Origin: a virus
Taxonomy: Duplodnaviria > Caudoviricetes
DNA: 64,000 nucleotides
Reading direction: 5' to 3' (one strand)
Virus record (IMG/VR): IMGVR_UViG_3300021387_000688
The position numbers and the translations under genes are program-made. Of the stretch, positions 1-64,000 are shown one piece after another; positions within the stretch are counted from its first letter, which is position 1; each line of letters begins with the position of its first letter. The notes under the pieces were generated by a model that was not told where the DNA came from, searched no databases, and saw only the letters and a program-made list of their open reading frames with translations.

Positions 1-1
1 T

Positions 2-3000
2 GAAATCCCGGAAGATGAGCTTTGGGATAATGAAAATAAGAAAGTAGATCCTTCTAAATATACAAACGCTCAATTGATAGATATGTACAATGACATGAGT
101 CGTCAAGGTATGTATGAAAAATCTCAAACTATTGGGCACAGTAATGTATCTATTACAGATACAATGTATAGTATCAACACTATTGAATTGCCAATAGAAA
201 GTTTAGTATTTGTAAAAGATTTCATTAAAAACAATACACGTACTGAAAGGGTAAAGAAGTATAGTCCTACATTAAACGTAGATTACTTCTATAAAGAATA
301 TATTGTTAACGATCAAATTGAATGGGAAGGGGAATTAGTAGAAGCTCATGCCCTTGTAGATATTTCTACTTCTGGGTCTGATGTAAAAATGTATTCTTTG
401 AAAACTTATAAAGGTTCTATTTTCGGAGACGATGTAGTAACAGTAGAAGAAGATATTTCTAGGTTGGTAGAAGAAAGGGGTGAAATCTTAGCTTGTATTA
501 TTGATAACTACGAAGGAAAACATTTCGTAAAAGTTTATGAAACCTTTACAAGAAATGGAGATTGCTATGTTAAGTTCTACAAGATGGGTGAACCTGATTT
601 GAAAATGTCTACTTTTGAAAACAAAGATATTTATTTAATCTTGGACCTCGATGAAGAGTTGAGTGACGCAAAGGTAGAAGAATTTTCAAAAGAAAGAAGA
701 AAAACCAAGAAAGTAAATATTTATAGAAACGACCAGTTCTTCTTAATTTCTAGAAGTTGGGAGCCTATAACTCAAGAATCCCTAAACTATATGTTGGATA
801 ATACAGAATTGGATGCACCTGAAAATTATGCACGTACTTCAATTCTTTCTACAAAGACTACTGTTCCTAGAGTATTAACAGAATTGGAAGACACTGTAGT
901 ATTCGATGGTAGTGCAGATGATGCAAAAATTGGATTGGTAAAAGATTTAATAGCAGAAAACAAATCTTTGTATTTGGATTCTTCTATTCGTATATTGCAA
1001 CATGTTCCACTTAGTGTTAGTACAACTCAGTGGAGTGAGGATTATGGAGTACTTTCATTCTTATATGAAAGTGGAGACTTGCCTGCACAGATTTCTTTCT
1101 ATGATGTAGATATTTCTTTGTACGATCCTCTTCAAGAAAATGTAAACTTCTTAAAGAGGGATGACTTGCAAGACTTAGGAATGGATGAAGCTCAAAAGGT
1201 TTATAACAGAAGATATGTTGTTTGGGGTAGCGTTGTATGGGATGCAAATACAGATCGATCTGTTGAAGTTTTGAGAACTATTTGGGCATCTTATTTCAGT
1301 AACTTCGAAATATACTCTACTGAAGATATTATTCCTTCAGAGTTGGTTGCACAATCTTTAGGTGTAAAGAATACTTATTCTCAAAATATTTTGAATTATG
1401 ATTACGCAGAGAATGAAGCTAATCCTACAGAACACTGGAATGTTAGTGTCGTATCTAACTTGAGAAGTAATTCTGTTACAAGTGGTGTAATTGCAAACTG
1501 TGCAGCTATTAGATTCCAGGAAGAAAACTTAACTGGAGTAAATAAGGATGCAAATGGTAACATCCTTTTTGAAAACGTATTTGGTAGAACAAAAGCCCTT
1601 GATGTAGGAAACATGTTCTATAGAACAGGTGTTGACGATCCAAGTGCAGGTTTATCATTTGGTGAAGAGCCTATTACTTTTCATAACTTAATAACAGAAG
1701 ACTGTGACTTAACAATTTCTTACGATAACGATTTTAAAGATATCGTCTTTATGAAATATAACCCAGAAAATGCTACTGTTACATTGCATGTAAAGAAAGG
1801 TATCGAAGAAAAGAATAGTAAGTTTACAGAAGGTAGTTGTAGTTATAATAACTTGGATAAACTTATTTGGACAGATGTTACTTCTACAGGATTATTCTCT
1901 GGAGTGTTAGCTAAAGTAGATGTTTTACATGCTAAGATAGATATTGTAAAATATTTGGAATGTATACTTAAAAACTATTCTGTTTTGCACCAGCAAGAAT
2001 TAAAAGGTGAAGTAGGCACTTCTTATACAAATGTAGATGAAAACAATAATGTAAAGATGACCGACATCTTAAATTATACTTATACTTATGCAACTATTGG
2101 TTCTGTAATTCCAGTATTTGCAAGAATGGTAGGTAGTGAATTAGTTATTACAGGATTCTTGTTAGATAAGAAAGGTGAGAATAAATACCACTTACATGTT
2201 TTCCAATTCGGTGCTCCATTTATTGCTCCGGTTGCAAAGACTGTAATTAATACTGACAAATATAATAGATTCCCTGTATTGGAAAAAGACTTTGAAAAAG
2301 TTGTTAAAGAGATTTCTGTATATCCTATTTATATTCCTACTTCAACTTATGATTGTAACTTGAATTTTAAGACAACGGGTGGAGATATTATTCCTAATGC
2401 TATCACAAAAGATAGTCAAGTAGAAGTTTTGGATGAAACTTTAGACACTGAAGATGGGGACGAAGGTAAAATAGATAGAAGCCGTTTGCAGATATCTTAC
2501 TTAGATACAGATGGTAAAAAGAAAAATATCTTCTTGAATAATAACCTTAAGAGATTTAAGGAGTATAAGAATTGCACTGTTTCTTTAAGTACAAGGGCTG
2601 ATGAGGATAACGAAAATTACTTGGATTGTATAATGACTTTTGATGGAGAAGATTTAGATCTTTCTGCTGAAGGCCTTATATCTTTGTACGATATGAAAGT
2701 TCCTGATTTCCGTACAAGATATGATCGTGCATTAGACAATGAAATTAAAGTTGTAGAAAGAAATACAATCTTGGATGATTTACACATTACTGCTTTCAAG
2801 CCTAATGATTTAGATCCTTCTAAAACAGATTTGATTTTGATGAATCCTTTAGATGCAAGTAACTTTAATGTAACTAATGCAATTGAACAACTTACCCCTA
2901 TTGACGAGAATGTACACACTCAGAAGGTTGTAGGAGGAAAAGGTTATATTGCAGATTTGTGGGAAGATGCAGGTTATCCAAAGATTGGATATTCTTACTA

Positions 3001-6000
3001 TAAGAGAGCTTTCATTGCAAATGGCGTAATTTCTCCAAACGACATTACAAGGGTTACTTTAAGTGATGAATCTTTAATAGAAGATGGTATAGATTTGACT
3101 AAGCACATAACTGCAGATGACCCAGTTACTTTGATTTTACACAATCCTCCTTCTTACTATATTGGAGCAGGTGTTAATCTGGAATTGGATACAGGTACAT
3201 ATAGTACTGCAGATGGTCCTTATAAAATCTTGCATGAAGAAACAAAATATGAAGGAGAAGATAAGGGTTCTTCTATCAATTACATCTTGGCCGGTAAACA
3301 TTCTATTGTAGTTGTAAAGGTTAATTTTGAAAACACAAAAGTTCAAGTTACAAGCGTATTTGAACTTCCAGAAGATGTTTCAAACATTAATTACGTTAAT
3401 GGAATATTCACTTTAGAAAAGAATGGTGAAACATATGAATTAAGGTCTACTGGAAATGGTAATTTACCTATTACCACAGATATGTTCTATGCAGGTCAAG
3501 TAAATAATGATACTGCAACTTTCGATGGTTACGTAGCTGTAAAGACTGTATATGATGGAGAAAATACTCAAGATGTAAGAATTAATAAAGTTTCTCAATT
3601 GGTAAATGCGCATGCAGGGTATGAAGATTTAGGACCCGTTAGTATCAAAGCTATTACAACTGTAGGTAGATATACAATCAAGTTTGATGATAAAGATCGA
3701 GTTTACGGAGAAGCTAGATACGGTGGAGAACCTTTAAGATATGTTACAGATCCTGCAGCATTAGAGATATTTGATGCTAGTGGATTTAAAGGTCAAATAT
3801 TAACTGAAGGTTCTGAAGACGATCCAGGATCATTCTCTGTAGAAAGCATTGAAGGTCTTACAGATTTGGATAAATTGAAAGACTGGATTGTTAAAACATT
3901 GAGGAATCAATTCGGTGGAGACCCAACTTTAAGCGACCCTCAATTTGAAGGCTCTATGGAAAAGAGTCAGGATTACTATTACACTACTGCTCAAGGTTCT
4001 GGATTTGCAGCATCAAAGAGTGAATGGGTAAAAGATGAGTTGATGAGAACTCTTCTAAACATCACTGCAAATGATGTATACAATAAACCAGAAGGTACTA
4101 AGCGCTGGAGAAAGGTAATTTCTAAAGATACAATTTATGTACCTACTCTTGAAGAAAGAGACGTAGAAGTAGTTTACGATGATAACTTAACTAAATGGCA
4201 GAAAGTGTATGTAATAAATTCAATAGGTAATACTCTTCTTAAAGATTGTACAGACCCTGAAACATTACAGGCTTTCGTAAAGGCTATCTTGCCAACCAAC
4301 TTTATTACAAGAAAAAGACCTATCATAAGTACTGAAGCTTCTTTGGACGGTACAAAAGTATTATGGGATCAAGACGCTTGTGCACTTACAGTATTTGATA
4401 AAGATGGTAACATTTCTAACAGAATTGCATATCAATACTTAGGATTAAATTACCCTGTAGATCCTGATAAGAGTGGAAAGAATGCTACAGAAGATTGGCT
4501 CATACCTAATAGAATTTATTTGAAAGCAGATGGTACTACTTTCAACAAAGCATTTAATATGGAAACTAGTGATGGAGAAGGTACATCCGAATATGACCAA
4601 ATGTATAAAGAATTTGGAAAGTATGAAGTAAAGGATAAAGTAAATGGTACAATCACAATAGTGGATGGTGCTTTATATATGCCAACTCTGTTAGCTAATG
4701 TTAATGAGGATGACATAGAAATTGTTACTCCAGATGATATGAAGTTCCAGCAGTTAGTTGCAATTTCGAAGGACGTTGAAAAGTGGAACGCCTATGTAGA
4801 TTATATGAAGAAGTTGTCTTGGTTGGCACCTGATTATAGTAATTATATGGTTTTCAATTCTCCTAACGCTATAATCAACTTCCAGAAATTAGATAATAGA
4901 TTGGAAGGATTAAAGAACGCTGGCAAGATTACTGAAGCGCAATATAACAATGCTTCTAATGTGATTAAAAATATTAACACTACTGCAAAAGATGATGATT
5001 GTGCAACAGGTATTATTAAAGGTTCTCCTTATTTGTCTTTCGATAATTATAAGAGTAATCTCTACTTAACTTCTATAGGAGTAGGAGTAGATAGTGGAAC
5101 TAACAAACCTTTGTATTTCAAATCTTTAATTACCAACTCTGGTATATTAATGAGTAGTGGTAAAGAAGCTTACATTTACGGTACAATGAAGTGGCCTACA
5201 TTTACAGAGATTAGAAATCTTTGTGAAGATTCTATCAAGGCAAAATATTCAAAGATGGAAGGTACAGAAAAGGATAATGCTGTAAATGAAGATTTGAATA
5301 AGTTGGCAGATTCATTAAATGCTAGATATGCTAAGTTTGAAACTACTAGTGAAGATGGTATGGACCAATATAAAGTAGGAGAGAATGAAGATGTAGCTCC
5401 TGCAGATACTAAGTTCATGATAAGGGTTAATTTAGATACCGGAGCTATTACACCTATGGGAGGAATGGATGCAGGTAAGACTGCTTCATTCAACAACTTA
5501 TATGCTACTACAATTGTTAATAATAAGATTATGGCAATTACAGATGTAGGTATAGGAGAATTAGGATCTGTAGGTGGTAGTGAATTTAATCCTAGTGTAG
5601 CAGGCGGAGAACAGATTAATGCATTTACGGGAGAGTTGATAAGTGCATTAAAAGATGCTAAAGCCTTTAATGGAAAAATTTCAAGTGAAGGTTCTAAGTT
5701 AACTTTAGGATCAAGTGGAACAACTGTTCATAATCAGCCAGCCGTATTTACGAAGGTAGGTGTAGTAGGAGCTACTAGTTTCACTTTGGAAGACGATGTC
5801 ATTATGGCAGATGAGGGAGACAATACTCCTATCAATGTAACAATGGTTGTAATGGATACAACTAAAGATAACTTCCAATACGGTTATGGGGATGTAGAAG
5901 GTTTGGATCAATTAAATGCCGCAGGTTCTATCTTCCAAGTAAACAGTTCTGAATATGCAGACTTTGCAACTTATGAAATTGCAAACGGCGATCTTATAAG

Positions 6001-8071
6001 TTACTATGCACAGAAGACTGAAGGTGAAGAAAAAACTTGGATATCTGTAGGAAGTAAAATACAAGGATTGTTCGAACCTAGACAAATCGTCAATAGAGAA
6101 AGAGATGAAAATGATACCATCCAGATAGAAAATGTAAGCGTTGCCAAGAGTGTTTATCCTAAACCTTCAGATATTGATGATGAATTGTTAGGTAACTTCT
6201 ATGACTTAGATGCAGAAGGAAATATTAAAACTGTAAAGAATACTTATGGTAGAGAAATCTTAAGGCTTGCTGATTCTACAGAACAGTGGGGTAACTTAAT
6301 TAAGAAAGTTCCTGGACTTGAAGGAAAAGATAAAATATTAGGTGACTTAACAAGTATGGTAACTTACGAAACATTGGAAGGTGGTTCTATAAGTATAACC
6401 CCTACTGTATATCCTGAAGAAATAGATCCTTCGAAGGGAGTTGCTTGGCCAGGAGAGTTAATTGGAAAGGGCTATGATTATGTAAGTAAAATAGGTCAAC
6501 CTATTCCAAAGCTGGTAAAGGTACCTAAAAACAGTGTACAGAACCTTCCTTATACTCAAGCAGAATTTATGATAAATGGAGATTCTGACATTTATGTAGG
6601 AGAAGATTATTTGAAATTGACCGCCACATTCAATAAGCCAAATGCATTATCATCTGAAAAATTCGATGATAATAAAATGAATAATACCCAAGTAACTTCT
6701 ACAGAATTCTATAAAGATTTTACAGAGAATCATCCTTACACTGCTGCTAGGGATGGTTTAGTTACTAGACAGTTGAAAATTAAAGTAGTTAATCCTACTA
6801 CTCAATTGCCTAAATTGGTAGATATTTCAAATTATAGAGTTACAAATAGCAATATATCTAAAGTCTTTAGTATACTTGGTACAGAATCTACAGAAATTGT
6901 AATACCTGCAAACGGTTACGGACAATCTGTAAGAGGTGTTTATACAAAACCTTCTGAATGCAAGTTTGAAGATGATTTATTCTATATGAAAGGAGAAGTA
7001 CAAAACGAGTACGGCGAAACTATTTACTGGGTAGACGGTAGTGATTTGACAGTGAAAGAAAATGGATTACCTGCAAACTATGAACCTATGAGAAGAATGG
7101 TTTACAGATCTTTCAAACAGGCCGATGCACATTTACTTCCAAAGTTGGCTACTAAAGAAAAGACTTCTTATGAAAACCCAGCTGTTGTAATTGACTTGAC
7201 CCAAGAAAAACTTAGAGTAGATAATGCAAATACAATTGTATTTAAGTCTGAAGATGTTTATCCAGATTTCTTTATTAGTAAAGAACGTTCGGCTTCTGCC
7301 AATAAACAAGCTGCTTACAACCAATTCTATTCTAACGTAGAGTTCTCTTGTAGGGTTATGTACACCAAGTTAGGATTTGATGAATCTTCAAGACAAGTTG
7401 ATTTAATTGCAACAGCGGGATTAGATCGTCAGTATGCTACAAGATTGTATACAGATAAAAAGCATATTCCTACATTTACAAAGTATTCTATAGGTGGAGG
7501 AAAGTTTGCAAGAACTGGCGGTTCTTTCGTAGCAGATAATAAATTGTATAGAGTTAGCGAAGATGGTAGAAACCCAATGTACTTAAATGAAGAAGGTGAG
7601 TTAACTCAAACTCCTAATAGTTTAGGACCTGTACATGCAATTGACTATGAATACTTATTACAATTGTATAAGGGATTGGGAAACATCTTTACTTCTATTA
7701 AAGTAACAAACGATGTAGGTTCAAGTGCTTATGACTTGAGTGGTTTGAATATTTCTAACAACTGTTTGTTACCAGATTGGAAAACAAAGACTGTAGGATT
7801 TACTAACAACTCTAACTACAAGATCTTCGTAATGATGAAAGATTTGAATGAAGAAGATTTCGCTTACCAGACTGTAGAAAATGAGGCCGGAAGTAAATCT
7901 TTGTTGAAGATTACTACTCCAACTACAATCTCTGTAGAATATCCTAACACCTTTAAGGAATACAACTTAGCTTACATTAAAGATAAACAAGGAAATATTG
8001 TAGCTAAAGCTTACTTTGATAAGCATAAGGTTAAGGAAGATAGTTTGTTAGTATTCTCTAAATTAAGTTAA
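2..8071 (+). CDS. Giant putative virion structural protein (>2680 aa, 5' end outside the window)
   Basis: The reading frame is already open from position 2 (GAA ATC CCG...), upstream of the listed start at 74. Acidic, low-complexity-free composition typical of large phage virion proteins; no catalytic motif recognised. Confidence 0.6.
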   Translation, partial: EIPEDELWDNENKKVDPSKYTNAQLIDMYNDMSRQGMYEKSQTIGHSNVSITDTMYSINTIELPIESLVFVKDFIKNNTRTERVKKYSPTLNVDYFYKEYIVNDQIEWEGELVEAHALVDISTSGSDVKMYSLKTYKGSIFGDDVVTVEEDISRLVEERGEILACIIDNYEGKHFVKVYETFTRNGDCYVKFYKMGEPDLKMSTFENKDIYLILDLDEELSDAKVEEFSKERRKTKKVNIYRNDQFFLISRSWEPITQESLNYMLDNTELDAPENYARTSILSTKTTVPRVLTELEDTVVFDGSADDAKIGLVKDLIAENKSLYLDSSIRILQHVPLSVSTTQWSEDYGVLSFLYESGDLPAQISFYDVDISLYDPLQENVNFLKRDDLQDLGMDEAQKVYNRRYVVWGSVVWDANTDRSVEVLRTIWASYFSNFEIYSTEDIIPSELVAQSLGVKNTYSQNILNYDYAENEANPTEHWNVSVVSNLRSNSVTSGVIANCAAIRFQEENLTGVNKDANGNILFENVFGRTKALDVGNMFYRTGVDDPSAGLSFGEEPITFHNLITEDCDLTISYDNDFKDIVFMKYNPENATVTLHVKKGIEEKNSKFTEGSCSYNNLDKLIWTDVTSTGLFSGVLAKVDVLHAKIDIVKYLECILKNYSVLHQQELKGEVGTSYTNVDENNNVKMTDILNYTYTYATIGSVIPVFARMVGSELVITGFLLDKKGENKYHLHVFQFGAPFIAPVAKTVINTDKYNRFPVLEKDFEKVVKEISVYPIYIPTSTYDCNLNFKTTGGDIIPNAITKDSQVEVLDETLDTEDGDEGKIDRSRLQISYLDTDGKKKNIFLNNNLKRFKEYKNCTVSLSTRADEDNENYLDCIMTFDGEDLDLSAEGLISLYDMKVPDFRTRYDRALDNEIKVVERNTILDDLHITAFKPNDLDPSKTDLILMNPLDASNFNVTNAIEQLTPIDENVHTQKVVGGKGYIADLWEDAGYPKIGYSYYKRAFIANGVISPNDITRVTLSDESLIEDGIDLTKHITADDPVTLILHNPPSYYIGAGVNLELDTGTYSTADGPYKILHEETKYEGEDKGSSINYILAGKHSIVVVKVNFENTKVQVTSVFELPEDVSNINYVNGIFTLEKNGETYELRSTGNGNLPITTDMFYAGQVNNDTATFDGYVAVKTVYDGENTQDVRINKVSQLVNAHAGYEDLGPVSIKAITTVGRYTIKFDDKDRVYGEARYGGEPLRYVTDPAALEIFDASGFKGQILTEGSEDDPGSFSVESIEGLTDLDKLKDWIVKTLRNQFGGDPTLSDPQFEGSMEKSQDYYYTTAQGSGFAASKSEWVKDELMRTLLNITANDVYNKPEGTKRWRKVISKDTIYVPTLEERDVEVVYDDNLTKWQKVYVINSIGNTLLKDCTDPETLQAFVKAILPTNFITRKRPIISTEASLDGTKVLWDQDACALTVFDKDGNISNRIAYQYLGLNYPVDPDKSGKNATEDWLIPNRIYLKADGTTFNKAFNMETSDGEGTSEYDQMYKEFGKYEVKDKVNGTITIVDGALYMPTLLANVNEDDIEIVTPDDMKFQQLVAISKDVEKWNAYVDYMKKLSWLAPDYSNYMVFNSPNAIINFQKLDNRLEGLKNAGKITEAQYNNASNVIKNINTTAKDDDCATGIIKGSPYLSFDNYKSNLYLTSIGVGVDSGTNKPLYFKSLITNSGILMSSGKEAYIYGTMKWPTFTEIRNLCEDSIKAKYSKMEGTEKDNAVNEDLNKLADSLNARYAKFETTSEDGMDQYKVGENEDVAPADTKFMIRVNLDTGAITPMGGMDAGKTASFNNLYATTIVNNKIMAITDVGIGELGSVGGSEFNPSVAGGEQINAFTGELISALKDAKAFNGKISSEGSKLTLGSSGTTVHNQPAVFTKVGVVGATSFTLEDDVIMADEGDNTPINVTMVVMDTTKDNFQYGYGDVEGLDQLNAAGSIFQVNSSEYADFATYEIANGDLISYYAQKTEGEEKTWISVGSKIQGLFEPRQIVNRERDENDTIQIENVSVAKSVYPKPSDIDDELLGNFYDLDAEGNIKTVKNTYGREILRLADSTEQWGNLIKKVPGLEGKDKILGDLTSMVTYETLEGGSISITPTVYPEEIDPSKGVAWPGELIGKGYDYVSKIGQPIPKLVKVPKNSVQNLPYTQAEFMINGDSDIYVGEDYLKLTATFNKPNALSSEKFDDNKMNNTQVTSTEFYKDFTENHPYTAARDGLVTRQLKIKVVNPTTQLPKLVDISNYRVTNSNISKVFSILGTESTEIVIPANGYGQSVRGVYTKPSECKFEDDLFYMKGEVQNEYGETIYWVDGSDLTVKENGLPANYEPMRRMVYRSFKQADAHLLPKLATKEKTSYENPAVVIDLTQEKLRVDNANTIVFKSEDVYPDFFISKERSASANKQAAYNQFYSNVEFSCRVMYTKLGFDESSRQVDLIATAGLDRQYATRLYTDKKHIPTFTKYSIGGGKFARTGGSFVADNKLYRVSEDGRNPMYLNEEGELTQTPNSLGPVHAIDYEYLLQLYKGLGNIFTSIKVTNDVGSSAYDLSGLNISNNCLLPDWKTKTVGFTNNSNYKIFVMMKDLNEEDFAYQTVENEAGSKSLLKITTPTTISVEYPNTFKEYNLAYIKDKQGNIVAKAYFDKHKVKEDSLLVFSKLS

Positions 8072-8078
8072 TAAAAAG

Positions 8079-8103
8079 AAAAGGCTCCGTGAGGAGCCTT
8101 TTT
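8079..8103. terminator. Bidirectional intrinsic terminator
   Basis: AAAAGGCTCC-gtga-GGAGCCTTTT between convergent genes. Confidence 0.85.
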
Positions 8104-8121
8104 GTTTATTTTTTTAATCTT

Positions 8122-8835
8122 TTAGATTGAATTGATCAAACTGAACAATTCTGCTCTAGCTTCTGGCTGAGTTTCAAATACCCCGCGAAGTACTGAAGTT
8201 GTAGTTGTAGCATCTTCAGATTTAACACCACGAACTGCTACGCAGCTATGAGTAATATCTTTCATTACTACTGCACATCCTACTGGGTCCAATACATCTA
8301 CCATTGCATCTGCAATCTGTTCACTCAATTGTTCCTGAATCTGGAAACGATGTGCATAATCTCTTGCCATGCGAGGAATCTTTGACAATCCACATACTTT
8401 GTCTTTTGGAATATAAGCTACATAAACAAATGAATCATCTTTATATGTTCCAAACGGTGCAATATGATGTTCACATTGTGAGAATAACTTAAACTTGCAA
8501 ATAACAATACCATTCTGGAAGTAAGATGTTTTCTGTACTCCAGTCTTTTCTCCATTAATGGCATTACCGCGTTCAACGTCAAATACTTTTTTGATATGAC
8601 GTTTTGGATCTACCATGTATCCTGATGCAAATGCTTCAGTCCAATACTTTGCAAGACGATGAGGAGTTTCTTTCATTCCATCTGGAAGCTCTTCTTCATC
8701 TGTAAGTCCCATTGTTTTTTTAAGAAGATGTGCAAACATTGCTTCATCTTCTTTGTTAAAAATGTTTTTGATTTCTACCTCAGATTCGGTAGTTTCATAG
8801 ACAGGCTGTCCGCCTTTGTAATTAATGTGTTTCAT
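8122..8835 (-). CDS. folE: GTP cyclohydrolase I
   Basis: Motifs ETPHR, SQCEHH..PF, GLSKIPR, R.QIQE.L..QIA, H.C...RGV, T.T..LRG.F; AAGGAG RBS. Confidence 0.95.
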   Translation of the reverse strand: MKHINYKGGQPVYETTESEVEIKNIFNKEDEAMFAHLLKKTMGLTDEEELPDGMKETPHRLAKYWTEAFASGYMVDPKRHIKKVFDVERGNAINGEKTGVQKTSYFQNGIVICKFKLFSQCEHHIAPFGTYKDDSFVYVAYIPKDKVCGLSKIPRMARDYAHRFQIQEQLSEQIADAMVDVLDPVGCAVVMKDITHSCVAVRGVKSEDATTTTSVLRGVFETQPEARAELFSLINSI

Positions 8836-8951
8836 TCGGTTTTACTCCTTTGAGAGAAAATGAACAAGCTCTCATTTAATTAATAATTCTTTAGAAAAAA
8901 TATAGTAGAAGTTTCTGTAAAATATCAAAAATGACAATCTATATTTAGAAT

Positions 8952-9500
8952 ATGAAAGAAACAAAAACAGAAGCACAGAAAAGAATTTTTGAACATTACG
9001 TAAACTCATGTTGGCCGGTTTTGGATTTTGATAGTTTTACAAACTCTATTACTGATTCAAAAGATAAGAAAGTTTTTACTGCAAATACTTTTAAGACTTA
9101 CTTCTTGAAGAATTATAAACCTTCTGAAGATGCTAAACAGAATGCTTTGATTCTTAAAGATATAAAAGCTGACAAGTATAAGGTTGGAACCAATTGCGTG
9201 CAATCTGCTAAAACATTGTCAGGAGAAATTAGGATTGGGCAATATGGTAGCCCCAAGTCTTCTGAAAAAGTAATTACCAGTATCAATGGTAGCTTTACAT
9301 TAGATAAAACCTTATCTGATAAAAAGACTGGAGAAGTTTTAATGAAGGTTTATAAAATAAATTGGAATAGTAAATTCCCGGGTCAACCTTCTTGCTTCTT
9401 TGTATCTAATGAATGGGGTAACCATTTTAGAACAAGCCCTAACTTTGTCAAACAGTTTGTAGAATCTGCCGCTTTAAGGAAGAAATATAAGCTTGACTGA
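8952..9500 (+). CDS. Hypothetical protein
   Basis: 182-aa ORF; TATATT ends 6 nt before the ATG. Confidence 0.7.
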   Translation: MKETKTEAQKRIFEHYVNSCWPVLDFDSFTNSITDSKDKKVFTANTFKTYFLKNYKPSEDAKQNALILKDIKADKYKVGTNCVQSAKTLSGEIRIGQYGSPKSSEKVITSINGSFTLDKTLSDKKTGEVLMKVYKINWNSKFPGQPSCFFVSNEWGNHFRTSPNFVKQFVESAALRKKYKLD

Positions 9501-9516
9501 TCTGTCTAATTAAGAC

Positions 9517-9765
9517 ATGACAGAAAGTGAATTTAAGGATAAGATTTTAAGCAGCAAAGAGTTGGACGATCAAACTAAAAAAGATATCCTACTCTTTCTG
9601 TATAATTATGTAAACGAAAAAATTGTTAAAGCTGTTCAAAATATTTGCGACATTGTTATCAATAAATACGATAGACAATTCGAAAATGATTCTATAGCCC
9701 TCTCTCAATTAAAATCAGATTTAGAAAACCTCAAAAAAGATGTTTGGGTGGAAAACTTAGATTAA
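9517..9765 (+). CDS. Hypothetical protein
   Basis: 82-aa ORF preceded by CTAATT at 9506. Confidence 0.65.
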   Translation: MTESEFKDKILSSKELDDQTKKDILLFLYNYVNEKIVKAVQNICDIVINKYDRQFENDSIALSQLKSDLENLKKDVWVENLD

Positions 9766-9781
9766 GTCCTCTAATTAAGTT

Positions 9782-11569
9782 ATGAGAATTGTAACTTTAA
9801 AAGATGAGGATTTCAATCAAGAATTTGTTCCTTCAACAGATATCAAAGATATAAACGCAATAAATGCTAAATGGGATTTCTTGTTTAGAGATCCCTTCCA
9901 TTCAAATACAGACTATAACAATTGGCGTTTAGCGCATTACATTTTTAAACCTACTAGTAATAATTATACATGGGAAAATTATAACAATTCTTATTGTTCT
10001 ACTTATATTTTAAATGAAGATAATATATCCGGGTATGCTGAACCTTTTGACCCTGAATGTATATTTGCAAATTACAACGGGTCTTACGGTGCAAACATTG
10101 ATACTTTTGGAAAAGCTTATAATCCTTATTATATAAAAGATTTAGATGAGAAATTATCTAATTCTAGAATAAATATACCTAACTATACAAAGAAAATTTA
10201 TGTAAAAGGTTTTGACGAATTTGAGGTTATATCAACCAGTTACCGCCGAAATTACAATGATGATACGTACTCCGTAGTAGAATCTAAAGATTATTACAGG
10301 AACAATGGAAATAATTATAATTCAAATTTAGGGGCTTCTTTTAAGGACATAGATAAAACTCAAATAAGAGATTCTGTAGTCGAAGGGGGGTATACTATAA
10401 AATTGCCTTACTTAAAAGATTCTCAAATAAACGCAATGTTTACCGAAATCAAAAAGAAACCTTGGGAACCAGTTGTATTTAAACTAAATGCAGGTACTAT
10501 TACTATTAAAATAAAACCATTTGCACAAGAGATTACTTATGTATGGAAGCCTACTAAAAATATTGCAGTAAAAATTCCTAGGTATCATAACGACAACCCT
10601 GCTAATGGAGTATATGATTACCAATATATGTGTTACGATAAAGATGTAGAATATATTGTTACACCTAAGGTAACTTCAGATTTATTATCTAATAAAAACG
10701 TTTTTAAGTTTGAAAGTATTTCTTTCGGGAATACTTTGAAGGACCCTTGCGCCAATGTAAATATGAGTAATTATGAGTATGGTTTTATGTACATACCTAA
10801 TACTGAAAAATTACTTCATTTACCTGCATTAGATGTTGCTGTAGATATTAGAGATCAAATTACAGAAGAAACAAGGTTGAGGCAAGAGGGTGATACAGCT
10901 TTACTTCAAAAGATTAATAAAGAAGCTCAGGATAGAGCTACAGCTGTTAGTAATGAAGCTACTGCTAGGACTAATGCAGATAATTCTTTGGACCAGAAAA
11001 TTACTACAGAAAAGAATGATCGTATCAAAGATGTAGAGGATGAAGAAAACGCTCGTAAAAAAGCTATTGAAGAAGAAGCTAAAATTAGAAAAGAAGAAGA
11101 CGATAAACTTGAAGATAAAAAATTAAATCGTTATGATAAAGATGAAAAGGTTGATGGAGTTAAACCTGATTGGGATGAAGAACCTACTCGTAATTCTCAT
11201 AAGGCCGTAAATTCTGATGCCGTTTATAAGATGTGCAAAAACTTAAGATTGTATCAAGCCAATATTGGAAAAGATAAGATTGCAGTAGCTAAACTTAAGC
11301 CAGTAGATTATCCTTTCCAAGTAACAATCTTTAGTAAAGGAGAGATGGCTACCTTTGATATTCACTCTACTGTAATGGGAAGGGCTTTAACTCCTGGATG
11401 TAACTTAAGTGCAAAATACTATATGACTAGTGATTGGATTTATCTTTATTTCAAGCCTGCACAAGGTCCAGTTTCTTTAACTATAAGTGCAAACGACTCT
11501 GAAGGCATGGTGTTAACTGAAACTGATAAGTTCCCTGAATTAGCAACTACAGTTCCGTTGGCAAAATAA
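9782..11569 (+). CDS. Putative tail fibre/virion protein with coiled-coil repeats
   Basis: E..R...D repeats (EETRLRQEGD, NEATARTNAD, EEAKIRKEED) as seen in phage fibre coiled coils; CTAATT motif upstream. Confidence 0.55.
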   Translation: MRIVTLKDEDFNQEFVPSTDIKDINAINAKWDFLFRDPFHSNTDYNNWRLAHYIFKPTSNNYTWENYNNSYCSTYILNEDNISGYAEPFDPECIFANYNGSYGANIDTFGKAYNPYYIKDLDEKLSNSRINIPNYTKKIYVKGFDEFEVISTSYRRNYNDDTYSVVESKDYYRNNGNNYNSNLGASFKDIDKTQIRDSVVEGGYTIKLPYLKDSQINAMFTEIKKKPWEPVVFKLNAGTITIKIKPFAQEITYVWKPTKNIAVKIPRYHNDNPANGVYDYQYMCYDKDVEYIVTPKVTSDLLSNKNVFKFESISFGNTLKDPCANVNMSNYEYGFMYIPNTEKLLHLPALDVAVDIRDQITEETRLRQEGDTALLQKINKEAQDRATAVSNEATARTNADNSLDQKITTEKNDRIKDVEDEENARKKAIEEEAKIRKEEDDKLEDKKLNRYDKDEKVDGVKPDWDEEPTRNSHKAVNSDAVYKMCKNLRLYQANIGKDKIAVAKLKPVDYPFQVTIFSKGEMATFDIHSTVMGRALTPGCNLSAKYYMTSDWIYLYFKPAQGPVSLTISANDSEGMVLTETDKFPELATTVPLAK

Positions 11570-11570
11570 A

Positions 11571-11592
11571 ACCTCCTATTTTCTAGGAGGCT
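11571..11592. terminator. Intrinsic terminator
   Basis: CCTCCTA-ttttc-TAGGAGG between convergent genes. Confidence 0.7.
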
Positions 11593-11598
11593 TGTAAA

Positions 11599-11814
11599 TT
11601 ACTCTTCTTCTGTCTCGTCAGGTTCGTCTTCTACCATATCGGCAGCTGACTTTAATTCCTCTGCGAGCCCTCTAATATATTCGGCCAACTCTGCATTTGT
11701 TTCAGAATTTGTATAACAACCTCTTACACAGTTTCTAACTTCATACATTAGAGATTCAAGATTAGAGAATGATTCTTCCAAATCATCCCTTACATTTTCG
11801 CTCCAACCGTCCAT
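11599..11814 (-). CDS. Small acidic hypothetical protein
   Basis: 71-aa ORF with AAGGAG RBS, overlapping the upstream gene. Confidence 0.7.
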   Translation of the reverse strand: MDGWSENVRDDLEESFSNLESLMYEVRNCVRGCYTNSETNAELAEYIRGLAEELKSAADMVEDEPDETEEE

Positions 11815-12964
11815 AAACTTTACGCTCCTTTGGTTTAATATCTTTATTTAGTTGATCCTTCAAATCATCTTTTGTGAGAATACCTTCTTCCATCAATTCG
11901 TTTAAAGCTTCCAAAGCTTTTACTTTATTATCTTTCTTTGTTTCTTCTTCTGATTTAATAGATTCGTAACCCCTTATCAAAGAGAGTTTGCTATAAATAT
12001 CCTTTTTAGAAACATGGCAGAAATAATCTTTTACGCGAACAATGTATCCGAAATAATCTCCGGCTTCTTTATTTTCTTTATAAGATTCCCCATCCCTGTA
12101 ACAATGCCAAGTAATCCAAAGATTGTTCTTTTCTTTTAAGAGGTCACAAGAAGGATGATCCATCCCGTGTACAGGAATGACTACATCATATTTCTTTTCA
12201 AAATCTCTTACAACTTCTACATTCTCCCAATGCTTATATTTTCTCAAAGGGAATTCTAATTTAGGAGATTGTTCCCTTCGGTACAAAGCCATTCTTGCAT
12301 TATAAAGGTCTTTAAGATCTTCTTCATAAGAAAGTGCATCGTCATTCATAATAAAAGCACATTCAACGGCCTGTACATTATTCTTTACGGTTTCTGGAAT
12401 CATGGCTGCAAAGAAAGCGCTGAAAGGTTGCTGTTGCATTCCATTTGGATCGAAATTACGATTGTATAAGTCCGGTCCAATCATTGTTAGTCCTTTTACT
12501 CTTTGCTTACCATATACTTTTTGCAAAACCTTTGCAGCGAGACATGCGGCTAATACACTTTCTCCTCCAAAGTTTAATCCGTATAGAACTACATTTTCGC
12601 CTTTTTCTAGATGACGTATTGCAAGGGAAGTGGAATCGTATCCCCCAGAATACATGATTGCATAAGTAGGAACTTCATAAGAATAAGGTTCTCTGTCGCA
12701 AGAGAATATATTTAACAAACGGGTACCTTCAGTTTTAGAAGGATCTTCTTGTAGATACTCCATATTTAATTTCTTAAACATGTTGCCAATAAGTTTGTTA
12801 AAAACGCTTTCTTCGTTTGTAACCCTCCAGATGTCTATCCTTCCATAAGACCAAGATTCTGAAGGTAAAACACATTTTTGGTAACTTAAGTGTTTTGCAT
12901 AATAATCTTTATAAGGGGTTTCGGCCTCCATTACTTCAATTTTTTCTGATGGATTAGAACTCAT
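11783..12964 (-). CDS. QueC-like PP-loop ATP pyrophosphatase (divergent)
   Basis: AIMYSGGYDSTSLA PP-loop; lacks the C-terminal Zn-binding Cys cluster of canonical QueC. Confidence 0.6.
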   Translation of the reverse strand: MSSNPSEKIEVMEAETPYKDYYAKHLSYQKCVLPSESWSYGRIDIWRVTNEESVFNKLIGNMFKKLNMEYLQEDPSKTEGTRLLNIFSCDREPYSYEVPTYAIMYSGGYDSTSLAIRHLEKGENVVLYGLNFGGESVLAACLAAKVLQKVYGKQRVKGLTMIGPDLYNRNFDPNGMQQQPFSAFFAAMIPETVKNNVQAVECAFIMNDDALSYEEDLKDLYNARMALYRREQSPKLEFPLRKYKHWENVEVVRDFEKKYDVVIPVHGMDHPSCDLLKEKNNLWITWHCYRDGESYKENKEAGDYFGYIVRVKDYFCHVSKKDIYSKLSLIRGYESIKSEEETKKDNKVKALEALNELMEEGILTKDDLKDQLNKDIKPKERKVYGRLERKCKG

Positions 12965-13370
12965 CTTTTACTCCTAACTTCCTTCTTACTTTTAATATTT
13001 TGGGAAACATTTTGGCATTCCAATCAATCATGGTTTCATTTCTTGCCCAGCCGTTTTCACAGCCATCTGTTCCTGTACAAATGTCTAAACCAGCCTCCAT
13101 ATAAAAAGCATGGTATAGTTCGTGAGTGATGTCTTGATCTATGGCAGGGTTGTCGTCTGGCATTTGCTGAGAATCTTCTGTAGAAATGTAAGCGTCTGCA
13201 TCAACCCAAATCTCCCTTAAGTAAGCTTGAGTTAATGCATTAGCTTCCTGTTCTTCAAGAATCCTCTTTTCGTAACATTCCTTGTCAGAATCTACTACTT
13301 TGATGGTCCAAGATTCTCCTAAAATGGAAACTTTTTTGTTGTGCAGTTTTTTGAGTGCATCTATTGTCAT
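12954..13370 (-). CDS. Small HEXXH zinc-metallopeptidase-like phage protein
   Basis: ITHELYHAF motif. Confidence 0.6.
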   Translation of the reverse strand: MTIDALKKLHNKKVSILGESWTIKVVDSDKECYEKRILEEQEANALTQAYLREIWVDADAYISTEDSQQMPDDNPAIDQDITHELYHAFYMEAGLDICTGTDGCENGWARNETMIDWNAKMFPKILKVRRKLGVKDEF

Positions 13371-13382
13371 GCCGCATCCCCT

Positions 13383-13646
13383 TTAGTATAGAAAATCATC
13401 ACGCTCTTCTTCAAGGCGCTCCCACATCTCACTAACCCTGTCCTGATAAAGTTTTCTCATTTCAGGGTTATCTACCTTCCCTTTAATTTCTTTACGTTTT
13501 TCTTGAACGTGTTCGGCCGTTTCAAGATTCCTTTTATGCTCCAGCATCCTTCTTTGATTATCCATTTGCATTTGATGCATTCTTTGTTGCTGTTGCATAT
13601 TGGCGGCTATGATAATTGGCATAGCCATTATTGCAGGGTTGAGCAT
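13383..13646 (-). CDS. Hypothetical protein (Met/Gln-rich N-terminus)
   Basis: 87-aa ORF with GGAGGA RBS. Confidence 0.65.
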   Translation of the reverse strand: MLNPAIMAMPIIIAANMQQQQRMHQMQMDNQRRMLEHKRNLETAEHVQEKRKEIKGKVDNPEMRKLYQDRVSEMWERLEEERDDFLY

Positions 13647-13654
13647 TTATCCTC

Positions 13655-14320
13655 CTAACAACGATTTGCAACTACTTCACTATCTTCAGCGATAGCTGTC
13701 TGTCCACTATAATTAACATCAATAAAACTTGTACTGCGTCTCAGGTCTTCTGAAAAGATGTTAATTTCTGCCATTGCGGCTTCGTAATCTGCATAAGCGT
13801 CTCCGGTAACTCCGAAGTTGTATTCCTTCAGCAGATTTCTAAAATCATTTAAGAAATTCTTAGCCTTTTCCTTAAACATTTCGTCGTAACGGATCTGCTG
13901 GAAGTGCTCCTTAACAGGTTCTGTACTGAAATCCTTTGCAGTGTACTTACGAGCTGATTCCTTAGTGATACCTAACTTGCGGTTAACCCAAGCGGCCATC
14001 TTTCCAGCTTCGTGAGTAAAGAATTCTCCAAACTCTGCTCTTGATTCATCGTTTACAGAATAGCTCTTGTAAATCTCTACAAATTCGTTTTCAATGAAAA
14101 TGAACTTTACGTAAGCATCGATCTTAATACGCTTACCGTTTGTAGCACTGCAGTTAAAATTCAAATACCAACTTGTATCGTAATTTGTCATACAATACTC
14201 GTTCAGTTCATTCTTATATTTTTCAATGATTTCCTTCTTAGAGCAAGAAAAGATACGAGTAGTTCCTGGCTTAGAAATATCCACGCGATTGTCGATTACT
14301 AAAAATTCCTGATTTTCCAT
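13655..14320 (-). CDS. Hypothetical early protein (start revised to 14320, MENQEF)
   Basis: RBS GAGGTACAAATTATG; the promoter at 14341-14378 lies inside the longer listed ORF. Confidence 0.75.
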   Translation of the reverse strand: MENQEFLVIDNRVDISKPGTTRIFSCSKKEIIEKYKNELNEYCMTNYDTSWYLNFNCSATNGKRIKIDAYVKFIFIENEFVEIYKSYSVNDESRAEFGEFFTHEAGKMAAWVNRKLGITKESARKYTAKDFSTEPVKEHFQQIRYDEMFKEKAKNFLNDFRNLLKEYNFGVTGDAYADYEAAMAEINIFSEDLRRSTSFIDVNYSGQTAIAEDSEVVANRC

Positions 14321-14340
14321 AATTTGTACCTCTTGATAAT

Positions 14341-14378
14341 AATATAGCTTAAACCCGGAAATTAGATTTCTAAAATGT
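14341..14378 (-). promoter_or_regulatory. Early-type promoter (TTTAGAAA box plus TATATT -10)
   Basis: TTTAGAAATctaaTTTCCGGGTTTAAGCTATATTATTA, almost identical to the copy at 63686-63723. Confidence 0.75.
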
Positions 14379-14399
14379 GAAAATATTTTTAGCAAAATA

Positions 14400-14423
14400 A
14401 AACCCCCTATTTTTAGGGGGTTT
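14400..14423. terminator. Intrinsic terminator
   Basis: AAACCCCCTA-tttt-TAGGGGGTTT. Confidence 0.8.
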
Positions 14424-14447
14424 GTTTAGATTCGGAATCGGATTCCG

Positions 14448-14891
14448 TTAGTCATCGGTTACTTTTGTAATCTGAAGTTTTTCATGTTTAGGTTCAGCTT
14501 CCGGAGATTCTACTACAATTTCTACATCTTCCATAAACTTTTCAAGCTTCTTATTCTTGCGGCGAAGCTTCTTATTCTTCTGCTTAAGTTTACGATTCTT
14601 GCGGCGAAGCTTTTCATTACGTTCATTGTAAGCTGAAGTATTTCCATCAAAATAACCTGCATTGTAAGAAGCTTCACGTTCTCGTTTTGAACGATCCTTC
14701 ATTGCAATGTAAACAGGAATATCCATTGCATCGATGATTGATGCTCCAATCAAAACCCATCCTGCAATTTCAAAACCGAATGGAAGAATGTGATAACCGC
14801 GAGACAGTACAACTGCTGCGATTCCAGCTGCTACGAACAAAATCCAAATTGAGAAATACTTAAGTACTCTCTTCATAAAGTAACGATCCAT
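14448..14891 (-). CDS. Membrane protein with basic heptad repeats
   Basis: Two N-terminal hydrophobic helices; KLRRKN/KLKQKN repeats. Confidence 0.7.
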   Translation of the reverse strand: MDRYFMKRVLKYFSIWILFVAAGIAAVVLSRGYHILPFGFEIAGWVLIGASIIDAMDIPVYIAMKDRSKREREASYNAGYFDGNTSAYNERNEKLRRKNRKLKQKNKKLRRKNKKLEKFMEDVEIVVESPEAEPKHEKLQITKVTDD

Positions 14892-14906
14892 AATAGTCTC
14901 CTTTAA

Positions 14907-15197
14907 TTAAAGTGTATTTAAAAACTTTTCAAGTTTTTTGTTGCCTTTACGATTTGCTTCTTCTACTGAAGAGCATCTATATGTGTTAAGTGATTTGCTC
15001 CAAATTCCGCCGAACTGTCCATGTCGTCCAGATCCGTGAATTGTTATATGTGAAAAGTATGTATCATCCCAAGCTTTTCCTTCGTAGCGTTCAATCTGAA
15101 CAACGTCTCCATTACGCATAGTTTTGTAGCAGATATAGTTCGAGTTGTTAGGGTTCTTTCCTTCATTTGAGATGATTTCGATTTCGCCTTCTTTCAT
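14907..15197 (-). CDS. Hypothetical early protein
   Basis: 96-aa ORF; RBS GAGGTACAAA; TATAAT promoter upstream. Confidence 0.75.
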   Translation of the reverse strand: MKEGEIEIISNEGKNPNNSNYICYKTMRNGDVVQIERYEGKAWDDTYFSHITIHGSGRHGQFGGIWSKSLNTYRCSSVEEANRKGNKKLEKFLNTL

Positions 15198-15277
15198 TCT
15201 TTGTACCTCTTGATAATATTATAGCTTTTTCTGGATTCCAAGATAACTAAAATGTTTACTTTTTCTATACTTTTTTT

Positions 15278-15436
15278 ATGAGCCAATTTAAGACAGAAGA
15301 AGAAAGAAAAGAATTTATAAAGAAAGATTATGAAAGGCGAGCTAAAGAACTTTGCGAAGGTAAAACTTTAGAAGAAGTAGTTATAGGATTATTGAAAATA
15401 ATAGATAACAACGATCGTCATTTTTACCCCCTCTAA
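15278..15436 (+). CDS. Small hypothetical protein (52 aa, not in ORF track)
   Basis: MSQFKTEEERKEFIKK...HFYPL*; TATACT ends 6 nt before the ATG, the same leaderless geometry as other genes. Confidence 0.6.
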   Translation: MSQFKTEEERKEFIKKDYERRAKELCEGKTLEEVVIGLLKIIDNNDRHFYPL

Positions 15437-15454
15437 TATCCTCTAATTAATTCT

Positions 15455-16249
15455 ATGAGTGATTTCGTAGAATTATATAGGATTAGTCCTAAAGCATTTG
15501 TAGTTACAATTTCTATCGTTTCTTTGATAGTTGTATGTGCTGCTGTTGCTATTTTTTATTTCATTGCAAAGAATAAGATGTCTGTAAGGATCGGTTCCTT
15601 TAAAATCGATATGCATGAAAAGGAATCTGTAAAAGAACCTGAAGACAAATTAAACAAAGAAATCTACCAAGCTAAAAAGAATGTAGAAGATTATGTAAGA
15701 TCTGTTTTAGCTAAACAATACGATCAGGTAGTTCCTTTTTTACAGTCCCTCCGACCTATTTTTAATCGATTAGTTTTTAGTATTTTGAATGAAGCTGTAG
15801 CTGAAAGTTTAGGAGTTGAAAGAGAAATCCGGATTCCGAAGCCAGATGAAAAATGTAAAGTTCCAGGTAGTCATTATAAAGTAGAACTTGTAAAAACATA
15901 TATTACAGAACCTCAAACCAGATTGTTCACTAACCTTGTTGAAAGTACAGTAGATTCTTTAATTGGTAAACTTGAAAGAGAAATCTACAATATGTTAGTT
16001 AATAACAATATTGGAAAGAATAGAGATGAAGTTAGATCTTATATACATATGAAGAGTGAAAACATTGTCGGGGTTATAAGAAATGTTTTGTGCGATGCTT
16101 ATAATAATCTAAGTAATAAGAATTTATTTGATACTAAGAAGTGGTGGTTAGAAGTAGGTATTAACTATCCTGAAGATTGGATTGAAGATAAATTATATAA
16201 ACTATTCGCGCTTTGTATGCAATGCAGATATAGTGATTTTGATGAGTAG
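15455..16249 (+). CDS. Membrane-anchored hypothetical protein
   Basis: Single N-terminal TM helix; CTAATT motif upstream. Confidence 0.7.
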   Translation: MSDFVELYRISPKAFVVTISIVSLIVVCAAVAIFYFIAKNKMSVRIGSFKIDMHEKESVKEPEDKLNKEIYQAKKNVEDYVRSVLAKQYDQVVPFLQSLRPIFNRLVFSILNEAVAESLGVEREIRIPKPDEKCKVPGSHYKVELVKTYITEPQTRLFTNLVESTVDSLIGKLEREIYNMLVNNNIGKNRDEVRSYIHMKSENIVGVIRNVLCDAYNNLSNKNLFDTKKWWLEVGINYPEDWIEDKLYKLFALCMQCRYSDFDE

Positions 16250-16255
16250 AAAAAT

Positions 16256-16279
16256 AGCCTCCTTTTCAGGAGGCTTTTA
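16256..16279. terminator. Bidirectional intrinsic terminator
   Basis: AGCCTCCT-tttc-AGGAGGCT-TTT. Confidence 0.8.
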
Positions 16280-16293
16280 TTTTGGTTTTTTAA

Positions 16294-17136
16294 TTATTTT
16301 GCTTCTTCTTGAGTACCTTCAGTAGCCATCAAAGACTTGTTGTAAGCATCCTGGCGAAGATAGATTTCAATATTTCTACGAGTCCTGTCTTCAAGATCCT
16401 TACTTGCATTTACACCAAAGAGTTCATCCGCTTCTGCTCCACGTTCGTAAGCTTCAGGAGTAACTGCCTTATCATAAACCATTGTAATCTTTTTAATACC
16501 TACAATAGAGGTTGGGCTATACAACCAATCTCCTGGAGCCTGGTGAGTTACAACTTCAATTCTTGTTAGGCGGATATCTGTCATTTTCAAACCAGCTACT
16601 GGAATCTGCGCGGTAGATCTATTTTTAGGGTCTTTAACATATTCAGTAAAATCAATATGGGCTGTAAATTCTACCATTGATTCGATTGTAGATGTAGCAT
16701 CTGCGGCTTTGAATTTTCTTTTATTCTCTTTACCATTCTGTAACCAAAAGATTTCAACTTCATCATATCCACGATTAAGAGTCATTGTAATATCCATACT
16801 CTTAATGGCAGCTGCATTTGTGATATAACCTGCACCGTTATTAGCTTCATTGAAAGAAGGCTCTACGAATGCGATTGCATAACGGCTGTCTGAATATCTT
16901 GGAGCTGAATCAGTTCTAATACAAAGTCCATACTTTTCAGAAAGTACTGGATTAAAAAGATTTCTACCTGGCTCGTAAACACCTGAAATACCTACGGCTC
17001 TAGAATTTTCGATCCAATCATAACCTGTGTCAAGAACATCAGCTTTTGTATTACAATCAAATAAAGTTGCTTCATCTGCAAATACAATACCTGTAAACAT
17101 TACAAGCGCTACCAAAATTGAAATAAACTTCTTCAT
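16294..17136 (-). CDS. flaA: Spirochete flagellar filament sheath protein FlaA homolog (divergent)
   Basis: Sec signal peptide ending VFA|DEATL. Segments GAGYITNAAAIKSM, EYVKDPKNRSTAQIP, KKITMVYDKAV, DELFGV and LMATE parallel Treponema FlaA as recalled (GYGVVKNVGVLKSI, YISDVRSRE..YP, KIIYDKAV, EDLWGI, KLATE). Adjacent to flaB. Confidence 0.8.
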   Translation of the reverse strand: MKKFISILVALVMFTGIVFADEATLFDCNTKADVLDTGYDWIENSRAVGISGVYEPGRNLFNPVLSEKYGLCIRTDSAPRYSDSRYAIAFVEPSFNEANNGAGYITNAAAIKSMDITMTLNRGYDEVEIFWLQNGKENKRKFKAADATSTIESMVEFTAHIDFTEYVKDPKNRSTAQIPVAGLKMTDIRLTRIEVVTHQAPGDWLYSPTSIVGIKKITMVYDKAVTPEAYERGAEADELFGVNASKDLEDRTRRNIEIYLRQDAYNKSLMATEGTQEEAK

Positions 17137-17171
17137 TTTGTTTTATTTTCTCCTTTAATTTAATGCAATAT

Positions 17172-17193
17172 AGGGGAGGTAAAATCCTCCCCT
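17172..17193 (-). terminator. Hairpin between flaB and flaA overlapping a TATATT -10 for flaA
   Basis: On the minus strand AGGGGAGG-atttta-CCTCCCCT runs directly into TATATT. Confidence 0.55.
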
Positions 17194-17241
17194 TCAACTT
17201 TTTATTTTACTCTGGCACGAACCCACCTGTAGTTGGCGATT

Positions 17242-18093
17242 CTATTTTAACAAGGCAAGTACGTTCTGAGAAGAATTGTTTGCCTGAGCCAACATAGCTA
17301 CAGATGCCTGTTGCAATACTTGGTTCTTAGTATATTCTGTAATAGACTGAGCCATATCAGTATCGCGAATACGAGATTCTGCAGATTGTGTATTTTCGGC
17401 CGCAATGTTGATACCCTTCTGGGCCATCTCCATACGGTTCTGGTAAGCACCAAGATCTGCTCTTTGCTTTGTTACATTTTTCAAAGCTTCATCTACCGTT
17501 GCAAGGGTTGTACTTGCTTCATCTGGACTTGCGATAGAAATTACATTAGATTCCTCTCCCTGCTGCCCCTTCAATCCAAGCGCAGTAGCTGTCATTGTTC
17601 CAATGTAAGCTCTAATATTCTGATCCATATTAGCTCCAATCTGGAACTGCATAACCTGATCTGACTCCCTAGAGAATCTACCTGTCAAAAGGTTCATTCC
17701 ATTAAATTGTGCAGAAGATGCAATTCTATCTACTTCAGATACTAACTGGCTTACTTCAACTGCAATCTGCATGCGGTCTTCATCTGAATAAACTCCATTT
17801 GAAGCCTGTACTGCCAATTCTCTAATGCGCTGAAGTACATCTGTAGTTTCTGCAAGATAACCTTCTGCTACCTGAACAAATGAAACTGCATCACCGATGT
17901 TTCTTGAAGCCTGATTAAGACCCCTAATCTGAGATCTCATTTTCTCACTTACTGCCAAGCCTGAAGCATCGTTACCTGCTTTGTTAATTCTTTCTCCTGA
18001 AGAAAGAGCTTCTACTGATTTCTGAAGGTTCTGTGTGTTAAGACCTTCCATTCTGCTTGCGAACAAGCTACTCATGTTGTGATTAATGATCAT
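17242..18093 (-). CDS. flaB: Flagellin, spirochete FlaB type
   Basis: MIINHNMS start, [63 protein letters not shown]; 283 aa with no variable outer domain. Confidence 0.97.
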
Positions 18094-18122
18094 AAAATAA
18101 CCAACTCCTTTTGTATTTTATT

Positions 18123-18144
18123 TAAGTAACATCCCTGCTACTTA
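18123..18144 (-). promoter_or_regulatory. CsrA-type GGA hairpin in the flaB leader
   Basis: UAAGUAGCA-GGGA-UGUUACUUA 9-bp stem with GGA in the loop; second GGA in the RBS. Confidence 0.7.
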
Positions 18145-18152
18145 TATTTATA

Positions 18153-18180
18153 TTATCGGGACATTTCTTAAAAAACTTTA
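18153..18180 (-). promoter_or_regulatory. Sigma28 (FliA) promoter of flaB
   Basis: TAAA-N16-CCCGATAA versus consensus TAAA-N15/16-GCCGATAA; extended -35 TAAAGTTT. Confidence 0.85.
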
Positions 18181-18181
18181 A

Positions 18182-18346
18182 TTATACTAATAAGTCTATC
18201 AACTTTTCGGCCTTCTCTTCTTCTGTTAAAGGCTTTTCTTCTTTAGACTTCTCAACGTTAATCTTAATACTTTCTTTATTTGCATTAAGATTTTTTCCTT
18301 GCATTATGGAGGAGACCGGCTCCTTTATTATTGGATTTATTTTCAT
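18182..18346 (-). CDS. Small hypothetical protein (54 aa, not in ORF track)
   Basis: MKINPIIKEP...EKAEKLIDLLV*; RBS context CAAAAGGAGTTG identical to that of flaB. Confidence 0.65.
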   Translation of the reverse strand: MKINPIIKEPVSSIMQGKNLNANKESIKINVEKSKEEKPLTEEEKAEKLIDLLV

Positions 18347-18430
18347 ATGTCAACTCCTTTTGACTGCTACAAAATCCTTTTGGATACCAATTACTTAATT
18401 TAGTAATCCCCTCCATAACAATATAGAATG

Positions 18431-19894
18431 TTATACCTCAATGTTTGAATAATATTCGTTTAATTTATTTTTTCTCCAAACTCCTCTTATACAACCTGTT
18501 TCAAAGTCTAACGGGATTCCAATAATGAGTTCATCACTAAAATGTTCTTGTTCAGTCATTTTATGTAAAAGAGTTTCCAAATCGCAATAAAGTTTGTCGA
18601 TTACCTCCACTTGGGACTCTATTACTTGGTCCCCGTCATATCCTATAAACACGGAGCCCCACCTATTTAAAACTCTCCAATTACTACACATACCTATACG
18701 AGGTTCAATACTAGATTCAAAATCATCTCTAGAGAATATTTTTACAATATATTCAAGTACATCTGCTTCACTTTCAAGCTTAACATTTAAGATTTTTGAC
18801 AATTTTTCAAAGGTATCTCTTTTCTCTAAAGCAGTTTTATTAGTAAAATAATGAATCATGTATTTAGATTGGTTGGCAATCAATTGCGCGTATTTTTTAC
18901 CTTTCTTAATGAACTGTGTAATTTCAGATTCTTTTTCCTCTTTCTTTGGTTTTTCTACTTTCAAGTTAGGACCGTAATCCCAGCCTTTGTAAAGACCTAA
19001 GACCTCTCTTAGTATATCTTCTACATCATCTCCTTTTAATGGGCCAAACTCAGGAGGTAATAAAATAGAATCACTTAAAGAATTGTACATTTCTTGTTTA
19101 GTTTTCTTTAAATAATCGCATAAGACTGAAGAGGCTGCCAATCCATTACATTGCTTTTCGAGCATGGAGTTGAAAGGAGCTGCAGTAAATTCAATAGTAT
19201 CAATGTTATTAAATTCTACAGGTTCACATTTGAATACTTTTGAAGAATTTATAATACAGAAAGGAGTATAAGCATTACTCCATTTGTCTAATCTATAATC
19301 TGGGTGTTTATAAGCACCTTCTTTTACCAATTTATCAAAATCTTCATAGAATGGGTCTTCTTTTTCTGCCATAGGAGCGGCACCGTCATAGAGTTCATAT
19401 ACAATACCCATAACTTTATAAAGAGGGGTAGAGACCCCATTTTCCTCTTTACCTAAACGATCCATTTGCATTCGAGATGAGATGGTTAATTCTACCCCAT
19501 CGAATCTAAATCCATTTCCGCAAGGGTAATAATAAATATGCAATTTATCCAAATCTGAATTAGATTTTAATTCTTCGATTGTTTTTGTTTCAATGAATAA
19601 ACTACTGTTTTCCATTAATTCTTTTAGAGCTTTAAACACTAAATTTGGTTGCCAACTGTGCCAAATAATAGCATGATTTGTTATGCCACTTCTGTAAGGA
19701 CAAATTGTTAAGTTAGCTATTCTGTAAAGGGTTAAAAGATAAATAAAAGTGTTTGTACCTGAATTGTCTGGGGCTTTGCAAATATAAAGGCCATTTTGAC
19801 TATCTGCATTGTACAGATATTTGAGTGTGTTAGAATAAAAATTCTTTTGAGTAAAGGAATCGATAAATTCCTTTGGGGATAAGTTTCTTACCAT
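18431..19894 (-). CDS. Hypothetical protein
   Basis: 487-aa ORF with AAGGAG RBS; leader contains a GTATACGA/TCGTATAC hairpin. Confidence 0.75.
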   Translation of the reverse strand: MVRNLSPKEFIDSFTQKNFYSNTLKYLYNADSQNGLYICKAPDNSGTNTFIYLLTLYRIANLTICPYRSGITNHAIIWHSWQPNLVFKALKELMENSSLFIETKTIEELKSNSDLDKLHIYYYPCGNGFRFDGVELTISSRMQMDRLGKEENGVSTPLYKVMGIVYELYDGAAPMAEKEDPFYEDFDKLVKEGAYKHPDYRLDKWSNAYTPFCIINSSKVFKCEPVEFNNIDTIEFTAAPFNSMLEKQCNGLAASSVLCDYLKKTKQEMYNSLSDSILLPPEFGPLKGDDVEDILREVLGLYKGWDYGPNLKVEKPKKEEKESEITQFIKKGKKYAQLIANQSKYMIHYFTNKTALEKRDTFEKLSKILNVKLESEADVLEYIVKIFSRDDFESSIEPRIGMCSNWRVLNRWGSVFIGYDGDQVIESQVEVIDKLYCDLETLLHKMTEQEHFSDELIIGIPLDFETGCIRGVWRKNKLNEYYSNIEV

Positions 19895-19971
19895 ATAAAT
19901 TCTCCTTATATATGTTCTTGTATACGAAAGTCTCGTTATCGTATACCTTTTTAATATAGTAAGGAGTTTAA

Positions 19972-20616
19972 TTAACGGCGTTCTTTAGCTATTTCTTTCC
20001 AACTTCTAGAATCTATTTCTTCTTCTGATATTTTATACTTTTTAAAAAGTTCCATGATAGATTTCTTTATATCATTTGTGCCTTTATTTGCCGACCATCT
20101 TTTACTTACAGAGAAATAAATATCTGAATTATTCATATTGGTAAATTCAAATTTGAAACCGGAATTTGTATAAAGGGTTGCGCTTCTTTTAACTGCAGTT
20201 AAGTAAGGCTGATATTGAGTCAAGTTTGCTAATAACTGAAAAGCTTCAAAAGCATGTTTATCCAAATTGGCTTCTTTAGATTCAGAACTAGATATTATCT
20301 GTATTTTGATTTCTTGGGCTGCAATAAGAGAATTGTCTAACTTTTCTTTTGTTAAGAAATCTACTATTTGTTGCATTCTATTGTATGCCGCGAAATTCTT
20401 ATCTTTGTTTTCGATCAAACTTGTAGAAGGTGGAGGTAATTGATAATCAGTTACATCTTTAATACGTACATCGTTTTTAGGATTAACTAATTCTTCTCCA
20501 TTATGGGAGTAATAAGATATACTAGTTACTGAATATTCCAATTGGTCCACATCAACATCTTTTAGGATAGCTTGTATTTGTTCTTTAGATGTTTTTACTT
20601 TTAATTCTACTTCCAT
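19972..20616 (-). CDS. CYTH (class IV adenylate cyclase/triphosphatase)-like protein, degenerate
   Basis: N-terminal EVELK (ExExK) motif, YY, VRI, KR and a C-terminal RSW.EI pattern. Confidence 0.55.
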   Translation of the reverse strand: MEVELKVKTSKEQIQAILKDVDVDQLEYSVTSISYYSHNGEELVNPKNDVRIKDVTDYQLPPPSTSLIENKDKNFAAYNRMQQIVDFLTKEKLDNSLIAAQEIKIQIISSSESKEANLDKHAFEAFQLLANLTQYQPYLTAVKRSATLYTNSGFKFEFTNMNNSDIYFSVSKRWSANKGTNDIKKSIMELFKKYKISEEEIDSRSWKEIAKERR

Positions 20617-20624
20617 TTTTTATA

Positions 20625-21611
20625 TCAACCCCCTACGGGCCAAATTACTTTACCTTCATTAACGTGAAGAGTTTTCTTTTGCCTTTCCAAACATTTAGCA
20701 TATTCTTCTTTATCTTCTTCGTAAACCCAATCAGGTACAGTTGCATCCTTTTCAGCGAAATACTTATAAGATTGATTAAATGCATTTTCTATACATCTTC
20801 TGGCTTCAGTTTCCTGTTCCATTTTCTCATCATCGTCTTCTTCATCACTACCTGCAAGTACACAAGAATATGGGTTGCAAAGCCATTCACCTGCTTTAGG
20901 CCTACCATCTTTTGGTTTACGACATACGGCTGCATAAAACTCTTCATGGTCATAACAACCTAAACTAAACCAATCGTTTTCATCTGAAGTTTCACTAAGG
21001 TAATGGTCTTTTATATAATACTTAAATTCAATTTCGACTTTTGGTCCTTCTTCAATTTCTTCGTTTTCTTTTAAGAAATATGAAATAACCCATTCCACGC
21101 TACCCTTAAGTATTGTTAAGTACTCCTGAAATTCTTCAATTAATTTATCATTTTCAGGCGCCAATTCTTTTTCATATTTTTTAAGGTCTTCTACATATTC
21201 ATTATAACGTTTTGCTTTTTCTTCAGTTAGTTCGAGTTTCTTCTTTTCATCTTTTGCATTTTCAGGATGTACCCATTGGGATTTGTCATAAGGAATTGTA
21301 TGCATCCTATCTGTAAAGAAGTGTTCTAATACAGTGCCGTAAAGATAAATGAATTTATCATTTAAAGTTTTATGGGGTACATAGCGTCTAACGGAAAAAG
21401 GAGCGTCGTCCAAATAGATATCATTACATTCCACTTTTATGTAGTAAGAACCATCTTCCTTCTTCCATCGTTCGCATTCCTTAAGAACATATTTATGATA
21501 TTCTTTCCAATCTTTCAAAGGGGATGCAACTACTAGTGCATGCGTACTGGAAGAATTTGTTTCAAAAACCCCTTCACGTATAGAAATAAACTTTTTCAAA
21601 AAATCAAACAT
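20625..21611 (-). CDS. Conserved phage protein of the R.GVFETNSSS.H type
   Basis: IREGVFETNSSSTH N-terminal motif; function unknown. Confidence 0.75.
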   Translation of the reverse strand: MFDFLKKFISIREGVFETNSSSTHALVVASPLKDWKEYHKYVLKECERWKKEDGSYYIKVECNDIYLDDAPFSVRRYVPHKTLNDKFIYLYGTVLEHFFTDRMHTIPYDKSQWVHPENAKDEKKKLELTEEKAKRYNEYVEDLKKYEKELAPENDKLIEEFQEYLTILKGSVEWVISYFLKENEEIEEGPKVEIEFKYYIKDHYLSETSDENDWFSLGCYDHEEFYAAVCRKPKDGRPKAGEWLCNPYSCVLAGSDEEDDDEKMEQETEARRCIENAFNQSYKYFAEKDATVPDWVYEEDKEEYAKCLERQKKTLHVNEGKVIWPVGG

Positions 21612-21621
21612 TTGAACTCCA

Positions 21622-21948
21622 TTAGAAATAAGGATCGTAATCGTCTACGGTGTTTCTTAAGCTGTTATAAAAATCACATCCAGAAAGTCCTTCTTCATAT
21701 TTGTCTAAGATATCAGAGATGTCGTTTTTGAATTCAATTGCACTATCTCTTGCACTTTCAACCTCATCTTCGAGATCTTCTATTCGGCCTGAATAGTCTT
21801 CAATTTCGACTTGATTTACTTTATCATAAATCTTTTGGGCCATATCTTCAATATCTGAATAATTATAAGGATACTCTTTATCTTTCTGTTCTTTAAGAAA
21901 ATCAATCAAAAGGTTTTCAACCTGCTTTAATACTACACCTTCTTCCAT
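21622..21948 (-). CDS. Acidic hypothetical protein
   Basis: 108-aa ORF, overlapping stop/start with the upstream gene. Confidence 0.7.
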   Translation of the reverse strand: MEEGVVLKQVENLLIDFLKEQKDKEYPYNYSDIEDMAQKIYDKVNQVEIEDYSGRIEDLEDEVESARDSAIEFKNDISDILDKYEEGLSGCDFYNSLRNTVDDYDPYF

Positions 21949-22205
21949 TATTTCTTACTCCTTTTTTCTTTGATTGTTCCGTATTTATGTTTACCATTGT
22001 TCCAGTCATCATACAACTCTTTTGGAGTAGCATCTACGTCTATTTTGAAAACTTCTGGAGCTGGACCTTCTTTGAAAGAAAGTTTAACATAATCACTGCC
22101 GCCGTCAATTGCTACGTTTTGACAACTACACCAATGCATATCATGACGAGATCTTGAATAAATTGTGTCTCCGCACTTTGGGCATTTAATTGCATTTACT
22201 TTCAT
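21948..22205 (-). CDS. Small zinc-ribbon protein
   Basis: CPKCGD..YS....D...CSC....IDGG motif common in phage ORFs. Confidence 0.75.
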   Translation of the reverse strand: MKVNAIKCPKCGDTIYSRSRHDMHWCSCQNVAIDGGSDYVKLSFKEGPAPEVFKIDVDATPKELYDDWNNGKHKYGTIKEKRSKK

Positions 22206-22241
22206 TTTCGCTACCTTCCTTCATATTAATATAGAAGTTAA

Positions 22242-22508
22242 TTATTTGAATATTTCTTCTAAAGCTTCTTTATGTTCTTTCCAAAATTTATCTTCTTGTT
22301 CATTATACTTTTCTAAGGCTTGACGGTCAATTTCTTCAAGTTCTTTTAATCTTCTTTTGATATAAGCTTTAGTTCTTTTACAACCGTAAGTTCCATCTGC
22401 ATATTCAGTTCCAGGGTCTCTTTCTCCTGTAATGTTGCAAAAGATATCATCTGAATAACCATCCGGATCATAACAAACATGTAAGGCCGGGCATACTTCA
22501 CATCTCAT
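22242..22508 (-). CDS. Small Cys-containing hypothetical protein
   Basis: 88 aa, CxxC, GGAG RBS. Confidence 0.7.
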   Translation of the reverse strand: MRCEVCPALHVCYDPDGYSDDIFCNITGERDPGTEYADGTYGCKRTKAYIKRRLKELEEIDRQALEKYNEQEDKFWKEHKEALEEIFK

Positions 22509-22520
22509 AATTTCTCCAAT

Positions 22521-22617
22521 AAAAAAGGTCCTAGAATTTCTCCTAGGACCCTAAGGGAGGTACAAAACCTACATCTCCGAAGGAGTTCGTTGTAGATAAG
22601 ATCTACCGTTTTAGAAT
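22521..22617 (-). ncRNA. Candidate ~97-nt small RNA with an anti-Shine-Dalgarno motif
   Basis: Own TATAAT (22624-22629) and upstream TTTAGAAA box, internal hairpins, UUUUGUACCUCCC, then terminator GGUCCUAG-N8-CUAGGACC-UUUUUU; no credible ORF. Confidence 0.6.
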
Positions 22618-22651
22618 ATTCTTATTATAGAATATGCTCCCTTGTCCTTTT

Positions 22652-22930
22652 CTAAAGATCGAGTAATTCTTTAACTCTCTCTGTTACATAAAATCTTTTC
22701 TTTGAGTTTGGACCAGGCTGAGTGATGATGTATAGTTCACCATCTTTCTCTTTAATCAAACCTGTAGTAGTTGGAATACACTGACAGGTTGGTACCCATT
22801 TATTGTCCCCACTCAAATCTTTAGAATCCATGTCCATTACATAATCTACGTAGTGTGGCGTGTTCTGGACGGCAATGTGTGCTTCAGTAAGTTTGGTAAG
22901 CATCGCATCTGTAAATTCTCTAACTTCCAT
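22652..22930 (-). CDS. Hypothetical early protein
   Basis: 92 aa, GGAGG RBS, early-type promoter at about 22955-22990. Confidence 0.75.
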   Translation of the reverse strand: MEVREFTDAMLTKLTEAHIAVQNTPHYVDYVMDMDSKDLSGDNKWVPTCQCIPTTTGLIKEKDGELYIITQPGPNSKKRFYVTERVKELLDL

Positions 22931-23212
22931 ATGCAGACCTCCTCTACGTTATCAATATAGCTATTCTCGGAGCGGTAAATTTCAAAAATGTGAATAAATG
23001 TTTAGGTAAAAAAGTAACAAACAATATTTATATAAATTTAAAATTTTAAAATAAATATTTAGGGAATATTTTTACACATACATTTCAATAGTAATTCTAT
23101 ATAATATAAGGAATTAAGCCCGATTCCAGGAAATACCACCCTCATACATTTCAATTGAAAATAATTGAATAAAGTTAGAAACCCATCTATATAATTTAAT
23201 GAAAGGAATATT

Positions 23213-23815
23213 ATGAGCGAATTACTAAATGTGAAAGTAGATAGTTTGGAAAAAATCAATGAATATTTTTCTAATGAAGTTAAAAAACTAACTGGCGAAA
23301 ATTATAATTTATTTGATGATACTCTTGAAGGATTAGAAAAAGAAATTACTTTCGTAGAGGCCGAAGATTGCACCTACAATGTACCTGGCAATAATTCTAC
23401 TTATAAAAATGTAGTAAGAATGTCAGGGCTATGGTTACCAGATGATAGGTTTAATAAAATAAAAGAAGCTATAGATTATTTCTTTGATGATTATAAAGCT
23501 AAAACTATTTCTCAATTACAATTTAACCTTTTAGTTAAAGATTTAGAAAGCGGAAAAGAGTCTGCTACAATGTTAGAGAACAGGGATACTATCCATATAG
23601 CTTTTGTATCTTTAGGTGGTAGAATAACTAAAAGTTTTAGAAGGTCAATTATTTCTATTATATTTCAAGATGTAGAATATTATATTGTCAAAGTAGATAA
23701 AAGTATTTATTTTATGGTAAATGATGATACCGCAGATCTTTCTATAAAGAAGTCATTTGAAGAATTTGGTTTTAAAGATTTTATTGATAAGGACTTTGAC
23801 GAATTGGTAAATTAA
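23213..23815 (+). CDS. Hypothetical protein
   Basis: 200-aa ORF with AAGGA RBS. Confidence 0.7.
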   Translation: MSELLNVKVDSLEKINEYFSNEVKKLTGENYNLFDDTLEGLEKEITFVEAEDCTYNVPGNNSTYKNVVRMSGLWLPDDRFNKIKEAIDYFFDDYKAKTISQLQFNLLVKDLESGKESATMLENRDTIHIAFVSLGGRITKSFRRSIISIIFQDVEYYIVKVDKSIYFMVNDDTADLSIKKSFEEFGFKDFIDKDFDELVN

Positions 23816-23839
23816 AGGACCCCTCCACTATATATAAAA

Positions 23840-24100
23840 AAGAAAGCGGTACGACAGGTAGTTGCAATACCTGTACAGTCTATAGAATTTGCAACATTCG
23901 TGATAGACAAGAGCCCTATGAACTTAGTAACGGTTAGTAGTAAAACGAAGCTTTATGACTTCTAGGATGTATATGCCTAGGGGCCAGACGGGACGCGAAG
24001 AGTTGACAATGGTTCCGATGATGCAATAGGCCGATTGGCGCGGAGGAATTAGAGGCTACAGAGAGTTGACGTTCGCAATGGATGAAGGCTCTCATTTTTC
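23840..24100 (+). ncRNA. Candidate structured non-coding RNA or DNA element (unassigned)
   Basis: GC-richer than its flanks, no long ORF, several stems; strand inferred from the upstream TATATA and downstream T-tract. Confidence 0.45.
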
Positions 24101-24135
24101 TTTTCTATTATTTATCCTTCCTAACTAAATAATTC

Positions 24136-25587
24136 ATGAGCGAAGAAATAACTAAACAGGAAACTCCCCCTGAAGAACAAGTAGAAAAAACAGAAGTTAA
24201 AAAAATAAAAATAAAGAAATATAAGGATCAATCTGGTCAACTTGTTAAACCTGAAGCTCTCACAATCAAAAAAGTAACTACAAAAAAGGATGATGAAGGA
24301 AAGGAAACTTCAAAGACTGAGATTTTACCTTATGAAAACCCTACATTAAGTTTAGATACTACTTCACTCACTATAACTTCTGAGATACCTACATTATATA
24401 CTTCTCCTGAGCTTTCACTCGTTTCTAATGAACTAAACTCCTTTCAATCTCTTTTACCTGCAAATTCTATAAAGACTGAATCTTGGGATTGGGTAAAAAG
24501 TATGAGGGGTACAGACAATAATTGGTTAACAAATTTTGAAAAAGGGTGGAAAACATATTCTTTTGGTATACTAGATAATGCCGTGGAGGAATTTTCAAAA
24601 GGTACTCGATTATTAGCAGATGGCTTCGATGTTTCTAAATACCTTTGGGAAGATCTTTCTAAAGAACTTTCCAGGGAATTTGAAAGTTGGAAAAATCTTT
24701 TTACCGATTGGGATAATAATTATTGGAATGCTAACAATTGGTTAGGTGTAGTCGGAATCAATAAAGGTAAAAGTGATATAATGAAAGAAGCGCAGTACGA
24801 ATATTATATGACTGCGCAAAGAGATTTTGATTCCCCTGAATTAAAAGAAGAACTTGATAAAAAATTAGCTAAAAAATATACTACTGAAAAATTAGAAGAT
24901 TTAATTCCTAACAGCATGTATAATATCTTCTCTGATATTATGATGGATCCTGATGCAGAATTACAATATTTTATTGCATGGATATCTAGATCTAGAGAAG
25001 AGACTCCTATTAAAATATCAAAAGGAGGGCAAGAAGCAAAAGATGGAAAAAATGCAAATTATTTCTTTTATTTAAATGATATTGATTTTGCACCAGCCAC
25101 GAAATCTACTTCTACATTAAATTATGGGGGTATGGAAATTCAAGTATTCACAAACCACGTAGAAGGAAAGAATATAGGTAAGTTCAGTATGTTAGGGGAC
25201 TTAGGATTAAGTTTTTACAACTATGTGTTGAAAAACGGGTTAGGATATAATACAGAAAAAGGAACTTATTCTGATGTCATTGATACTAGAAAGTTTAGTA
25301 ATAGTAGTGAAGAATCTTCTTATGCAGTTAGAACAAAAGTAAAAGCGGAAGAAGAAACAAGTGCGCCTAAAGATTCTGGATTAGATTTGCACGTTATGAT
25401 TCCTGGTTGGTACCGTGACTCTACTAAAACATTTTACGTAAACCATTTTATTTTAAGGTCTATTAAGTTTACTAATATCAGTAATTTAGGATTTAGCCAG
25501 GAAGCTAAACAAATGGTACATTCTGTAGAATTTGATTATCTTAAAGCTTTATGGATTCATAACAGGCCTTTGACTTTTAAAGGCTAG
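24136..25587 (+). CDS. Putative virion protein, C-terminal half tail-tube/baseplate-like
   Basis: C-terminal pattern I.F..IS.L.F.......SVEFDY resembles gp19/gp54-type tube proteins; CTAAAT motif upstream. Confidence 0.45.
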   Translation: MSEEITKQETPPEEQVEKTEVKKIKIKKYKDQSGQLVKPEALTIKKVTTKKDDEGKETSKTEILPYENPTLSLDTTSLTITSEIPTLYTSPELSLVSNELNSFQSLLPANSIKTESWDWVKSMRGTDNNWLTNFEKGWKTYSFGILDNAVEEFSKGTRLLADGFDVSKYLWEDLSKELSREFESWKNLFTDWDNNYWNANNWLGVVGINKGKSDIMKEAQYEYYMTAQRDFDSPELKEELDKKLAKKYTTEKLEDLIPNSMYNIFSDIMMDPDAELQYFIAWISRSREETPIKISKGGQEAKDGKNANYFFYLNDIDFAPATKSTSTLNYGGMEIQVFTNHVEGKNIGKFSMLGDLGLSFYNYVLKNGLGYNTEKGTYSDVIDTRKFSNSSEESSYAVRTKVKAEEETSAPKDSGLDLHVMIPGWYRDSTKTFYVNHFILRSIKFTNISNLGFSQEAKQMVHSVEFDYLKALWIHNRPLTFKG

Positions 25588-27142
25588 TATAAGTAGCTGA
25601 TTTATTATCCTGTTGAGGTTTTTCTCCCTTAAATGCATTAACCATACTATTGTAAGATTTAGATACTTGTGTGGCATTAGATTTAATATTCTTAACAGAA
25701 GTAATTACATCATTTACTTTACCCCTAATTTCTGCAGGAACAGCATTGGAATATAATTTATGAGGATCAGTAAACATATCTGTAAAGTCTGACCAGGCCC
25801 CTCCAATATCTCCAAGATAACTGTTTGGATCAGACCACTTATTCTTTAAGTCTTCTACTTGTTCTGTCAAATCATTTTTCAAGTGATCAATAGCTTCTTT
25901 CCATGCATTTCCAGTTTCCCCAAATTCAATAGCAGTAGCTTCTACTGCACCGAATGTACTGGACAAACCTGCAAGGGTTGCATTAATTTGGTTTACAAGA
26001 TCAACAGAGGTTGCAGAAATACAATCGAAGTTTAATAAAGACCATAAGTATAATAATAACATTGCTACAATTTGGAATATAATAGCAGATACCCTTTGCA
26101 AACAATAAGAAATCAAAGAAGCTAGACATGGAGGGTTAATCCAACACAATTGAGCATCCTTTGCAATTGCAGCAGCTGCTTTTGCAATATTCAACATAGT
26201 AACAAATACTTGTATTAATATTTTTATAATCTTCAAAACGATTAAGATAATTCTCAACCAACTTAATTCAAGTTCTGGACAATCTGGGTTTGCATTAGCT
26301 CCAGGAGGTAAAGAATTGTCAAAATCCTCTTCTCCCTCTTCTGTACTATCTCCTAGATCTAGATCTACTTTTGCATATAAAGTAATATCCTTTCCTTTGA
26401 AGTGAAGTTTATTGTTAGTTAATTTTGTGTTGTAAGCTTCATCAAAATACCATCCTTTAAACTTGTAATTATTATTAGTAATTTGGAGAATGGCAATATT
26501 TTTAGGGCATTCATCTTTTGTATAAGTAGTAGGGTTACTAGAAGGGTTAGTACCTATTGCATTATCAAACACATAGGTAATGTTATAAGTTTTCTTAGAA
26601 GGGTCTTCTGGAGTAGTAGTGTTTGCACCTGAATCATCTTTTTCAACTTCATCCGGATTGTACTCAACTTCTACTTCTTCCATAAGAGGATCTTCTTCAT
26701 CTTCCTCTTCGATATCGAATTCATCTTTTTTACCAAGAGGAGACACTCCCTCGCAATTTAATTTAAAAGGTTTATTAAAAACATCGTCTCCATCGTCTGG
26801 ATCTTCAATGAAAGGTGTTAATTGACCGGCTTCAATAGAAAGGCCTTGATTTTCAACCAAACCAATTAAAGGGTTTTTATTGTAGAGTCTTTCAAGATTA
26901 TCTAAAGCAGATTGTAAACCTTCTACTGTAGGAATATCAATACTTGTAAGATTATCATCAGGTTCAATACCTAAAGACTCATAAGCATTTAATATCCTAT
27001 TTTTAACTCCACCTAATATTTCATTGAATTGGGATTCCAATTGAGTGTTTGAAGTAGGGTTTAAGTTATCAGTTGCTATTAAATTATAATCTGTAGCTGT
27101 ATATTTGTCATATACCCTTTTGGTTACCTTTCTAACGATCAT
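25577..27142 (-). CDS. Membrane-associated protein with one InlB B-repeat-like domain
   Basis: YNITY..NP..YT..Y.FKGWY..ITLYAK repeat, acidic linkers, hydrophobic helices. Confidence 0.6.
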   Translation of the reverse strand: MIVRKVTKRVYDKYTATDYNLIATDNLNPTSNTQLESQFNEILGGVKNRILNAYESLGIEPDDNLTSIDIPTVEGLQSALDNLERLYNKNPLIGLVENQGLSIEAGQLTPFIEDPDDGDDVFNKPFKLNCEGVSPLGKKDEFDIEEEDEEDPLMEEVEVEYNPDEVEKDDSGANTTTPEDPSKKTYNITYVFDNAIGTNPSSNPTTYTKDECPKNIAILQITNNNYKFKGWYFDEAYNTKLTNNKLHFKGKDITLYAKVDLDLGDSTEEGEEDFDNSLPPGANANPDCPELELSWLRIILIVLKIIKILIQVFVTMLNIAKAAAAIAKDAQLCWINPPCLASLISYCLQRVSAIIFQIVAMLLLYLWSLLNFDCISATSVDLVNQINATLAGLSSTFGAVEATAIEFGETGNAWKEAIDHLKNDLTEQVEDLKNKWSDPNSYLGDIGGAWSDFTDMFTDPHKLYSNAVPAEIRGKVNDVITSVKNIKSNATQVSKSYNSMVNAFKGEKPQQDNKSATYTSL

Positions 27143-27202
27143 TGTATTTTCAATTAGTCGATATCCTAGTTTTAAAATACGGGTTAAGCACTAATATAAG
27201 AT

Positions 27203-27643
27203 ATGAGCGAGCAAAATAAAATATTTGAAAAAGAAACGAGGATATATAAACATTACATAAATTCAGTGGAGAGGGACGCGGCATCTATTGATTTTATCAA
27301 AACCTTGTTCAAACTAGAACTTATCAATATGGACAAAACAGAAGAACAAGATTTAGTCCAATTGTATAACATTGTTGGTTTCGATGCATTCTTTGAAATG
27401 ATTGCATTGTTTAATTCTAAACCTATCAAGCTTCCAAGAGCAGATAAAATTAAAAAACTTTTAATAGTTGCGATTGCATATTACCATGTAGTTATGTTAG
27501 GCATTCCTCCAAAAGAAGTTGGAAAGATTTTAACAGACAAGCTTGGGGCATGCAATCTTAAACAAAAGAGTGTTAAAGCAATTGTTAATAAGTTACAGAA
27601 AGAATTGGAAGAGTTAGGATCTAAATACCGTAGAGAGGCATAA
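27203..27643 (+). CDS. Hypothetical protein (weakly Mor-like)
   Basis: LY..VG.D.F..MI..F....IKLP pattern; assignment tentative. Confidence 0.5.
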   Translation: MSEQNKIFEKETRIYKHYINSVERDAASIDFIKTLFKLELINMDKTEEQDLVQLYNIVGFDAFFEMIALFNSKPIKLPRADKIKKLLIVAIAYYHVVMLGIPPKEVGKILTDKLGACNLKQKSVKAIVNKLQKELEELGSKYRREA

Positions 27644-27644
27644 G

Positions 27645-28217
27645 ATGAGTGAGAATTTGATAAACGATGAAAATCAATTGGACTTAGCAACTCGTGCTCT
27701 TGCCACTATGGAAAAACAAGAACAAAAATCTGAAACATCAATGGAGCGCCTAGAAAACACTTTGATAGATTTTACCAAAGAATCTATGGCCCTTACTATA
27801 AAAAGTAACCATCTAACGGATGTATTGGAAAACGATTTTGCTAAAGGCGTGGAAGATGGTTCTTTATCTAATACAGAAAAGATAACAATTTACAATATTA
27901 AGAAATCAGCAGACAATGATAGGTTGTTTAAGATTATGTCAACTTCATTTGGAGTTATTAGTAATAAACAACAAGCTGAAATTCAAGCCGCTGCAAGAAG
28001 AGATGAGCAAGTTGCAAATCAAACACAAATCAACATTCATACAGGTAATACTAAAGATGCTGAAATAGCTTCTTCTGTGTCCGCCGCTGTAGTAAACGGT
28101 TCTAATGCTTTTAGTGGATTGTTAGCCGCTTTAGAGGATAGAGCTAAAAGAAGAGAAGCAGAAAAACAAAATGCCACTACAGTAGAAGTTGAAGTAAAAG
28201 ATGAAGAAAATGAATAA
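27645..28217 (+). CDS. Hypothetical helical protein
   Basis: 190-aa ORF coupled to the upstream gene. Confidence 0.7.
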   Translation: MSENLINDENQLDLATRALATMEKQEQKSETSMERLENTLIDFTKESMALTIKSNHLTDVLENDFAKGVEDGSLSNTEKITIYNIKKSADNDRLFKIMSTSFGVISNKQQAEIQAAARRDEQVANQTQINIHTGNTKDAEIASSVSAAVVNGSNAFSGLLAALEDRAKRREAEKQNATTVEVEVKDEENE

Positions 28218-28295
28218 AAATTAAAAGCCATTTAGGATACTCCTTCTATATTGTTCAACAAGATGCAGCACAAGCTGCGAAAAGGAGAAAAATAA

Positions 28296-30422
28296 ATGGC
28301 TTTTAGTTTGAACAAAAAAGCGAACCAAGCCGTTTCATCAGAATCAGTATGGAGAGTAGACCATATTGTTGGAAACGAGTTTGTAACCGTCGTTCTCGAT
28401 TTACCTATTCGAGAAATGTCTAGTCTTGATAAAGAAATCCTAAAATATCTAGAAAGTATTTTATCTAAAGCAGGAATTGCTTCTTATGTAATTACTTCTG
28501 CGCTTTCTAAATATCCTAACGAAAAAGAGCTTAAAAAAGGTCTTACAGATTATTACATCAATCACAATTCGGGTTGGTTTGAACAGATTGTTAAACCTGC
28601 AAGAGAAAAAGGAATGACGGCAGATGTTATTGTAGCATTCGGTCCAGCCTTATATCAAATTACAAAAACAGCAACAGACTTCACAGTAGATGATTTAATC
28701 TATCCTGCATTTGAAAATTATGTTTATGTAGGACACGGATATGTAGGAGATTATGATGCATTTATATTCCCGCAGTATCCAATTCAGGAAGTTTTCGTTC
28801 CAGGACTTCAAGATGGAGTTGAACAAGTAGAACTTGGTTGTTGGAAAATGAATTTCATGGTTTCTGTATTTAAGAAAATTGCAGCTCGTAAATATCAGTT
28901 ACCGGACGACATGGGTCCAGTTGAATTAAGAGAGATTGGGGAGAATTACGATACAGATAAAGAAGGTGCAGTAAAAGAAACTGAAGAGTTTTTGAAAACA
29001 CATTTCAATGAAGATGTATGCGCATTCGACTTGGAAACATCTGGTTTCAATGCATGGAAATGTAAGATTAGATGTATTACACTTTCATTTGATGGTAACG
29101 TAGGTTATTATTTGGAATGGAAGATTTTCAAAGAAAATCCTTATTTAATTGATTTACTTTCTGAAATGATGTTAACTGCTAAGCATCGTGTAACAGTTAA
29201 TGGAAAGTTCGATATTAAGTTCCTTTGGGTTAATGGCTTAAGTTTGGATGTAAATGTAAACGAAGATGCAATGACATTGAGCCATGTATTATGTTCTGGA
29301 AGACATAAAGGTTTGAAAACGAATGCATTCTTCTGGACCCCATATGGTGGTTACGATCACAAACTTGATGAGTATCGTGATAACTTGAAAAAGAAAGGAA
29401 TTAAGGACCCATCATTCTATGATATTCCAAAAATAATTCTTAGACCATATGCGACTATGGATGCTATCATAACAGTTCGTATTTGGAGAGCAGGTCTTAA
29501 ACGTATTCAGAAATTCGATTTTGAATATCCTACAGAATATCCAATCGAGTATACAGGCGGACATGCATATGGTGCTTATGAATGGTACCAGAACGTTATG
29601 CAGATTTATCCAATCATTTGTAGAATGGAATATGATGGCATGTATGTAGATGAAGAAATCATCGAAATGCATAGAAACATTTTCAGAAGAAAGATTGATG
29701 AAGCTCGTAAAGAGTTGAGTAAGATTTTTGGAACACCTTATGATTTCAAATATGGTTCAGCTGCAGCTTTAGGAAGACTTTTGGAAGAAAAAGGTTGGCC
29801 ATGTCATGGTAGAGCCAAAGATGGTTCATATGAAACATCGGATGATTGTTTCGTAGAATGGACAAGAGATGGTATGCCAGGAGTTAAATGGCTTAAGAAG
29901 TTCCGTGTAGCAAATACATGTTTGAGATCTTATCTTGGAGTAACTGAAAAGACAGTAGATCAGAAAAGAGGAACAATTAAAGTTGAACAAACTGGTTGGC
30001 CTCAGTATTGGGTAAAACATCCAGATGGAAGTACTCGTATTCATTGTAACTTTACAGTATGTGGAACAGAAACTTTCCGTATGATTTCTCGTGAACCAAA
30101 CTTGCAGAATGTGCCAACTCATTCACAGGAAGGTTCTATTACAAAGATGTCATTTACAGTTCCTCCTGCAGCCGCTGCAACTATTACAGATGAAAATGGA
30201 AAGAAGTGGTGGATTACAGAGTTAGGAATTATTAATACAGAACGTGGTTATGTAGCAATGAAGGCTTTGACAGAAGACGATACTATTGTAGATATCGGAG
30301 AAGAAACTACTTTGGAATTTGATGAATGGATGGCTAAAGGAATTAAGCCAATTGGAATGGAAACAATGTTAGGTAAACACAATCAAATTCTTGAAGGAAA
30401 GTTTGTATTACAGGAGGAATAA
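28296..30422 (+). CDS. polA: Family A DNA polymerase, fragment 1 (UDG-like N-domain, 3'-5' exonuclease, thumb) plus a non-polymerase tail
   Basis: ExoI FDLETSG, ExoII NGKFD, ExoIII YATMD, RIH.NF...TETFR..SREPNLQNVP; polymerase homology ends at MSFTVPP just before motif A. Confidence 0.92.
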   Translation: MAFSLNKKANQAVSSESVWRVDHIVGNEFVTVVLDLPIREMSSLDKEILKYLESILSKAGIASYVITSALSKYPNEKELKKGLTDYYINHNSGWFEQIVKPAREKGMTADVIVAFGPALYQITKTATDFTVDDLIYPAFENYVYVGHGYVGDYDAFIFPQYPIQEVFVPGLQDGVEQVELGCWKMNFMVSVFKKIAARKYQLPDDMGPVELREIGENYDTDKEGAVKETEEFLKTHFNEDVCAFDLETSGFNAWKCKIRCITLSFDGNVGYYLEWKIFKENPYLIDLLSEMMLTAKHRVTVNGKFDIKFLWVNGLSLDVNVNEDAMTLSHVLCSGRHKGLKTNAFFWTPYGGYDHKLDEYRDNLKKKGIKDPSFYDIPKIILRPYATMDAIITVRIWRAGLKRIQKFDFEYPTEYPIEYTGGHAYGAYEWYQNVMQIYPIICRMEYDGMYVDEEIIEMHRNIFRRKIDEARKELSKIFGTPYDFKYGSAAALGRLLEEKGWPCHGRAKDGSYETSDDCFVEWTRDGMPGVKWLKKFRVANTCLRSYLGVTEKTVDQKRGTIKVEQTGWPQYWVKHPDGSTRIHCNFTVCGTETFRMISREPNLQNVPTHSQEGSITKMSFTVPPAAAATITDENGKKWWITELGIINTERGYVAMKALTEDDTIVDIGEETTLEFDEWMAKGIKPIGMETMLGKHNQILEGKFVLQEE

Positions 30423-30425
30423 AAG

Positions 30426-31388
30426 ATGTTAAAGATTACTAAAAGATCTGCTACAATAGATGATTTTTTGAAAATGAAAAAGAAAGAGCCATTTGCAACA
30501 TGGCGACAGACATCTAAGCTTGAAAACTTCGGTTTGATGTTCGGTGCACAGTATTCAACATTCGCCCACATTCTTCAGACAGCAGAACCACCTTTTACAA
30601 TTGAAGATTGTAAAAACTATATCAAACTTGCACATGCAGAAGATGTTTATAATGAAATGTTGATGAAGGCTCAGAAAGGAAGACACCGTCTTTATGAAAT
30701 GAGACCTAATGTAGAATGTTGGTATTATGCAACAGCAAAAGTAATGCGTGAAGCATTCTTGAATGGATATAGTGGATTGAAAGAACGTATTGAACGTGAA
30801 CATAAGTTTGCTATTAAACATTACTATACAAGAAACTGGTATGGTTCTGTAAGATGGTACCCTGAGTTAGCTTATATGAATATTGATCCAATTGAGAAAA
30901 CATTGAAGGGTGCAGATAAAAAGTATTTTGCATATATCTTCTCTCATTTAATGAACAACGCCGCAAACGGTCCTGTACAGAGTGGAGAGACGGTATTTAT
31001 TTACAATGGTTGGATTCATGCAAATAAAAAGATGAAGGAATGGGATTTAAGATCTCAGATTTGTAATACAATTCATGACTCTTTGGATGCATATTTGTGG
31101 AAGCCAGAAAAAGAATTAATGAAGGCTTTGATTAATGCAAGTGTACATGATAAGATTCGTTATCCTCATGAAAATGTATTCCACTTCATGGAACCTGAAA
31201 TCTCTGACATTAGAGATTATGAACATATTACAGGTTATAAAGAAGGGGAGTTTACAGGAGATGAAAAGATCTTAGGACACTTCTATAAACATGGTGAAGA
31301 AGAGAAAGCAGCCCCAATTGCAGATGCTCTTAAAGCTTATAATGAAACTTGGGGAACCAATTGGGAATGGACATTGCCATTAATTTAA
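30426..31388 (+). CDS. polA: Family A DNA polymerase, C-terminal fragment (motifs B and C)
   Basis: RQTSKLENFGLMFG (motif B), AANGPVQS, TIHDSL (motif C); own GGAGG RBS. Confidence 0.92.
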   Translation: MLKITKRSATIDDFLKMKKKEPFATWRQTSKLENFGLMFGAQYSTFAHILQTAEPPFTIEDCKNYIKLAHAEDVYNEMLMKAQKGRHRLYEMRPNVECWYYATAKVMREAFLNGYSGLKERIEREHKFAIKHYYTRNWYGSVRWYPELAYMNIDPIEKTLKGADKKYFAYIFSHLMNNAANGPVQSGETVFIYNGWIHANKKMKEWDLRSQICNTIHDSLDAYLWKPEKELMKALINASVHDKIRYPHENVFHFMEPEISDIRDYEHITGYKEGEFTGDEKILGHFYKHGEEEKAAPIADALKAYNETWGTNWEWTLPLI

Positions 31389-31398
31389 GGAGAATAAT

Positions 31399-31785
31399 AT
31401 GAGTTGTAAAATTGAAATAGATCCATTTAATAAAAAAGCAGGTAAGTTATGTTATTTGTTAATGACTCAGGATGCTGCGTCATTGGAGGCTCGTGTATGC
31501 ACAAGTGATACTGTTCTTAATAAGAATGGTATTGATAAAGTTTTGTTCTCGGTATATGATCCAGTACATGGAAATAACGACTTACATAGTACTACAAGTT
31601 TCGCTACATTCGGTTCATCTGTAAACTTACAGATTAATGAAATAGTAGACGATAACGGAAAAACATGGTTGTGTTTGGATGACCAGTCTATTGTAATTAA
31701 AAGAGATGGCCAGCAGATCACGGTTTTAGGAAAAGAATTAAAAGAAACAGATGAAATTGTTGGTTATGTAGAGGATGTAGCTTAA
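31399..31785 (+). CDS. polA: Family A DNA polymerase, middle fragment (motif A) plus a non-polymerase tail
   Basis: LLMTQDAASLEARV (motif A, cf. DYSQIELRV) and DLHSTTS (cf. DLH..TA); own AAGGAG RBS. Confidence 0.88.
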   Translation: MSCKIEIDPFNKKAGKLCYLLMTQDAASLEARVCTSDTVLNKNGIDKVLFSVYDPVHGNNDLHSTTSFATFGSSVNLQINEIVDDNGKTWLCLDDQSIVIKRDGQQITVLGKELKETDEIVGYVEDVA

Positions 31786-32153
31786 AAATTAAATCCGTAA
31801 GGAGTCATTCTTTTAGCTTGTTGCTTTTTCACTTGGTTGAACGCTTTTAAAGTTTGACTAAGTGTAGGCACAACATTATATTCTATCTCATTTGTAAATT
31901 CAATTGGTTTACATTTTGTAGGACTAACATAAGTTATGTGACCATCTTTAAGGTAAGCCAACAACATGGAACAATTTATGTTAGGACAAATTGAAGGCAA
32001 TACTTTAGGTAAATCTTCTGTATAAATTTTTACCTTCATTTCTTTTTCACAATTAATCCAAATATCTATTTTACCCTTCATTGGCGGGAACATTAAATAA
32101 TCTTTAGCCGCCATTAAATCTACCAAATCATTTTCTTCTATTTCGTTTGCCAT
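31782..32153 (-). CDS. Hypothetical protein
   Basis: 123 aa, GAGGA RBS. Confidence 0.7.
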   Translation of the reverse strand: MANEIEENDLVDLMAAKDYLMFPPMKGKIDIWINCEKEMKVKIYTEDLPKVLPSICPNINCSMLLAYLKDGHITYVSPTKCKPIEFTNEIEYNVVPTLSQTLKAFNQVKKQQAKRMTPYGFNF

Positions 32154-32198
32154 CTCAATAGTCCTCTTTACTAATTATTCTAATTAAATAGTCAAGGA

Positions 32199-32537
32199 AT
32201 GGTTATGAAGAGTAGATACGATTATATGAGAGAAAGTTGGATCGCTAAAGATATAGACGGAGAAGCTTATCCTGATCCTCTTACAATCGACTATAAAAGT
32301 TTAACAGATAATGCAGATGGAGTACCTTCTACCTATACACTTACCGAACCTGACGTTTTGAAGTTATGGAAATCCTATTACAAAGCCACCGGTAAAACAG
32401 AAATGGATGATGTACTATATACACTTAATGGTATAGAACATGTAGGAGTATTAGAACCTTTGGATCAAATATATTTGTTTGATGTAGATTCTATTCATCA
32501 ATATAAATTTAAGGACCTAACAAATCCAACTAACTAA
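32199..32537 (+). CDS. Putative baseplate wedge protein (gp53/LysM-like)
   Basis: SRY start, SY...G....D.L...NGI......L pattern. Confidence 0.55.
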   Translation: MVMKSRYDYMRESWIAKDIDGEAYPDPLTIDYKSLTDNADGVPSTYTLTEPDVLKLWKSYYKATGKTEMDDVLYTLNGIEHVGVLEPLDQIYLFDVDSIHQYKFKDLTNPTN

Positions 32538-32558
32538 AAGGAAGAGGAATAATCGTAT

Positions 32559-35500
32559 ATGCAAAAGAAACAAAACGATTCTTACACAGGAGATGCAATC
32601 ACAAATAACATCAAATATGCAGATAATGAATGGCAGGCTCATGGTACAGTAGACCGTGGTTCTATGTTCTTAACTGAGCCTCTTTTAGGTTTGTTATATG
32701 CAGGTAAGAAATATGATAAAGATTTAGGGGATTATAAAGATTATGTACCTCGTGGTAGTATGTCTAGTACTGCAGGTTTGGATGCAAATGCAACTGCATT
32801 AGCAAGAGCAAAATTTCAGATTGAACCAGCCCGTTTAAGTCATGACTTGCTATTATTAGATGCAACCTATTATGTATCTACTGCTAACAGTTCATTAGTA
32901 AACATTTTCGATGTCGATACATATATCAAAAAAGCTATTTCTATAGCTAACCCTATTTACGACGATCACGTAAATTACAAAGTTATACACTTAATTGATC
33001 CAGACAATGTAGATGAAAACCTTACTGTAAAGGATTTCTTAAAACAAGTGCATCCAAAAGCCGCTTTAGGTAAAGATATAAATGACGAGGATTTAGGTGT
33101 AGTATTTGAAAGATATTCTGTAAAAAGGACCGATAACTCTCAATTTACGTTAAACCCAAATACAAAAATTAAAGAGTTTTTAAGCCATAAGGATGAAGAT
33201 ACTCTTGAAGGAATTGCAGCAAAAGTATTCTATGAAGACTTTACATTACATGAACACGATCCTCTTTCTATTAGAAATCCTTTTGATGTAAGATCTGAAG
33301 AAAGGCGTCAATATTATCTTTCAAGATTCTTAGCCAATACAGTATCTCATTCTTTAGGAGTATCTGAAAACGGTTTAGGATATTATGAAATCTTAAATAA
33401 CATGATTGAAGATGCTACCTTCCATTCATATGGTACTGCAGAAGATACATGGCCAAAAAGGGTTTTCGGAGACGAAGCTCTTCAATGGAACCTAGAAAAT
33501 GCATATTCTTGGACATCTAATCTAGTAGGGGAGGATGATGAACATTTACCAATAGAAGATACTACAGAAACCCAAGATAATAAATACATAGAAGTGTTTA
33601 GAAGATTCTTAGGGGATAAATCTTCCAGAGCAAACTATAAAGAGTATTTGAGAAGAATGAATACTGCTATTTCTTCTATCTCAAAATACTGTATCGATGT
33701 ATATGTAGACTGGGATACAAGTGATCCTGGATCTATCAAAGACTCTTGGGGTATTCACCTTTTGAATGAAGAGTCTACTACAAACTTGTTCCAGGATAAC
33801 AGCCACAACTATAGGCTTTTCAATACTGCAGCTTTAGGTTATAAATTGGCAGATGCTCTTATTTCTTTAAGAACATTCTTAGGTGGTTTCTATCACATGT
33901 TCTCTGCTTCAGGAGGAGATTCTGAACAAGCTACATATGTTATCCCTTATGATACCCCTATTTATGAAAGATCTGTTAACACTACTCCTATAGGAGCATT
34001 ATGTGAAGGTAACGTAGATTGGAATGGTTCAGGAGAAAATCCATTTTATAGACAAAATACTTATGTTACAATAGATACATTAAACAACTTGTATAGATTG
34101 GGACATGGCATTAAAGGAGACATCGTCGCCAGTGATGATTATCCAAGTTCTTATGCATTTGAAGCTGAAATTAAAGAATGGTTGTCAAACGAAACTCTTA
34201 TGATTAAAGCACCTGTATATGGTGACTATGTAGAAGAGTTGAACTTCATGCAGGATTTGAACCCAGATTCTGATGTTAACTTCGCCAACTTAAGGATTAA
34301 GAAAACTTCTATTCCTTATAAAAATTCTCAGGATTCTAAATATGAAGAACCCTTCGTAATGAGAACTAATCCTCTTGTCAACCGGGAAAAGGAAAACAAA
34401 AAAGGATATGGAGTACATGCATCTGAAGCTTTGGCAGCTGTAGGTGATAACCCAGATGGATTAAATTGGGGAGAAAATGAACCCAAAACTTCTCATGTTA
34501 TCCCTCCTTTCTTATATGACTATGATAAGAGAAATGAAGAAGATTTCTTAGAGGCAGATGAAAGGCTTTTAAGTAAAGAAGGGGCTAAACAAAGGGTTGC
34601 AAACCCAGCAGGTAATTCTGTAATAGAATCTAGAATAGAATCTCCTACAATTGATGAATTGTGGACATTCTTGAAATACTTAACAGAATCTGACGGTAAT
34701 GTAAATGATTCTAATAGATTACCTTCTTTCTATGGTATCGATAAAAAGTTTATCAAAAACAGCTTAATAACAAAAGAGGATTTTGCAAATACAGTAAACC
34801 CAATGGCCGCTGAAGATAACAATCGTAAGATTATTGATATCTTAAACTGGCACATTATTCCAGATACTAGCAAACCTCCTTACTATAGTTCTGAAGCCGA
34901 GAATGAAATACGTTTAGGTGGATATGAAGTTACAGAGTATATCGATAAGATTTACGACTATGAAATAAATCCATTCTCAAGAAGGGTTGTTAAGAAGGAC
35001 GGGGATAAGTATGAATATGATACAGAGGCCCAGTTCGATCAAGATGTTAACGGAAAGTATTCTAACAGTCATGATGAACCTACAGGTTATCTTGAAAAGT
35101 TGTACAACGAAACAATTGCAAACTTTGCTTTGTATAATGCATTAGAGGGAGATGAATCTTTATCAAATGCCGCAGAAATTGTTAGCATATTTGAAGATGA
35201 AAACTATGATAATTACTTTAATGCAGAAGCAGATAAACTTATCAAGACCCCTACTTCAGAAAAGAAGCTAGCTTATGCACAAGCCCAATGGTCTAATCAA
35301 AGAGTTAAAGCTTTCACTTTATTGAGTAGGATTTTGAATTATCATAAAGCTGATGGGGAAAATGATTTAGTAGATGGTAAAGATACTTCTTATCACAACC
35401 ACTATAAACATTATATGAACCATCCAAAAAACTTGAAATCTATCGAAAGGGATTTGGAAGCTATTCGTCAAAACTTGCAGAGCTTAGCTGAATTTGCTTT

Positions 35501-36008
35501 AGCTACCTTCACTTCTATGGGTTATGCAGATAGATCTACAAACCGTGGCACATTACATCAATTGCATAGAAACAGTTTTGATTTCAATTCTACTTTGATA
35601 GGTACAGATAAGTTTAATGGACCTATTAGCTTAGCAGATTTGAACAATACAATTGCAGATCCTGAACCAAATACTCTTTACAACTTTGCAGTTACCGTTT
35701 ACAAAGGAGAAGATTTAGCAAACTCTTTAAACAACTTAGTTGAACCAAAGGTAGATGGCGACTTGTTAGTATCTGCAATGGATAGAAAAGTTGTATTTGA
35801 AGATGGTGAGTTTGCAGAAAGATATAAAGAAGATGTTTATGATCATAATATCATAGATTTAAGAGGACCTGTAGTTAATACAAGGGCTCTTAAAGAAAGG
35901 TATAGTCCTAATGAGACTTTACTAAGTGAAGTATACTTGGCCGCAGACGGTACATGGAGAAGTATCCACGAACACCCAGTTGCACCTATTTTGGATTGCG
36001 AATTTTAA
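32559..36008 (+). CDS. Large putative virion protein
   Basis: 1149-aa acidic ORF between baseplate-like and tube-like genes. Confidence 0.6.
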   Translation: MQKKQNDSYTGDAITNNIKYADNEWQAHGTVDRGSMFLTEPLLGLLYAGKKYDKDLGDYKDYVPRGSMSSTAGLDANATALARAKFQIEPARLSHDLLLLDATYYVSTANSSLVNIFDVDTYIKKAISIANPIYDDHVNYKVIHLIDPDNVDENLTVKDFLKQVHPKAALGKDINDEDLGVVFERYSVKRTDNSQFTLNPNTKIKEFLSHKDEDTLEGIAAKVFYEDFTLHEHDPLSIRNPFDVRSEERRQYYLSRFLANTVSHSLGVSENGLGYYEILNNMIEDATFHSYGTAEDTWPKRVFGDEALQWNLENAYSWTSNLVGEDDEHLPIEDTTETQDNKYIEVFRRFLGDKSSRANYKEYLRRMNTAISSISKYCIDVYVDWDTSDPGSIKDSWGIHLLNEESTTNLFQDNSHNYRLFNTAALGYKLADALISLRTFLGGFYHMFSASGGDSEQATYVIPYDTPIYERSVNTTPIGALCEGNVDWNGSGENPFYRQNTYVTIDTLNNLYRLGHGIKGDIVASDDYPSSYAFEAEIKEWLSNETLMIKAPVYGDYVEELNFMQDLNPDSDVNFANLRIKKTSIPYKNSQDSKYEEPFVMRTNPLVNREKENKKGYGVHASEALAAVGDNPDGLNWGENEPKTSHVIPPFLYDYDKRNEEDFLEADERLLSKEGAKQRVANPAGNSVIESRIESPTIDELWTFLKYLTESDGNVNDSNRLPSFYGIDKKFIKNSLITKEDFANTVNPMAAEDNNRKIIDILNWHIIPDTSKPPYYSSEAENEIRLGGYEVTEYIDKIYDYEINPFSRRVVKKDGDKYEYDTEAQFDQDVNGKYSNSHDEPTGYLEKLYNETIANFALYNALEGDESLSNAAEIVSIFEDENYDNYFNAEADKLIKTPTSEKKLAYAQAQWSNQRVKAFTLLSRILNYHKADGENDLVDGKDTSYHNHYKHYMNHPKNLKSIERDLEAIRQNLQSLAEFALATFTSMGYADRSTNRGTLHQLHRNSFDFNSTLIGTDKFNGPISLADLNNTIADPEPNTLYNFAVTVYKGEDLANSLNNLVEPKVDGDLLVSAMDRKVVFEDGEFAERYKEDVYDHNIIDLRGPVVNTRALKERYSPNETLLSEVYLAADGTWRSIHEHPVAPILDCEF

Positions 36009-36068
36009 TTTTGCAATACACTAAATAAATACAAGTATACTTAAAAAACTTCAATTGGAGGAAATTAA

Positions 36069-36752
36069 ATGGCACAAAAAACAGCTAATGGTACTTTTAC
36101 CGGAGTTACAGCAGGAGCTATACTACCCGGACACACACCAGCTAGTACATTGATGATGGCTACAGGCGATGCAATGGATAACATATTCGATGTTATGGTG
36201 GGTTGGCCAAGTGGATTAGACACTAGTGCTCCTATTGCAGAAGCATCTTATAGATGTGAAGGATTCAATGTACCTCAGGCAAAAACAAACACTCACAATG
36301 TAACATGGCATGGAGTTACAGTAAAGAAAGTAAGCTCTGGTATCAAGTTAGACAGAGAGCAGAAATTGAAATTCAGATATGATGCAAACTATGCACTATA
36401 TATGAGATTTAAAGCATGGAAGAGAATTACTGGAGATGTTAACACTAGTGGTGTAGCAAACACAGAATCCGCTTTAGGATGGTTTGCAGTAGTAGCACCT
36501 GGACAGGAATATAACTCTCAAAGTTTCTATAACATGATCACAAGTAACACAGATGATTCTGGTGATAATATCATGATTAATGATATGCAAAATATCAGGT
36601 TACTTTATTGGATTTTGAACAGTGCACAGGTAATAGATGTAGGAACCCCTCAATTCAAAAATCAAGGGGATGGTAAGGAAATGTGGTACGAGGTATCATT
36701 CATTTACGGTGATATGGCAGATCCATTTGAATCAGCTACTAAGGCAAGCTAA
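36069..36752 (+). CDS. Putative tail tube protein (gp19-like)
   Basis: N.FDV, C.GF.VP, L.FR.D.NY.LY..F.AW, V.F.Y pattern; strong GGAGG RBS; CTAAAT motif. Confidence 0.6.
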   Translation: MAQKTANGTFTGVTAGAILPGHTPASTLMMATGDAMDNIFDVMVGWPSGLDTSAPIAEASYRCEGFNVPQAKTNTHNVTWHGVTVKKVSSGIKLDREQKLKFRYDANYALYMRFKAWKRITGDVNTSGVANTESALGWFAVVAPGQEYNSQSFYNMITSNTDDSGDNIMINDMQNIRLLYWILNSAQVIDVGTPQFKNQGDGKEMWYEVSFIYGDMADPFESATKAS

Positions 36753-36770
36753 AAATTAAAATTGCAATAA

Positions 36771-36798
36771 AAAAGCTCCTCATTGAGGAGCTTTTTTT
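36771..36798. terminator. Bidirectional intrinsic terminator
   Basis: AAAAGCTCCTC-att-GAGGAGCTTTTTTT. Confidence 0.85.
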
Positions 36799-36819
36799 AT
36801 GCTTAAAAGTTTTTACTTA

Positions 36820-37173
36820 TTAGCAAGATGCTTTCCAAGTTTCCTGTGCACGGTAACCAGAACCTGCATTGATATCGCGGCCATATTTCATAACCTGATA
36901 TTCATAACCTTTAAGAGCATCATCCTTAAGGTGAAGTTTCTTGCGCTGTTCTGAGAAGTAAATATCTTCTGGAGTTTCAGTACCAGCTTCTTTTGCAATT
37001 ACTTTTGTACCGTCTCTCAAAGTATATTCACCTGGGCCCCATCCACCAAGTGCTGGATCGATGCGCCAACCCCAACGACGAATGATTGATTTCAACTGAC
37101 CCTCAGTTGGATATGGTATACCATCTTCTGTGTACTGAATTTCTTCCTGAACCTGTGAATTTGCCTTTGACAT
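36820..37173 (-). CDS. Hypothetical early protein
   Basis: 117 aa; RBS GAGGTACAAATTATG; early-type promoter at about 37216-37250. Confidence 0.8.
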   Translation of the reverse strand: MSKANSQVQEEIQYTEDGIPYPTEGQLKSIIRRWGWRIDPALGGWGPGEYTLRDGTKVIAKEAGTETPEDIYFSEQRKKLHLKDDALKGYEYQVMKYGRDINAGSGYRAQETWKASC

Positions 37174-37327
37174 AATTTGTACCTCGTGTTATATTAAGTT
37201 ATAATTTATGATTATAATATAGCTAAACTTTGGGACAATTTTTCGAAAATGTTTGAAAAAGTTACCAAATCTATATTAAAAATGGAACCCACTACTAATT
37301 TGAAAATAAAAGGAGTTATTACATATA

Positions 37328-38398
37328 ATGAAAGAAGAGAAACAAGTTGACACTGAATTGATCAATGTAGAAGAAATTGCAAGAGACGCTGACGTACCTG
37401 CAGGTTACGTAAAAGTAGCAATGTCTACTAAAGGATTTGGTTATGCTCCTAAAACCTTTCATATAAGAGACTTATCAGTAGAAGAAACATTACAATTGGG
37501 AATGACTGCTCCAGAAGAGATTCCTGTAAAGTTCCCGGCAATGATGGATAAGCTTATTTACGAAAAAGATGTGCATGTAGGAGACTTCATGGATGGTGAA
37601 GTTTCTGAATTTATGATTTGGTTTTATGTAAACTTCTATCAGCATAAATTGAAGGACATTGATTATAAGTTGGATGAAAAAACTAAACAATGGGCTTTGA
37701 AAAATATGTTCGGTGGAGTAGATGGACAACCATATCAAAACTGGTTGAGAGGTATTGAAAGGGGAGATATTCCACTTCATTTTGATATCGACCTTTATAA
37801 GATTAGATTTTATTCTATTACTGAAAAGATTAAAACAACTGTAGAGTACGAACATAAAGGTTTCAAAGCAGTGTTTGCTTATCCAAGGTTTGGAGATGCT
37901 GCAATACTTCAAAAAGCCGTAAAAGATAAGTTTAGAGAACAGGATGCCCAGATCGGTCCTTTATACGATATCTATAAAAGAAAGATGGATATGGAAAAAG
38001 CCATAAGAAGGGGCGAAAGAATTGACCAATCTCAGATTCCTTATTTGGATGAAGAAGATCTAAACGCTGCCCGTCAATATGAAATTGAAAAAACAGTATA
38101 TACCATTTCTTTGATGAAAGGTATGTATCTTAGAAGTATTGATGGTAGAGATGTAAGTAATTTATCGCTCGCAGAAAGAGTAGAGATTGCAAAAGATAAT
38201 CGTATCGATTATCCATGCTATCAAACCATTCAGGAAGCCTTTAAGGATATGAAAGTAGGTCCAGTACCTCTTGTAGAGATTACAAATCCTGTAACAGGGG
38301 AGGTTGAAAAAGATTACGAGTATCCCTTTCGGGCCCTTGAGTTGCTTGCCTTTATTAAGAACTACAGACCTGACGACGCAACTGTTAAGTATGTCTAG
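37328..38398 (+). CDS. Putative baseplate hub/tail assembly chaperone (gp26-like)
   Basis: F.IR.L.V.E..., YPR..D, C-terminal ..PF pattern; lies between the tube and tape-measure genes. Confidence 0.55.
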   Translation: MKEEKQVDTELINVEEIARDADVPAGYVKVAMSTKGFGYAPKTFHIRDLSVEETLQLGMTAPEEIPVKFPAMMDKLIYEKDVHVGDFMDGEVSEFMIWFYVNFYQHKLKDIDYKLDEKTKQWALKNMFGGVDGQPYQNWLRGIERGDIPLHFDIDLYKIRFYSITEKIKTTVEYEHKGFKAVFAYPRFGDAAILQKAVKDKFREQDAQIGPLYDIYKRKMDMEKAIRRGERIDQSQIPYLDEEDLNAARQYEIEKTVYTISLMKGMYLRSIDGRDVSNLSLAERVEIAKDNRIDYPCYQTIQEAFKDMKVGPVPLVEITNPVTGEVEKDYEYPFRALELLAFIKNYRPDDATVKYV

Positions 38399-38594
38399 AC
38401 ATACTTCTAACAATTATATGACTTGCATGAAAATGCCGGTACATATGTTTATTTCGTTAGGTAACATTCTTTCTGAGCAATTCAGGAAAGAACAAGAAGA
38501 GCAGGAAAAGGCACAAGAAGAAGCTGAATCTCATGCACCAAGATTTGATATGCCAGACTATAGTTCCATGTTGAATAATTTTAACATAAGGTAG
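38304..38594 (+). CDS. Putative second tail chaperone (gp51-like); start uncertain (38391 or frameshift fusion)
   Basis: Y...M.MP..MF..L...L......EQEE pattern; overlaps the upstream gene in the +1 frame. Confidence 0.55.
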   Translation: MKKITSIPFGPLSCLPLLRTTDLTTQLLSMSRHTSNNYMTCMKMPVHMFISLGNILSEQFRKEQEEQEKAQEEAESHAPRFDMPDYSSMLNNFNIR

Positions 38595-38607
38595 GCTAAA
38601 TAATATT

Positions 38608-38802
38608 ATGAAAGGTATAGATTTAGACACCTTGTATGAATACAAGTTGAAGGCAGAAAAAGCTACTTCTTTATACGAAGATAGAAGAGTTAGATGTACA
38701 GGAGACTTCTTAGTAGAAGATGATTTTGTAGGGTTTGAAGACGCTCTTACAGAAATAGATTCTCCTGAAGATGATTATGACTTTTCTTTCTTAACGCGTT
38801 AA
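38608..38802 (+). CDS. Small acidic hypothetical protein
   Basis: 64 aa, CTAAAT motif at 38596. Confidence 0.6.
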   Translation: MKGIDLDTLYEYKLKAEKATSLYEDRRVRCTGDFLVEDDFVGFEDALTEIDSPEDDYDFSFLTR

Positions 38803-38872
38803 ATATTAATTTAAAATAAAACGCCTCCTAGAAATGGGAGGCTTTCTTTTTACCATTTTCTATATTGTAAGT

Positions 38873-39433
38873 ATGAGAATAGCAATTATAGGAATGCAGG
38901 GTACTGGAAAAACAACATTACTTGAAGCCCTTAAAAAAGATTGGAATGTAGATTGGGAAATCATGCCTTCTATTGGAAGAACAATGAAGAGTATGGGTTT
39001 ACCAATTAATGAAATGGGATCGGACAAAACTCAATATGAAGCTTTGTTTTTGACTTTGGAACAACTTAAATACAAAGATGGTTTTTATGCAAGAACATTT
39101 GTAGATGGATTTGTTTATACAAAATATCTTGCAGAAAGAGGATTAGTACATCCGGATATTTTGGAAACTTGGGCAAGATATTTAGAAAGAAACCAAAAAG
39201 AATATGATTACCAATTTTATCTTAAGCCAGAATTTGATTTAGAAAAAGATGGTACAAGATCTGAAGATGATGATTTTAATTATAATTCAGAAAGGTTGTT
39301 TAATGAAACTGTAGAATATTTGAAATCTATAGGAGTAAAGATTTATGAGCTTACAGGATCTGTAGAAGAAAGGGTAGCTCAAGTTAATGAAATTGTTAAG
39401 AAAGCAAAAGGAGAAGTAAATGAAGAAGTATAA
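38873..39433 (+). CDS. P-loop nucleotide kinase-like protein (NadR/AAA_28 type); start revised to 38873
   Basis: MRIAIIGMQGTGKTT, R..VD...Y, DGTR, G.VEER; the listed start lies inside a terminator hairpin. Confidence 0.8.
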   Translation: MRIAIIGMQGTGKTTLLEALKKDWNVDWEIMPSIGRTMKSMGLPINEMGSDKTQYEALFLTLEQLKYKDGFYARTFVDGFVYTKYLAERGLVHPDILETWARYLERNQKEYDYQFYLKPEFDLEKDGTRSEDDDFNYNSERLFNETVEYLKSIGVKIYELTGSVEERVAQVNEIVKKAKGEVNEEV

Positions 39434-40091
39434 GTTCGTTGGTTATGAACGTACCACTATGGAGGACTTTCCTTTAAGTCCTGGCCAGATGTGCGTCAAA
39501 ATAGTAGAAGATGAAAACGGTAAATTGTTTTCAGAAGTAATGTCAGAGTACCTCGATTCAAAAGGTAAAAGTATTAAAGACATGGCAGAAATGGCCAACC
39601 TGTTAAAGATGAAATATGGGGTACATGTAGTAATCAATTCCGGAGAATTGGAAGATGACGATATTGCAGAAATAGCATTTGGTTTCAAGCCTTTGGATGA
39701 AAAATCTAAAGAACATAGAGTATCATTGACAAATGACCCTACTATGCAGATCTTGCAGAATGCAAAACGTCCTTACGCAGCTCTTACATATAAAGGAATT
39801 CCAGTAGGTAATGTAAAGAAACTTTGCAACCAGTTTGATGGAGTAACTTTCGATTTGAGGAATAGTACCGTAGAAGAATTAAATGACAACATTGTTCCAT
39901 TGATGGCTATCTTCCAGCGTGAACAGCCTGCAATGTATATTATTTCTGCAGAAGTAGCAAATGCAATGAAGAGTGCAATTGATGCTAAAGAAAGTCCGGC
40001 TCTTAAACAGTTGGAATTTAAAGCAACTGTATTCAAGAATGTATTTGCTCCAAAAGAAGGATTGGAAAATAATTTTATTAGGTCGCTCTAA
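39420..40091 (+). CDS. Hypothetical protein
   Basis: 223 aa, AAGGAG RBS. Confidence 0.75.
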   Translation: MKKYKFVGYERTTMEDFPLSPGQMCVKIVEDENGKLFSEVMSEYLDSKGKSIKDMAEMANLLKMKYGVHVVINSGELEDDDIAEIAFGFKPLDEKSKEHRVSLTNDPTMQILQNAKRPYAALTYKGIPVGNVKKLCNQFDGVTFDLRNSTVEELNDNIVPLMAIFQREQPAMYIISAEVANAMKSAIDAKESPALKQLEFKATVFKNVFAPKEGLENNFIRSL

Positions 40092-40111
40092 TTAAAAGTT
40101 TTTTAAGTATT

Positions 40112-40136
40112 AAACCCCTAGAATTTCTAGGGGTTT
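40112..40136. terminator. Intrinsic terminator
   Basis: AAACCCCTAGAA-t-TTCTAGGGGTTT. Confidence 0.8.
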
Positions 40137-40168
40137 TCTTTTGCCTACGATTTCAGACTAATTGAGAT

Positions 40169-43100
40169 ATGGCTAAAGTAACTAACGAAACTGTTAATAA
40201 ACTCAATAGTACTGTTTCAAAAAACACCTCAGCAGTTGATAAAAGTACAAACGCTAGCAAGAAGAGTGCTTCTTCTAGTGATAAGAATACTTCTGCCGCA
40301 AATAAATTAGATAATACAATAAAAGCAAATACAAAAGCAAGTAATGCAAATGCAAACACTATAGATAAAGCTGCAGATTCAATAGAGAAATCTGTAGGCA
40401 TTTTAAAAGATGAAGGTATTAATCTTACAGAGTCTATAGATAATGTTAAAAAAGAAATTCAAGAACTTCCAGAAAAATGGCAAGAACTCCTCCAAACTGT
40501 TATGGAGATGAATAATAAGATTTTAGACTTAAATGAATCTAAACCTGAAATACCTGAAGGTAGTACAGATAATCCTAAAAGGGAAGAAGATGAAGAAAAA
40601 GAGTCTGAAAATCCTTTAGAAAAAGAATTTGAAAAATTGTCATTTGATACTAGCGGTACAGATATATCTATTTTAACTTCAGCTAACAATTTACCTAATA
40701 TGATGGGGGCCGGATTGGCTTTAATCCATAATAGCTTGCAACAAGTAGTAGGAGCTATTACAGATGGCTTCTCTCAAATGACCTCATTGTTAGTAGGTAA
40801 CTTAAATAAAGTAAACAATTCAGAAGAAGCTAAAAATACTGAAGCAGGGGAGAATCAAGTCACTCCATTAAAATCTTCAATCGCAGAATTCTTTAATGGA
40901 TTAGCTGGACCAATGCAATCAATTGCATCTGCCTTGTTGTTGGTATCTTTGGCCGCAGCTGTATTAAATGCAATACCTTTGGAAAGTATGACAGTTACGG
41001 TAACCATGCAATTGTTTACCTTCCTTACGGCCACCTTTACGGCCTTATCATTGATATCTTTAGGCTATCAAAAAGTAGCTCATATAGTTGATCCAGAACA
41101 ACAAGACAATCCTGCAAACCTTATGAATATGGTAAACCAGTTGTCTAAGATGATGTTGAGTATAGGAGCTATGGTTGCAGTTTCTGTAGCAATAGTAACT
41201 GTATTGAAATCTAATATGAGTTATGTAATGGCCGGTTTGGCTATGTCATTTGGAACAATGGCTTTGTCATTGATTTCTATTTCTTTACTTTCCGAAATGG
41301 CTTTACCAGAAGTACAAGAAGGTTCTAAACCAAATCAATTAATGCAAGATTTCAATAAGATGTTGTTAATTACATCTGCAATATTTTTGGTTAATGCTTT
41401 GTTGTTCCCTATCATAAGAGAAGGTGCTATTGCCTCTATGGTTATAATGGGAGTTATGTCTTTTGCAATTATCAAAATGATGGAATCTGTAAAAGAGTTG
41501 GCCGAAATAGATCCAGAAGTGCTAGAACAATTAAATGGTTTATTTACTAGAATAACAGTATTGTTTGGTATTATGGGTGCAATGGTTATTATATTAGGCT
41601 TATTACCTCTTAATGTAGTCATTCAAGGAACAATTACCGTAATGGCCATGACCGGTTTAATAGCCGGCCTTGTATATATGTTAACAACTTCTGCAAAGAA
41701 ATTAGATAGCTTAAAACCAGATACATTAGAGCAATTAAATACAATGATTATAGCATCCACTGTTATGATTGGATTGTTAGGATTGTTGGTAATTGTTTTA
41801 GGATTAATGCCTCTAACTGCTGTAATTCAAGGTATAGTGGCTGTAACAATTATTGCAGCTTTACCAATTGCCTTGATTAAAATATTTGCAAAAGTAGCTC
41901 AACAATCTTCCCAGTTGGTACAAGCCTTAGAAGGTATAGTTATTGCAACTGTAGTATCCCTTGCTACTGCAGGTTTAGCTTGGTTGTTAATTACATTACT
42001 TGGGGGATTTACAATTCAGCAAGTATTAACTACTATGGCCACAATGGGATTGATGTTAGCTTTATCTTTAGTAGTTACTGGAGCCATTGTAATATTAGGA
42101 GTAATATTTGCAGCATTGATTAGTGGACCTCAAGCCGCTCTAATACCTATGGCTATTGTAGGTATAGCGATTGCAGGTACTGTTTCATTAGCTATTGCAG
42201 GATTTGCTAGACTACTTTCTTCCATATTTGGTAGCGAAGAAGAAGCTATCAAAGCTCAACAAGCTGCAAAAGCAGTTATGATGACAGCCATTGCATTAAC
42301 TACAATTGCAGTATCTATTGTAACTATTGGTGCTTTAGCTATTCCAATGATGATTGCTATGCCATTAGCTCTTACGGCTTTGGAAGGACTAACAAGATTT
42401 ATAAATACATTAAATGCACCAGAAGGTATTTTAGCTATATTGGCCGCTAGTGGTCAAATGGACTTATCTGGCGTATACGCTCAGGTAGCTAACATTTCTA
42501 GACTTTGTATCGCATTAGCCACATTGAATATACCCCTTTCAATATTGGCACTTAATGCACCTTTGTTGTTAATATCTTTAAGTATTTGTACCACCTCAAT
42601 GTTTATGATAGGTGCAAGTTTAGTATTACTTTCAGGCTCATTGAGAGTAATTCAAGCTTTAACATTTGTAGATGTAAGTCCAAAGATTACAGAATTAAGT
42701 AATGCCATCCAATCATTGAATAATTTGGCTCAGGTTGTTAGCAACTTTACAGGAATGGATATAGCTAAAGTATTAATGGTAAAAGCAGCTCTTGGCTATG
42801 TAGCATCCTTTGAAAAATCTTTAGGTAGAATTGGCAATAATGCCGCAACTGAAAATATTGTAAACTTAACAAATAATTTATCAAACTTGGCTAATACAGC
42901 TCCAGGATTGAATGCACTTGCCGAAGCTATTACAAGAGTATCTGCCGCCACTGCAAGTCTAAATCAAGTTCAAAATTCAAATGCTCAAAGTATAGAAAGA
43001 CTTACAGGTCAAGCCGCAAGTAGGAATGAATTCTTAAGCAACCCTTCTTTGAGACAAGAAAGTTCTAATAAATCCAATTCATCTAACTTTGAACCAATCT

Positions 43101-43231
43101 TGGATGCATTAAACAAAGTGGTTAGTAGATTAGAGGATTTGAAGAATTCCCAAGACGCTAACAATTCAAGATTGAATTCTTTGATAGTAACTATGGATGG
43201 TATCGGTCAAAGGATGAGTCTCAATATATAA
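40169..43231 (+). CDS. Putative tail tape-measure protein
   Basis: 1020 aa, Ala/Leu/Ile-rich repeated hydrophobic helices, downstream of tube and chaperone genes. Confidence 0.7.
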   Translation: MAKVTNETVNKLNSTVSKNTSAVDKSTNASKKSASSSDKNTSAANKLDNTIKANTKASNANANTIDKAADSIEKSVGILKDEGINLTESIDNVKKEIQELPEKWQELLQTVMEMNNKILDLNESKPEIPEGSTDNPKREEDEEKESENPLEKEFEKLSFDTSGTDISILTSANNLPNMMGAGLALIHNSLQQVVGAITDGFSQMTSLLVGNLNKVNNSEEAKNTEAGENQVTPLKSSIAEFFNGLAGPMQSIASALLLVSLAAAVLNAIPLESMTVTVTMQLFTFLTATFTALSLISLGYQKVAHIVDPEQQDNPANLMNMVNQLSKMMLSIGAMVAVSVAIVTVLKSNMSYVMAGLAMSFGTMALSLISISLLSEMALPEVQEGSKPNQLMQDFNKMLLITSAIFLVNALLFPIIREGAIASMVIMGVMSFAIIKMMESVKELAEIDPEVLEQLNGLFTRITVLFGIMGAMVIILGLLPLNVVIQGTITVMAMTGLIAGLVYMLTTSAKKLDSLKPDTLEQLNTMIIASTVMIGLLGLLVIVLGLMPLTAVIQGIVAVTIIAALPIALIKIFAKVAQQSSQLVQALEGIVIATVVSLATAGLAWLLITLLGGFTIQQVLTTMATMGLMLALSLVVTGAIVILGVIFAALISGPQAALIPMAIVGIAIAGTVSLAIAGFARLLSSIFGSEEEAIKAQQAAKAVMMTAIALTTIAVSIVTIGALAIPMMIAMPLALTALEGLTRFINTLNAPEGILAILAASGQMDLSGVYAQVANISRLCIALATLNIPLSILALNAPLLLISLSICTTSMFMIGASLVLLSGSLRVIQALTFVDVSPKITELSNAIQSLNNLAQVVSNFTGMDIAKVLMVKAALGYVASFEKSLGRIGNNAATENIVNLTNNLSNLANTAPGLNALAEAITRVSAATASLNQVQNSNAQSIERLTGQAASRNEFLSNPSLRQESSNKSNSSNFEPILDALNKVVSRLEDLKNSQDANNSRLNSLIVTMDGIGQRMSLNI

Positions 43232-43258
43232 AAAATCCACCGCTATACTAATTGAAAT

Positions 43259-46200
43259 ATGAACATCATAACAGATATACATGAACGAGCGGCCTACAAT
43301 AAGCCTATAACACACTTTGATTCCCCTAAAGGAATAGGTCAAATTACTGCAAAAGATGTAGCAGGTTGGGCAGAATTAAACAGCTTAGTATACGGTGCCG
43401 AGAATTATAGTTCTTTAACTTATAACAATAATGTTGATGCAAATCCAGATATGGTAAAATCTACAAGTGCTGCAATTATGCAAGCACCTGACGAAACTTT
43501 TAGTACCATTTTAACAGAAGAAGCTCAACAAGTACAGGGTCAAGTTAATAGTTATGTATCTAAGAACTTTGTACAAATGTTCTATGAAACTTACATGGCC
43601 CCAATCAATACAAAAGATGTAAATAATCGTTTAGGAAAAGTATTAGGAGTTGTATCAGATATGCACTCCTTAATACCAAATGGTGTTCCTGGTATTATGG
43701 CGGCAGATAATACTGCATCTTGGAAAACTACTGAAAACTTTTCTTTTAAGTTCTCTGAAGGATTGTCTAAATCCCACCCAGACCCTTATAAAACAAGAAC
43801 ATTAGATGGAGCCAAATGGGTAACCACTGCTTATAGAGCTTGGTGGGCTCCAGGAGGTTGGATAGGAAATCCTGCAGCAACAGATGAATGGAGGTGGCAA
43901 AACGGTAGATGGGAAAGAGGACATTTTGACGGTGGAGAAGAAATATTTACAGAATATCACTCTTTAGCTTTCCCTCCATATCATAGTCATGAAGTTGTAA
44001 ATACTGAAAACTTATTTGAACCTAAAGCATCTGAAACTGAAAATGCTACTGTATCTTTAAGAGAGTATAAGGCAGATAGAACTTACGATATGGAAAACCT
44101 TCTTTATAAGAAAGGTATCGGTACATATCGTACACCTGCTTTTAAGGCAATCAATGATAACATTCAAACATTGCAATTGTTTTTCAACAGGTGTTTTGGA
44201 ATAGAATCTACCTATATCAATGAGTGGGATGAATCTCTTTACATTCAGGAAGGTTTGTGTAACGTAAGACAAACTACAGATGCAGATGGTAACACCATTA
44301 GTGCACCTTCATTCGTAACTACATTAACTTATGGTTTGTTAGACGATGCTCCAGTACCAGGGGTTAAAGGAAGTTCTGAAGTAGACTTAAATAAAATTAC
44401 TCCTTTCGCTTCTTGGAATATGGCAGTATCTACAAGGTCCGGAGTAGATTATGTAACCACAGCTCAACATTGTAATGAGATGGATTATATGATCAAAGAG
44501 TATCCTCTTTCTACCTATTGGTATCCAGAATATTCTGGACAGAATTTAGGCGACATGAATGTATCTAGATACATTGATGATATGTTTGCTTATAGGGAAA
44601 ATGGAGCGAACTGGGATAAAAATGTTTCTAGAAATTATACAAGTGCTATAAAATACGGTAGTTTGGATTCTTCTACAAAATCTTTACTTGAAGTTATAAA
44701 CTATACAGATGATAAGCAAGCAGTGTTGTCAGGAATGAACGCCACCGATAAAGATGGTAAACTTTATTTATTACGTACAGATGGTGCCTACGTCAATGAT
44801 GGTTATGGAGGTAACGCTTATAGTTATTTACCTTTCTGGAGACAATTCTTTACATCTGCAGAAGACGGATTATCCGATATCGATATCTTGATGCAAGATG
44901 TTTTATACAATGATCAAGATTACAATTCATATTTGGATATTGGTCACAGAATTATAGAAATGACTACAAGTGATAATTCTAAATTCTGGGATTACTTAAA
45001 TCAAAGATCTGCTACATTTAATCCTTTACCCCCAGCTGCCTCTCAAATATCTCAAGATAATAATGCAAGTCTAATACAGGATGCTTCTAGTTATGGTAAT
45101 ATAAAAATTGATATTGGAATCGCGTCATTTGAAATTCCTCATACAGCTCTTCTTAAAGCTTGGGCAAATAAAGATAAAAATACTAGAGCTGCAATGAACA
45201 AGGCTAACCAAACAGGTGGTATGGATAATGCAGTATCTGTAGTCAACAGTAATTTGAAACCTACTAAGAAGAAAGCTTCTTATGTAGAAGATGTAAATGG
45301 TGCGCCTCAAGTAGTAAATGAATATACCCCAGAAGAGGATGATGACGAGGCTGCAAAATCTGCATTAAGTTATGGTGCAGGTGTAAATAATTATTCTCCA
45401 TTCTTGTATGGAGGACCTCACGGTCAATATTTAAGTCCTTTAACATTGGAAGGATATTGTCAAGATGAAAATAGATTTTTAGCAACTGTTCCTACTCAAG
45501 ACTCTTATACGTATTATCACAATGGTATTGATAAAAACTATTTGAACCGCACTTATAGTAACTTTACAAAGAACTATAAGAATAGAGGTAATTTCTATGA
45601 TAAGATAACCGCAGTTACTCCTAATGAAAGAGAATTGCTGTTGACAGGTAATGTCAACTTTGGTTTCCTTCCTAAACCCCAACCAAATAATTATAGATGG
45701 GTTTACTATTCAAATTACTACTACAACTATGAAATGGTTACTGGAGGGGAATATACTTCTAATGCAGGCACAGAAAGCGCCCCTCGTAGATATTGGGATT
45801 ATGCAGGTCGTAGAAATCATTATCATAATGGTCAATTAATACCTGCAACCCCTAGCTGGATGAACAATTGGTGGGGCAATGCAATTTGGGGATGGATAGT
45901 TACTTTTAGTAATTCCTCAAAGAGTACTTACAGTTCTGGTTACTTAAATGATGGGTATGACGATCACCACCATTATAGCAATACTTATGTATTAAGACAT
46001 TTTGGTAAATATTATTGGGAAGAAGATGTAAACTTGGCTCCAGACTTCCCTTATCAAGATTTTATGCTTTTACCTGTAGGCCAAAGTTTAAGTGATAGAG
46101 GTAACATCAATTGGGATTATATCAAATCTACAATAAACACAGATCATAACAACAGAATACAAACTGATCAATTTATATCTCATGAAACTTGGGAAGTAGA

Positions 46201-49200
46201 AGATAAATCTAAACCATGGAGATACCAGAGATTAATTAAAGTACAACACTACAATCCAGTTGAAAATATAGTAGATTGGAATGCACATTGTTGGTATTTA
46301 GTTACTCCAGATAAACACCCTTCTAACACTTGGGTAGATGGTACAAGATATGTTACATATTCCGAAAGAGGAAGCGCTTGGTATAATGCACTTGAAAGAA
46401 TGTGGAGGCCTAGCGCAGGTAACGAAATCTTGTGTACATTGCCTATAAATTCAGGCGGAGGCATTACTAACGTAGTTTGTGCTGTAGGTAGAATTATAAA
46501 AGACTTTACTTATGTATATAGATATGTATGGAGACTTCATTTAGGTTGGAGATGGAGTTGGAGATGGAGTTGGCACTGGTTCCATTTCCATTGGTGGGGT
46601 GGATTCTATTGGTATTGGAAGTTACACAGAATTGTTGGAACTGAAACAACCTACAACTTGTACATTGATACTAACCGTACAAGATATAACATACCTACAA
46701 AATACTTGATAGATAGAGAGGCTAAGGTAAACTCTTCAAGGAAGTTTGAATCTTCAAACCCAGTAGAAAGATATGCAACAGGGGAAACTGGAGGAGAATC
46801 TGGACATTTAGGCACTACTGGTGCACCTCTTTTATGCCCATGGGAACCTAGGTTTAAAGATTATTATGGATGGTATAATAACAGTAAGGCAATGCCAGGA
46901 GCTTATTGGAGTGACGAAGGTAACCAATATTACAGAGGTGGATATCATAGTGGTGCATTCTTAATGAGTAAAGGTATCTTCTTTGCAGATATGATTGAAA
47001 ATTATAGGAAGCACGGTCAGGAAGCTTGGTATTGTACTTCTACTGTTCCTATTGTAAAATCTAAGATAGAACATTTCTATATCACTGCAAGGACTAAGCA
47101 GTCTGTAGGTTGTAACAGATGGGGTTATGGAACTACTTCTTATGTTAATAACTACAACTATAGAACTGGTAGATATACTTACGGTCTTACAAATGATAAC
47201 TATTGGAAATATAGTGACTTCTATACTTATGATGATACCCATTATCATACATTATTGTGTTGGGCAGATAGAGCAAACTGGGTACCAAATAGATGGGCTA
47301 CTCATTGGACTTTGACAAATATCTTTAGAGAAATGCCAAGAACCAAATCTCTCATAGAATATTGCAAAGATGGAAATAACCCTACATTAGCTTGGTATCA
47401 TGCTACAGACCCATTTGATGTATATATCGACACTGCGCAACAGCAAATTCAATGGATGAAGCAGTTACACGGATATGTTGTTAATAATATAACTGATAAA
47501 AACATTTGGGATGTTTATCAAAAAGTTACAGATAAAAAGATTAAAAATGTAACTAAGATGAAGAATACCGCAGGTAGTTGGGATAGTAGTAAAATGGGAC
47601 CTAGTCCTTACTTTACAAATTCTTTTACAGAAGATGTAAATTACTTTGATGCTTTAGATGTAGTATATCGAGTATTCGGTGTTAACGCTTGGAACCCTAA
47701 GAAGAATACTATTGCAGAATTATTGGCAGAAAGAATTTATTACTTAGAGAAGTTTAGAAACAGAGCCCTTTATTTGAGAAATCAATTGTTAGTAGATTCA
47801 TTGCCAGCTGACATTGTAAGGCAATTCTCAATATTAGTTTCTAATACTAGGTTGTATCTAAACTGTGCACAGTGTTATGGAAGGACTGTAGAAAACACTT
47901 CTTATTGGGGTAATGAATGGTATTTAAGTAATGTATTGATGTATAGTGATCACAATACTCGCTACGACCTTACGAGACATCCAGGTACTGTATTATGGGC
48001 TTACTTAAACGTATTGTACCAGGCCAGAAAGTATTGGGTTAACTTAAGATTGGATAAATCTTTTGGATCTTATTGGTTGTTGAGGGGATTGGAAAGAGTA
48101 TTGGTATTTACTATGGCTCAAGACACCGCCGTTGTACCTAACTTACAAGAAGCTTCTTCTGCAATTGATGTAGAAGATTCTACAAAGAAAACTTCTAGAA
48201 AGATACATTTCGTAGAATCTAGATCTAAGCTGGGAGAACTTATAGACAGTAATAATATAGAACCTACTTATACAAACGCCGTTTACATAAAAGTAGATTA
48301 CTTGAATGTATCAGATCCTACTACAAATGAGTTGTATAAAAATGGTAAGTTTGACAATAAGGAAATAAGATATATACCTGAAGTTTATAAGTGGGCTTAT
48401 AAACCTACAGACCAGGAATACTACGTAATGAGTGCTTACATTACCAGCCACTTGAAAGAATATACTCAAACAAGAAAACAAGTATTGGATGAAATATACG
48501 CTTGTTCTTATAGATTGACTGCAAATGATTATGACAAGCTCAGAACTTCTTTAACTTATTTGCAAGAGAGTTATATCGATAAGACTTTGTCTTCTTTAGG
48601 TACATTACCTGAAATGGAATACAGGCTTGAAGAATTGCAAAATGCATTACTTCAAGAAAAGTCCACTTACTATAACGGCCTTATTGAAGATTTGTTATAT
48701 CCTGTTTACATTAAGTTCGAACCAGAACATGTATGGACTGGTAATTATAAGGACGACGAGAAGGACGGAAACTACTATATCGATGAATGGCAGAAAGAAG
48801 AAACTGCTTATAAGGAAAGAACTCGTAGAGACTCTTTCGGAGAAAAACATAAACACACCGCTCCAATTTCTGCAGGTATTACATTCGATGTAATGGCTTC
48901 TATTGATGTTAACAAATTGTTAAATAACATTGGGGCATTGCAGACTGCTACTACTGCAGAAATATTATGTGAATGTAAAAACACAATAGACTTATGGAGA
49001 ATTGAGTTACCTAAGAATATGAAAGTACCTACAGCTTATTTGGAAGATAAGCCAATATTGGTACCAGCATTCTTAATAGACTTATCTGTTAATGGCGTAT
49101 TAGCTAAAGAAAAGGAACCAACTCCAAGGGACGTTTTGGTGGGTGTAAGTAGTACAGAAATGCTTCCTATCTTGGAACCAAGTGCAGGATTATTAACAGT

Positions 49201-49282
49201 TAATACTCAAGCCGCTTTAGGTATCGTAGATAAAGTTGACTTTGGAATTAATGTTAACGTTCAAGAGTTGAAAGATAAATAA
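43259..49282 (+). CDS. Giant putative virion protein (Trp/Tyr/Asn-rich)
   Basis: 2007-aa ORF following the tape measure; CTAATT motif upstream. Confidence 0.6.
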   Translation: MNIITDIHERAAYNKPITHFDSPKGIGQITAKDVAGWAELNSLVYGAENYSSLTYNNNVDANPDMVKSTSAAIMQAPDETFSTILTEEAQQVQGQVNSYVSKNFVQMFYETYMAPINTKDVNNRLGKVLGVVSDMHSLIPNGVPGIMAADNTASWKTTENFSFKFSEGLSKSHPDPYKTRTLDGAKWVTTAYRAWWAPGGWIGNPAATDEWRWQNGRWERGHFDGGEEIFTEYHSLAFPPYHSHEVVNTENLFEPKASETENATVSLREYKADRTYDMENLLYKKGIGTYRTPAFKAINDNIQTLQLFFNRCFGIESTYINEWDESLYIQEGLCNVRQTTDADGNTISAPSFVTTLTYGLLDDAPVPGVKGSSEVDLNKITPFASWNMAVSTRSGVDYVTTAQHCNEMDYMIKEYPLSTYWYPEYSGQNLGDMNVSRYIDDMFAYRENGANWDKNVSRNYTSAIKYGSLDSSTKSLLEVINYTDDKQAVLSGMNATDKDGKLYLLRTDGAYVNDGYGGNAYSYLPFWRQFFTSAEDGLSDIDILMQDVLYNDQDYNSYLDIGHRIIEMTTSDNSKFWDYLNQRSATFNPLPPAASQISQDNNASLIQDASSYGNIKIDIGIASFEIPHTALLKAWANKDKNTRAAMNKANQTGGMDNAVSVVNSNLKPTKKKASYVEDVNGAPQVVNEYTPEEDDDEAAKSALSYGAGVNNYSPFLYGGPHGQYLSPLTLEGYCQDENRFLATVPTQDSYTYYHNGIDKNYLNRTYSNFTKNYKNRGNFYDKITAVTPNERELLLTGNVNFGFLPKPQPNNYRWVYYSNYYYNYEMVTGGEYTSNAGTESAPRRYWDYAGRRNHYHNGQLIPATPSWMNNWWGNAIWGWIVTFSNSSKSTYSSGYLNDGYDDHHHYSNTYVLRHFGKYYWEEDVNLAPDFPYQDFMLLPVGQSLSDRGNINWDYIKSTINTDHNNRIQTDQFISHETWEVEDKSKPWRYQRLIKVQHYNPVENIVDWNAHCWYLVTPDKHPSNTWVDGTRYVTYSERGSAWYNALERMWRPSAGNEILCTLPINSGGGITNVVCAVGRIIKDFTYVYRYVWRLHLGWRWSWRWSWHWFHFHWWGGFYWYWKLHRIVGTETTYNLYIDTNRTRYNIPTKYLIDREAKVNSSRKFESSNPVERYATGETGGESGHLGTTGAPLLCPWEPRFKDYYGWYNNSKAMPGAYWSDEGNQYYRGGYHSGAFLMSKGIFFADMIENYRKHGQEAWYCTSTVPIVKSKIEHFYITARTKQSVGCNRWGYGTTSYVNNYNYRTGRYTYGLTNDNYWKYSDFYTYDDTHYHTLLCWADRANWVPNRWATHWTLTNIFREMPRTKSLIEYCKDGNNPTLAWYHATDPFDVYIDTAQQQIQWMKQLHGYVVNNITDKNIWDVYQKVTDKKIKNVTKMKNTAGSWDSSKMGPSPYFTNSFTEDVNYFDALDVVYRVFGVNAWNPKKNTIAELLAERIYYLEKFRNRALYLRNQLLVDSLPADIVRQFSILVSNTRLYLNCAQCYGRTVENTSYWGNEWYLSNVLMYSDHNTRYDLTRHPGTVLWAYLNVLYQARKYWVNLRLDKSFGSYWLLRGLERVLVFTMAQDTAVVPNLQEASSAIDVEDSTKKTSRKIHFVESRSKLGELIDSNNIEPTYTNAVYIKVDYLNVSDPTTNELYKNGKFDNKEIRYIPEVYKWAYKPTDQEYYVMSAYITSHLKEYTQTRKQVLDEIYACSYRLTANDYDKLRTSLTYLQESYIDKTLSSLGTLPEMEYRLEELQNALLQEKSTYYNGLIEDLLYPVYIKFEPEHVWTGNYKDDEKDGNYYIDEWQKEETAYKERTRRDSFGEKHKHTAPISAGITFDVMASIDVNKLLNNIGALQTATTAEILCECKNTIDLWRIELPKNMKVPTAYLEDKPILVPAFLIDLSVNGVLAKEKEPTPRDVLVGVSSTEMLPILEPSAGLLTVNTQAALGIVDKVDFGINVNVQELKDK

Positions 49283-49290
49283 CCAATAAA

Positions 49291-49315
49291 AAAGCCTCTC
49301 GAAAGAGAGGCTTTA
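49291..49315. terminator. Bidirectional intrinsic terminator
   Basis: AAAGCCTCTC-gaaa-GAGAGGCTTT. Confidence 0.85.
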
Positions 49316-49334
49316 TTTTTACCAATTAAAAAAG

Positions 49335-50372
49335 TTAAGCTGAAACTTCTTCAATAATCTGAAGGCATTCAGTATATTCTTCGTCTGTAAGTTGCAATCT
49401 ATCTTTATAAGCTGTTAAAATATCGGCTGGATTTTGAGAAGTATATTTCTTATCAATTGAAAATTCTTTAACTGAACCTGAAACTATTTCTTCATCTTCT
49501 TCTCTTAAAACTTCTGTTTTGTAAACATGTAAGCCTAACAAACGTGCCTGAATGTAAACGTCTTTTCCATCGATAATAGGAGAATGAATAATCTTATAGA
49601 AAACGTTTTCGCTAGTTTCAAGATTTTTCAAATCTGTTAAAGATTGAATAGTATATTTCTTAAGTGTTAAGAAACTTGGAATAGTTATTTCTGCTTGTTT
49701 AATATTACCAGTGTCCATATCTTTTGCTAACAATCTAATAACAGAATGGTCATAGTCTTTATTTTCTGCTACAGAGTTTGGTAAGATAGATCCTAAGTAT
49801 TGAGGGTTAGTATCGTGAGAATGAATATGCCCGCAGAAATAAGCTTTTGTATTAATAGAAGAAATATCAATATGAGGAGAACCTGCAACTGACTCTAATT
49901 CCCAATGTGCAACTAAAGCGTCATAAACTTTATCTTTAGTATTTTCTTCTATATACTTTTGTACTTTTGAATGAGAGCTACCATATACCCAAGGTAAGCA
50001 GCAAAGCTTAAAACCATTCTTAGTTTCATAGTCGCAGAATTTGTTAATTACAATAACCCCTAATTTCTCTAAGAATACTTGAGAGTTTTCTACTTTGTAT
50101 TTATTCAAACCGTAATCGTGATTGCCTAGAATAGCATAGATAGTAGAAGCTTTTTTATGAAGCATTTCAAATAATTCAAGAGCCAATGCACTTACAGTTG
50201 GTAGCATATAAATTCTATGAAGTACATCTCCGGCTAATACTATTTCAGTATCTTCTTTTTTAGAATCAGGTAATGTTTGATCGATCCAATTGATAAAATC
50301 TCTTAAACCTTTTTTATAAAAGGCTCTGTTACGTAAATGAGCGTCCCCTATACCTACAAGTATCTTTTTCAA
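49335..50372 (-). CDS. Mre11/SbcD/gp47-like recombination nuclease
   Basis: Metallophosphoesterase motifs GDAH, AGDVLH, GNHD, GHIH, YLGS. Confidence 0.9.
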   Translation of the reverse strand: MKKILVGIGDAHLRNRAFYKKGLRDFINWIDQTLPDSKKEDTEIVLAGDVLHRIYMLPTVSALALELFEMLHKKASTIYAILGNHDYGLNKYKVENSQVFLEKLGVIVINKFCDYETKNGFKLCCLPWVYGSSHSKVQKYIEENTKDKVYDALVAHWELESVAGSPHIDISSINTKAYFCGHIHSHDTNPQYLGSILPNSVAENKDYDHSVIRLLAKDMDTGNIKQAEITIPSFLTLKKYTIQSLTDLKNLETSENVFYKIIHSPIIDGKDVYIQARLLGLHVYKTEVLREEDEEIVSGSVKEFSIDKKYTSQNPADILTAYKDRLQLTDEEYTECLQIIEEVSA

Positions 50373-50373
50373 T

Positions 50374-51333
50374 TTAATTCATCCTTGTCTTACTTAATGA
50401 GAATTTTTTAGCTGGCTGAGGCACGGTTTGCATGTCTAACTTAACTTTAAATTTCTCTATTGGAATATCGCAATTGCGTGGCAATTTACTTTCAATTACG
50501 TCAAAGTTTGCTTCACTAAAATCCAACAACCTTTCATAAGATTTTGAAGTATTAGACAATAATAAGAGTTCTTTAAGTCTTGCAAAGCTGCCTTGACCGT
50601 AGAAGAACAATCTTTTAGATTCAAACAAATCCCAATTTTCTTCTCCCATTCTCTTAAGAAGTTCTTTCATTTCATTTGAGGCCTGGGTAATCACTTTAGT
50701 CTTTTCGTGTTGGAAAGCGCCCACTACGTTATCACTTTCGTCCCCGTACATAACTTTCCAGAAGGTAACAGAAGTAATATTAGGCTTAAATCCATATTTC
50801 TTTTTGAAGTTCTTTTCAGTAAACAAATTATCTTTCTTAATAGAAAGGCCTTGATTTAACATTTCTACTCTATCTTCTTCAAGATATCTACAGAAGTCTT
50901 CGTCAGAAGTTACCATTAAACATTTTCCAGTTTCCGTTAATTTTTCTACAAAGTCGTCTGCTTCATATTCACAATCATGGTATACAGAAACTCTTTTAGT
51001 ACCTTCTAGAATATAATGGGTGTATAATTTTTCAAGGGTATTTATTCTTAATTTAACAATAGGGCTATTCTTGTCGCGATTTGATTTATAACCTTCTTTG
51101 ATTTTTTGGCGTTCACTAATAGAACCATCTGAAAGTAAAGGATCAAACAATAAACAAACTTCTCCTAAAGTACTTTGTACAAACTTGTCTATTACAGATT
51201 TGTAATAATTGAATAAAAGATTATTTTTGATTAATGTTTTACAAGTAGCTTCTGAAGCATCTTTTACATAAAAAGCTGCCACTCTATAAAAAACATTAGA
51301 TGTGTCAATAATTATTTTATCGTAATTTAACAT
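50374..51333 (-). CDS. 5'-3' exonuclease/flap endonuclease (T4 RNase H-like)
   Basis: IIDTSN..YR, YKSNR, EADD, TSDEDF, GDESDNV.G. Confidence 0.9.
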   Translation of the reverse strand: MLNYDKIIIDTSNVFYRVAAFYVKDASEATCKTLIKNNLLFNYYKSVIDKFVQSTLGEVCLLFDPLLSDGSISERQKIKEGYKSNRDKNSPIVKLRINTLEKLYTHYILEGTKRVSVYHDCEYEADDFVEKLTETGKCLMVTSDEDFCRYLEEDRVEMLNQGLSIKKDNLFTEKNFKKKYGFKPNITSVTFWKVMYGDESDNVVGAFQHEKTKVITQASNEMKELLKRMGEENWDLFESKRLFFYGQGSFARLKELLLLSNTSKSYERLLDFSEANFDVIESKLPRNCDIPIEKFKVKLDMQTVPQPAKKFSLSKTRMN

Positions 51334-51388
51334 ACCTTACCAATTCCTATATAGAAAAATATAGTGTAGGGATCGGTAAAGTCAGTTT

Positions 51389-52147
51389 TTACATTGTAAC
51401 GTCAGTAAATCCTACAATCGGTGAACCATCTACCGCAGTTGGCGCACCCAATATACCGCAAACCTTAAATCCATGTTTACCTAATGCAGTTTTCTTTCTA
51501 CCATAAATAGATATTTCGTTTGCCACAATTTCTATTTTATTAGGAGTCATACTTATAGTAGAACTTTGTTTACTAGGAGAACCTACACGTAGATATATTT
51601 GATTTTGGAAAACACTTATAGCAGTACCAGATTGCATCATATACCATCTTTCACCTGTACGTACATTTACAAGGTCCATGGCGACTGCAGTTGGTACCCC
51701 TCCTTTAGAAGAAATGCCCTTGTCATTATAAAGGTTTGTAAGAGATTGGTTACTAAACAATACTTTTAATTCTGCATAATTAAAACTATTTGTGTTTAAG
51801 TTTTGGCGACGAATGTGGGTAAACAATTGCTTGAAGTTGTAAGGTTGCATAATTTTCTTTACAGAAGTGTCATACTCTTCCATAGATTCTGACATTACAA
51901 AACCAATCTTAAAATCGTCTGTACATATTACCCATACTTGAGTCGCTTTTGTGGGATCTTTAGTATCTTCTTCTGATACGCCTTTTATGAGTTGAGTAGG
52001 AGAGAACATAGGATATTTAGGTAAGTCTTCTTTTTTCCAACCTACCATATCTGGCAATATCCTTATAGTAAGAACATCTGAACCTACTTTATTATTTGAA
52101 TATATAGCTCCTCTTCTAAACTTTAATTCGCAATCTTTACTAACCAT
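51389..52147 (-). CDS. Putative baseplate spike/hub (gp5/gpV OB-fold-like)
   Basis: G.I......IRILP, VWV.C.D..K.G, followed by short beta-repeat C-terminus. Confidence 0.5.
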   Translation of the reverse strand: MVSKDCELKFRRGAIYSNNKVGSDVLTIRILPDMVGWKKEDLPKYPMFSPTQLIKGVSEEDTKDPTKATQVWVICTDDFKIGFVMSESMEEYDTSVKKIMQPYNFKQLFTHIRRQNLNTNSFNYAELKVLFSNQSLTNLYNDKGISSKGGVPTAVAMDLVNVRTGERWYMMQSGTAISVFQNQIYLRVGSPSKQSSTISMTPNKIEIVANEISIYGRKKTALGKHGFKVCGILGAPTAVDGSPIVGFTDVTM

Positions 52148-52699
52148 TTAATATGCCTCTACATATGGATGATTTTCTATTTCAGGATCTGGGATTGCAT
52201 TATAAATATCATCTCCATCTAATTGCACGCCTGAAATATAAACATTATCTCCATATACATTTTCTATATATAGTCCACCGTATAAAAATTTAACGCAGAT
52301 TATTTGATATTCATTTATGTACTTTGCAACCTTTTCTATTTTCCAATCGTCGTCAATCCCTTCAGGCTTAACCAATTGTATAAATTCTTCAAGTCTATTA
52401 GTAAAGTAAAAACGTTTTGGGGCTTTAGGTAATTTAATTTTTTGAGTGCATAAAGGTCTTTCGACGTTAGTAATATAATTGAATTTACCTTCTGAAGAAA
52501 TTAAATAATCCCCTATCTTAAAATCTTTAGGATATAATTTTTTACACTTCTTAGTATCACCTTTTTGATAGACTTTATATTTTTTACGACCGTCAAGATA
52601 GATGTAACGGTTTTGTCCTTTTACCGAAAATGTAATTTCCCAACCTGCTATCTGCAAAGTTGGGTAATAAATTCTAATATATAATTTCGCACGATTCAT
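52148..52699 (-). CDS. Hypothetical protein (possible degenerate Hint fold)
   Basis: 183 aa; KDFKIGDYLISSEG...ITNVE segment. Confidence 0.6.
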   Translation of the reverse strand: MNRAKLYIRIYYPTLQIAGWEITFSVKGQNRYIYLDGRKKYKVYQKGDTKKCKKLYPKDFKIGDYLISSEGKFNYITNVERPLCTQKIKLPKAPKRFYFTNRLEEFIQLVKPEGIDDDWKIEKVAKYINEYQIICVKFLYGGLYIENVYGDNVYISGVQLDGDDIYNAIPDPEIENHPYVEAY

Positions 52700-52720
52700 C
52701 TTTATATTATAGTAAAGCTA

Positions 52721-54247
52721 TCATTCCCCATACAATTTACCGTTGTTATCCAATATTAAACCTTTTCCAAATGGTGCGAGAGGCCATAATTTATTAAAAG
52801 TAATAGTGCCTGCCATTGGATAACCATCTTTATCCGTATGTACCATGTCATATACAAAATCTACATCTTCCGGAATGAAAGGCCCCATTTTTATTTTGGC
52901 ATTTGAAGTATTTTTACAGAAAGTTTCTATTGAAGTTTGGTTATGCACGTATGTAGGTGCATAACCAAAATATAAATAGAAAAATGACCCTGTACCTGAT
53001 AATGTATTGAACACAGATTCTGCTGCAGCTCCTTCCAAATACATTTCATAATTAACCATTTCTTTCAAAATAGATAAAAGTCCGTCCCCAGATGCCTCAT
53101 CTTTATCGCTTTTTATTACTTGGAAATCTTGACCGTCTTCTCCTTTTTGTTTCAAAGTTACTTGGTTCCCTTCATATTTTGTTTTACCATCTTCAGTTGT
53201 ATAACCGTTTCTAAAAGCATTTTGCCAACCTATCCAAGTTGCACGTACCTTATCTGTAGCCCCAGTGCTCCAGTCATCCCAATCCTTTGCATATCTAGCT
53301 ATATCCCCTTCACTGTCCCCTTTAGGATTTATTTTAGGTAATAATTTTTTTAAATTCTTAAAAGCTGCTTTGGCATCTTTCTTTGCGGCGTTTTTAGCAT
53401 CTCTGCCAGATCCAGAGTCTGTAGATACTGTTACATAGTTATCTAAATGACCCAACAATTCGTCCATGTATTTATCTGCTGCGTCTAAGGCCTCAGATTC
53501 TTTAGATTCAGATATAAGGGATTTTGAAGCGGCTTGCAATTTTCTAGTGTATTCAGCTAATCCTTTTGCATCTCCTTTAACTATAGTTCCAGTGGCTTTT
53601 ACAATATGTCCTAAAGCTTGTTGGGTGTAAGGTACGCTATTAGTAGAAGCAACAGATACTAAACCTGGGCGAGGAGTAGTACCATCAGGGTAGTATACAT
53701 CGGATACCCCTGGTAATAAAGCATCCTTTATGGTTTTTATAGGTTCCCATACTTCTGCTTTTGCATCAAAAAGGTTGCATTTACCATATGCAAATTCAAC
53801 TGTAAGTTTTCCTCCGGCTTGAGTTATTGCAGGAGCAGCCTTTCTATAGGGGACTTTATATTTTAAACCCAACGCGAATTGATCGAAAAAGTCTGCAATA
53901 CTAGCATCATCTTTTCCGCTCATTTGTAAGGCCATAGACATTAAAGATAATATTTGCCCTTTTGTATCTGTACTAGAAGCATGACCCAAACTACCAGATA
54001 TGTTTCCTGAAAGAGAATCAGTCATTATCTTTTCTATTACAGCTTTAGTCTGATTAGAAAATTTATTATAAGCACCTTTTATTGTAGTTGCTCCATCTTC
54101 AAATTCTTCTTTATACCCAAAACCTATATGCTTTAAAGCTTCTATTTTTATATCACCTTTGAGTAATGCAGGCCCTACCGAAGTGTAGTTGCCACCGGTT
54201 TTCATGTATATTTTTTTACTAGTATCTATTAAAAAATTACTTGCCAT
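52721..54247 (-). CDS. Putative virion protein (tube cap/baseplate-like)
   Basis: 508 aa; C-terminal V.F.Y...D.DGYPM.G.ITF pattern; CTAATT motif upstream. Confidence 0.5.
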   Translation of the reverse strand: MASNFLIDTSKKIYMKTGGNYTSVGPALLKGDIKIEALKHIGFGYKEEFEDGATTIKGAYNKFSNQTKAVIEKIMTDSLSGNISGSLGHASSTDTKGQILSLMSMALQMSGKDDASIADFFDQFALGLKYKVPYRKAAPAITQAGGKLTVEFAYGKCNLFDAKAEVWEPIKTIKDALLPGVSDVYYPDGTTPRPGLVSVASTNSVPYTQQALGHIVKATGTIVKGDAKGLAEYTRKLQAASKSLISESKESEALDAADKYMDELLGHLDNYVTVSTDSGSGRDAKNAAKKDAKAAFKNLKKLLPKINPKGDSEGDIARYAKDWDDWSTGATDKVRATWIGWQNAFRNGYTTEDGKTKYEGNQVTLKQKGEDGQDFQVIKSDKDEASGDGLLSILKEMVNYEMYLEGAAAESVFNTLSGTGSFFYLYFGYAPTYVHNQTSIETFCKNTSNAKIKMGPFIPEDVDFVYDMVHTDKDGYPMAGTITFNKLWPLAPFGKGLILDNNGKLYGE

Positions 54248-54479
54248 AAATCAATTAGTTTATCTTGGCGCGTATTTAAAACATTTGCGCTAATTAACTA
54301 TGTCTTATTTGTTTTATATTCTTTTACAATTTTTATTAACCTGAAAAACATGGATTGTTTTTAATTTACTAATAACGATTGTAGAGAAGTCATCAAATGA
54401 ATAGTTGATGTAAATAATTGTAAACTTCGATTTTTAAGAAGAGAAGCAAAAGGCAAAATTAAATAGGAGATAAGTAATA

Positions 54480-56189
54480 ATGATGGTTTCAAAGATCAAC
54501 AAGCGTCCAGTAGCAAAACCAACAATTGCTAAAAAGGAAGCTGTTAAGAAAATGACAGAGAAAGCAGCACGTGCAGAAAAAGCTGCTTTAGTATGGAACA
54601 ACCACCCATTGTTTAAAGGTGAGTTGTCATCTATCAAGGAAGCAAAAGTTCGTCAGAATGCTGCTATCAACTTGACAAACCAGGCTCGTTATATGAAACA
54701 GTTGAACGAGCAGGAAACATCTACAGAGTTCCAGAGAATGGCACCTGCTAACATGATGAGATTGGTTCAGTTAACAATGACCAACTTGAATCGTGGAAAC
54801 GTATTCGCAGAGTACTCAATGGAAACTGCTCGTGATGCTATCTACTACATCAAGACATTCTTCTCTAAGAGCTCAGGTCCAAACGCTGGATTGATGGCTG
54901 AAAGATCTATGTCATATGATGGATCAGAAGGACAGGATCCATTCGGATTTGGTCCAAACGCTGATGAAGAATATCAGGTAGGTGGATACAATGGACGTAA
55001 TCCAATCTACGGTGGAAAGAAACGTGCTAACAACAACTACACAAACACAAACGCTCGTAAGGCTGTTTATGAAACTGTAGAATCTCGTTATGCTAACGAG
55101 TTGGCAAATGGTAAAGTAGAAGGTCTTACAATTTCTTGGGTTGGTGGTCCATTCGGAACTAACGGTGAATTGTATGTTCCAGGACAGTCTACAATTTATG
55201 CAGGAACAAATGAACAGGATGTAATCGCTATTCAGGATCCTTCAACTCTTGAGTATTTCGTAGCTCAGAAGTATAAGGGAGCAACTGTAGTAGAATCTCC
55301 AAGATCTGCTGAAGGTGGTCCAGTTACTGTAACTGTTGACTTCTCTGGTCTTGTAGAAGGTGAAGCACCTGCTACTATTAACGGATATGCTCGTTTCGAT
55401 TCAGAAACAGACTATGAAGGAAATCACCTCGGTGAAGTAAACTTGATGATGAGCGTTGCTGAGCTTCGTCCTCACAGAACATCTATTGGTGTATCTTGGA
55501 CAAAGTTGGCTGAGATTACTCTTGATGCTTCTTTCAACACTCAGATCGACGAAATCCTTTTGACATCTGCAGCTGATACAATTCACGCTCAGATGGATTA
55601 TCAGGCATTCAAGGAAGCTTATGCTTTCGCTTGTACAAACCCTAAGACATACACAGTTCACTTCGATGCTGCTTACTCAACAGACACAACTGGTGACAAG
55701 GGTACAAAAGATAGCTATACACAGACTGCTCAGACATTGTCTTCTGCAATCGAATTAGCTGGTGCTGCTCTTTACAGCGACATCAAACGTGGTGCTATCA
55801 ACAAGATGGTAGTTGGTGTATCTGTAGCTCCATATTTGAAACTTAACTTAGGTTTCGAACCAAAGGGACTTCAGGATCCAACAGGTGTTTACAAGATCGG
55901 TGAATTGGACGGAATCGAAGTATTCAAGGCTCCAGTAGAAGTTATCCCAGATAACGAGATCTTGTGTGTATACAAGAACGCTAAGGTAGAAAACGACGTT
56001 GCAATCGTATATGGTACATTAGTTCCATTCGTAAGCAACAAGTTGGAATATCCTACATTCTATACACGTGCTGGTCTTGCTTCATTCGGTGATCGTGCCG
56101 TATTGAACAGAAAGTATCTTGCACGTATCGTAATCGATAACTTGAAGGATCGTTTCAAGGGAACAGCTACAAACCCAACAGGTGAGTAA
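54480..56189 (+). CDS. Major capsid protein, T4 gp23-like
   Basis: IYYIK, E.NL......L......I.VSWT..AE..L, IG.LDG..V, ILC.YK....D.A..YG..VP; strongly biased codon usage; AGGAG RBS. Confidence 0.85.
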   Translation: MMVSKINKRPVAKPTIAKKEAVKKMTEKAARAEKAALVWNNHPLFKGELSSIKEAKVRQNAAINLTNQARYMKQLNEQETSTEFQRMAPANMMRLVQLTMTNLNRGNVFAEYSMETARDAIYYIKTFFSKSSGPNAGLMAERSMSYDGSEGQDPFGFGPNADEEYQVGGYNGRNPIYGGKKRANNNYTNTNARKAVYETVESRYANELANGKVEGLTISWVGGPFGTNGELYVPGQSTIYAGTNEQDVIAIQDPSTLEYFVAQKYKGATVVESPRSAEGGPVTVTVDFSGLVEGEAPATINGYARFDSETDYEGNHLGEVNLMMSVAELRPHRTSIGVSWTKLAEITLDASFNTQIDEILLTSAADTIHAQMDYQAFKEAYAFACTNPKTYTVHFDAAYSTDTTGDKGTKDSYTQTAQTLSSAIELAGAALYSDIKRGAINKMVVGVSVAPYLKLNLGFEPKGLQDPTGVYKIGELDGIEVFKAPVEVIPDNEILCVYKNAKVENDVAIVYGTLVPFVSNKLEYPTFYTRAGLASFGDRAVLNRKYLARIVIDNLKDRFKGTATNPTGE

Positions 56190-56238
56190 TTGATCGAGGC
56201 CGAATAGGCCTCTCCTGAAAGTAAGATATAGAATAAAA

Positions 56239-56266
56239 AAAACCTCTACTGAAAAGTAGAGGTTTT
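56239..56266. terminator. Bidirectional intrinsic terminator
   Basis: AAAACCTCTACT-gaaa-AGTAGAGGTTTT. Confidence 0.85.
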
Positions 56267-56274
56267 ATTTTTGG

Positions 56275-56781
56275 TTATAACAAATCTTCCCAATCATTAA
56301 CGCAATATGCATAACTTAAACCAGCTATGGCGCTTTCAACGGGTGTTTCAAAATCTTTAACTCTAAACTTAATACCCATTCTCTTTTCGAGATCTAGTAT
56401 CATTTCTCCTTTATAGCCTATTATTAGTCCTGGGCGTTGACATAATACTCTAGGACCTTTTTTAGTAAACTCTACATCAGATATTCCAAACTGCCGGATA
56501 TCGTTAATAGTTTTATCAACTACGTTACGGTCATAATATTTTCTGTATTCAGGAGAAGCCCAAGACATGTAAGTTTCTCCTGTAGTAGAAGTTTCATATT
56601 TACAGCCTGTCTCTTCTGCAAGTTTTAATAGATTTTCTTTTTCACTTTCTTGCATCTTATGCAAGTAAGCATTACAAAAATCTCTCATAAAGGCTTCTAC
56701 TTTTCCTGCATGAGAATGTTTCTTCTTAAAAGAATGATACCTATACTTAAGGCATTTTATATGGGCAATTATTCTATTCAT
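56275..56781 (-). CDS. Protein with ribosomal S3-like KH motif; start revised to 56781
   Basis: RPGLIIGYKGEMI..LEK; TATATT ends 6 nt before the ATG at 56781. Confidence 0.65.
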   Translation of the reverse strand: MNRIIAHIKCLKYRYHSFKKKHSHAGKVEAFMRDFCNAYLHKMQESEKENLLKLAEETGCKYETSTTGETYMSWASPEYRKYYDRNVVDKTINDIRQFGISDVEFTKKGPRVLCQRPGLIIGYKGEMILDLEKRMGIKFRVKDFETPVESAIAGLSYAYCVNDWEDLL

Positions 56782-56984
56782 GATTATAATATAGATAAAT
56801 CCGGTTTGGATAATTTCATAAAAGATCGGTTTCGACAAAAATAAAGAAGCTAATTATAATGTATTTTAACCGGTAAAGCCTGCCTCGAATAGCTGGCAGT
56901 TTACATATAATGAAAAAACTTAGGTTGCAAGTTTTTCTCTTTATTGAGTTAAAGTTTTTAAAGCAACCCTCTTTGTCAAAAGAA

Positions 56985-57010
56985 AAGCCCTATCTTTTTG
57001 ATAGGGCTTA
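56985..57010. terminator. Intrinsic terminator
   Basis: AAGCCCTATC-ttttt-GATAGGGCTT. Confidence 0.8.
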
Positions 57011-57048
57011 TCTTTTTGTTTTTTAAATACCTTGTTTTGAAATTATTT

Positions 57049-57351
57049 TTAAATCAAGTTTTTGAAATAAAGAAGAGTTATCTCTTTAGGATCTAATCCT
57101 TCGTTAGTTTTCTCTTCATAAAACTTTTTATAATCTTTTCTTTCTTCTAAAAGGTAATGACTGATTGCTCCTGTTTTTAATATGGACTTCGCACATTTAT
57201 CAAAGTCGCTAGGAGATTTGGTTCCGTACACTCTTCCTTTAGAACCATGTAACTCAATATAATTATCTTCCCCAGCCTCTACTGTAAGTTGATATCCGTA
57301 CTTTTTATTAGCAGAGCTAATAGTCCCTTTGAAGCAATCTAGTTTAATCAT
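57049..57351 (-). CDS. Hypothetical protein
   Basis: 100 aa, in an operon downstream of nrdG. Confidence 0.7.
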   Translation of the reverse strand: MIKLDCFKGTISSANKKYGYQLTVEAGEDNYIELHGSKGRVYGTKSPSDFDKCAKSILKTGAISHYLLEERKDYKKFYEEKTNEGLDPKEITLLYFKNLI

Positions 57352-57359
57352 TTCAGTCC

Positions 57360-57887
57360 TTAAATTCGTCCTGTAAAATCAATATAGCTATTAACTTTAT
57401 TACCTTTTTCTATTTTCAAAACCCTCTGATTTGTTGAACCTCTAAACTTCAAATTGATTAGATGCTTATCTTCTTCAAAAGGCCCATCTACTACCATATC
57501 TACATAAGACAATAATTGCTGCACTTTAGGTTCATTAATCCTATCGTCTAAATTGTAACCTGTCCACAACCAAATGTCTTTTGTAGATCCAAATTCTTCT
57601 TTACACTTTTTAACTAACTCAATGACTCCATCGATGTTAAAATCTGATAAAGGTTCTCCGCCTAATACAGATAATCCTGAGATGTAACTTTTTGACAAAG
57701 ACCTTATTACCTTATTTTCCGAATCTGCATCCCATTTCTTTCCAGACCTTGGGTCCCATGCTTTTGAATTATGGCATCCTTTACAAGCATGTCCTTCCAT
57801 AGCCAATTGACATCCAGAAAAATATACAGAAACCCTTAAACCAGGGCCATCTGCAGTACTACAGACTCTTATCAATGAATAGTTCAA
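57360..57887 (-). CDS. nrdG: Anaerobic ribonucleotide reductase activating enzyme (radical SAM)
   Basis: DGPGLRVS..FSGC, CKGCHN..W, LGGEP, WLWTGY, VDGPF, FRGSTNQR. Confidence 0.93.
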   Translation of the reverse strand: MNYSLIRVCSTADGPGLRVSVYFSGCQLAMEGHACKGCHNSKAWDPRSGKKWDADSENKVIRSLSKSYISGLSVLGGEPLSDFNIDGVIELVKKCKEEFGSTKDIWLWTGYNLDDRINEPKVQQLLSYVDMVVDGPFEEDKHLINLKFRGSTNQRVLKIEKGNKVNSYIDFTGRI

Positions 57888-57890
57888 ACC

Positions 57891-58535
57891 TTACTCCTTT
57901 AACGCGTCGTTAGCATCATTAATTGCTTTTTCCATGGCAGACAAATAGGAAGCCTTGGCACTAGCGTCATCCATTTCTTTACGAGATTGTTGTTCCTTTA
58001 ATTGAACCAACTCATTGCGAAGGTTATTTATCACTGATTGACTTTCATTGTTTTCAATTCGAGCCTTTTCAAGTTCTCCAGATATACGTTTTGTACTTTC
58101 CTCTAGATCGTTATAACGATTAAGTAATTCATTTAATTCATTATTTTTAAGTTCCTTATCATGAATTACATTTTGAAAGTCTTTCTTCAATCCCTCTACA
58201 TATTCGTCAGAGTATTTTTGAATAACGTTAATTCCGAACTTTTCTTGTAAACGAGAAACGAGGGAATCTTTGTCAGACAGTAAATCATTCAGAGATTCGA
58301 TATCCTTTCTCAAATCAGCAATCTCTTCCTCCTTTGGTTCAATATTGTCCTCAACGAGATGTTTCACTGTTAAGTATGTTTTATTTTTCAAATCGAGGTA
58401 TTTATCCCTTTCTTCCTTGGCCTGAGATTCCCACTTTTGCCACTCCTCAGAACAATGGTCTCGATCTGCTTTCAATTTAAGTATGGCATCTTTGAACGAT
58501 GATAATTTTTCAAGTACTTCTGCTTCTGTCAACAT
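57891..58535 (-). CDS. Coiled-coil hypothetical protein
   Basis: Heptad-rich 214 aa. Confidence 0.75.
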   Translation of the reverse strand: MLTEAEVLEKLSSFKDAILKLKADRDHCSEEWQKWESQAKEERDKYLDLKNKTYLTVKHLVEDNIEPKEEEIADLRKDIESLNDLLSDKDSLVSRLQEKFGINVIQKYSDEYVEGLKKDFQNVIHDKELKNNELNELLNRYNDLEESTKRISGELEKARIENNESQSVINNLRNELVQLKEQQSRKEMDDASAKASYLSAMEKAINDANDALKE

Positions 58536-58537
58536 TT

Positions 58538-58852
58538 TTACTTATTCTGTTCTCCGTATATTTGACCGTATGTAGGATAATCAGTAATAGGTTTCGGCCC
58601 TTTATATTCTTTTGAATTAGTTAGTTCATTGTCATCCTTTTTATACAAGAGGAGCTGAGTTAACAAAATTTGGGACCCTAATGGAATACTTATATCTTTG
58701 CAATTAGAATTCCAATCTCCATTAATCATTGGATGAGTTTCAATATGTTTTACTTCCCAACCTTCCTCTAATAACTTATCTACTTCTCCGCCGTTACAAA
58801 ATATATCACCGGCTTGATTTGCTTTAATTGTAAATCTAACTAACTTAAACAT
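58538..58852 (-). CDS. Hypothetical protein
   Basis: 104 aa, L.EGWEV motif. Confidence 0.7.
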   Translation of the reverse strand: MFKLVRFTIKANQAGDIFCNGGEVDKLLEEGWEVKHIETHPMINGDWNSNCKDISIPLGSQILLTQLLLYKKDDNELTNSKEYKGPKPITDYPTYGQIYGEQNK

Positions 58853-60650
58853 TTTTTTCCTCTTTAAGTAAATCTTCTATTTCAGCCACTGCTTTATCTA
58901 CATCAGGCCCATAACCTTCAACTTCTGAATTATCCGCAATATCCTTTTGGAGCGCTTCAATCTTCTTTTGAACATTATCGGCTTGTTTAAGTACTTCTTC
59001 ATCTTCTACTTCTACTGCAGGTTCTTCTTTTATCTCAGGTATTTCGGAATCTTCTTCTGCAGTTAAAGGCCTAGGTTTCTTAGTTTTCTTAGGCTTCTCA
59101 TCTACAGATTCCGATTCCTTTTCTGGTTCTCCAGAATACATTTTTACATAAGCTTCAGTACGTCTTTCAATTTCGTGTTCAATCCATTTAGACTGTCTCT
59201 TAGCAATTACATCAATTACTTTATCCATTTTGAAATCATACTTAGCTTGACTATAAGAACCGTCATCCAAATAGTTGTTATAAATCTTAATTAAGAAGTG
59301 ATTAATATCTAACCCTTTACTCTCCATTGATTTAAGATCTAAGTATTCAGAGAATTGAGAAAGTGCGCGCCTATCAATAGTTGACTTTGGAGTATAAAGT
59401 GCAATAATAAGTTCCTGTACAATACCAAATACCATGATTAAAATCATCATCATAACTTCAGTTGTACCAAACGAATTCGTAGACACTTTCTGTTCTGTAA
59501 TGTTTTCCAAAGTAGCTTTATTAGTAAACTTACTTTCAAGTGCAGGACCAATAATCATAAACATCTTGGCAGATTGTCCAACATCTCCACTATCGTTTTC
59601 GTAAGCGGATTGTATATCCCCTAGCGTCTGTAAAGACTTTGAAATGTTATCAGGATCGAATACAACTGGGCTACCATCTGGCCAAGTAAATCTTCCTTCT
59701 AGGTTTTCAATTTCTTGTTTAGCTTTATTATTTGTTTTATCTGCCAATTCGGTTAAACTATCCAAAGAAGTATTTGCAACAGAAGCTTCGATTTCTTTTT
59801 TAATAGTTGTAGCTAATTGGGCTTCGGAAGTAATGTTACGAATTTGATAAAGGCTTAAGTTTCTATAAACATTTACATCTTTTTGAACTTTTGCATTTCT
59901 TTCAGTCCAGTAATCGTCTGGAATAATTTCTTTACCTTTCCATTCAATTGGTTCTCTGGAATCACGTGCAACTGGGAACTCAGCCATTTCTGCACGATAC
60001 TCTTCAATGATTGGCCAAATCTTTGCGGCTTGAGTTGCAGCAGTATCAGCTGCATTGCTTGATGCATTTGTTCCTTTTACCAATGCCTTAAACTGTTCTT
60101 CATCTGAAACGTCTGCGGTACTACTATACTTTGCAATCTTTTCATAAGCTTGTTTAGCTTTCAAGATTTCATTTTGATTCTTACGTACAGCATCTCCAAT
60201 AGAAACAACTGACAAAGATATTGCAGTAATAAGAGATACTGTAATTAAGAATTTGTGCGCAAAGTTCCATCTTAGTTTAGGCTTATTTAATGCCAAAAAT
60301 GGTAAATCATTTTCCTTTAAACGAGCTTGTAATTCTTTAATTACACTTAACTGGGTTGCACACCAGAACTTAGCTGATGTAAAACCAATAGACATTAAAG
60401 TATAAACAATTCCTGCGGCAACTGAGATTGTAGCAATCTTAAAAATAGATTTTGATAATTCTGAGAAGAATACCAAATCGATGATCCCGGATACGAAAGA
60501 CAAAATAAGTAATGTCACTATCTTTCCTGATATCAGGATTTCAGTTGAATCGATAGTTGGTTTTTCAAAAAACTTTTCGCCTTTCTTACTTCCCCATTTC
60601 CAATGAATGGTTGGTAACTTAATTGTTCTTTTCTTTTTCGTATTTTTCAT
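58845..60650 (-). CDS. Multi-pass membrane protein with large soluble domain
   Basis: Three N-terminal and one central hydrophobic helices; acidic tail. Confidence 0.75.
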   Translation of the reverse strand: MKNTKKKRTIKLPTIHWKWGSKKGEKFFEKPTIDSTEILISGKIVTLLILSFVSGIIDLVFFSELSKSIFKIATISVAAGIVYTLMSIGFTSAKFWCATQLSVIKELQARLKENDLPFLALNKPKLRWNFAHKFLITVSLITAISLSVVSIGDAVRKNQNEILKAKQAYEKIAKYSSTADVSDEEQFKALVKGTNASSNAADTAATQAAKIWPIIEEYRAEMAEFPVARDSREPIEWKGKEIIPDDYWTERNAKVQKDVNVYRNLSLYQIRNITSEAQLATTIKKEIEASVANTSLDSLTELADKTNNKAKQEIENLEGRFTWPDGSPVVFDPDNISKSLQTLGDIQSAYENDSGDVGQSAKMFMIIGPALESKFTNKATLENITEQKVSTNSFGTTEVMMMILIMVFGIVQELIIALYTPKSTIDRRALSQFSEYLDLKSMESKGLDINHFLIKIYNNYLDDGSYSQAKYDFKMDKVIDVIAKRQSKWIEHEIERRTEAYVKMYSGEPEKESESVDEKPKKTKKPRPLTAEEDSEIPEIKEEPAVEVEDEEVLKQADNVQKKIEALQKDIADNSEVEGYGPDVDKAVAEIEDLLKEEKNV

Positions 60651-60728
60651 GATAATCTTATTTAGTTTTCCTTAAAATCTGAATATCAATATAGAAAAAG
60701 AAACGGGATGGGAATTAAAAATGGCAAT

Positions 60729-60755
60729 AAAAAAGGCCTATACAACGTATAGGCC
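60729..60755 (-). terminator. Terminator of the topoisomerase gene
   Basis: GGCCUAUAC-guu-GUAUAGGCC-UUUUUU. Confidence 0.85.
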
Positions 60756-60774
60756 CGGAGGTACAAATTATAAC

Positions 60775-62475
60775 TTATTTGAACAATTTTTCAAACTGTT
60801 CCATCTGAGTTTTGCTATAAATTCTTTCAAGTGGCATATCGATTTTACGACACCACTTAGATACGATAGCTGGATCGATATAAGCACCTTTTGAAGTAGA
60901 TGCTGTAAAGTTCTGAGTCTTTTCTTTCTGAGAAAGATTCATTTTTGCAATATCGTACTTCTGCTTTGTATTTTCATTCTGTTCCTGAAGTTTCTTAACC
61001 TTATCTTTCCAACCTTCTTTCTTTGCAGCTTTCAAAGCTTTAATCTTAGCTTCGCGTTTTGCAATTGTTTCTTCAACTTTTGCTTCACGTTCTTTAAGAC
61101 TTTCTTCCTTCTCGGCAAACTTTGCTTTACGCTTTTCTTCTGCAACTTTGTTAACACCGCGCTGATGATTCAGTCTCTTTGCAACTTCCATATTTGCTTC
61201 TTCAAATGCAAGTTTCTTAAGAGCAATTGGAGAATCCTTAGTTACATGGAACTTCTTAACAGCTTCTTCCAATGCATTTGTCATTGTATAAGCGGCTACT
61301 GCAGTACGAGCAAGTTTAGGAGAGAAGATTCCGTCAAGCTCAGGTACAATTGCACCTATATAAGCCTTAATATCATTTTTGTCAGTTTTGAGCTGTCCAA
61401 ATTCTTTCCAATGCTCTTCAATTTTAGCAGCAAATTCTGTTTCGATTTCAGATACGTCGTGAACCGAATCCTTTCCAAGGAAGTCAAATTTGATTTTGTT
61501 ACCAGAACGTTTTACATCCTTTCCCCATACAAGTGAAAGAAGTCCTTTTGTTCCATTTGTAGTTGCTTTCTTTTCTCCGATACGGATACCTTTTTCAAAA
61601 AGAAGGAATACAGCAATTACAGTTCCTAAATCCTTTGCTTTCTTAGAATTGAAATCGTTCTTAACAGTTTCAAGAATCTTTCCGTAAGATTCTCCAAGTT
61701 CTGCACCAGCATCGTATTTTTTCATCTGTCCTTCAGTCTTTACAGAAGACTTTGCACTAAACATAATCTTCTTACGAGTTGAAGAATAAACTTTAATCAT
61801 TCCACCTTGAGCGTTTGGTACACCAACGACGCTCGGATAATCTGCACAGTGATGAGATTCTGGACGCCATTCATTATGCCATTTTGATTTTTTAGTTTTT
61901 GGATCAACGTAATTAATTACTTCATCCCCGCTGATCAATACTGGATGCTTTTCTGAATTTGTATTCAATACAACATCTTCTGCGGTTACTGCCATTTTCC
62001 AATAACCTGCATAAGGGCAACCTGGGCGACCTGCGTAAATTCCTTCAGGCTCCAATACCCAAGACTGTAAAGGCTCTTTCTCCCCATCTACTATTGCAAA
62101 GCCATATTTTTCTTTACGAAGCTTGTTTGCTTCTTTAGTTTTTTCTTTTCCTTCTTTATCAGCGTCTTTTGCAGCCTTTACTTCTGCATACCATGCACGC
62201 CATTTTTTGATTTCTGGATCTTCGTTTACAAATGCTGGAAGATTAAGATGTCTAGATTTTGTCAACCAATCAGGTCCACCGGCAGCTTCGATACATTCGA
62301 AAACATGTTTAATCCAATTTTCGTCTTGGAAACAAGGAAGTTCTGGATTCCTTCTACAGAAGTCTCCGAAAATTCTATTATAAAGAAGAGAGCCATCAGC
62401 GAAAGGAGGAACAGGTACGAGACCTGGTACTTCCACTGCTTCAAGTTCCAAAGATTTCATAGGTTCAAGTTTCAT
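60775..62475 (-). CDS. DNA topoisomerase IB, long eukaryote/archaeal type
   Basis: Catalytic pentad contexts GIRIG, FDFLGKD, K.ART, LNHQR and TSKGAYIDP; core motif EPEGIYAGR; coiled-coil linker; IYSKTQ end. Confidence 0.93.
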   Translation of the reverse strand: MKLEPMKSLELEAVEVPGLVPVPPFADGSLLYNRIFGDFCRRNPELPCFQDENWIKHVFECIEAAGGPDWLTKSRHLNLPAFVNEDPEIKKWRAWYAEVKAAKDADKEGKEKTKEANKLRKEKYGFAIVDGEKEPLQSWVLEPEGIYAGRPGCPYAGYWKMAVTAEDVVLNTNSEKHPVLISGDEVINYVDPKTKKSKWHNEWRPESHHCADYPSVVGVPNAQGGMIKVYSSTRKKIMFSAKSSVKTEGQMKKYDAGAELGESYGKILETVKNDFNSKKAKDLGTVIAVFLLFEKGIRIGEKKATTNGTKGLLSLVWGKDVKRSGNKIKFDFLGKDSVHDVSEIETEFAAKIEEHWKEFGQLKTDKNDIKAYIGAIVPELDGIFSPKLARTAVAAYTMTNALEEAVKKFHVTKDSPIALKKLAFEEANMEVAKRLNHQRGVNKVAEEKRKAKFAEKEESLKEREAKVEETIAKREAKIKALKAAKKEGWKDKVKKLQEQNENTKQKYDIAKMNLSQKEKTQNFTASTSKGAYIDPAIVSKWCRKIDMPLERIYSKTQMEQFEKLFK

Positions 62476-62531
62476 TATATTCTCCTATGTTAAAAATATA
62501 GCTTTTGCGGGTTTAAGAATTTTCGGAAAAA

Positions 62532-62687
62532 TTAAGACCAAGCCAAAGTTTCTGGATTTTCTACAATCTTTTCTGCGGTAGCTTCAATGGCTTCTTCCAA
62601 ATCGTATTGATTGGTTGCAATCAAATATTTAATACGCTGAATACGGATCATGCGATCTGAAATAGTTTTACTTACCTTTTTGAACAT
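62532..62687 (-). CDS. FlgM-like (anti-sigma28) small protein, 51 aa, not in ORF track
   Basis: MFKKVSKTISDRMIRIQRIKYLIATNQYDLEEAIEATAEKIVENPETLAWS; perfect AAGGAGG RBS; R..I..IK..I....Y......A.KI pattern. Confidence 0.55.
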   Translation of the reverse strand: MFKKVSKTISDRMIRIQRIKYLIATNQYDLEEAIEATAEKIVENPETLAWS

Positions 62688-62698
62688 AAAATACCTCC

Positions 62699-62989
62699 TT
62701 AGTTTTTATGTAATGCATAAATCAAATAGTTTTTAGCTCCGGCTACTCTTTTTGCAAATTCGGAATCATTTAGCGGAATCAATTCTGCATAAATGTTTAG
62801 AGTTTCCAACTGCCCGTTTTTGTCGTAAACTTTTGAAGCATAAATTACATGATCTACTCCAGTTTTCTTCAAAACCTTTTTAGCCTGCATTTCATACTTT
62901 TGAATCTGTTTCGGAATCTGATCCAATTTAATAGTTCCAAAAGATGTATAATACTGGTGATGTTCCTGATACTCTACAGCTCTAAACAT
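62699..62989 (-). CDS. Hypothetical protein (start revised to 62989, MFRAVEY)
   Basis: AGGGGGT RBS at the end of the upstream gene. Confidence 0.7.
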   Translation of the reverse strand: MFRAVEYQEHHQYYTSFGTIKLDQIPKQIQKYEMQAKKVLKKTGVDHVIYASKVYDKNGQLETLNIYAELIPLNDSEFAKRVAGAKNYLIYALHKN

Positions 62990-62993
62990 TTTA

Positions 62994-63683
62994 TTACCCC
63001 CTATATTCAATTCCGGTTGCACCGAACTGGCGATTAAGAGAAATGTTATTTCCCTCTACCATTCCGCTTGTATAAGCAATTGAATCTCTTATAGCTGCTC
63101 CGTTCATTTTATAATCACCAAGTTTGCCATAAGAATTATTAATCCAATTTTCTACTTCATCAAGTGGTACTAAACCCCACTTGTCAGTTTTTGGAGCAGT
63201 TGATTTAATTTCATTGATTTTAGTTCTAACAGAATCTACTACACCAGTACAGTAAGCATTTCTAGAAGAAGGGCAATCTCCAACTCTTCTAGCTTCTTTA
63301 ATAGTTTTGTCACGAATCCAATTATACATCAACTTTGCAGTCAATCTGTTGCCTTCGCGACCAATTACTACAAGATGACATTTCTTATCCCAATAAGTTC
63401 CCAAACCAGATCTTAATACTTTACAATCGAACAACTTACTGATGGATACAAAAAGATTGATTTCCCATTTACGATACTGTTTTTTATCTTCGTCCAATGT
63501 TTCTTGATCCAAGCAACCCAAGATTTCGTCTCTTGAATATTTCTGGACATCTTCCATAGATATTCCGTGCTCGCGCATCAAATCATAAGCTCTTTTTAAA
63601 GCTGTTTCTGCTTCGCCAGCATAATCAGTACCGTTTCCAAGATTTATAAGTTTTTCAATTTTCGAAAGTAATTTGTCATCCAT
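62994..63683 (-). CDS. DUF2786-type protein
   Basis: KIEKL..L......EA..A...A..LM..HGI N-terminus; G...G..I.L C-terminus. Confidence 0.8.
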   Translation of the reverse strand: MDDKLLSKIEKLINLGNGTDYAGEAETALKRAYDLMREHGISMEDVQKYSRDEILGCLDQETLDEDKKQYRKWEINLFVSISKLFDCKVLRSGLGTYWDKKCHLVVIGREGNRLTAKLMYNWIRDKTIKEARRVGDCPSSRNAYCTGVVDSVRTKINEIKSTAPKTDKWGLVPLDEVENWINNSYGKLGDYKMNGAAIRDSIAYTSGMVEGNNISLNRQFGATGIEYRG

Positions 63684-63685
63684 GT

Positions 63686-63723
63686 TAATAATATAGCTTA
63701 AACCCGGAAACTGAATTTCTAAA
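63686..63723 (-). promoter_or_regulatory. Early-type promoter, near-duplicate of 14341-14378
   Basis: TTTAGAAATtcagTTTCCGGGTTTAAGCTATATTATTA, with ATG 6 nt after the -10. Confidence 0.75.
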
Positions 63724-63735
63724 AAGGCAAAAGAA

Positions 63736-63757
63736 AAGGACTCTTTTTAGAGTCCTT
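63736..63757 (-). terminator. Intrinsic terminator
   Basis: AAGGACTCT-N4-AGAGTCCTT with T-tract on the minus strand. Confidence 0.75.
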
Positions 63758-63761
63758 GAAT

Positions 63762-63917
63762 CTACTTAGATGCTTCTACCTTTGCCCAAAGCTTAAAGCC
63801 TTCATAAGCTTCGACAAAATCTGCAGGATCATCATAGTACCAAATAATACCATTGTAACAAATTCCATTACAATGTTCGATCTTAGTTTTCTTAGATTTC
63901 TTCTTATTCTTTGCCAT
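63762..63917 (-). CDS. Small hypothetical protein (51 aa, not in ORF track)
   Basis: MAKNKKKSKKTKIEHCNGICYNG...VEASK*; TATATT ends 6 nt before the ATG; followed by a terminator. Confidence 0.65.
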   Translation of the reverse strand: MAKNKKKSKKTKIEHCNGICYNGIIWYYDDPADFVEAYEGFKLWAKVEASK

Positions 63918-64000
63918 ATTAAAAATATAGATTTAGGCTCCGAATCCGATTCGTTTAGATTCTGTTTTTTGTAACTTTTCTTTTTGACAGAAATCTATCA

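Follow-up and report, generated by a model that had tools for sequence, protein, structure and literature searches.

Organization of the flaB-flaA cassette

The 64-kb stretch of viral DNA analyzed here (the window) carries on its minus strand a gene for a spirochete-type core flagellin, FlaB, followed after 105 nt by a gene for a FlaA-like sheath protein. Open reading frames for both were present at the positions given in the initial annotation. The features of the cassette, together with the capsid gene that defines its setting, are as follows.

15455-16249, plus strand: gene for a 264-aa membrane-anchored protein, convergent with the cassette and traveling with it
16256-16275, no strand assigned: bidirectional terminator hairpin closing both the flaB-flaA unit and the convergent 264-aa gene
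16294-17136, minus strand: flaA, encoding a 280-aa secreted, divergent short FlaA with no direct HMM match
17150-17156, minus strand: flaA Shine-Dalgarno sequence, AAAGGAG
17172-17193, minus strand: GC-rich flaB/flaA intercistronic hairpin, with no good U-tract on this strand
17242-18093, minus strand: flaB, encoding an intact 283-aa FlaB3-like core flagellin of domains D0-D1 only
18105-18110, minus strand: flaB Shine-Dalgarno sequence, AAGGAG, containing a second GGA (candidate CsrA site 2)
18124-18143, minus strand: hairpin in the flaB 5′ leader with GGGA in its loop (GCAGGGAUGU); candidate CsrA site 1, from sequence and fold
18153-18180, minus strand: sigma-28 (FliA)-type flaB promoter, TAAAG, 16-nt spacer, CCCGATAA
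18182-18346, minus strand: conserved 54-aa acidic ORF directly upstream of flaB
54480-56189, plus strand: Gp23 (T4)-type major capsid protein, marking the element as a tailed phage

The flanking genes recur in related phages. The 264-aa gene also adjoins flaA in lineages L003 and L129 (75-77% identical), and the 54-aa ORF has a 53% identical counterpart in the same position in L003 (E 3.9e-10); neither protein has a Pfam match. The intercistronic hairpin scores as a terminator on the opposite strand only, making it a candidate partial stop or RNA stabilizer. GC3 is 0.32 in flaB and 0.23 in flaA versus 0.43 in T. bryantii flaB, a composition that fits the phage; these values and the hairpin at 16256-16275 agree with the earlier claim that both genes share the composition and terminators of the phage.

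FlaB is a spirochete-type core flagellin

The flaB product matches Pfam Flagellin_N (2.9e-40, 138 bits versus a cut-off of 26.6) and Flagellin_C (1.4e-24, 86.7 bits versus a cut-off of 23). Its best matches among solved structures are T. denticola FlaB3 (10pp_A, 2.6e-111) and FlaB1 (10pl_Ba, 7.8e-110), with Leptospira FlaB1 (5e-83) and Bacillus Hag (about 1e-60) scoring lower. In a genome search the protein was nearest to Treponema FlaB, with 69-77% identity to Treponema genomes among the best 80 loci and a maximum of 77% to any searched genome among the matches listed. Nearly all of these 80 loci are labeled Treponema or Spirochaetia, and 3 carry other MAG labels. All 17 phage FlaBs, which share 70-90% identity among lineages, group as a single clade (96*). 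The window flagellin is of the spirochete FlaB type, lying closer to spirochete FlaB than to other flagellins. Domain content, the FlaB3 match, Treponema identity and the clade all bear out the intact spirochete-type FlaB described in the initial annotation, and its proposal of a spirochete host accords with the nearest cellular relatives, which among the best 80 loci listed come from gut and rumen Treponema.

Inter-subunit contacts in T. denticola FlaB1 are made by Q88, R91, E92, D106, R223, E225, R244 and N277, and FlaB3 is O-glycosylated at S115, S126, T137 and T167 (PMC13439194). By alignment, and in T. denticola protein numbering, the window FlaB retains all eight contact residues and all four glycosylation sites. 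These residues predict a fully competent FlaB3-type core flagellin, a prediction that shares the roughly even odds we assign below to the explanation as a whole. The position-by-position variability of phage FlaB parallels that of host FlaB, and only 2 of 283 positions (16 and 221) distinguish every phage copy from every host FlaB3-like copy. Position 16 varies in T. denticola too, and we attach no functional meaning to it. The flaB of the complete genome G005 carries a frameshift.

FlaA is a divergent, shortened sheath-protein homolog

The 280-aa flaA product gave no direct match in Pfam, NCBIfam, PHROG or phage-genome searches, and PF04620 did not match it even at E≤10. Its identity emerged through relatives: 13 of the 20 sequences in its family alignment match PF04620 (best 3.5e-22), these relatives being 25-30% identical to the window protein. 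The A2 family profile matches the solved T. denticola FlaA (2.4e-27, positions 99-274 to 171-336) and Treponema long FlaA (6e-31), and gave no match to the short Treponema paralogs FlaA1 and FlaA2. The close family of the window protein aligns weakly with host FlaA (hhalign 57%, E 1e-4) in the same register, and a PDB search with its profile, A1, gave no FlaA match. In a phmmer search, the three long FlaAs were the top 3 among 53 host ORFs. AlphaFold2 modeling yielded a pLDDT of 53 with a shallow alignment and 83.7 with a deeper one, and the latter model was used. Its top fold match is Leptospira FlaA1 (9cyn; Foldseek 1.2e-5), with a VIA-align Z of 11.0 over 169 residues (rmsd 4.2) and generic carbohydrate-binding jelly rolls close behind at Z 8-10.

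The N-terminus is of the Sec type (KK, a 14-residue hydrophobic core and VFA↓DEA), an assignment made by visual inspection and alignment to FlaA precursors. This signal peptide is kept across the family and lines up with the part of Treponema FlaA precursors that is removed by cleavage, and the mature N-terminus, A↓DEAxLxD, also aligns with theirs; the solved T. denticola FlaA chain begins 21 residues in. Phage FlaA also retains the FlaA-specific motifs GxGxIxNxxxIKS, NxxYIxDxxxR, YDKA and C-terminal LMAxE. Intermediates and profile, together with a candidate FlaA-like fold, identify the 280-aa protein as a divergent, shortened FlaA. The initial annotation had described just such a protein with a signal peptide, and had named failure of FlaA HMMs on 16294-17136 as evidence to the contrary; the HMMs do fail there, and the transitive and profile evidence, with the candidate fold match, overrides that failure. 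A role as a virion component was rejected on account of the conserved signal peptide.

The window FlaA is about 28% identical to host FlaA, and phage FlaA is about 80-90 residues shorter than the T. denticola protein, with three surface segments missing. Manual mapping to T. denticola FlaA shows that the segment bearing lattice residues R104 and K109 is absent, as is the acidic C-terminal extension bearing E342 and E345; several further lattice residues are not conserved, and the FlaB-touching S86 region and C-terminal helix are retained. Loss of these lattice segments and residues makes normal co-assembly with host FlaA doubtful. Phage FlaAs fall into discrete types with 23-45% identity between types. 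A conserved FlaB beside a diverged FlaA, as originally noted, is what we see relative to the host and between lineages; inside the window's own lineage the distinction disappears, FlaA being as conserved as FlaB and under equally strong purifying selection. The dN/dS analysis proposed in the same annotation gave 0.06-0.16 for flaB and 0.065-0.12 for flaA, indicating purifying selection on both.

Host-type regulatory signals upstream of flaB

The loop of the flaB leader hairpin, GCAGGGAUGU, is one that we take to resemble the high-affinity CsrA consensus. GGA-loop hairpins are a recurring feature of flaB leaders, seen in most phage lineages and in the host FlaB1-like paralog, and candidate hosts encode CsrA beside flgL. 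The sigma-28-type motif occurs once in the 64-kb window, and 59 nt separate its end from the flaB start codon. Its elements agree with the mapped T. denticola flaB2 promoter, which has a -35 of TTAA and a -10 of CCGATAA (PMC9481697). A strict form of the motif precedes flaB in 3 of 12 phage lineages, versus an expectation of 0.002 per 160 nt. T. denticola transcribes flaB2 with sigma-28 and possesses fliW-csrA, with CsrA sites reported near the Shine-Dalgarno sequences of its flaB genes (PMC9481697). As read from the DNA, the leader signals would fit either of the uses first suggested for the cassette, filament remodeling or titration of FliW/CsrA. FliMN_C, FliW and CsrA were absent from the 9 related viral records searched, which are mostly fragments, and phages without their own FliW, CsrA and FliM/N genes would depend on host machinery.

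Phage context, distribution and host

The protein encoded at 54480-56189 scores 0.97 against Gp23 clusters in a protein atlas. It has no direct Pfam match itself, and its homolog in the complete IMG/VR genome G005 (1.1e-69) lies above the Pfam Gp23 cut-off (8.7e-11). Weak tblastn matches of the window capsid ORF fall under annotated capsid genes. A Pfam Gp23 search of a mis-binned MAG was negative, and searches of related records with Pfam Terminase_6N, Terminase_6C and Phage_sheath_1 gave nothing clear. Both cassette genes are present in complete IMG/VR phage genomes, 301-386 kb in size. Most phage lineages with FlaB also have FlaA, the complete 301- and 386-kb genomes included, and in one lineage the two genes are 52 kb apart. 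The phage setting originally claimed is thus upheld by the Gp23-type capsid, the related huge phage genomes and the colinear assemblies described next.

Flagellar genes are unexpected in a phage, and three Logan contigs break inside flaA, as might be seen had a piece of Treponema chromosome been mis-joined into a phage contig. Eight independent assemblies from different samples and assemblers are nonetheless 98-100% identical and colinear with the window from 22216 to 10967, across both cassette junctions, which rules out the chimeric assembly that the initial annotation had named as its refuter. IMG/VR genomes with terminal repeats and other phage lineages also bear the cassette, its codon composition is phage-like, and its FlaB is at most 77% identical to the searched genomes among the matches listed. 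An assembly artefact is therefore extremely improbable.

A DNA search of window positions 44001-64000 against 401 Treponemataceae genomes returned chance-level short matches and no spacer-like perfect match. The carrier is a tailed phage from sheep rumen with a genome of roughly 400 kb, whose probable host is a rumen or gut Treponema. We found no published account of such a phage flaB-flaA cassette.

Proposed function of the cassette

We propose, with a probability of roughly 0.5, that phage-supplied FlaB and a minimal FlaA build or extend the periplasmic filament of the host; export, assembly and the effect on motility are inferred from sequence. With its core gene wired to host flagellar switches, the phage probably contributes components of its own to the filament with which the host swims. 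Host RNA polymerase with sigma-28 would transcribe flaB in the window's lineage, and the host CsrA-FliW circuit would set its translation. Phage FlaB would leave by the type III apparatus of the host flagellum and join the distal tip of existing periplasmic flagella. Phage FlaA would act as a minimal sheath subunit, keeping a signal peptide, a jelly-roll core and a C-terminal helix but lacking three surface segments specific to the host protein; exported by Sec, it would bind the filament in the periplasm. The infected cell could thereby make or lengthen filament segments from phage parts, which during a long infection may sustain or alter motility and cell mechanics.

Several observations count against filament supply. 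FlaB3 forms the unsheathed distal filament in T. denticola (PMC13439194), an awkward fit with pairing to a sheath protein. The sigma-28 motif occurs in only 3 of 12 lineages, and the G005 flaB is frameshifted. The window FlaA fails Pfam FlaA, and its close family ties to host FlaA weakly. In a more specific scheme, which we consider possible but doubtful, a FlaB3-like core and a lattice-deficient sheath in fast-replaced types would form a matched phage-type filament that retunes the stiffness and curvature of the flagella and so the swimming and shape of the cell, with type switching as adaptation to different host sheath sets or to a host counter-measure.

The cassette could instead act at the level of regulation, its flaB leader titrating CsrA or its FlaB titrating FliW/FliS, so that the CsrA regulon is rewired or host flagellin synthesis stops and filament assembly is incidental. 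The hairpin loop with a second GGA in the Shine-Dalgarno sequence, the recurrence of GGA-loop hairpins across phage lineages, CsrA beside flgL in the host and CsrA sites at the T. denticola flaB genes alongside fliW-csrA (PMC9481697) are all in keeping with such a decoy, for which CsrA-linked phage control of flagellin is a reported precedent (PMC13418256). A normally regulated flagellin gene would, however, show identical leader features, and titration leaves unexplained both the retention of a Sec-exported FlaA beside flaB in most lineages and the full conservation of polymerization and glycosylation residues; we regard it as unlikely. Equally unlikely in our estimation is sabotage of motility, whereby a minimal FlaA that binds the FlaB core without forming a lattice would serve as a dominant-negative sheath and, with an unsheathed-type FlaB3-like core, soften filaments and slow or stop the cell. 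Phage FlaAs do lack the R104/K109 segment and C-terminal extension while keeping the FlaB-touching S86 region and C-terminal helix, T. denticola motility is impaired when the sheath or core-sheath contacts are lost, and FlaB3 makes an unsheathed filament in that species. But poisoning has no need of an intact, strongly selected flagellin, the discrete and internally conserved FlaA types resemble working structural proteins, and the residue mapping is manual and from a species other than the host.

It is also conceivable, though quite improbable, that only FlaB is flagellar and that the FlaA-like protein is a periplasmic or secreted jelly-roll binder (of glycan or peptidoglycan, for example) linked to flaB for historical reasons. 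Carbohydrate-binding modules rank just under FlaA1 in fold comparison (Z 8-10 versus 11.0), identity to host FlaA is about 28%, and one lineage has flaA and flaB 52 kb apart. Against this stand the retained FlaA-specific motifs, strong selection and the persistence of flaB linkage across deep phage lineages.

Comparison with known systems

Evidence to date that phage-borne flagellin matters is limited to small temperate enterobacterial phages whose hosts bear external flagella (FRphi). Here, an entire clade of gut and rumen spirochete phages, 190-400 kb in size, retains flagellin under selection together with a spirochete-specific sheath protein, and the flagellin gene of some lineages bears class-III signals of the host flagellar system. 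Should the products be incorporated into the filament, a virus would be controlling an internal organelle of motility that determines cell shape as well. As a natural series, the minimal FlaA variants would reveal which sheath-protein parts are dispensable, complementing the 2026 cryo-EM structures of Treponema filaments, and the cassette assigns a host, Treponema, to a large group of uncultured huge phages.

Our reference was the T. denticola periplasmic filament, with a FlaB1/2/3 core and FlaA as major sheath (PDB 10PL, 10PM and 10PP; Wang et al. 2026, PMC13439194). Phage FlaB shares its D0-D1 architecture, FlaB1 contact residues and FlaB3 glycosylation sites, and phage FlaA shares the signal peptide, mature N-terminus, jelly-roll core motifs and C-terminal helix of T. 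denticola FlaA. Unlike that filament, these components are phage-encoded, and the FlaB3-type core gene adjoins the sheath gene, whereas host flaA and flaB sit at separate loci. The CsrA-FliW partner switch governs translation of B. subtilis hag, B. burgdorferi flaB and C. jejuni flaA, according to studies cited in PMC9481697. Like flagellins under such control, phage flaB has a sigma-28-type promoter upstream and candidate sites in its leader, with GGA in a hairpin loop and in the Shine-Dalgarno sequence; unlike in those systems, the elements lie on a phage gene, and no csrA or fliW was found in the phage relatives searched.

In Enterobacter, the flagellin-remodeling prophage FRphi encodes FliC-P and an RNA-guided repressor, TldR (Walker et al. 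2026, PMC13418256). Both phages encode a flagellin isoform; that of FRphi is reported to alter host filament make-up, and the one described here may do so too. FRphi is described as a small temperate siphovirus of a host with external flagella, in which TldR represses host fliC (PMC13418256). The element described here is a ~400-kb spirochete phage that meets periplasmic flagella and supplies a sheath protein too. With flagella in the periplasm, neither immune evasion nor defense against flagellotropic phages is a likely motive. Pfam searches of the neighboring genes revealed no TldR/TnpB-type gene beside the window cassette; in lineage L003 alone, a TnpB-like gene lies 9 kb from the cassette.

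The cassette and its immediate surroundings

The window has a G+C content of ~33% and is dense with ORFs of no family. Among these, the two flagellar genes and their flanking hairpins are arranged as follows.

Features of the flaB-flaA cassette
17242-18093 (-), flaB, 283 aa; Flagellin_N 2.9e-40, Flagellin_C 1.4e-24
17172-17193, GC-rich hairpin without a good U-tract, between flaB and flaA
16294-17136 (-), flaA, 280 aa, Sec-type N-terminus; 105 nt downstream of flaB on the same strand
16256-16275, bidirectional terminator hairpin after flaA

The arrangement looks like a single transcription unit with an attenuating or stabilising hairpin inside it, and third-position G+C of both genes is phage-like rather than host-like. 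Directly upstream of flaB lies a 54-aa acidic ORF ending in IDLLV (18182-18346, -), which occupies the same position in L003, another phage lineage with the cassette, at 53% identity; the motif ACTAAATT is found ~50 nt upstream of this ORF. The element ACTAAATW occurs less often in the window than expected (7 matches versus 16), and four of the seven matches sit just upstream of ORF starts (18397-18404, 24124-24131, 36020-36027 and 60659-60666); it may be a promoter element of the phage. Convergent to flaA, a 264-aa protein of no family with an N-terminal membrane anchor (15455-16249, +) also adjoins flaA in L003 and in a further lineage, L129, at 75-77% identity.

Phage FlaB resembles Treponema FlaB3

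The top solved-structure matches of phage FlaB are Treponema filament chains, namely T. denticola FlaB3 (10PP, 2.6e-111) and FlaB1 (10PL, 7.8e-110), with chains assigned to proteins according to PMC13439194; Leptospira FlaB1 (5e-83) and Bacillus Hag (~1e-60) matched more weakly. Of the loci matched in 185,579 species genomes, the top 80 were 66-77% identical, came from rumen, gut or mouth, and nearly all carried Treponema or Spirochaetia labels, with three under other MAG labels; T. bryantii FlaB is 75% identical. Each of three Treponema genomes checked encodes three FlaB paralogs, a tandem pair and a third copy elsewhere. The nearest host paralog is the downstream member of the tandem pair (281-284 aa), which is FlaB3-like on length, loop structure and PDB score.

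In maximum-likelihood trees all phage FlaBs, including those carried by IMG/VR viral genomes 190-386 kb long, form one clade (SH-aLRT 96 in both trees), which fits a single, old capture of flaB from Treponema. The clade attaches basally, or nearly so, to the FlaB3-like group; one tree unites the two with support of 99, and the other leaves the join unresolved.

Residues named in PMC13439194 for inter-subunit contacts of T. denticola FlaB1 are kept in the phage FlaB alignment, as are all four FlaB3 O-glycosylation sites from the same source. Regarding the two FlaA-contacting residues, D162 (in GANMDQ) is kept, and the loop that bears N147 in FlaB1 has a short form common to phage FlaB and FlaB3. 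Position by position, variability of phage FlaBs parallels that of host FlaBs.

Both cassette genes are under strong purifying selection in the window's lineage, with dN/dS of 0.06-0.16 for flaB and 0.065-0.12 for flaA, values obtained with synonymous sites near saturation in most pairs. Within this lineage FlaA is conserved as much as FlaB (87/87, 77/79 and 74/77% identity). Across lineages, FlaB remains 70-90% identical whereas FlaA sorts into discrete types with 23-45% identity between them; L129, for example, is 85% identical to lineage L001 in FlaB and 31% in FlaA, and to lineage L127 the values are 90% and 26%, respectively. T. bryantii FlaA is 26-34% identical to every phage FlaA type.

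A shortened FlaA homolog

The initial annotation had made its FlaA call dependent on FlaA HMMs hitting 16294-17136. Taken literally this did not hold, because no Pfam, NCBIfam or PHROG model matches the 280-aa protein, but homology was recovered through relatives. Metagenomes contain 187 close relatives (76-89% identity). A search of 1.8 billion proteins with their profile retrieved just 29 cluster representatives, including full-length proteins of 266-294 aa (E 1e-31 to 1e-4). In a deeper FlaA-family alignment, 13 of the 20 members match Pfam FlaA (best 3.5e-22), and these relatives are 25-30% identical to the window protein. The deeper profile aligns with T. denticola FlaA of known structure (2.4e-27; positions 99-274 to 171-336) and, at ~1e-30, matches the long canonical FlaAs encoded by three Treponema genomes, leaving their short paralogs FlaA1 and FlaA2 unmatched. 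As a lone query against 53 host ORFs, window FlaA ranked exactly these three long FlaAs first (6.5e-5 to 4e-3), and its close-family profile aligned with them in the same register (hhalign 57%, E 1e-4).

An AlphaFold model built with the deeper alignment was confident (pLDDT 83.7). Both structure searches with it ranked Leptospira FlaA1 first (9cyn; Foldseek 1.2e-5, VIA Z 11.0), with generic carbohydrate-binding jelly rolls close behind. Phage and Treponema FlaA have in common a signal peptide and mature start A|DEAxLxD, the motifs GxGxIxNxxxIKS, NxxYIxDxxxR, YDKA and FG, and a C-terminal helix ending LMAxE. Every phage FlaA form carries three deletions, of ~25 residues after the first strand, ~12 and ~30, which we placed on T. 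denticola numbering by hand. By this mapping R104 and K109 lie in a segment lost through the 12-residue deletion, and the C-terminus falls short of E342 and E345, all four being FlaA-FlaA lattice residues in T. denticola; the FlaB-touching S86 region and helix with K317 are kept.

Assembly integrity and phage context

The possibility of a chimeric assembly with a host contig, raised in the initial annotation, was rejected because eight assemblies cover the cassette region at 98-100% identity (ENA ERZ12302819/21/50, Logan SRR873601/3/4/6 and JGI 3300002641) and five of them are colinear from window position 22216 to at least 12978, across both cassette edges. The other three (Logan SRR873603/4/6) stop within flaA; since these independent assemblies break at nearly the same place (~16843-16909), strain-level flaA variation within samples is suggested. 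Contigs bearing the identical FlaB sequence reach 397,621 bp. The capsid gene of the window is the following.

54480-56189, Gp23-type major capsid protein; protein atlas 0.97, weak tblastn matches under annotated capsid genes

Its homolog (1.1e-69) in the complete 385,934-bp IMG/VR genome G005 exceeds the Pfam Gp23 cut-off.

The cassette in other phages

At the DNA level, only the 1.8-kb cassette aligns between the window and the different lineage L003/L004 (79.9%). Further occurrences are listed below.

Other genomes with flaB and a FlaA-family gene, G005-G007 being IMG/VR records
G007, 300,878 bp, terminal repeats, CheckV 100%; FlaB and FlaA-family gene
G005, 385,934 bp, 100%; FlaB and FlaA-family gene
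G006, 239,841 bp; FlaB and FlaA-family gene
L056, JAZNWZ010000130.1, 306,108 bp; adjacent phage-type flaB-flaA pair, binned as 'Candidatus Fimenecus sp.' (Bacillota MAG)

The last is probably a mis-binned huge phage. In the otherwise complete G005, flaB (L127:6001-6848) is frameshifted after ~codon 43 and the FlaA-like gene (246 aa) is the most divergent, which may reflect cassette decay or sequencing error. L001, an ORFan-rich, phage-like scaffold of 940,564 bp (ENA ERZ28612970 scaffold_1), carries related flaB and flaA genes with five genes between them, one of which encodes an NS-type endonuclease, and a GGDEF protein gene after the pair; if real it would be an exceptionally large phage genome, but it may be a mis-scaffold.

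Promoter and leader of flaB

Elements upstream of flaB
18153-18180, sigma-28-type motif TAAAG, 16-nt spacer, CCCGATAA; ends 59 nt upstream of flaB
Downstream of this motif, 9-bp hairpin with GGGA in the loop (GCAGGGAUGU), then Shine-Dalgarno AAGGAG

The sigma-28-type motif is the sole match to that pattern in the window, and its elements equal those of the mapped T. denticola flaB2 sigma-28 promoter (-35 TTAA, -10 CCGATAA; PMC9481697). Similar motifs occur at FlaB2-like genes of three Treponema genomes. A strict motif, with a background rate of 0.002 per 160 nt, precedes flaB in two further phage lineages, one with a perfect TAAA-N16-GCCGATAA; the remaining lineages have other promoters. A GGA-loop hairpin with a GGA-containing Shine-Dalgarno is present in most phage flaB leaders and at the host FlaB1-like paralog. 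This is the established architecture of CsrA-controlled flagellin mRNAs (see also PMC9481697), and the GGA elements are candidate CsrA sites. In candidate hosts csrA adjoins flgL; no CsrA, FliW or FliM/N genes were found in nine related viral records, most of them fragments.

Possible function of the cassette

Most likely, the phage supplies filament parts that travel host routes. FlaB expression would follow host flagellar class-III logic, with the host apparatus providing chaperoning and export before the protein joins the filament at its distal tip; FlaA would leave via Sec and then bind the filament. Favouring this reading are a FlaB in which every assembly and glycosylation residue is conserved, selection on both genes, persistent flaB-flaA linkage and dependence on host regulators. 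Points against it are that phage FlaA, by hand mapping, is without the lattice-contact segments, so that it may build a different sheath or disturb that of the host, and that T. denticola FlaB3 is the unsheathed distal flagellin (PMC13439194). Host motility could be sustained, retuned or crippled. The flaB leader is also compatible with a CsrA/FliW decoy, although such a role would leave FlaA unexplained.

The closest published system is the Enterobacter prophage FRphi, which likewise encodes a flagellin and swaps it in with the aid of TldR (PMC13418256). The present phage differs in type and host, and its cassette in having a sheath gene and no adjacent repressor, and in concerning periplasmic flagella. 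Full-text literature searches yielded no account of a phage-encoded spirochete FlaB or FlaA, and the jumbo-phage surveys checked did not mention flagella.

Other genes of the window

The window also encodes DNA polymerase A, a 5'-3' exonuclease, GTP cyclohydrolase I, a QueC-like protein and a eukaryote-type topoisomerase IB. Four giant ORFs, 2-8071 (+, >2689 aa), 43259-49282 (+, 2007 aa), 32559-36008 (+, 1149 aa) and 40169-43231 (+, 1020 aa), had no match in Pfam or PHROG. DNA polymerase A (28296-31388, +) is spread over two same-frame ORFs of 708 and 320 aa, with a single in-frame stop plus one codon lying between them (...LQEE*KM...), and is a single 856-aa ORF in L003; the stop could be read through, the enzyme could be split, or the interruption could stem from an insertion. 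GTP cyclohydrolase I and the weak QueC-like protein (8122-8835, -, and 11783-12964, -) hint at 7-deazaguanine DNA modification. The topoisomerase IB (60775-62475, -) comprises Topoisom_I_N, Topoisom_I and Topo_C_assoc, and L003 has one too.

Follow-up and report, generated by a model that had tools for sequence, protein, structure and literature searches.

We analyzed an intergenic unit on the minus strand of a 64,000-nt stretch of phage DNA (hereafter, the window). The unit, referred to below as the 22.5-kb RNA, lies between a gene encoding a 92-aa protein (22930..22652) and one encoding an 88-aa protein (start 22508). Its features are, in 5' to 3' order:

22649..22656, minus strand: upstream promoter box TTTAGAAA, overlapping the stop codon of the 92-aa gene
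22637..22643, minus strand: Shine–Dalgarno (SD)-like AAGGGAG in the promoter spacer, complementary to CUCCCUU of the RNA
22624..22629, minus strand: –10 box TATAAT, separated from TTTAGAAA by a 19-nt spacer
22521..22617, minus strand: predicted small RNA of ∼97 nt, ORF-free
22592..22606, minus strand: hairpin 1, GUAGAU-cuu-AUCUAC, with an AACGAA stretch next to it
22575..22585, minus strand: hairpin 2, CUCC-uuc-GGAG, with invariant flanks
22552..22575, minus strand: 24-nt core, which holds the seed UUUGUACCUCC at 22566–22556
22555..22567, minus strand: exposed stretch UUUUGUACCUCCC, directly preceding the terminator stem
22519..22552, minus strand: intrinsic terminator, a 12-pair stem (22552–22525) plus T run, –17.8 kcal/mol

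Promoter box, TATAAT, hairpins, exposed stretch and terminator are all found on the minus strand where a sequence-only reading of this DNA had placed them. Its description of ∼97 nt free of ORFs holds as well: no ORF of ≥20 aa occurs on either strand between 22509 and 22651. The 5' end of the RNA, predicted to lie near 22617, is A-rich, and the ATG within the unit is followed immediately by TAG, in the window and in the related phage L012 alike. A non-coding sequence that ends in an intrinsic terminator, as seen here, is one of the marks by which sRNAs are recognized. Directly after the T run comes the ribosome-binding site (RBS) of the 88-aa gene. The sequence-only reading had raised the objection that the motif might instead serve as RBS of a plus-strand ORF. 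We looked for such an ORF and found none that fits. No start codon is suitably spaced from GGGAGGT, and the frame comprises 8 codons in the window versus 18 in L012, so this candidate was rejected.

The promoter follows a recurrent layout, box-N19/20-TATAxT, which also precedes genes 14320, 15197, 37173, 22930 and 63683. A scan with the sigma-70 consensus did not call it (22624–22656), because a TTGACA-like –35 box is absent. At another early-type promoter (63683–63723, minus strand), the –10 box ends 6 nt from the ATG of a 229-aa gene, so that message is probably leaderless or nearly so.

Two alternative hairpins had been proposed from the sequence alone. GUAGAU/AUCUAC is indeed part of the conserved fold, whereas the long AUCUACA/UGUAGGU form, which is the minimum free energy fold of the window sequence, is not kept by relatives. 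The conserved fold consists of hairpin 1, hairpin 2, a single-stranded core and the terminator, with the core predicted to be mostly unpaired. The seed is thus conserved, accessible in the predicted fold and complementary to translation start regions (see below), again as expected of an sRNA. At gathering scores, Rfam gave no match in the whole 64-kb window, the phage c4 RNA family included.

The phage that carries this RNA is an uncultured giant phage from sheep rumen, with a genome of roughly 400 kb (∼398 kb). Metagenomes of animal guts contain the window sequence as well, on contigs as long as 397,621 bp. The window has a G+C content of 33%, and its genes include those for a family-A DNA polymerase, a 3289-aa protein, a flagellin and a eukaryote-type topoisomerase IB. 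The phage is probably a lytic giant phage; searches of the INPHARED phage collection with the window gave no match, for DNA and protein alike. The flagellin (283 aa; PF00669 and PF00700; 17242–18093, minus strand) is kept in all strain contigs. The topoisomerase IB gene (60775–62475, minus strand; PF01028, PF02919 and PF14370), unusual in a phage, has an early-type promoter in front of it. A GTP cyclohydrolase I gene lies at 8122–8835. Outside the window, 2.5–5.7 kb before its start and just upstream of the 3289-aa gene, is an NAD-salvage cluster (NAPRTase, NUDIX, isochorismatase-like and NAD synthase genes; L022:6060–9261).

To assess how the 22.5-kb unit has been conserved, we compared strains and relatives. 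Ten strain copies are 100% identical over 170 nt, with flanks that are 95–98.5% identical. In L011 (∼5% coding divergence), a 115-nt tract reaching from the stop codon as far as the terminator loop is unchanged, and the same is true of a divergent strain in RNA run X2; in both cases, differences are confined to the terminator loop and tail. In L012 and L013, where the neighboring 92-aa protein is 74% identical to the window version, both promoter boxes and their spacing are kept although 5 spacer positions differ. TATAAT is invariant in L011, L012 and L013, and AAGGGAG persists in L012 despite variable spacer positions flanking it. Hairpin 1 reads ACAAAC-gaaa-GUUUGU in L012/L013 and, in a third version, GCCUU-uuu-AAGGC in L019, a distant phage whose 328-aa neighbor protein is only 38% identical. 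All three versions stand directly 5' of an invariant AACGAAC; they are unrelated in sequence, each being self-complementary. The stem of hairpin 2 is retained in L012 and L019 with a variable loop, and a C-to-U change in L019 gives a U–G pair that is workable on the minus strand only. Terminator stem GGUCCUAG/CUAGGACC of the window becomes GGACCUAG/CUAGGUCC in L012/L013, through compensatory changes. The 24-nt core is identical in the window, L011, L012 and L013, and its first 21 nt (through UUUUGUACCUCC) also occur in L019. Kept promoter boxes, rewritten self-complementary stems and an invariant single strand make up the pattern of an RNA gene. This comparison of sequences supports the view that the 22.5-kb unit is a genuine conserved non-coding RNA gene.

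Genomic context in the relatives suggests that the RNA is autonomous and not the leader of the 88-aa gene. In L012, ∼35 nt with their own TATAAT separate the terminator from the next gene. In L019 (11860–12095, plus strand), the element is part of a tRNA array, in the order tRNA-like sequence, seed unit, seedless unit with terminator, tRNA-Glu; this tandem suggests release by tRNA-processing enzymes. The 88-aa protein has no relative in IMG/VR, and homologues of it and of a 147-aa protein were found only in near-identical strains. An extra ORF of 135–147 aa lies between the 88-aa gene and a DUF7695 gene in L003, L004, L007 and L008, and is missing from the window strain (22205–22242). A search of IMG/VR with the hairpin-2 pattern gave no copy, and the 18-nt core, compared with IMG/VR and JGI metagenome contigs, gave only chance matches in unrelated GC-rich DNA.

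Evidence at the RNA level comes from contigs assembled in four gut metatranscriptome studies. In three of these, the contig over the 92-aa gene breaks off inside AAGGGAG (at 22641, 22639 or 22637), upstream of the –10 box, and does not reach the terminator. In the fourth, which represents a divergent strain, a contig covers 22449–22768 at a depth of 73, versus 5–15 for neighboring contigs. None of the assembled contigs in the four studies begins near 22617, and no discrete ∼100-nt transcript is found among them. Contigs of run X1 leave 22594–22640 and 22516–22542 bare, and those of X3/X6 most of the stretch, although holes of this kind prove nothing. An opposite-strand joint in X1 (22515/22593, depth 2.3) is apparently an artefact of the library or of assembly. 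In read-through transcripts of both the window phage and L012, AAGGGAG is predicted to pair with 22561–22555 (CUCCCUU, beside the terminator). These data show that the region is present in RNA libraries, in which DNA carry-over is possible, and give a hint of an RNA discontinuity at 22637–22641; processing or cleavage at AAGGGAG (22637–22643) is speculation. The RNA had been proposed to stand alone. It may not do so strictly: one RNA contig bridges the 92-aa gene, the RNA unit, the terminator and the 88-aa gene.

We then considered which messages the seed could recognize. In the window, the motif GAGGTACAAA is found 5 times against 0.16 expected, a number reached in 0 of 100 shuffles. Counted by orientation, three copies are the RBSs of minus-strand genes (starting at 14320, 15197 and 37173) and two are antisense, one in the 22.5-kb RNA and one at 60758–60767. 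The core is the exact complement of the GAGGUACAAA leaders. That the exposed stretch exactly complements the RBSs of these three genes, as first noticed from the sequence alone, proved to be specific: a 10-nt perfect complement of the seed is present in only 3 of 66 gene start regions in the window, and the next best is 7 nt. Targets were ranked by counts of exact complements; ranking every possible start with RNAduplex gave too much noise to be useful. A one-mismatch match to the motif at 17175–17184 was also inspected and is merely the stem of a hairpin. The candidate targets in the window are:

14320..14332, minus strand: candidate target leader GAGGUACAAAuuAUG of a 221-aa gene, 8 nt past an early-type –10 box
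15197..15209, minus strand: candidate target leader GAGGUACAAAgaAUG of a 96-aa gene
37173..37185, minus strand: candidate target leader GAGGUACAAAuuAUG of a 117-aa gene

These leaders belong to a larger class. GAGGUAC(A/G)A followed by AUG constitutes the SD and spacer of at least seven promoter-proximal small genes without a Pfam family: 14320, 15197 and 37173 in the window and, on sequence upstream of it, 14040 and 14509 in L024 and 4554 and 18276 in L025. An early-type –10 box lies only a few bases upstream of nearly all of these leaders. One leader of this class, preceded by a similar promoter, is present in L019, the sole one seen in 22 kb of that phage, and a further 10 kb of the same phage (L026) contained no additional leaders.

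The seed itself is also repeated. UUUGUACCUCC occurs three times in ∼93 kb of phage sequence, every copy 0–5 nt 5' of a terminator, and has no further occurrence in the same ∼93 kb. None of the remaining 60 of 63 terminator-like sites is preceded by it. The three carriers are the 22.5-kb RNA, the 3'UTR of the topoisomerase IB gene (assigned by PF01028), and a module ∼27 kb upstream of the window. The second of these is placed as follows:

60727..60771, minus strand: second module, AUAAUUUGUACCUCC plus terminator, 3 nt past the topoisomerase IB stop codon

Its parts are the stop codon at 60777–60775, a seed at 60771–60757 and a terminator at 60755–60727, with UUUGUACCUCC at 60766–60756. A seed between a stop codon and the mRNA's own terminator is the layout of a 3'UTR-derived sRNA, and by sequence this module would qualify as one. 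The third module, in strain L025, directly precedes a terminator at the tail of a ∼1.1-kb gene-free region (L025:18345–19420, minus strand) located ∼27 kb before the window start and equipped with two early-type promoters. This region also holds an element that scores as a tRNA (33.6 bits) and is missed by ARAGORN, a hairpin with loop UUAUUACCUCUU and an internal terminator, and an RNA-like stretch of ∼400 nt for which no Rfam match was found.

The 22.5-kb RNA is, then, one of at least three UUUGUACCUCC-plus-terminator modules in one phage. The 11-mer is kept in both sister modules, although neither has the hairpin-2 block. The 11-mer is the only sequence common to all three modules, and is the exact complement of the leader class. 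What the modules have in common is UUUGUA 5' of CCUCC, the same part that the leaders have in common; beyond CCUCC on its 3' side, each module has a different sequence. This argues against the earlier suggestion that ACCUCC mimics the 3' end of 16S rRNA, for which UUA would be needed 3' of CCUCC.

How far the pairing could extend depends on the module. The 22.5-kb RNA can form 9–13 bp with all of the leaders, of which 5 bases are generic SD/anti-SD. The 60.7-kb module offers 14 perfect pairs (15–16 with G–U) to the AAAUUAUG subclass, represented by genes 14320 and 37173, and this pairing spans the SD-to-AUG regions of its matched leaders. The upstream module offers 19 pairs (3 of them G–U) across the SD and AUG of L024:14040. 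When the flanks of the 11-mer were shuffled, P values of 0.036 and 0.002 were obtained for the 60.7-kb and upstream modules, respectively, so both look tuned to particular leaders. For the 22.5-kb RNA, complementarity goes no further beyond the 10–11-nt core than with shuffled flanks (P = 0.80), and we infer that this RNA relies on the shared core alone for pairing. Seed–target covariation is absent for the 22.5-kb RNA; seed and leaders are invariant in every relative found, and hence show co-conservation without covariation. For the sister modules, natural covariation of this sort is only suggested by the sequences. Nine invariant bases 5' of the seed (GAUGUAGGU) have a complement in no leader, and must therefore serve another purpose.

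Because the exposed stretch matches the ribosome-binding leaders of early genes, the RNA probably dampens their translation. The most likely reading, to which we give about an even chance, is that the 22.5-kb RNA acts in trans as an anti-leader sRNA and limits translation of early genes. Transcription from its own promoter would yield an RNA of ∼97 nt; the RNA may also be released from transcripts that run on from the 92-aa early gene upstream. Its seed would pair with the SD and spacer, (G)GAGGUAC(A/G)AA, of the leader cassette shared by at least seven promoter-proximal small genes. Such pairing, if it occurs in vivo, would block 30S binding and possibly trigger cleavage; message stability may also be reduced, the effect presumably being repression rather than protection. 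A leader-defined subset of early genes would in this way be damped while stable RNAs accumulate, and the two sister modules would act beside the 22.5-kb RNA. How this would be timed is a guess, given that the RNA and its presumed targets have similar promoters. More tentatively, and as less likely than not, one may envision an RNA-based shut-off of leader-defined immediate-early genes by one 11-nt seed on three carrier transcripts. The seed would be welded to the terminators of a dedicated sRNA, an mRNA 3'UTR and a tRNA-operon tail, and together the three RNAs would remove messages with the GAGGUAC(A/G)AA leader, by titration or by destruction. If true, this would be an RNA counterpart of T4 RegB/RegA across a clade of uncultured rumen giant phages.

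Other roles for the unit can be weighed against these data. A structural or protein-binding stable RNA, akin to the small stable RNAs in phage tRNA clusters, seems unlikely to us. The invariant 19–24 nt would then be where a protein or the ribosome binds, or would imitate the 3' tail of 16S rRNA, and the match to leaders would be a by-product of SD/anti-SD sequence on both sides. It is true that the invariant block (AACGAACUC..GGAGAUGUAGGU) exceeds the seed and is duplicated by L019 in a unit without one, that two family members adjoin tRNA or tRNA-like genes, and that pairing by the 22.5-kb RNA is not extended beyond the core. But the 11-mer alone is common to the three modules and exactly complements the leader class, and the sequence that a 16S mimic needs 3' of CCUCC differs from module to module. 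Moreover, the sister modules keep the 11-mer without the hairpin-2 block and extend pairing to specific leaders. Quite unlikely, in our estimation, is a cis element of the flanking messages, either a 3'UTR that ends or stabilizes the 92-aa mRNA or a leader/attenuator for the 88-aa gene onward. In its favor, the window's T run and the RBS of the 88-aa gene lie too close together to accommodate a promoter; one RNA contig connects the 92-aa and 88-aa genes across the terminator; and the AAGGGAG/CUCCCUU pairing forms in read-through transcripts of both phages. Such a role fits poorly with L012, where the downstream gene is ∼35 nt off and has its own TATAAT, and with the tRNA array of L019. Fold prediction revealed no antiterminator competing with the terminator, as an attenuator would require, and the 92-aa gene contigs of three studies end at 22637–22641, short of the terminator.

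The element might also function, or have originated, at the level of DNA, with GGAGGTACAAA bound by protein in both orientations, or with the inverted copies being decayed remnants of promoter and leader. The 60.7-kb copy, with 14-nt identity to a leader plus the AU of its start codon, does resemble an inverted leader in which ATG became ATA. We nevertheless consider this very improbable. The 11-mer is perfect in all three inverted copies amid surroundings that all differ, which argues against neutral decay; no inverted copy has a start codon at the right distance; and plus-strand frame lengths differ between the window and L012. The fixed place just 5' of a terminator stem and the U–G pair of hairpin 2, possible on the minus strand only, point to RNA. 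Finally, a 271-nt Rfam search returned, as its best match, a molybdenum-cofactor riboswitch (RF01055; 22493–22629, 21.2 bits, E = 0.007), which would control downstream genes. The match falls short of the gathering score (36), its alignment depends on the terminator hairpin and includes many non-standard pairs, no RF01055 match is seen in L012/L013, and the whole-window scan at gathering scores was empty. The downstream genes have no molybdenum link. With its low score, odd pairs and lack of a match in relatives, this candidate is effectively refuted, and we give it next to no chance.

An anti-leader sRNA of the kind favored here has several partial precedents. The c4 RNA covers a ribosome-binding region and is cut from a precursor by RNase P, and P22 sar and lambda OOP are cis-antisense RNAs. 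Full repression of ant in phage P1 requires c4 RNA (PMC8198154). The likeness to P1/P7 c4, P22 sar and lambda OOP is that of a phage-encoded small RNA that would repress phage genes by pairing with their messages. However, c4 serves the lysogeny decision, where it targets a single operon transcribed from its own promoter; here, several modules are dispersed and the matching leader recurs on many unlinked genes.

Bacterial sRNAs provide further parallels. RsaE/RoxS and RNAIII of Firmicutes are host-encoded RNAs with C-rich seeds, usually in hairpin loops, and regulate metabolic or virulence regulons. Like them, the 22.5-kb RNA has an unpaired C-rich anti-SD seed, predicted to occlude a GGAG-type RBS, and ends in an intrinsic terminator. 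Here, though, the seed is linear and abuts the terminator, and specificity would come from the spacer UACAAA. RNAs of the CpxQ, SdhX and DapZ type derive from 3'UTRs of enterobacterial host genes and depend on Hfq and RNase E. They carry a seed immediately 5' of the mRNA's own terminator, and the 60.7-kb module is arranged exactly so; the difference is that the same seed here sits on three carrier transcripts of one phage.

Among lytic phages, the T4 endoribonuclease RegB cuts within the GGAG of early mRNAs (PMC1702504, PMC3014915). RegB and the repressor RegA resemble the proposed RNA as early phage products that inactivate early phage mRNAs at the SD. Both are proteins, however, and no homology is claimed for the 22.5-kb RNA; the contig ends inside AAGGGAG (22637–22641) are only a loose echo of RegB cutting. 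Short promoter-to-terminator RNAs with unknown targets have been described in the Pseudomonas giant phages 201phi2-1 and phiKZ, some conserved between genera and one beside a tRNA (PMC11512511). The phage studied here is likewise a giant phage, with a predicted short promoter-to-terminator RNA. It differs in the anti-leader seed, none of which is described there, and the INPHARED searches revealed no sequence relation.

To our knowledge, targets have been established for very few of the sRNAs of lytic or giant phages. In this case, the sequence itself nominates a regulon, at least seven early leaders and three matching RNA modules, and so provides a directly testable case of a phage RNA regulating its own early program. 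If true, a minimal seed-plus-terminator on varied carriers would be a compact design principle for RNA regulators, one that may aid annotation of orphan intergenic terminators in uncultured phage genomes. Antisense repression by phages is already known; what appears to be new here, judging from the sequences, is the reuse of one seed on several terminators, matched to a repeated early leader.

What the first reader, a model, noticed from the sequence alone, without database searches (positions are those of the whole stretch)
28296..31785. Family A DNA polymerase encoded as three genes in scrambled order (1-3-2)
Seen: ORF1 (28296-30422) holds the exonuclease and thumb and loses polymerase homology right after PNLQNVP...MSFTVPP. 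ORF2 (30426-31388) starts about 25 aa before motif B and has motif C. ORF3 (31399-31785) holds the missing middle piece (motif A DAASLEARV to DLHSTTS). Each has its own RBS, and only 3 and 10 nt separate them. Known: in family A polymerases the order is A, B, C, and the motif A and motif C aspartates form one active site. Inference: the active site is built from separate polypeptides as a heterotrimer. The inverted order rules out frameshifting, readthrough or cis-splicing. All catalytic motifs are intact, which argues against a pseudogene.
Basis: partly seen in the sequence, partly recalled or inferred. Interest (0 to 1): 0.92.

Follow-up and report, generated by a model that had tools for sequence, protein, structure and literature searches.

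The report
Three-gene, out-of-order phage DNA polymerase
A large phage of rumen Treponema encodes its family A DNA polymerase as three adjacent genes whose order (first, last, middle piece) does not match the order of the protein, and all three pieces are conserved and under strong purifying selection, so the enzyme is most likely put together from three separate chains.

Summary
ORF1 (28296-30422) carries the exonuclease, the thumb and the first palm strand. ORF2 (30426-31388) carries motifs B and C. ORF3 (31399-31785) carries motif A. Each has its own RBS, with gaps of 3 and 10 nt.

On a one-gene relative (Bacillus phage Nachito polymerase) the pieces map in the order ORF1, ORF3, ORF2. The arrangement is not a misassembly. 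It recurs in at least 10 assemblies from several studies and in a lineage about 25% diverged.

Population variants show strong purifying selection. ORF2 has 43 synonymous and 0 non-synonymous changes in one variant.

Relatives show how the order arose:
- Most have ORF1 and ORF3 fused (about 843 aa), with the ORF2 gene far away.
- Others have a DUF7487 homing endonuclease gene between ORF1 and ORF3.
- One has ORF3 and ORF2 fused.

In the window's clade, the gene for the C-terminal subunit sits at that endonuclease-prone break.

Both break points lie inside small inserted modules that weakly but consistently resemble inteins. These modules lack every splicing residue, so they probably act as non-covalent docking modules. 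A complex model supports assembly (0.79, best control 0.52).

I rate it a new variant of a known kind (split or "fractured" phage polymerase genes). Other first-stage notes of this scan flagged the same stretch.

The parts
28296..30422 (+). ORF1, 708 aa: N-terminal region, 3'-5' exonuclease, thumb and first palm strand (through PNLQNVP...FTVPP), then an 84-aa tail
   Evidence: PF00476 profile positions 5-149. Exo motif F-D245-L-E247-T is invariant.
30168..30419 (+). ORF1 tail (aa 625-708): N-terminal part of insertion module 1. It is an internal in-frame insertion in the fused 843-aa relatives.
   Evidence: AF2 pLDDT 79. The nearest folds are inteins, but the scores are weak. No splicing residues.
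30412..30417 (+). AGGAGG ribosome-binding site of ORF2, inside the last codons of ORF1
30426..31388 (+). ORF2, 320 aa: about 24-aa head (C-terminal part of module 2), then fingers O-helix (motif B R27/K31/F35), rest of fingers and palm motif C (H217-D218-S219)
   Evidence: PF00476 profile positions 235-358. 100% protein identity across 10 population variants despite up to 43 synonymous changes.
31387..31392 (+). AAGGAG ribosome-binding site of ORF3, overlapping the ORF2 stop codon
31399..31785 (+). ORF3, 128 aa: 16-aa head (C-terminal part of module 1), palm strand and motif A (D25...E30, R32), helices to D61-L-H-S-T-T, then a 57-aa tail (N-terminal part of module 2)
   Evidence: The best PDB sequence hit of the tail is the Aes123 PolB1 split intein (E 0.054).
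28282..28287 (+). AAGGAG ribosome-binding site of ORF1

Best explanation
The three genes encode the subunits of one working family A replicative DNA polymerase. The subunits assemble without covalent joining.

ORF1 gives the exonuclease, the thumb and the first palm strand. ORF3 gives the motif A aspartate and the first fingers helices. ORF2 gives the O-helix (motif B) and the motif C aspartate. The active site is therefore shared between ORF3 and ORF2.

The two chain breaks lie inside two related small inserted modules. One sits in the palm hairpin before motif A. The other sits in the fingers loop before motif B. Each upstream piece ends in a beta-rich tail, and each downstream piece begins with a short head that completes the module by strand complementation. 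The modules are probably decayed inteins that can no longer splice and now serve as docking modules.

The odd gene order is historical:
- The split before motif B is old and widespread.
- In the ancestor of this clade, the separate gene for the C-terminal subunit moved into the linker of module 1 of the ORF1+ORF3 gene. Homing endonuclease genes repeatedly invade that spot.
- The move cut that gene in two and put all three subunits in one tightly spaced, probably translationally coupled operon.

Shown here: gene structure, conservation, purifying selection and the arrangements in relatives. Inferred: physical assembly, activity, intein ancestry and the route of the relocation.
For: Structure and order of the pieces.

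Not an artefact: 10 independent loci, and contigs from other studies, RNA libraries included, across both junctions.

Purifying selection, synonymous/non-synonymous changes against the window:
- ORF1: 74/9 (L019).
- ORF2: 23/0 (L019) and 43/0 (L020).
- ORF3: 15/2 and 12/1.

Conservation of the arrangement:
- L010 (ORF1 75% identical) has ORF1 followed directly by ORF2 (84%).
- L011-L013 keep ORF2 before ORF3, with an endonuclease gene between them.
- In the ORF1 tree the 1-2-3 clade has 100/100 support, and the 1-2-3 state is basal in it.

Natural fusions show what belongs together:
- About 105 of the 120 best ORF1 homologues are 815-856 aa and equal ORF1 + ORF3 in frame. They keep the ORF1 tail and the ORF3 head as an internal module.
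- P0169 (443 aa) equals ORF3 + ORF2 in frame.
- P0241 (947 aa) and P0249 (1065 aa) are contiguous.

The break between ORF1 and ORF3 is an endonuclease site. L002, L003 and L025 carry a DUF7487 gene exactly there.

In genomes with the fused form, ORF2 lies elsewhere.

Complex model of ORF1(440-708) + ORF2 + ORF3 with ORF3 as partner:
- ipSAE 0.79, best control 0.52.
- This mark was reached by 58 of 80 solved complexes and 2 of 110 mismatched pairs.
- The runs share at least 83% of their contacts, and the partner pLDDT is at least 79.
- Tightest contacts: ORF3 18-22 with ORF2 221-226, ORF1 622-630 with ORF3 5-19, and the ORF2 head with ORF3 61-85.

Hint likeness of the modules, all weak but convergent:
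- Inteins dominate the top rows of Foldseek (E 0.2-1) and VIA-align (Z 3-4) for the module 1 model, and of the atlas search (TM 0.33-0.46).
- The ORF3 profile's best PDB hit is a phage PolB split intein, E 0.054.
- The atlas model of the ORF3 tail is nearest to intein-bearing fragments of split viral enzymes.
- The two tails align to each other by hhalign, P 1.3e-4 over 40 columns.
Against: - No experiment shows binding or activity.
- The complex model may pass from likeness to solved family A polymerases.
- Every intein-likeness score is below the usual significance thresholds. Module 1 has no sequence match to any solved intein.
- Motif C is HDS rather than HDE, and motif B has F where Klenow has Y766. 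HDS is also found in the one-gene Nachito enzyme.
- The whole genome was not available, so a second replicative polymerase elsewhere cannot be excluded. Another first-stage note (e1-5482375, untested) reports a 104-aa PolA O-helix fragment about 47 kb beyond the window.
- The route by which ORF2 moved is inferred from present-day arrangements only.
Confidence: 0.75

Rival explanations
1. The Hint-like modules are still active split inteins. They ligate ORF1, ORF3 and ORF2 by two orthogonal protein trans-splicing reactions into one contiguous polymerase, which would make gene order irrelevant.
For: The tails and heads sit exactly where split-intein halves would sit. The nearest folds and sequences are inteins. 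The ORF1-endonuclease-ORF3 arrangement of relatives looks like the 'fractured genes' of Dassa et al. 2009 (PMC2677866).
Against: - No conserved Cys/Ser at the first module residue (A-A/P in most).
- No T-x-x-H block. The aligned position in the ORF3 tail reads L-D-D-Q.
- No terminal His-Asn.
- No conserved Cys/Ser/Thr at the +1 position. Position 11 of the module 1 head varies N/D/S and is followed by K/A. The ORF2 head has no Asn at all.
- The modules are about 85-105 aa, shorter than any mini-intein in the fold hits.
- Fused relatives keep them in frame with variable linkers.
Confidence: 0.04
2. The pieces are remnants or repurposed fragments, for example a stand-alone exonuclease. Replication is done by another phage or host polymerase.
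For: The genome beyond the window could not be searched.
Against: - Strong purifying selection on all three pieces, the 128-aa ORF3 included.
- All catalytic residues are invariant across 50-75% identical homologues.
- The three genes stay together across a clade with about 25% protein divergence.
- No other DNA polymerase was found among the window's ORFs of 280 aa or more.
Confidence: 0.04
3. Origin rival. The order arose by an internal rearrangement of a single contiguous polymerase gene, with segments 2 and 3 swapped. It did not arise by moving an already separate C-terminal subunit gene into the ORF1+ORF3 gene.
For: Contiguous relatives exist (P0241, P0249). So does an ORF3+ORF2 fusion in the outgroup lineage (P0169), so the ancestral state of the clade is not settled.
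Against: - All sister clades of the window's clade have ORF2 as a separate, distant gene, with ORF1+ORF3 fused or split by an endonuclease.
- N-terminal subunits ending in the same tail are widespread in distant clusters, so the split before motif B predates the clade.
Confidence: 0.12
4. Sub-claim rival. The two modules are ordinary lineage-specific beta-rich insertion domains with no intein ancestry. The intein matches reflect only a common small beta fold.
For: All scores are sub-threshold (Foldseek E at least 0.2, Z at most 4, TM under 0.5, HMM E 0.054). Module 1 gives no sequence hit to solved inteins. Pfam finds no Hint family.
Against: Five partly independent searches, using different methods on two different modules, all put inteins or intein-bearing split phage enzymes first. 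The association with homing endonuclease genes is what intein sites show.
Confidence: 0.3
5. Assembly artefact or chimeric contig.
For: None found.
Against: The same order appears in 10 loci from different samples, assemblers and studies. One 41.5-kb contig spans the whole stretch, and separate contigs bridge each junction.
Confidence: 0.01

Closest known systems
[quoted passage not shown] 2009, PMC2677866). Also the PolB of jumbo phage MIJ3 (PMC6892783).
   Same: The break lies inside an intein-like module. The upstream piece ends in the N-part and the downstream piece starts with the C-part. Relatives (L002, L003, L025) have an endonuclease gene exactly between the two pieces. Dassa's model predicts later uncoupling of the pieces.
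   Different: The modules here have none of the splicing residues, so the pieces are not expected to be ligated. There are two such breaks in one enzyme. In the window the space between the halves holds the gene for another subunit of the same enzyme, not an endonuclease.
Genes split by a free-standing homing endonuclease whose products reassemble non-covalently: Aeromonas phage Aeh1 NrdA/mobE, and gp43 PolB of some T4-like phages (as cited in PMC2677866).
   Same: An essential phage replication enzyme is cut into separately translated chains at an endonuclease insertion site and presumably still works.
   Different: Those are two pieces in the normal order. Here there are three pieces, the order is 1-3-2, and the catalytic aspartates lie on different chains.
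Two-gene family A polymerases of other phages, for example the MEP401-type OM43 phages (PMC10580990), and the split, distantly encoded Pol III alpha of jumbo phages (Iyer et al. 2021, PMC7824862).
   Same: A phage polymerase encoded in pieces, sometimes at distant loci. The 843 + 320 aa relatives of this locus are of that kind.
   Different: I found no report of a three-gene family A polymerase or of an out-of-order arrangement. The search was limited to five full-text queries.
Naturally split inteins of cyanobacterial DnaE and Nanoarchaeum PolB (cited in PMC2677866).
   Same: A polymerase made from separately encoded pieces that find each other through intein halves. Gene position in the genome does not matter.
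   Different: Those splice into one chain. This one most likely stays as three chains.
Scrambled DNA polymerase alpha gene of stichotrich ciliates (from my own knowledge, not checked here).
   Same: Polymerase gene segments are in non-canonical order in the genome.
   Different: Ciliates unscramble the DNA before expression. Here each segment is an independent gene with its own start, stop and RBS.

Membership tests
Family A DNA polymerase (Pfam PF00476 with PF01612 exonuclease) | Significant match to the family profile | tested here: met
   ORF1 scores 44.8 bits and ORF2 34.4 bits, both over the 34.3 cut-off. The ORF2 profile hits Bacillus Pol I structures at E 0.002. ORF3 alone gives no hit. 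Its place is shown by natural fusions and by the Nachito mapping.
Family A DNA polymerase (Pfam PF00476 with PF01612 exonuclease) | Motif A (D..[SQ][LI]E.R) with the catalytic Asp | tested here: met
   ORF3 D25-A-A-S-L-E-A-R32 is invariant in 25 sequences.
Family A DNA polymerase (Pfam PF00476 with PF01612 exonuclease) | Motif B O-helix (R...K...F...Y-G) | tested here: met
   ORF2 R27, K31, N34, F35, F39 and G40 are invariant. Phe stands in place of the Klenow Y766 equivalent.
Family A DNA polymerase (Pfam PF00476 with PF01612 exonuclease) | Motif C (H-D-E) with the second catalytic Asp | tested here: met
   ORF2 H217-D218-S219 is invariant. It is HDS rather than HDE, as in the one-gene Nachito polymerase.
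Family A DNA polymerase (Pfam PF00476 with PF01612 exonuclease) | Motifs A, B and C in that order on one polypeptide | tested here: not met
   There are three polypeptides. The gene order puts B and C before A.
Family A DNA polymerase (Pfam PF00476 with PF01612 exonuclease) | Polymerase activity | not testable with these tools
   Needs expression and a primer-extension assay.
Split intein / fractured gene (Dassa et al. 2009) | [quoted passage not shown] | tested here: inconclusive
   Inteins head the Foldseek, VIA-align and atlas lists, but with weak scores. The ORF3 tail matches the Aes123 PolB1 split intein at E 0.054. No Pfam Hint hit.
Split intein / fractured gene (Dassa et al. 2009) | Nucleophile (Cys/Ser) at intein position 1 and the block B T-x-x-H | tested here: not met
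   Module 1 starts A-A/P. There is no invariant His or Thr in either tail. The aligned block B position in ORF3 reads L-D-D-Q.
Split intein / fractured gene (Dassa et al. 2009) | Terminal His-Asn followed by Cys/Ser/Thr at +1 | tested here: not met
   The head of ORF3 has N/D/S followed by K/A. The head of ORF2 has no Asn.
Split intein / fractured gene (Dassa et al. 2009) | Free-standing homing endonuclease gene between the two halves | tested here: not met
   Absent in the window, where ORF2 occupies the place. Present in relatives L002, L003 and L025 (DUF7487) and in variant L020.
Endonuclease-split, non-covalently reassembled phage enzyme (Aeh1 NrdA type) | Separate chains that associate to give an active enzyme | not testable with these tools
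   Only modelled: ipSAE 0.79, best control 0.52.

The most novel reading that the evidence does not exclude
Two related, decayed split inteins have been kept as a pair of non-splicing, mutually specific docking modules. They hold a three-chain replicative polymerase together, and its active site spans two chains. Because assembly no longer depends on gene order, the pieces have been split, fused, moved and invaded by homing endonucleases many times within one phage group. The result is a natural series running from one-gene to three-gene, out-of-order enzymes.
Probability: 0.45. Interest if true: 0.8.

Novelty: new variant of a known kind. Interest (0 to 1): 0.68.

Why it matters
Split polymerase genes are known in phages. 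This case differs in three ways:
- It is a family A polymerase in three chains.
- Its two catalytic aspartates lie on different chains.
- The gene order does not follow the protein order. I could not find such an arrangement described.

The relatives give an unusually complete natural series: contiguous, fused 1+3, fused 3+2, endonuclease-split, three genes together, and three genes apart. The series shows how homing endonucleases and intein-like insertions can break an essential enzyme into movable parts without loss of function.

If the tails and heads prove to be specific non-splicing docking pairs derived from inteins, they would be of practical interest as small orthogonal protein-assembly tags. 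They would also document a fate of inteins, domestication as subunit glue, that has little direct evidence.

Tried and rejected
**Searches that found nothing**
- GenBank phages: no DNA match for the locus and no protein match for ORF3. ORF2 hits only Bacillus phage Nachito at 27% identity. ORF1 hits T5-like Vibrio phages and others at 22-27%.
- IMG/VR scans with ORF1 and with the ORF3 alignment found no relatives.
- No whole genome is held for the window. Records behind Logan loci could not be searched whole.
- Pfam at E up to 1 gives nothing for ORF3 and no Hint family for ORF1.
- The module 1 profile against PDB sequences gave only chance-level hits.
- Rfam at E up to 0.1 found no intron or other RNA family in 27.5-32.6 kb.
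- The promoter scan gave fewer sites than shuffles, and no + strand terminator between the genes.
- Full-text searches for DUF7487 and for three-part polymerases found nothing relevant.

**Steps abandoned**
- MAFFT misaligned the ORF3 tails onto the ORF2 head when I tried to build an alignment for the fused module 2 of P0169.

**Results of limited weight**
- The RNA-library contigs across the junctions do not prove transcription or a single transcript.

**Ideas rejected**
- Active trans-splicing: the splicing residues are absent.
- Pseudogenes: purifying selection is strong.
- Misassembly: many independent assemblies show the same order.
Full report
**1. What is in the window**

Three + strand ORFs lie head to tail: ORF1 28296-30422 (708 aa), ORF2 30426-31388 (320 aa) and ORF3 31399-31785 (128 aa). 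Each is preceded by a Shine-Dalgarno-like site (AAGGAG 28282-28287, AGGAGG 30412-30417, AAGGAG 31387-31392). The gaps are 3 and 10 nt. No + strand terminator-like site and no Rfam family (group I or II introns included) lies between them. A single, translationally coupled operon is therefore the simplest reading, but that is an inference.

**2. Which part of the polymerase each ORF holds**

- Pfam PF00476 (381 positions) matches ORF1 at profile positions 5-149 and ORF2 at 235-358. ORF1 also has a weak 3'-5' exonuclease match. ORF3 has no Pfam hit.
- ORF3 carries D25-A-A-S-L-E-A-R32 (motif A) and D61-L-H-S-T-T. Both are invariant or nearly so in 25 homologues.
- ORF2 carries motif B (R27, K31, N34-F35-G, F39-G40) and motif C as H217-D218-S219, all invariant in 22 homologues.
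- On the one-gene, 882-aa polymerase of Bacillus phage Nachito, ORF1 maps to residues 185-590, ORF3 to 615-668 and ORF2 to 683-851. The ORF3 BLAST hit is weak (E 0.41) but lies in the right place. Nachito also has HDS at motif C.

**3. The arrangement is real and kept by selection**

The exact ORF2 protein is encoded on 22 contigs. The 10 loci fetched come from JGI, ENA and Logan assemblies of different samples. Nine show ORF1-ORF2-ORF3, and the tenth (L020) has an endonuclease gene added between ORF1 and ORF2.

Runs holding the stretch are ruminant and other animal gut metagenomes from 10 studies. A 41.5-kb contig of another study spans the whole stretch. An 863-nt contig bridges ORF1/ORF2. 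Short contigs from two metatranscriptome libraries bridge both junctions. Such contigs do not prove transcription.

Against the window, population variants differ mostly by synonymous changes:

| Piece | Synonymous / non-synonymous |
|---|---|
| ORF1 | 74/9 (L019) |
| ORF2 | 23/0 (L019), 43/0 (L020) |
| ORF3 | 15/2 and 12/1 |

All three pieces are therefore under strong purifying selection.

**4. What relatives look like**

The phage group is known only from metagenomes, with contigs up to about 400 kb. One relative lies in a Treponema sp. MAG, and the window carries a flagellin gene. I found six arrangements.

- **(A) Fused 1+3.** About 105 of the 120 best ORF1 homologues are 815-856 aa and equal ORF1 + ORF3 fused in frame. 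They keep the ORF1 tail and the ORF3 head as an internal module joined by a variable linker. Their ORF2 homologue is a separate ~320-aa gene elsewhere. Contigs of 137,757 and 46,388 nt appear to hold both genes more than 8 kb apart, judging by equal contig lengths.
- **(B) ORF1 - endonuclease - ORF3.** The intervening gene is a DUF7487 gene of 335-554 aa. It has a zinc-ribbon-like N-terminus and a C-terminal nuclease-like motif. I read it as a homing endonuclease from context and from likeness to the free-standing endonuclease genes that split genes in Dassa et al. (L002, L003, L025). In the Treponema MAG, ORF2 is on another contig.
- **(C) ORF1 - ORF2 - ORF3.** This is the window. L010 (ORF1 75%, ORF2 84% identical) also has ORF1 followed directly by ORF2 before the contig ends.
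- **(D) Type C with an endonuclease-methylase gene on the minus strand, inserted after the first 37 nt of ORF2 (L020).** A duplicated 5' stub of ORF2 stays next to ORF1. Seventeen of the 45 ORF2 differences, all synonymous, lie in the first 100 nt. This is what co-conversion next to a homing site looks like.
- **(E) Endonuclease(-) - ORF2 - endonuclease(+) - ORF3 at one locus, and ORF1 - endonuclease at another.** Both were found in the same samples (L011-L013; L009, L030-L032).
- **(F) ORF3 + ORF2 fused in frame.** P0169 is 443 aa, and its tail and head form an internal module. ORF1 is not adjacent. The most divergent ORF1 homologue stands alone.

Further out, a profile of ORF3 finds 83 cluster representatives among 1.84 billion. 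Many are N-terminal subunits of 685-770 aa that end in the same tail but lack module 1. Two are contiguous polymerases, P0241 (947 aa) with a full module 2 in frame and P0249 (1065 aa) with a short one.

**5. Polarity**

In a maximum-likelihood tree of the ORF1 core, the window, L010's protein and the type E proteins form a clade with 100/100 support. Type C is basal in it and type E is nested. Elsewhere the fused form prevails, and type B splits are nested within fused clades at least three times. The root is a midpoint root only.

The simplest history has four steps:
1. The ancestor was a polymerase with an inserted module in the fingers.
2. That module was cut long ago into an N-terminal and a C-terminal subunit.
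3. A second, related module sits in the palm hairpin of the Treponema-phage clade, and its linker became a landing site for endonuclease genes.
4. In one lineage the separate ORF2 gene came to lie in that very site.

How ORF2 moved is not known. Repair of an endonuclease cut by illegitimate recombination is a reasonable guess. The guess fits the endonuclease genes that flank ORF2 in types D and E.

**6. The two modules**

The ORF1 tail and the ORF3 tail align to each other by hhalign (probability 54%, P 1.3e-4, 40 columns). An AlphaFold2 model of the fused module 1 (131 residues, 22 sequences) has mean pLDDT 79 and is mostly beta. Strands come from both the ORF1 tail and the ORF3 head.

Evidence pointing to inteins:
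- Foldseek's best rows are mini-inteins and split inteins (E 0.2-1).
- VIA-align's best nine rows are all inteins (Z 3.0-4.0, 53-75 residues).
- The atlas search returns intein-bearing RNR, NrdD, thioredoxin, ThyX and terminase clusters (TM 0.33-0.46).
- The ORF3 profile's best hit among all PDB sequences is the Aes123 PolB1 split intein (E 0.054). It aligns the tail to the block B to N4 region of that intein.
- The atlas's own model of the ORF3 tail is nearest to fragments of split viral enzymes that carry Intein_splicing or Hint domains (TM by query 0.55-0.66 over about 50 residues).
- Language-model features of the ORF1 tail point the same way, at lead level only.

Each line is below the usual thresholds, and module 1 has no sequence hit to solved inteins. 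Together they make intein ancestry likely, at about two in three by my estimate.

Activity as an intein is very unlikely:
- No nucleophile at position 1.
- No T-x-x-H block.
- No terminal His-Asn.
- No conserved +1 nucleophile.
- The modules are only about 85-105 aa long.
- Fused relatives keep them in frame.

**7. Assembly model**

The model used ORF1(440-708), ORF2 and ORF3, each with its alignment, and ORF3 as the scored partner. The results:
- ipSAE was 0.79 (runs 0.76-0.83). The best control scored 0.52, and controls with unrelated partners scored 0.00.
- This mark was reached by 58 of 80 solved complexes and 2 of 110 mismatched pairs.
- The runs agree in at least 83% of their contacts, and the partner pLDDT is at least 79.

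The tightest contacts were:
- the strand before motif A (ORF3 18-22) against the motif C hairpin (ORF2 221-226);
- ORF1 622-630 against the ORF3 head (5-19);
- the ORF2 head against ORF3 61-85.

This is the family A palm and fingers rebuilt from three chains. Because that fold is well represented among solved structures, the pass shows likeness and does not show binding.

**8. Comparison with what is known**

- Two-piece phage polymerases are described: OM43 phages (PMC10580990), the PolB of T4-like phages, and the split Pol III alpha of jumbo phages (PMC7824862).
- Genes split by free-standing endonucleases are described: Aeh1 NrdA.
- 'Fractured genes', with a split intein flanking an endonuclease gene, are described (Dassa et al. 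2009, PMC2677866; MIJ3 PolB, PMC6892783).

Type B relatives here are close to fractured genes, except that the intein-like module has lost its chemistry. The window adds three features that I did not find described in a limited full-text search:
- three chains for a family A enzyme;
- an out-of-order operon;
- the partner subunit gene occupying the endonuclease site.

**9. Verdict**

It is a new variant of a known kind. Interest is 0.68: a specialist would be surprised by the arrangement and by the natural series of forms. Split polymerases as such are not new, and gene order does not matter for a non-covalent complex.

Other first-stage notes of this scan flagged the same stretch and the Hint-like tails. 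I tested the latter and found it partly supported.

Noticed in passing
L020:2975-5000 (variant of window 30422-30426): A 597-aa DUF7487 + N6/N4 DNA methylase gene on the minus strand is inserted after the first 37 nt of ORF2. A duplicated ORF2 5' stub stays next to ORF1, and a fresh RBS and start precede the full ORF2. Seventeen of the 45 ORF2 differences from the window, all synonymous, lie in the first 100 nt, like a co-conversion tract next to a homing site.
   Followed up: partly
L002:8247-9299, L003:3716-5380, L009:8096-9514, L012:4938-5957 and 6942-7964, L025:6955-7962, L030:4127-5677: Pfam DUF7487 proteins (335-597 aa) sit at every boundary of the polymerase pieces: after ORF1, before ORF2 and before ORF3. 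They have a CxxC...CxxC N-terminus, repeated short motifs and a nuclease-like C-terminus. They look like an undescribed family of free-standing homing endonucleases. No paper in the library mentions DUF7487.
   Followed up: partly
window 60775-62472 (-): A 565-aa protein matches all three Pfam domains of eukaryotic-type DNA topoisomerase IB (E 1e-24). This is unusual for a phage of bacteria.
   Followed up: no
window 17242-18090 (-): A full-length flagellin (Flagellin_N E 3e-40, Flagellin_C E 1e-24) lies among phage genes. Together with a relative binned in a Treponema MAG (L025), it points to a spirochaete host. Earlier notes call it FlaB with a FlaA-like neighbour.
   Followed up: partly
window 50374-51330 (-) and 49335-50369 (-): A stand-alone 5'-3' exonuclease (FEN-like, PF02739) lies next to a metallophosphoesterase. 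This fits a polymerase that lacks its own 5'-3' exonuclease domain.
   Followed up: no
window 32559-36008 (+) versus L003:5833-9219 (-) and L025:8444-11830 (-): The ~1130-1150-aa gene next to ORF3 is on the opposite strand in type B relatives. The region just downstream of the polymerase has therefore been inverted between lineages.
   Followed up: no
P0179-P0252; P0241, P0249: A much wider family of phage family A polymerases has an N-terminal subunit of 685-770 aa that ends in the same ~50-aa tail after D-x-H-S-x-T. Two contiguous members keep the module in frame. The split before motif B is thus old and common, and apparently undescribed as a family.
   Followed up: partly
L006:16912-16963: An IS605 OrfB/TnpB (Cas12f-like) gene lies on a related phage contig near the stand-alone ORF2 locus.
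   Followed up: no
I could not reach that sequence, so its relation to this polymerase is open.
   Followed up: no

Follow-up and report, generated by a model that had tools for sequence, protein, structure and literature searches.

Introduction

Fractured genes that carry split inteins, such as gp41-1 and NrdJ-1, are found mainly in phages (Dassa et al., 2009; PMC2677866). In these, an IntN-type lobe forms the end of the upstream gene product and an IntC-type strand the start of the downstream one, the acidic and basic halves are complementary, and a free-standing homing-endonuclease gene, there of a Vsr-like family, lies between the halves; loss of the endonuclease can, in the model proposed, uncouple the gene parts to different loci (PMC2677866). 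The gp43 family-B polymerases of T4-like phages are replicative polymerases that are split between two genes (PMC2677866). Another essential phage enzyme, NrdA of Aeh1, is fragmented by the homing endonuclease mobE into NrdA-a and NrdA-b, which carry extra C- and N-terminal tails at the break and do not splice (Crona et al., 2010; PMC3045599). These tails are short unique sequences for which Hint similarity was not demonstrated; Crona et al. speculated that they might be remnants of a degenerate intein, and they were needed for dimerisation of the heterodimers, not for pairing of the fragments (PMC3045599). Aeh1 NrdA is the only analogue studied biochemically (PMC3045599).

In this study, a 64,000-nucleotide stretch of DNA (the window) from a tailed phage (Caudoviricetes; IMG/VR record IMGVR_UViG_3300021387_000688) was analysed, in which the DNA polymerase of a giant gut phage is encoded in three genes and each of the two breaks lies within a small domain that is modelled as the middle of an intein. 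No published account of such an arrangement was found, and its nearest counterparts are the split-intein fractured genes and the Aeh1 NrdA tails.

Results

Three adjacent genes encode one family-A DNA polymerase

Three consecutive genes of the window, with their ribosome-binding sites as read from the sequence, were identified as follows.

28296-30422, + strand: ORF1, 708 aa; N-terminal domain of unknown function, 3'-5' exonuclease, thumb and palm, tail 1
30412-30417, + strand: ribosome-binding site AGGAGG of ORF2, inside the end of ORF1
30426-31388, + strand: ORF2, 320 aa; C-terminal fingers and palm with motifs B and C; Pfam DNA_pol_A at residues 102-241
31387-31392, + strand: ribosome-binding site AAGGAG of ORF3
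31399-31785, + strand: ORF3, 128 aa; leader, motif A (LLMTQDAASLEARV), DLHS helix, tail 2

The three ORFs are pieces of a single family-A DNA polymerase, with the exonuclease domain and motifs A, B and C distributed among the three products. Their order on the DNA is N-terminal (ORF1), C-terminal (ORF2) and middle (ORF3) piece, and the motif content gives the protein order ORF1, ORF3, ORF2. ORF1, a PHROG 17 DNA polymerase with 118 homologues, matched Pfam DNA_pol_A at residues 457-624 and, slightly under the curated cut-off, DNA_pol_A_exo1 at residues 228-398; its palm runs up to the strand preceding motif A, and its polymerase part stops after PNLQNVP...FTVPP, where tail 1 follows. DNA_pol_A was found on ORF2 as well as on ORF1. 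ORF2 carries motif B (RQTSKLENFG) and motif C (IHDSLD) and has 52 stand-alone homologues of about 320 aa, and ORF3 begins with MSCKIEIDPFNKK.

The genes are separated by 3 nt (ORF1/ORF2) and 10 nt (ORF2/ORF3), and neither an Rfam or intron match nor a plus-strand terminator was found between them. Of the 22 contigs with an identical ORF2, the four loci displayed come from four samples and each contains the block; an assembly artefact was rejected on these grounds. It is also most improbable that the locus represents a decaying pseudogene broken by mobile elements, with the similarity of its tails being incidental, as the three ORFs are intact, closely packed and equipped with ribosome-binding sites, the block recurs with the frequency just given, and each piece has many homologues in which the catalytic motifs are conserved.

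Each break is flanked by an acidic tail and a short leader

The segments at the two breaks are given below, their correspondence to intein parts being derived from alignments and models.

30168-30296, + strand: tail 1 core, ORF1 residues 625-667; predicted Hint-like lobe corresponding to block B to the IntN end
30297-30419, + strand: tail 1 remainder, ORF1 residues 668-708; delimited by alignments A1, A2 and A4 and by the secondary structure of the model
30426-30449, + strand: ORF2 leader MLKITKRS; basic strand, predicted equivalent of the first IntC strand
31399-31443, + strand: ORF3 leader MSCKIEIDPFNKKAG; predicted return strand of the tail-1 module, equivalent to the first IntC strand
31627-31782, + strand: tail 2, ORF3 residues 77-128; predicted Hint-like lobe with Gln replacing the block-B His, and an acidic end (ETDEIVGYVEDVA)

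The tail-1 insertion site is the palm loop just upstream of motif A, and the insertion starts directly after FTVPP. In the tail 1 remainder, a conserved part (GEETTLEFDEW..KGIKPIGMETM) is modelled as two short helices, filling the place that is taken by the endonuclease or the split in inteins, and the tail finishes in a lineage-specific end, LGKHNQILEGKFVLQEE. The ORF3 leader is nearly identical to residues 710-721 (KIEIDPFNKKAG) of the fused relative P0113, which form strand 94-102 of its model, inside the range aligned to inteins, and it continues straight into motif A.

The tail-2 insertion site is in the fingers just upstream of motif B, and the insertion starts after the FG that follows DLHS. 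MLKITKRS, which the first-pass annotation had likened to the first strand of IntC, does map onto the strand after the split site: in the model of the contiguous relative P0283 it is aligned with strand 68-80, within the Hint match for several inteins, and in alignment A7 ORF3 stops just before this long strand and ORF2 starts at it. The leader would complete the tail-2 Hint-like module. It continues straight into a conserved fingers element, ATIDDFLKMKKKEPF, that is present also in relatives without the insertion, for example P0192. Among 34 stand-alone C-fragments with identities as low as 27-38%, the conservation of leader residues K3 and I4 was 90% or higher, and M-L-K-I-T was retained at the extreme N-terminus of stand-alone C-fragments to about 30% identity.

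The net charges of tail 1 and tail 2 are -9 and -7, respectively; ORF2 has a charge of +3 over its 10 N-terminal residues, and proteins of its type have about +3 there. This acidic/basic polarity is as reported for split inteins (PMC2677866).

The tails resemble each other and match one part of inteins

Tails at 30180-30296 and 31639-31767, described as mutually similar in the first-pass annotation, correspond exactly to ORF1 residues 629-667 (TITDENGKKWW...TIVDI) and ORF3 residues 81-123 (EIVDDNGKTW...EIVGY), and at the sequence level their similarity is above chance. BLASTP of tail 1 against tail 2 gave 15/40 identical residues with E 0.003 in this single comparison. Searched against 852 six-frame ORFs of the window, the A7 HMM of the tail-2-type insertion matched ORF1 residues 628-672 with E 3.3e-4, the sole match beyond the ORF3 tail and the ORF2 start that were used in building it. 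Comparison of the tail-1 and tail-2 family profiles with hhalign gave E 4.8e-4, with a probability of only 32%.

The tail-1 profile A2 had a single PDB match, to residues 87-106 (TKNRGYVRADELTDDDELVV) of the NrdJ-1 IntN, which we take to be its end (E 0.33). The best PDB match of the tail-2 profile A3 was to residues 90-120 (VTADHSVMVKRDGKIIDVKPTEMKQTDRVV) of the Aes123 PolB1 split intein (PDB 9hth; E 0.017), an active, cysteine-less splicing intein, and it begins at block B and runs onward. Individually these two matches are non-significant; they fall on the same intein part as the structural matches described below, which is where the tails had been predicted to lie when they were read as the second half of an intein N-fragment. 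No similarity to A7 was detected in the intein of P0207, the only genuine intein found in this polymerase clade (hhalign probability 0.1%), and no intact intein was found at the tail-1 or tail-2 site among the relatives.

The insertions of unsplit relatives are predicted to adopt the middle of the Hint fold

The folds were predicted with AlphaFold on the unsplit relatives P0113 and P0283, not on the window's own split pieces, and the comparison of the tails with Hint domains by Foldseek, as the first-pass annotation had suggested, returned almost only Hint proteins for these contiguous versions, more weakly for the tail-1 type. For the tail-2-type model (P0283:614-735, pLDDT 90), the top 43 PDB matches in Foldseek were all inteins, Hedgehog or BIL domains, with a best E of 1.9e-3, and the top 25 matches of VIA-align (48,161 chains) were all Hint proteins. 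The Pho PolII mini-intein aligned over 61 residues (model 16-76 vs. chain 73-138) with Z 9.6, an rmsd of 2.0 Å and 26% identity, followed by PI-PfuI (Z 8.9), gp41-1 (Z 8.5) and KlbA (Z 8.0), while the best non-Hint match in VIA-align had Z 4.5. The tail-1-type model (P0113:616-736, pLDDT 80.5) scored low, with Foldseek E of 0.15 or higher and Z up to 4.5; inteins were nevertheless the top 11 of its 46 VIA-align matches and were aligned by their central parts, for example NrdJ-1 by residues 59-134.

A Hint-type beta-hairpin architecture is thus predicted for the retained part, less clearly for the tail-1 type, and the match covers the middle of the fold only, from the second half of IntN into the first IntC strand. 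It is limited to about 60-65 residues, compared with about 130 or more in a complete Hint fold with blocks A, B, F and G, and the aligned stretches are central (73-138 of 170 in Pho PolII; 45-119 of 130 in MchDnaB-1).

One might suppose that the insertions are ordinary lineage-specific beta-hairpin domains that converged on half a Hint fold, and that the polymerase core re-associates by its own large interfaces with little contribution from tails and leaders. The weakness of the intein sequence matches and the lack of any similarity to the real intein of P0207 would fit such convergence. Against it, from 48,161 and 350,542 chains two independent aligners picked out Hint proteins almost exclusively, the best structural match extends over the whole beta domain at the identity and rmsd given above, and sequence and structural matches share the same intein part. 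Convergence is therefore considered unlikely, and the modules probably derive from inteins.

Residues required for splicing are absent from both modules

Neither insertion contains the N-terminal nucleophile (Cys/Ser at position 1, block A), because only about 10-20 residues precede the block-B equivalent. The His of block-B TxxH is also missing. Tail 1 has T-E-L-G at this position, and in its family the block-B Thr is retained and a nearly invariant Gly stands in place of the His (T-x-L-G); in tail 2, an invariant Gln aligns to the His of 'TADHS' in Aes123 PolB1. Blocks F and G, a terminal (His-)Asn, and Cys/Ser/Thr at +1 are absent at both sites. The residues invariant in tail 1 (T, G, W and P) are not catalytic residues of inteins. 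The first-pass annotation had noted the lack of a block-B His and of a terminal His-Asn, and both are indeed missing from tails and leaders.

With the splicing residues all gone, no ligation is expected. A protein-splicing-domain fold and breaks at the split-intein site might suggest that the pieces are still joined covalently by an unconventional trans-splicing, giving a mature enzyme without tails; in view of the loss of the entire N-terminal Hint part with its nucleophile and of the other residues listed above, and of the modules that stay internal in fused relatives with polymerase motifs directly flanking them, we regard this as highly implausible. Rather, the pieces probably dock without being joined, as the modules have no splicing residues.

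The breaks coincide with the split-intein site and, in relatives, with homing-endonuclease genes

By range-level mapping, both breaks were assigned to the canonical split-intein site, the position at which homing endonucleases sit in inteins. Tail 1 was internal in more than 100 fused ORF1+ORF3 proteins (about 830-850 aa), which are most of the relatives, and tail 2 was internal in P0169, in P0215, and in three contiguous forms that are more distant (P0283, P0205 and P0210). The first-pass annotation had read the tails as assembly tags; they are not additions made at the breaks but conserved insertion domains that occur inside unbroken polypeptides too. Its broader proposal, that paired, split-intein-like and non-splicing remnants lie at both breaks, is borne out by the profiles, the models and the missing catalytic residues. 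The tail-1 break is a recent change, and the tail-2 break is old, the downstream fragment retaining its conserved MLKIT start.

A homing-endonuclease gene was located at the tail-1 break in four of the five split relatives examined. The gene encodes a DUF7487 protein with a match to the homing-endonuclease family PHROG 3339. In L003, L008 and L009 it separates the homologues of ORF1 and ORF3, in L006 it directly follows ORF1, and in L010/L011 it is located between ORF2 and ORF3. In the window it is absent between ORF1 and ORF3, and ORF2 occupies its place. Comparison of the split L003 with the fused P0032 in 40-column windows showed flanks that were mostly 88-100% identical, and the identity fell to about 52-77% across the tail-1 tract alone. 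The pieces also behave as independent modules, occurring in varied arrangements: P0169 is an ORF3+ORF2 fusion in normal order, P0174 is an ORF2+ORF3 fusion in permuted order, and a lone ORF2 was found at a distant locus.

These comparisons bear on convergence in both directions. Inserts at the tail-2 site form a graded length series, the spacing from DxHS to motif B ranging from 31 to 101 residues among relatives, which could equally mean stepwise growth of beta-hairpins and not decay of an intein; tail 1 is missing from more distant full-length relatives; and in Aeh1 NrdA the tails are dispensable for heterodimer formation (PMC3045599). Conversely, convergence does not account for the coincidence of the split-intein site with both breaks, for the homing-endonuclease genes at the breaks, or for the conservation of the extreme N-terminus of the C-fragment at about 30% identity.

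Discussion

The explanation that we favour, and consider reasonably probable, is that the tails are truncated, catalytically dead Hint modules which became fixed as insertion domains of the polymerase, and that the three pieces dock non-covalently. Each module would have kept the part of IntN from block B to its end together with the first IntC strand, and would have lost the N-terminal nucleophile region, the block-B His and blocks F and G. The gene would then have been broken within each module, where inteins carry an endonuclease and natural split inteins are split. Assembly of the three polypeptides without covalent joining could start from the basic N-terminal strand of a downstream piece (MLKITKRS or MSCKIEID...), which would add to the acidic beta lobe of the upstream piece in a manner resembling the first 'capture' step of split-intein association, and the polymerase's own interfaces would complete it. 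The two tail/leader pairs may be orthogonal. Since such assembly would be independent of gene order, the pieces could be permuted, moved to other loci and re-fused.

Since the two modules are strongly conserved in polypeptides that are not broken, they may serve primarily for something other than docking. They might be Hint-derived and selected for another function, such as contact with DNA, clamp, helicase or other parts of the replisome, with the breaks falling in a permissive, endonuclease-targeted loop; the non-catalytic nature of the invariant residues of tail 1 is in line with this. We judge it less likely even than convergence, for it leaves unexplained why the first residues of the C-fragment, which exist there only as an N-terminal strand, are so conserved, and why the acidic/basic pairing follows the split-intein pattern. 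Another function and docking are not mutually exclusive.

Inteins are usually viewed as either staying functional or being precisely deleted. The docking of dead Hint modules would add a third fate, in which the catalytic parts are lost and the association module is kept in an essential enzyme. As a general proposal, put forward tentatively and with less confidence than the explanation of this locus, inteins can end as permanent, non-catalytic 'half-Hint' domains that act as natural non-covalent split tags, the phage polymerase having two such pairs of acidic IntN and basic IntC parts. If so, the coding of the enzyme can be divided among three genes, whatever their order and also at different loci, and re-fusion and even circular permutation (P0174) are tolerated; the split allele, at least that of tail 1, is still spreading together with a homing endonuclease directed at the coding sequence of the module; and one half of the pseudo-symmetric Hint fold can stand by itself as a stable domain. 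It would offer a concrete mechanism by which phages tolerate genes broken by homing endonucleases. For protein engineering, it would supply split tags that are natural, do not splice and may be orthogonal, each pair measuring about 50 + 8 residues; P0174, a polymerase permuted in nature, would be interesting in itself. In annotation, the family-A polymerases of giant gut and rumen phages will be mistaken for truncated proteins as long as their three pieces are not seen to belong together.

Compared with Hedgehog Hog and BIL domains, which are of the same fold class (1at0 and 2lwy were among the structural matches) and retain a complete Hint domain with autocatalytic chemistry, the modules described here are about half a Hint domain and have no catalytic residues. 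The split gp43 and Aes123 PolB1 polymerases are of family B, whereas the present one is of family A. The tails of Aeh1 NrdA likewise flank a break in an essential phage enzyme, but those of the polymerase are conserved insertion domains of old standing for which a Hint-type fold is predicted; the degenerate-intein speculation of Crona et al. becomes testable here (PMC3045599). With the fractured split-intein genes, the locus and its relatives share the phage setting, an upstream IntN-type lobe facing a downstream IntC-type strand, the complementarity of acidic and basic halves and, in L003, L008 and L009 but not in the window, the free-standing homing-endonuclease gene between the halves (PMC2677866). 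They differ in that only the Hint middle is present, no splicing residue is left and no ligation is expected, that the modules are found inside unbroken proteins too, that the endonuclease is of the DUF7487/PHROG 3339 type, and that the modules reside at two sites of a family-A polymerase whose gene order is permuted.

A family-A DNA polymerase encoded in three pieces

The polymerase is encoded by three adjacent genes of the window:

28296-30422, plus strand: ORF1, 708 aa; 3′-5′ exonuclease and family-A polymerase as far as PNLQNVP...FTVPP
30426-31388, plus strand: ORF2, 320 aa; motif B (RQTSKLENFG) and motif C (IHDSLD)
31399-31785, plus strand: ORF3, 128 aa; motif A (LLMTQDAASLEARV) and the DLHS helix

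The genes lie in the order ORF1-ORF2-ORF3, and the motif content of each piece indicates that the protein order is ORF1, ORF3, ORF2. ORF2 and ORF3 each have their own ribosome-binding site, with intergenic gaps of 3 and 10 nt, and the sequence between the three genes gave neither an RNA-family or intron match nor a plus-strand terminator; no intron or RNA element was found at the breaks. The two C-terminal tails (tail 1 of ORF1, at the site before motif A, and tail 2 of ORF3, before motif B) and the N-terminal leaders of ORF2 and ORF3, to which the first-pass annotation had drawn attention, were found in the window sequence exactly where it had placed them. Of 22 contigs with an identical ORF2 (the longest of 397,621 bases), all four places shown, from four samples, have the same three-gene block. 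An assembly artefact or a pseudogene was rejected on grounds of conservation and of the block's recurrence in several samples.

ORF1 and ORF2 share a reading frame at 30420-30428, where only TAA AAG lies between them; a one-stop read-through there would join the N and C pieces, and the frame match may be chance (1 in 3). Ahead of the exonuclease, ORF1 residues 1-210 (window 28296-28930) form a conserved N-terminal domain (MAFSLNKK...) with many positions invariant across the family and without a Pfam match. The window also has two very long plus-strand ORFs, one of 2689 aa at 2-8068, which runs in from beyond the start of the window, and one of 1149 aa at 32559-36008.

Fused and split relatives of the polymerase

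The 118 ORF1 homologues fell into two length classes, of which the ~830-850 aa class consists of ORF1+ORF3 fusions. Within the fusions, tail 1 sits internally, as an insertion of ~100 residues between FTVPP and the motif-A strand, and runs through a linker into a return strand (e.g. ...KIEIDPFNKKAGKLCYLLMTQD in the relative P0113) that is the ORF3 leader of the window. More distant full-length polymerases lack an insertion at this site.

Tail 2 (...ETDEI.GY.E) forms the C-terminal end of every ~830-850 aa fusion, and the ORF2 homologues are stand-alone genes of ~320 aa. An exhaustive search recovered many stand-alone C-fragments, with identity down to about 30%, that start at the identical residue with the N-terminus M-L-K-I-T-x-R, in which K3 and I4 are conserved in at least 90%. 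This shared start and conserved N-terminus indicated that the tail-2 break is old. The closest unbroken form with an internal tail 2 was P0169 (443 aa; ORF3 and ORF2 parts in normal order), and more distant contiguous forms were P0283, P0205 and P0210 (full length) and P0215 (401 aa). The DxHS-to-motif-B spacing ranged from 31 to 101 residues among the relatives, and SATIDDFLKMKKKEPF, directly after MLKITKR, is ordinary fingers sequence found even in relatives without the insertion.

In P0174, a single polypeptide of 491 aa, an ORF3-type part (motif A and tail 2) comes after an ORF2-type part (motifs B and C). Judged from its sequence, P0174 looks like a naturally occurring circular permutation of the polymerase catalytic region, and its part order matches the ORF2-ORF3 gene order of the window. 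IMG/VR scans with ORF1 and ORF3 gave no close relatives, and cultured phages, such as T5-like Vibrio phages and Listeria phages, showed only about 22-28% identity. In P0172 (401 aa, on a 1.6-kb contig), the C-terminal third of an ORF2-type protein runs in-frame into a DnaB_C-type helicase domain (PF03796), which may be a polymerase-fragment/helicase fusion or a short-contig artefact.

Homing endonuclease genes at the breaks in relatives

A DUF7487 gene separates the ORF1 homologue from the ORF3 homologue in the loci L003, L008 and L009, and ORF2 of the window stands where those relatives have the endonuclease gene. The PHROG matches of DUF7487 proteins are the homing-endonuclease families 3339 and 12131. 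L006 carries a DUF7487 gene directly 3′ of ORF1 with no ORF3 nearby, and L007 is without one. In L010/L011, a DUF7487 gene and then ORF3 come after the closest ORF2 relative (74% identity), and a second DUF7487 gene upstream on the opposite strand completes the bracketing of the ORF2 homologue (3932-6964); the downstream DUF7487 gene of L010 is itself in two ORFs (107 and 202 aa). In phages of the fused type the ORF2 homologue is sited elsewhere: none was found closer than about 5 kb to the fused gene of L001, and the ORF2-type P0152 stands alone on L004, a 137,757-base contig.

Further, the split allele of L003 was compared with the fused P0032 in 40-column windows. Identity was mostly 88-100% on both flanks; the only stretch where it dropped, to about 52-77%, was the tail-1 tract surrounding the endonuclease site. 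Such a pattern would be expected if an endonuclease cassette, along with sequence flanking it, had brought the break. In L001, a phage with fused ORF1+ORF3, a coiled-coil protein follows the fused gene, and about 400 bases beyond the fused gene comes a 129-aa gene (7900-8289) that matches HNH_2 weakly (E 0.022).

Similarity of the tails to each other and to inteins

The two tails, described as mutually similar in the first-pass annotation, indeed resemble each other above chance. BLASTP gave 15/40 identities (E 0.003, as a single comparison), and profile-profile alignment of 28 tail-1 with 19 tail-2 homologues covered 39 columns (E 4.8e-4, though at a probability of just 32%). When all 852 ORFs from six-frame translation of the window were searched with the HMM of A7, the alignment of the tail-2-type insertion, ORF1 628-672 (E 3.3e-4) was the only match besides the ORF3 tail and ORF2 start on which A7 was built. 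The likeness is genuine, though modest, and fits two diverged copies of one module type.

Pfam searches with the tails found no Hint (intein/Hedgehog fold) or intein family up to E 10, only chance-level matches (Permuted_GreAB-C, RPOC_hybrid, DUF7443). Against the PDB, the only match of the tail-1 profile at E <10 was NrdJ-1 residues 87-106 (TKNRGYVRADELTDDDELVV, E 0.33), and the best of the tail-2 profile was 9hth residues 90-120 (VTADHSVMVKRDGKIIDVKPTEMKQTDRVV, E 0.017); the structure search showed 9hth to be the split intein of Aes123 PolB1. Both matches are individually weak, and both fall on the part from block B to the end of IntN, the N-terminal intein half.

No intact intein was present at either tail site among the relatives' sequences compared, and a "longer" search with ORF2 for unsplit or intein-bearing relatives returned nothing, which is weak evidence. 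A genuine-looking intein (CFSGDTEIL ... IIKN|CQNIPSHG) was found in a distant relative, P0207 (1230 aa, ~residues 579-889), inside the PNxQNIP motif, a third site distinct from both tail sites; hhalign showed no similarity between it and the tail-2/leader profile.

Predicted structures of the tail modules

The tail-2 type was modelled as the contiguous insertion with its flanks (P0283:614-735, pLDDT 90) from a 40-row alignment including the window's tail and ORF2 leaders. The top 43 PDB matches in Foldseek were all inteins, Hedgehog or BIL domains (best E 1.9e-3), and the top 25 of 48,161 chains in VIA-align were all Hint proteins. The best of these was the Pho PolII mini-intein (Z 9.6, 2.0 Å, 61 residues, 26% identity; model 16-76 vs. 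chain 73-138), with further Z values of 8.9 for PI-PfuI, 8.5 for gp41-1 and 8.0 for KlbA. The flanking helices separately matched the Klenow fragment. An SH3/Tudor-type fold for the tails was rejected, as the best such match (Tudor 2xdp) reached only Z 3.6 vs. 9.6 for Hint.

The tail-1-type model (P0113:616-736, pLDDT 80.5) scored low (Foldseek E ≥0.15; Z up to 4.5), and its match lists were again mostly inteins, aligned at the intein centre. The ESM Atlas model of ORF3 was poor (pLDDT 0.45); its neighbours included several intein-bearing split polymerase fragments, all at TM <0.5 and to be taken as a lead only.

Overall, support for a Hint-type fold is good in the tail-2 type and moderate in tail 1; each module as modelled is only about half a Hint domain. 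Together, the structure models and weak intein profile matches supported the view of the first-pass annotation that the tails are split-intein-like remnants, and we infer that the modules descend from inteins. A main rival is a convergent β-hairpin insertion, with tails of little importance to assembly.

Missing splicing residues and a possible docking role

The tail modules have no room for block A, carry Gly (tail 1) or Gln (tail 2) at the block-B His position, and lack F/G blocks, a terminal Asn and a +1 nucleophile. Since all of these are missing, splicing is not expected, in agreement with the earlier annotation; the fused relatives, in whose sequences polymerase motifs directly adjoin the modules, likewise speak against it.

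In the A7 alignment, ORF3 ends just before, and ORF2 begins at, the long strand 68-80 of the P0283 model, consistent with the earlier comparison of MLKITKR to the first strand of IntC, the C-terminal intein half. In the tail-1 model, the return strand corresponds to the ORF3 leader (MSCKIEID). These positions place both breaks at the intein endonuclease/split-intein site. The acidic end of tail 2 is ETDEIVGYVEDVA; tail charge is -7 to -9, against about +3 for the N-terminal ten residues of ORF2-type proteins. The pairing of an acidic tail with a basic leader follows the polarity known from split inteins (PMC2677866).

On the most likely reading, the tails are dead, truncated Hint modules acting as fixed insertion domains. 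At the breaks, the basic first strand of the downstream piece would most likely complete the acidic β lobe of the upstream piece, and the three chains would be held together without ligation. Docking by tails and leaders, possibly as two orthogonal pairs as first proposed, is plausible; a complex prediction of tail 2 (A3) with ORF2 (A5), run without controls, gave a median score of 0.26, short of the 0.32 mark, and speaks neither for nor against binding. The other main rival is a Hint-derived domain selected for another replisome role.

Comparison with known systems

Neither non-catalytic half-Hint modules in a family-A polymerase nor a permuted three-gene polymerase layout was found described in the one open-access library searched, an absence that is not proof of novelty. 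The closest arrangement is that of the "fractured genes" reported by Dassa et al. (PMC2677866), from which the present one differs in that the intein would be reduced to a non-catalytic half. Also close to the window's arrangement are the Aeh1 NrdA tails, for which Crona et al. speculated on a degenerate intein without showing one (PMC3045599).
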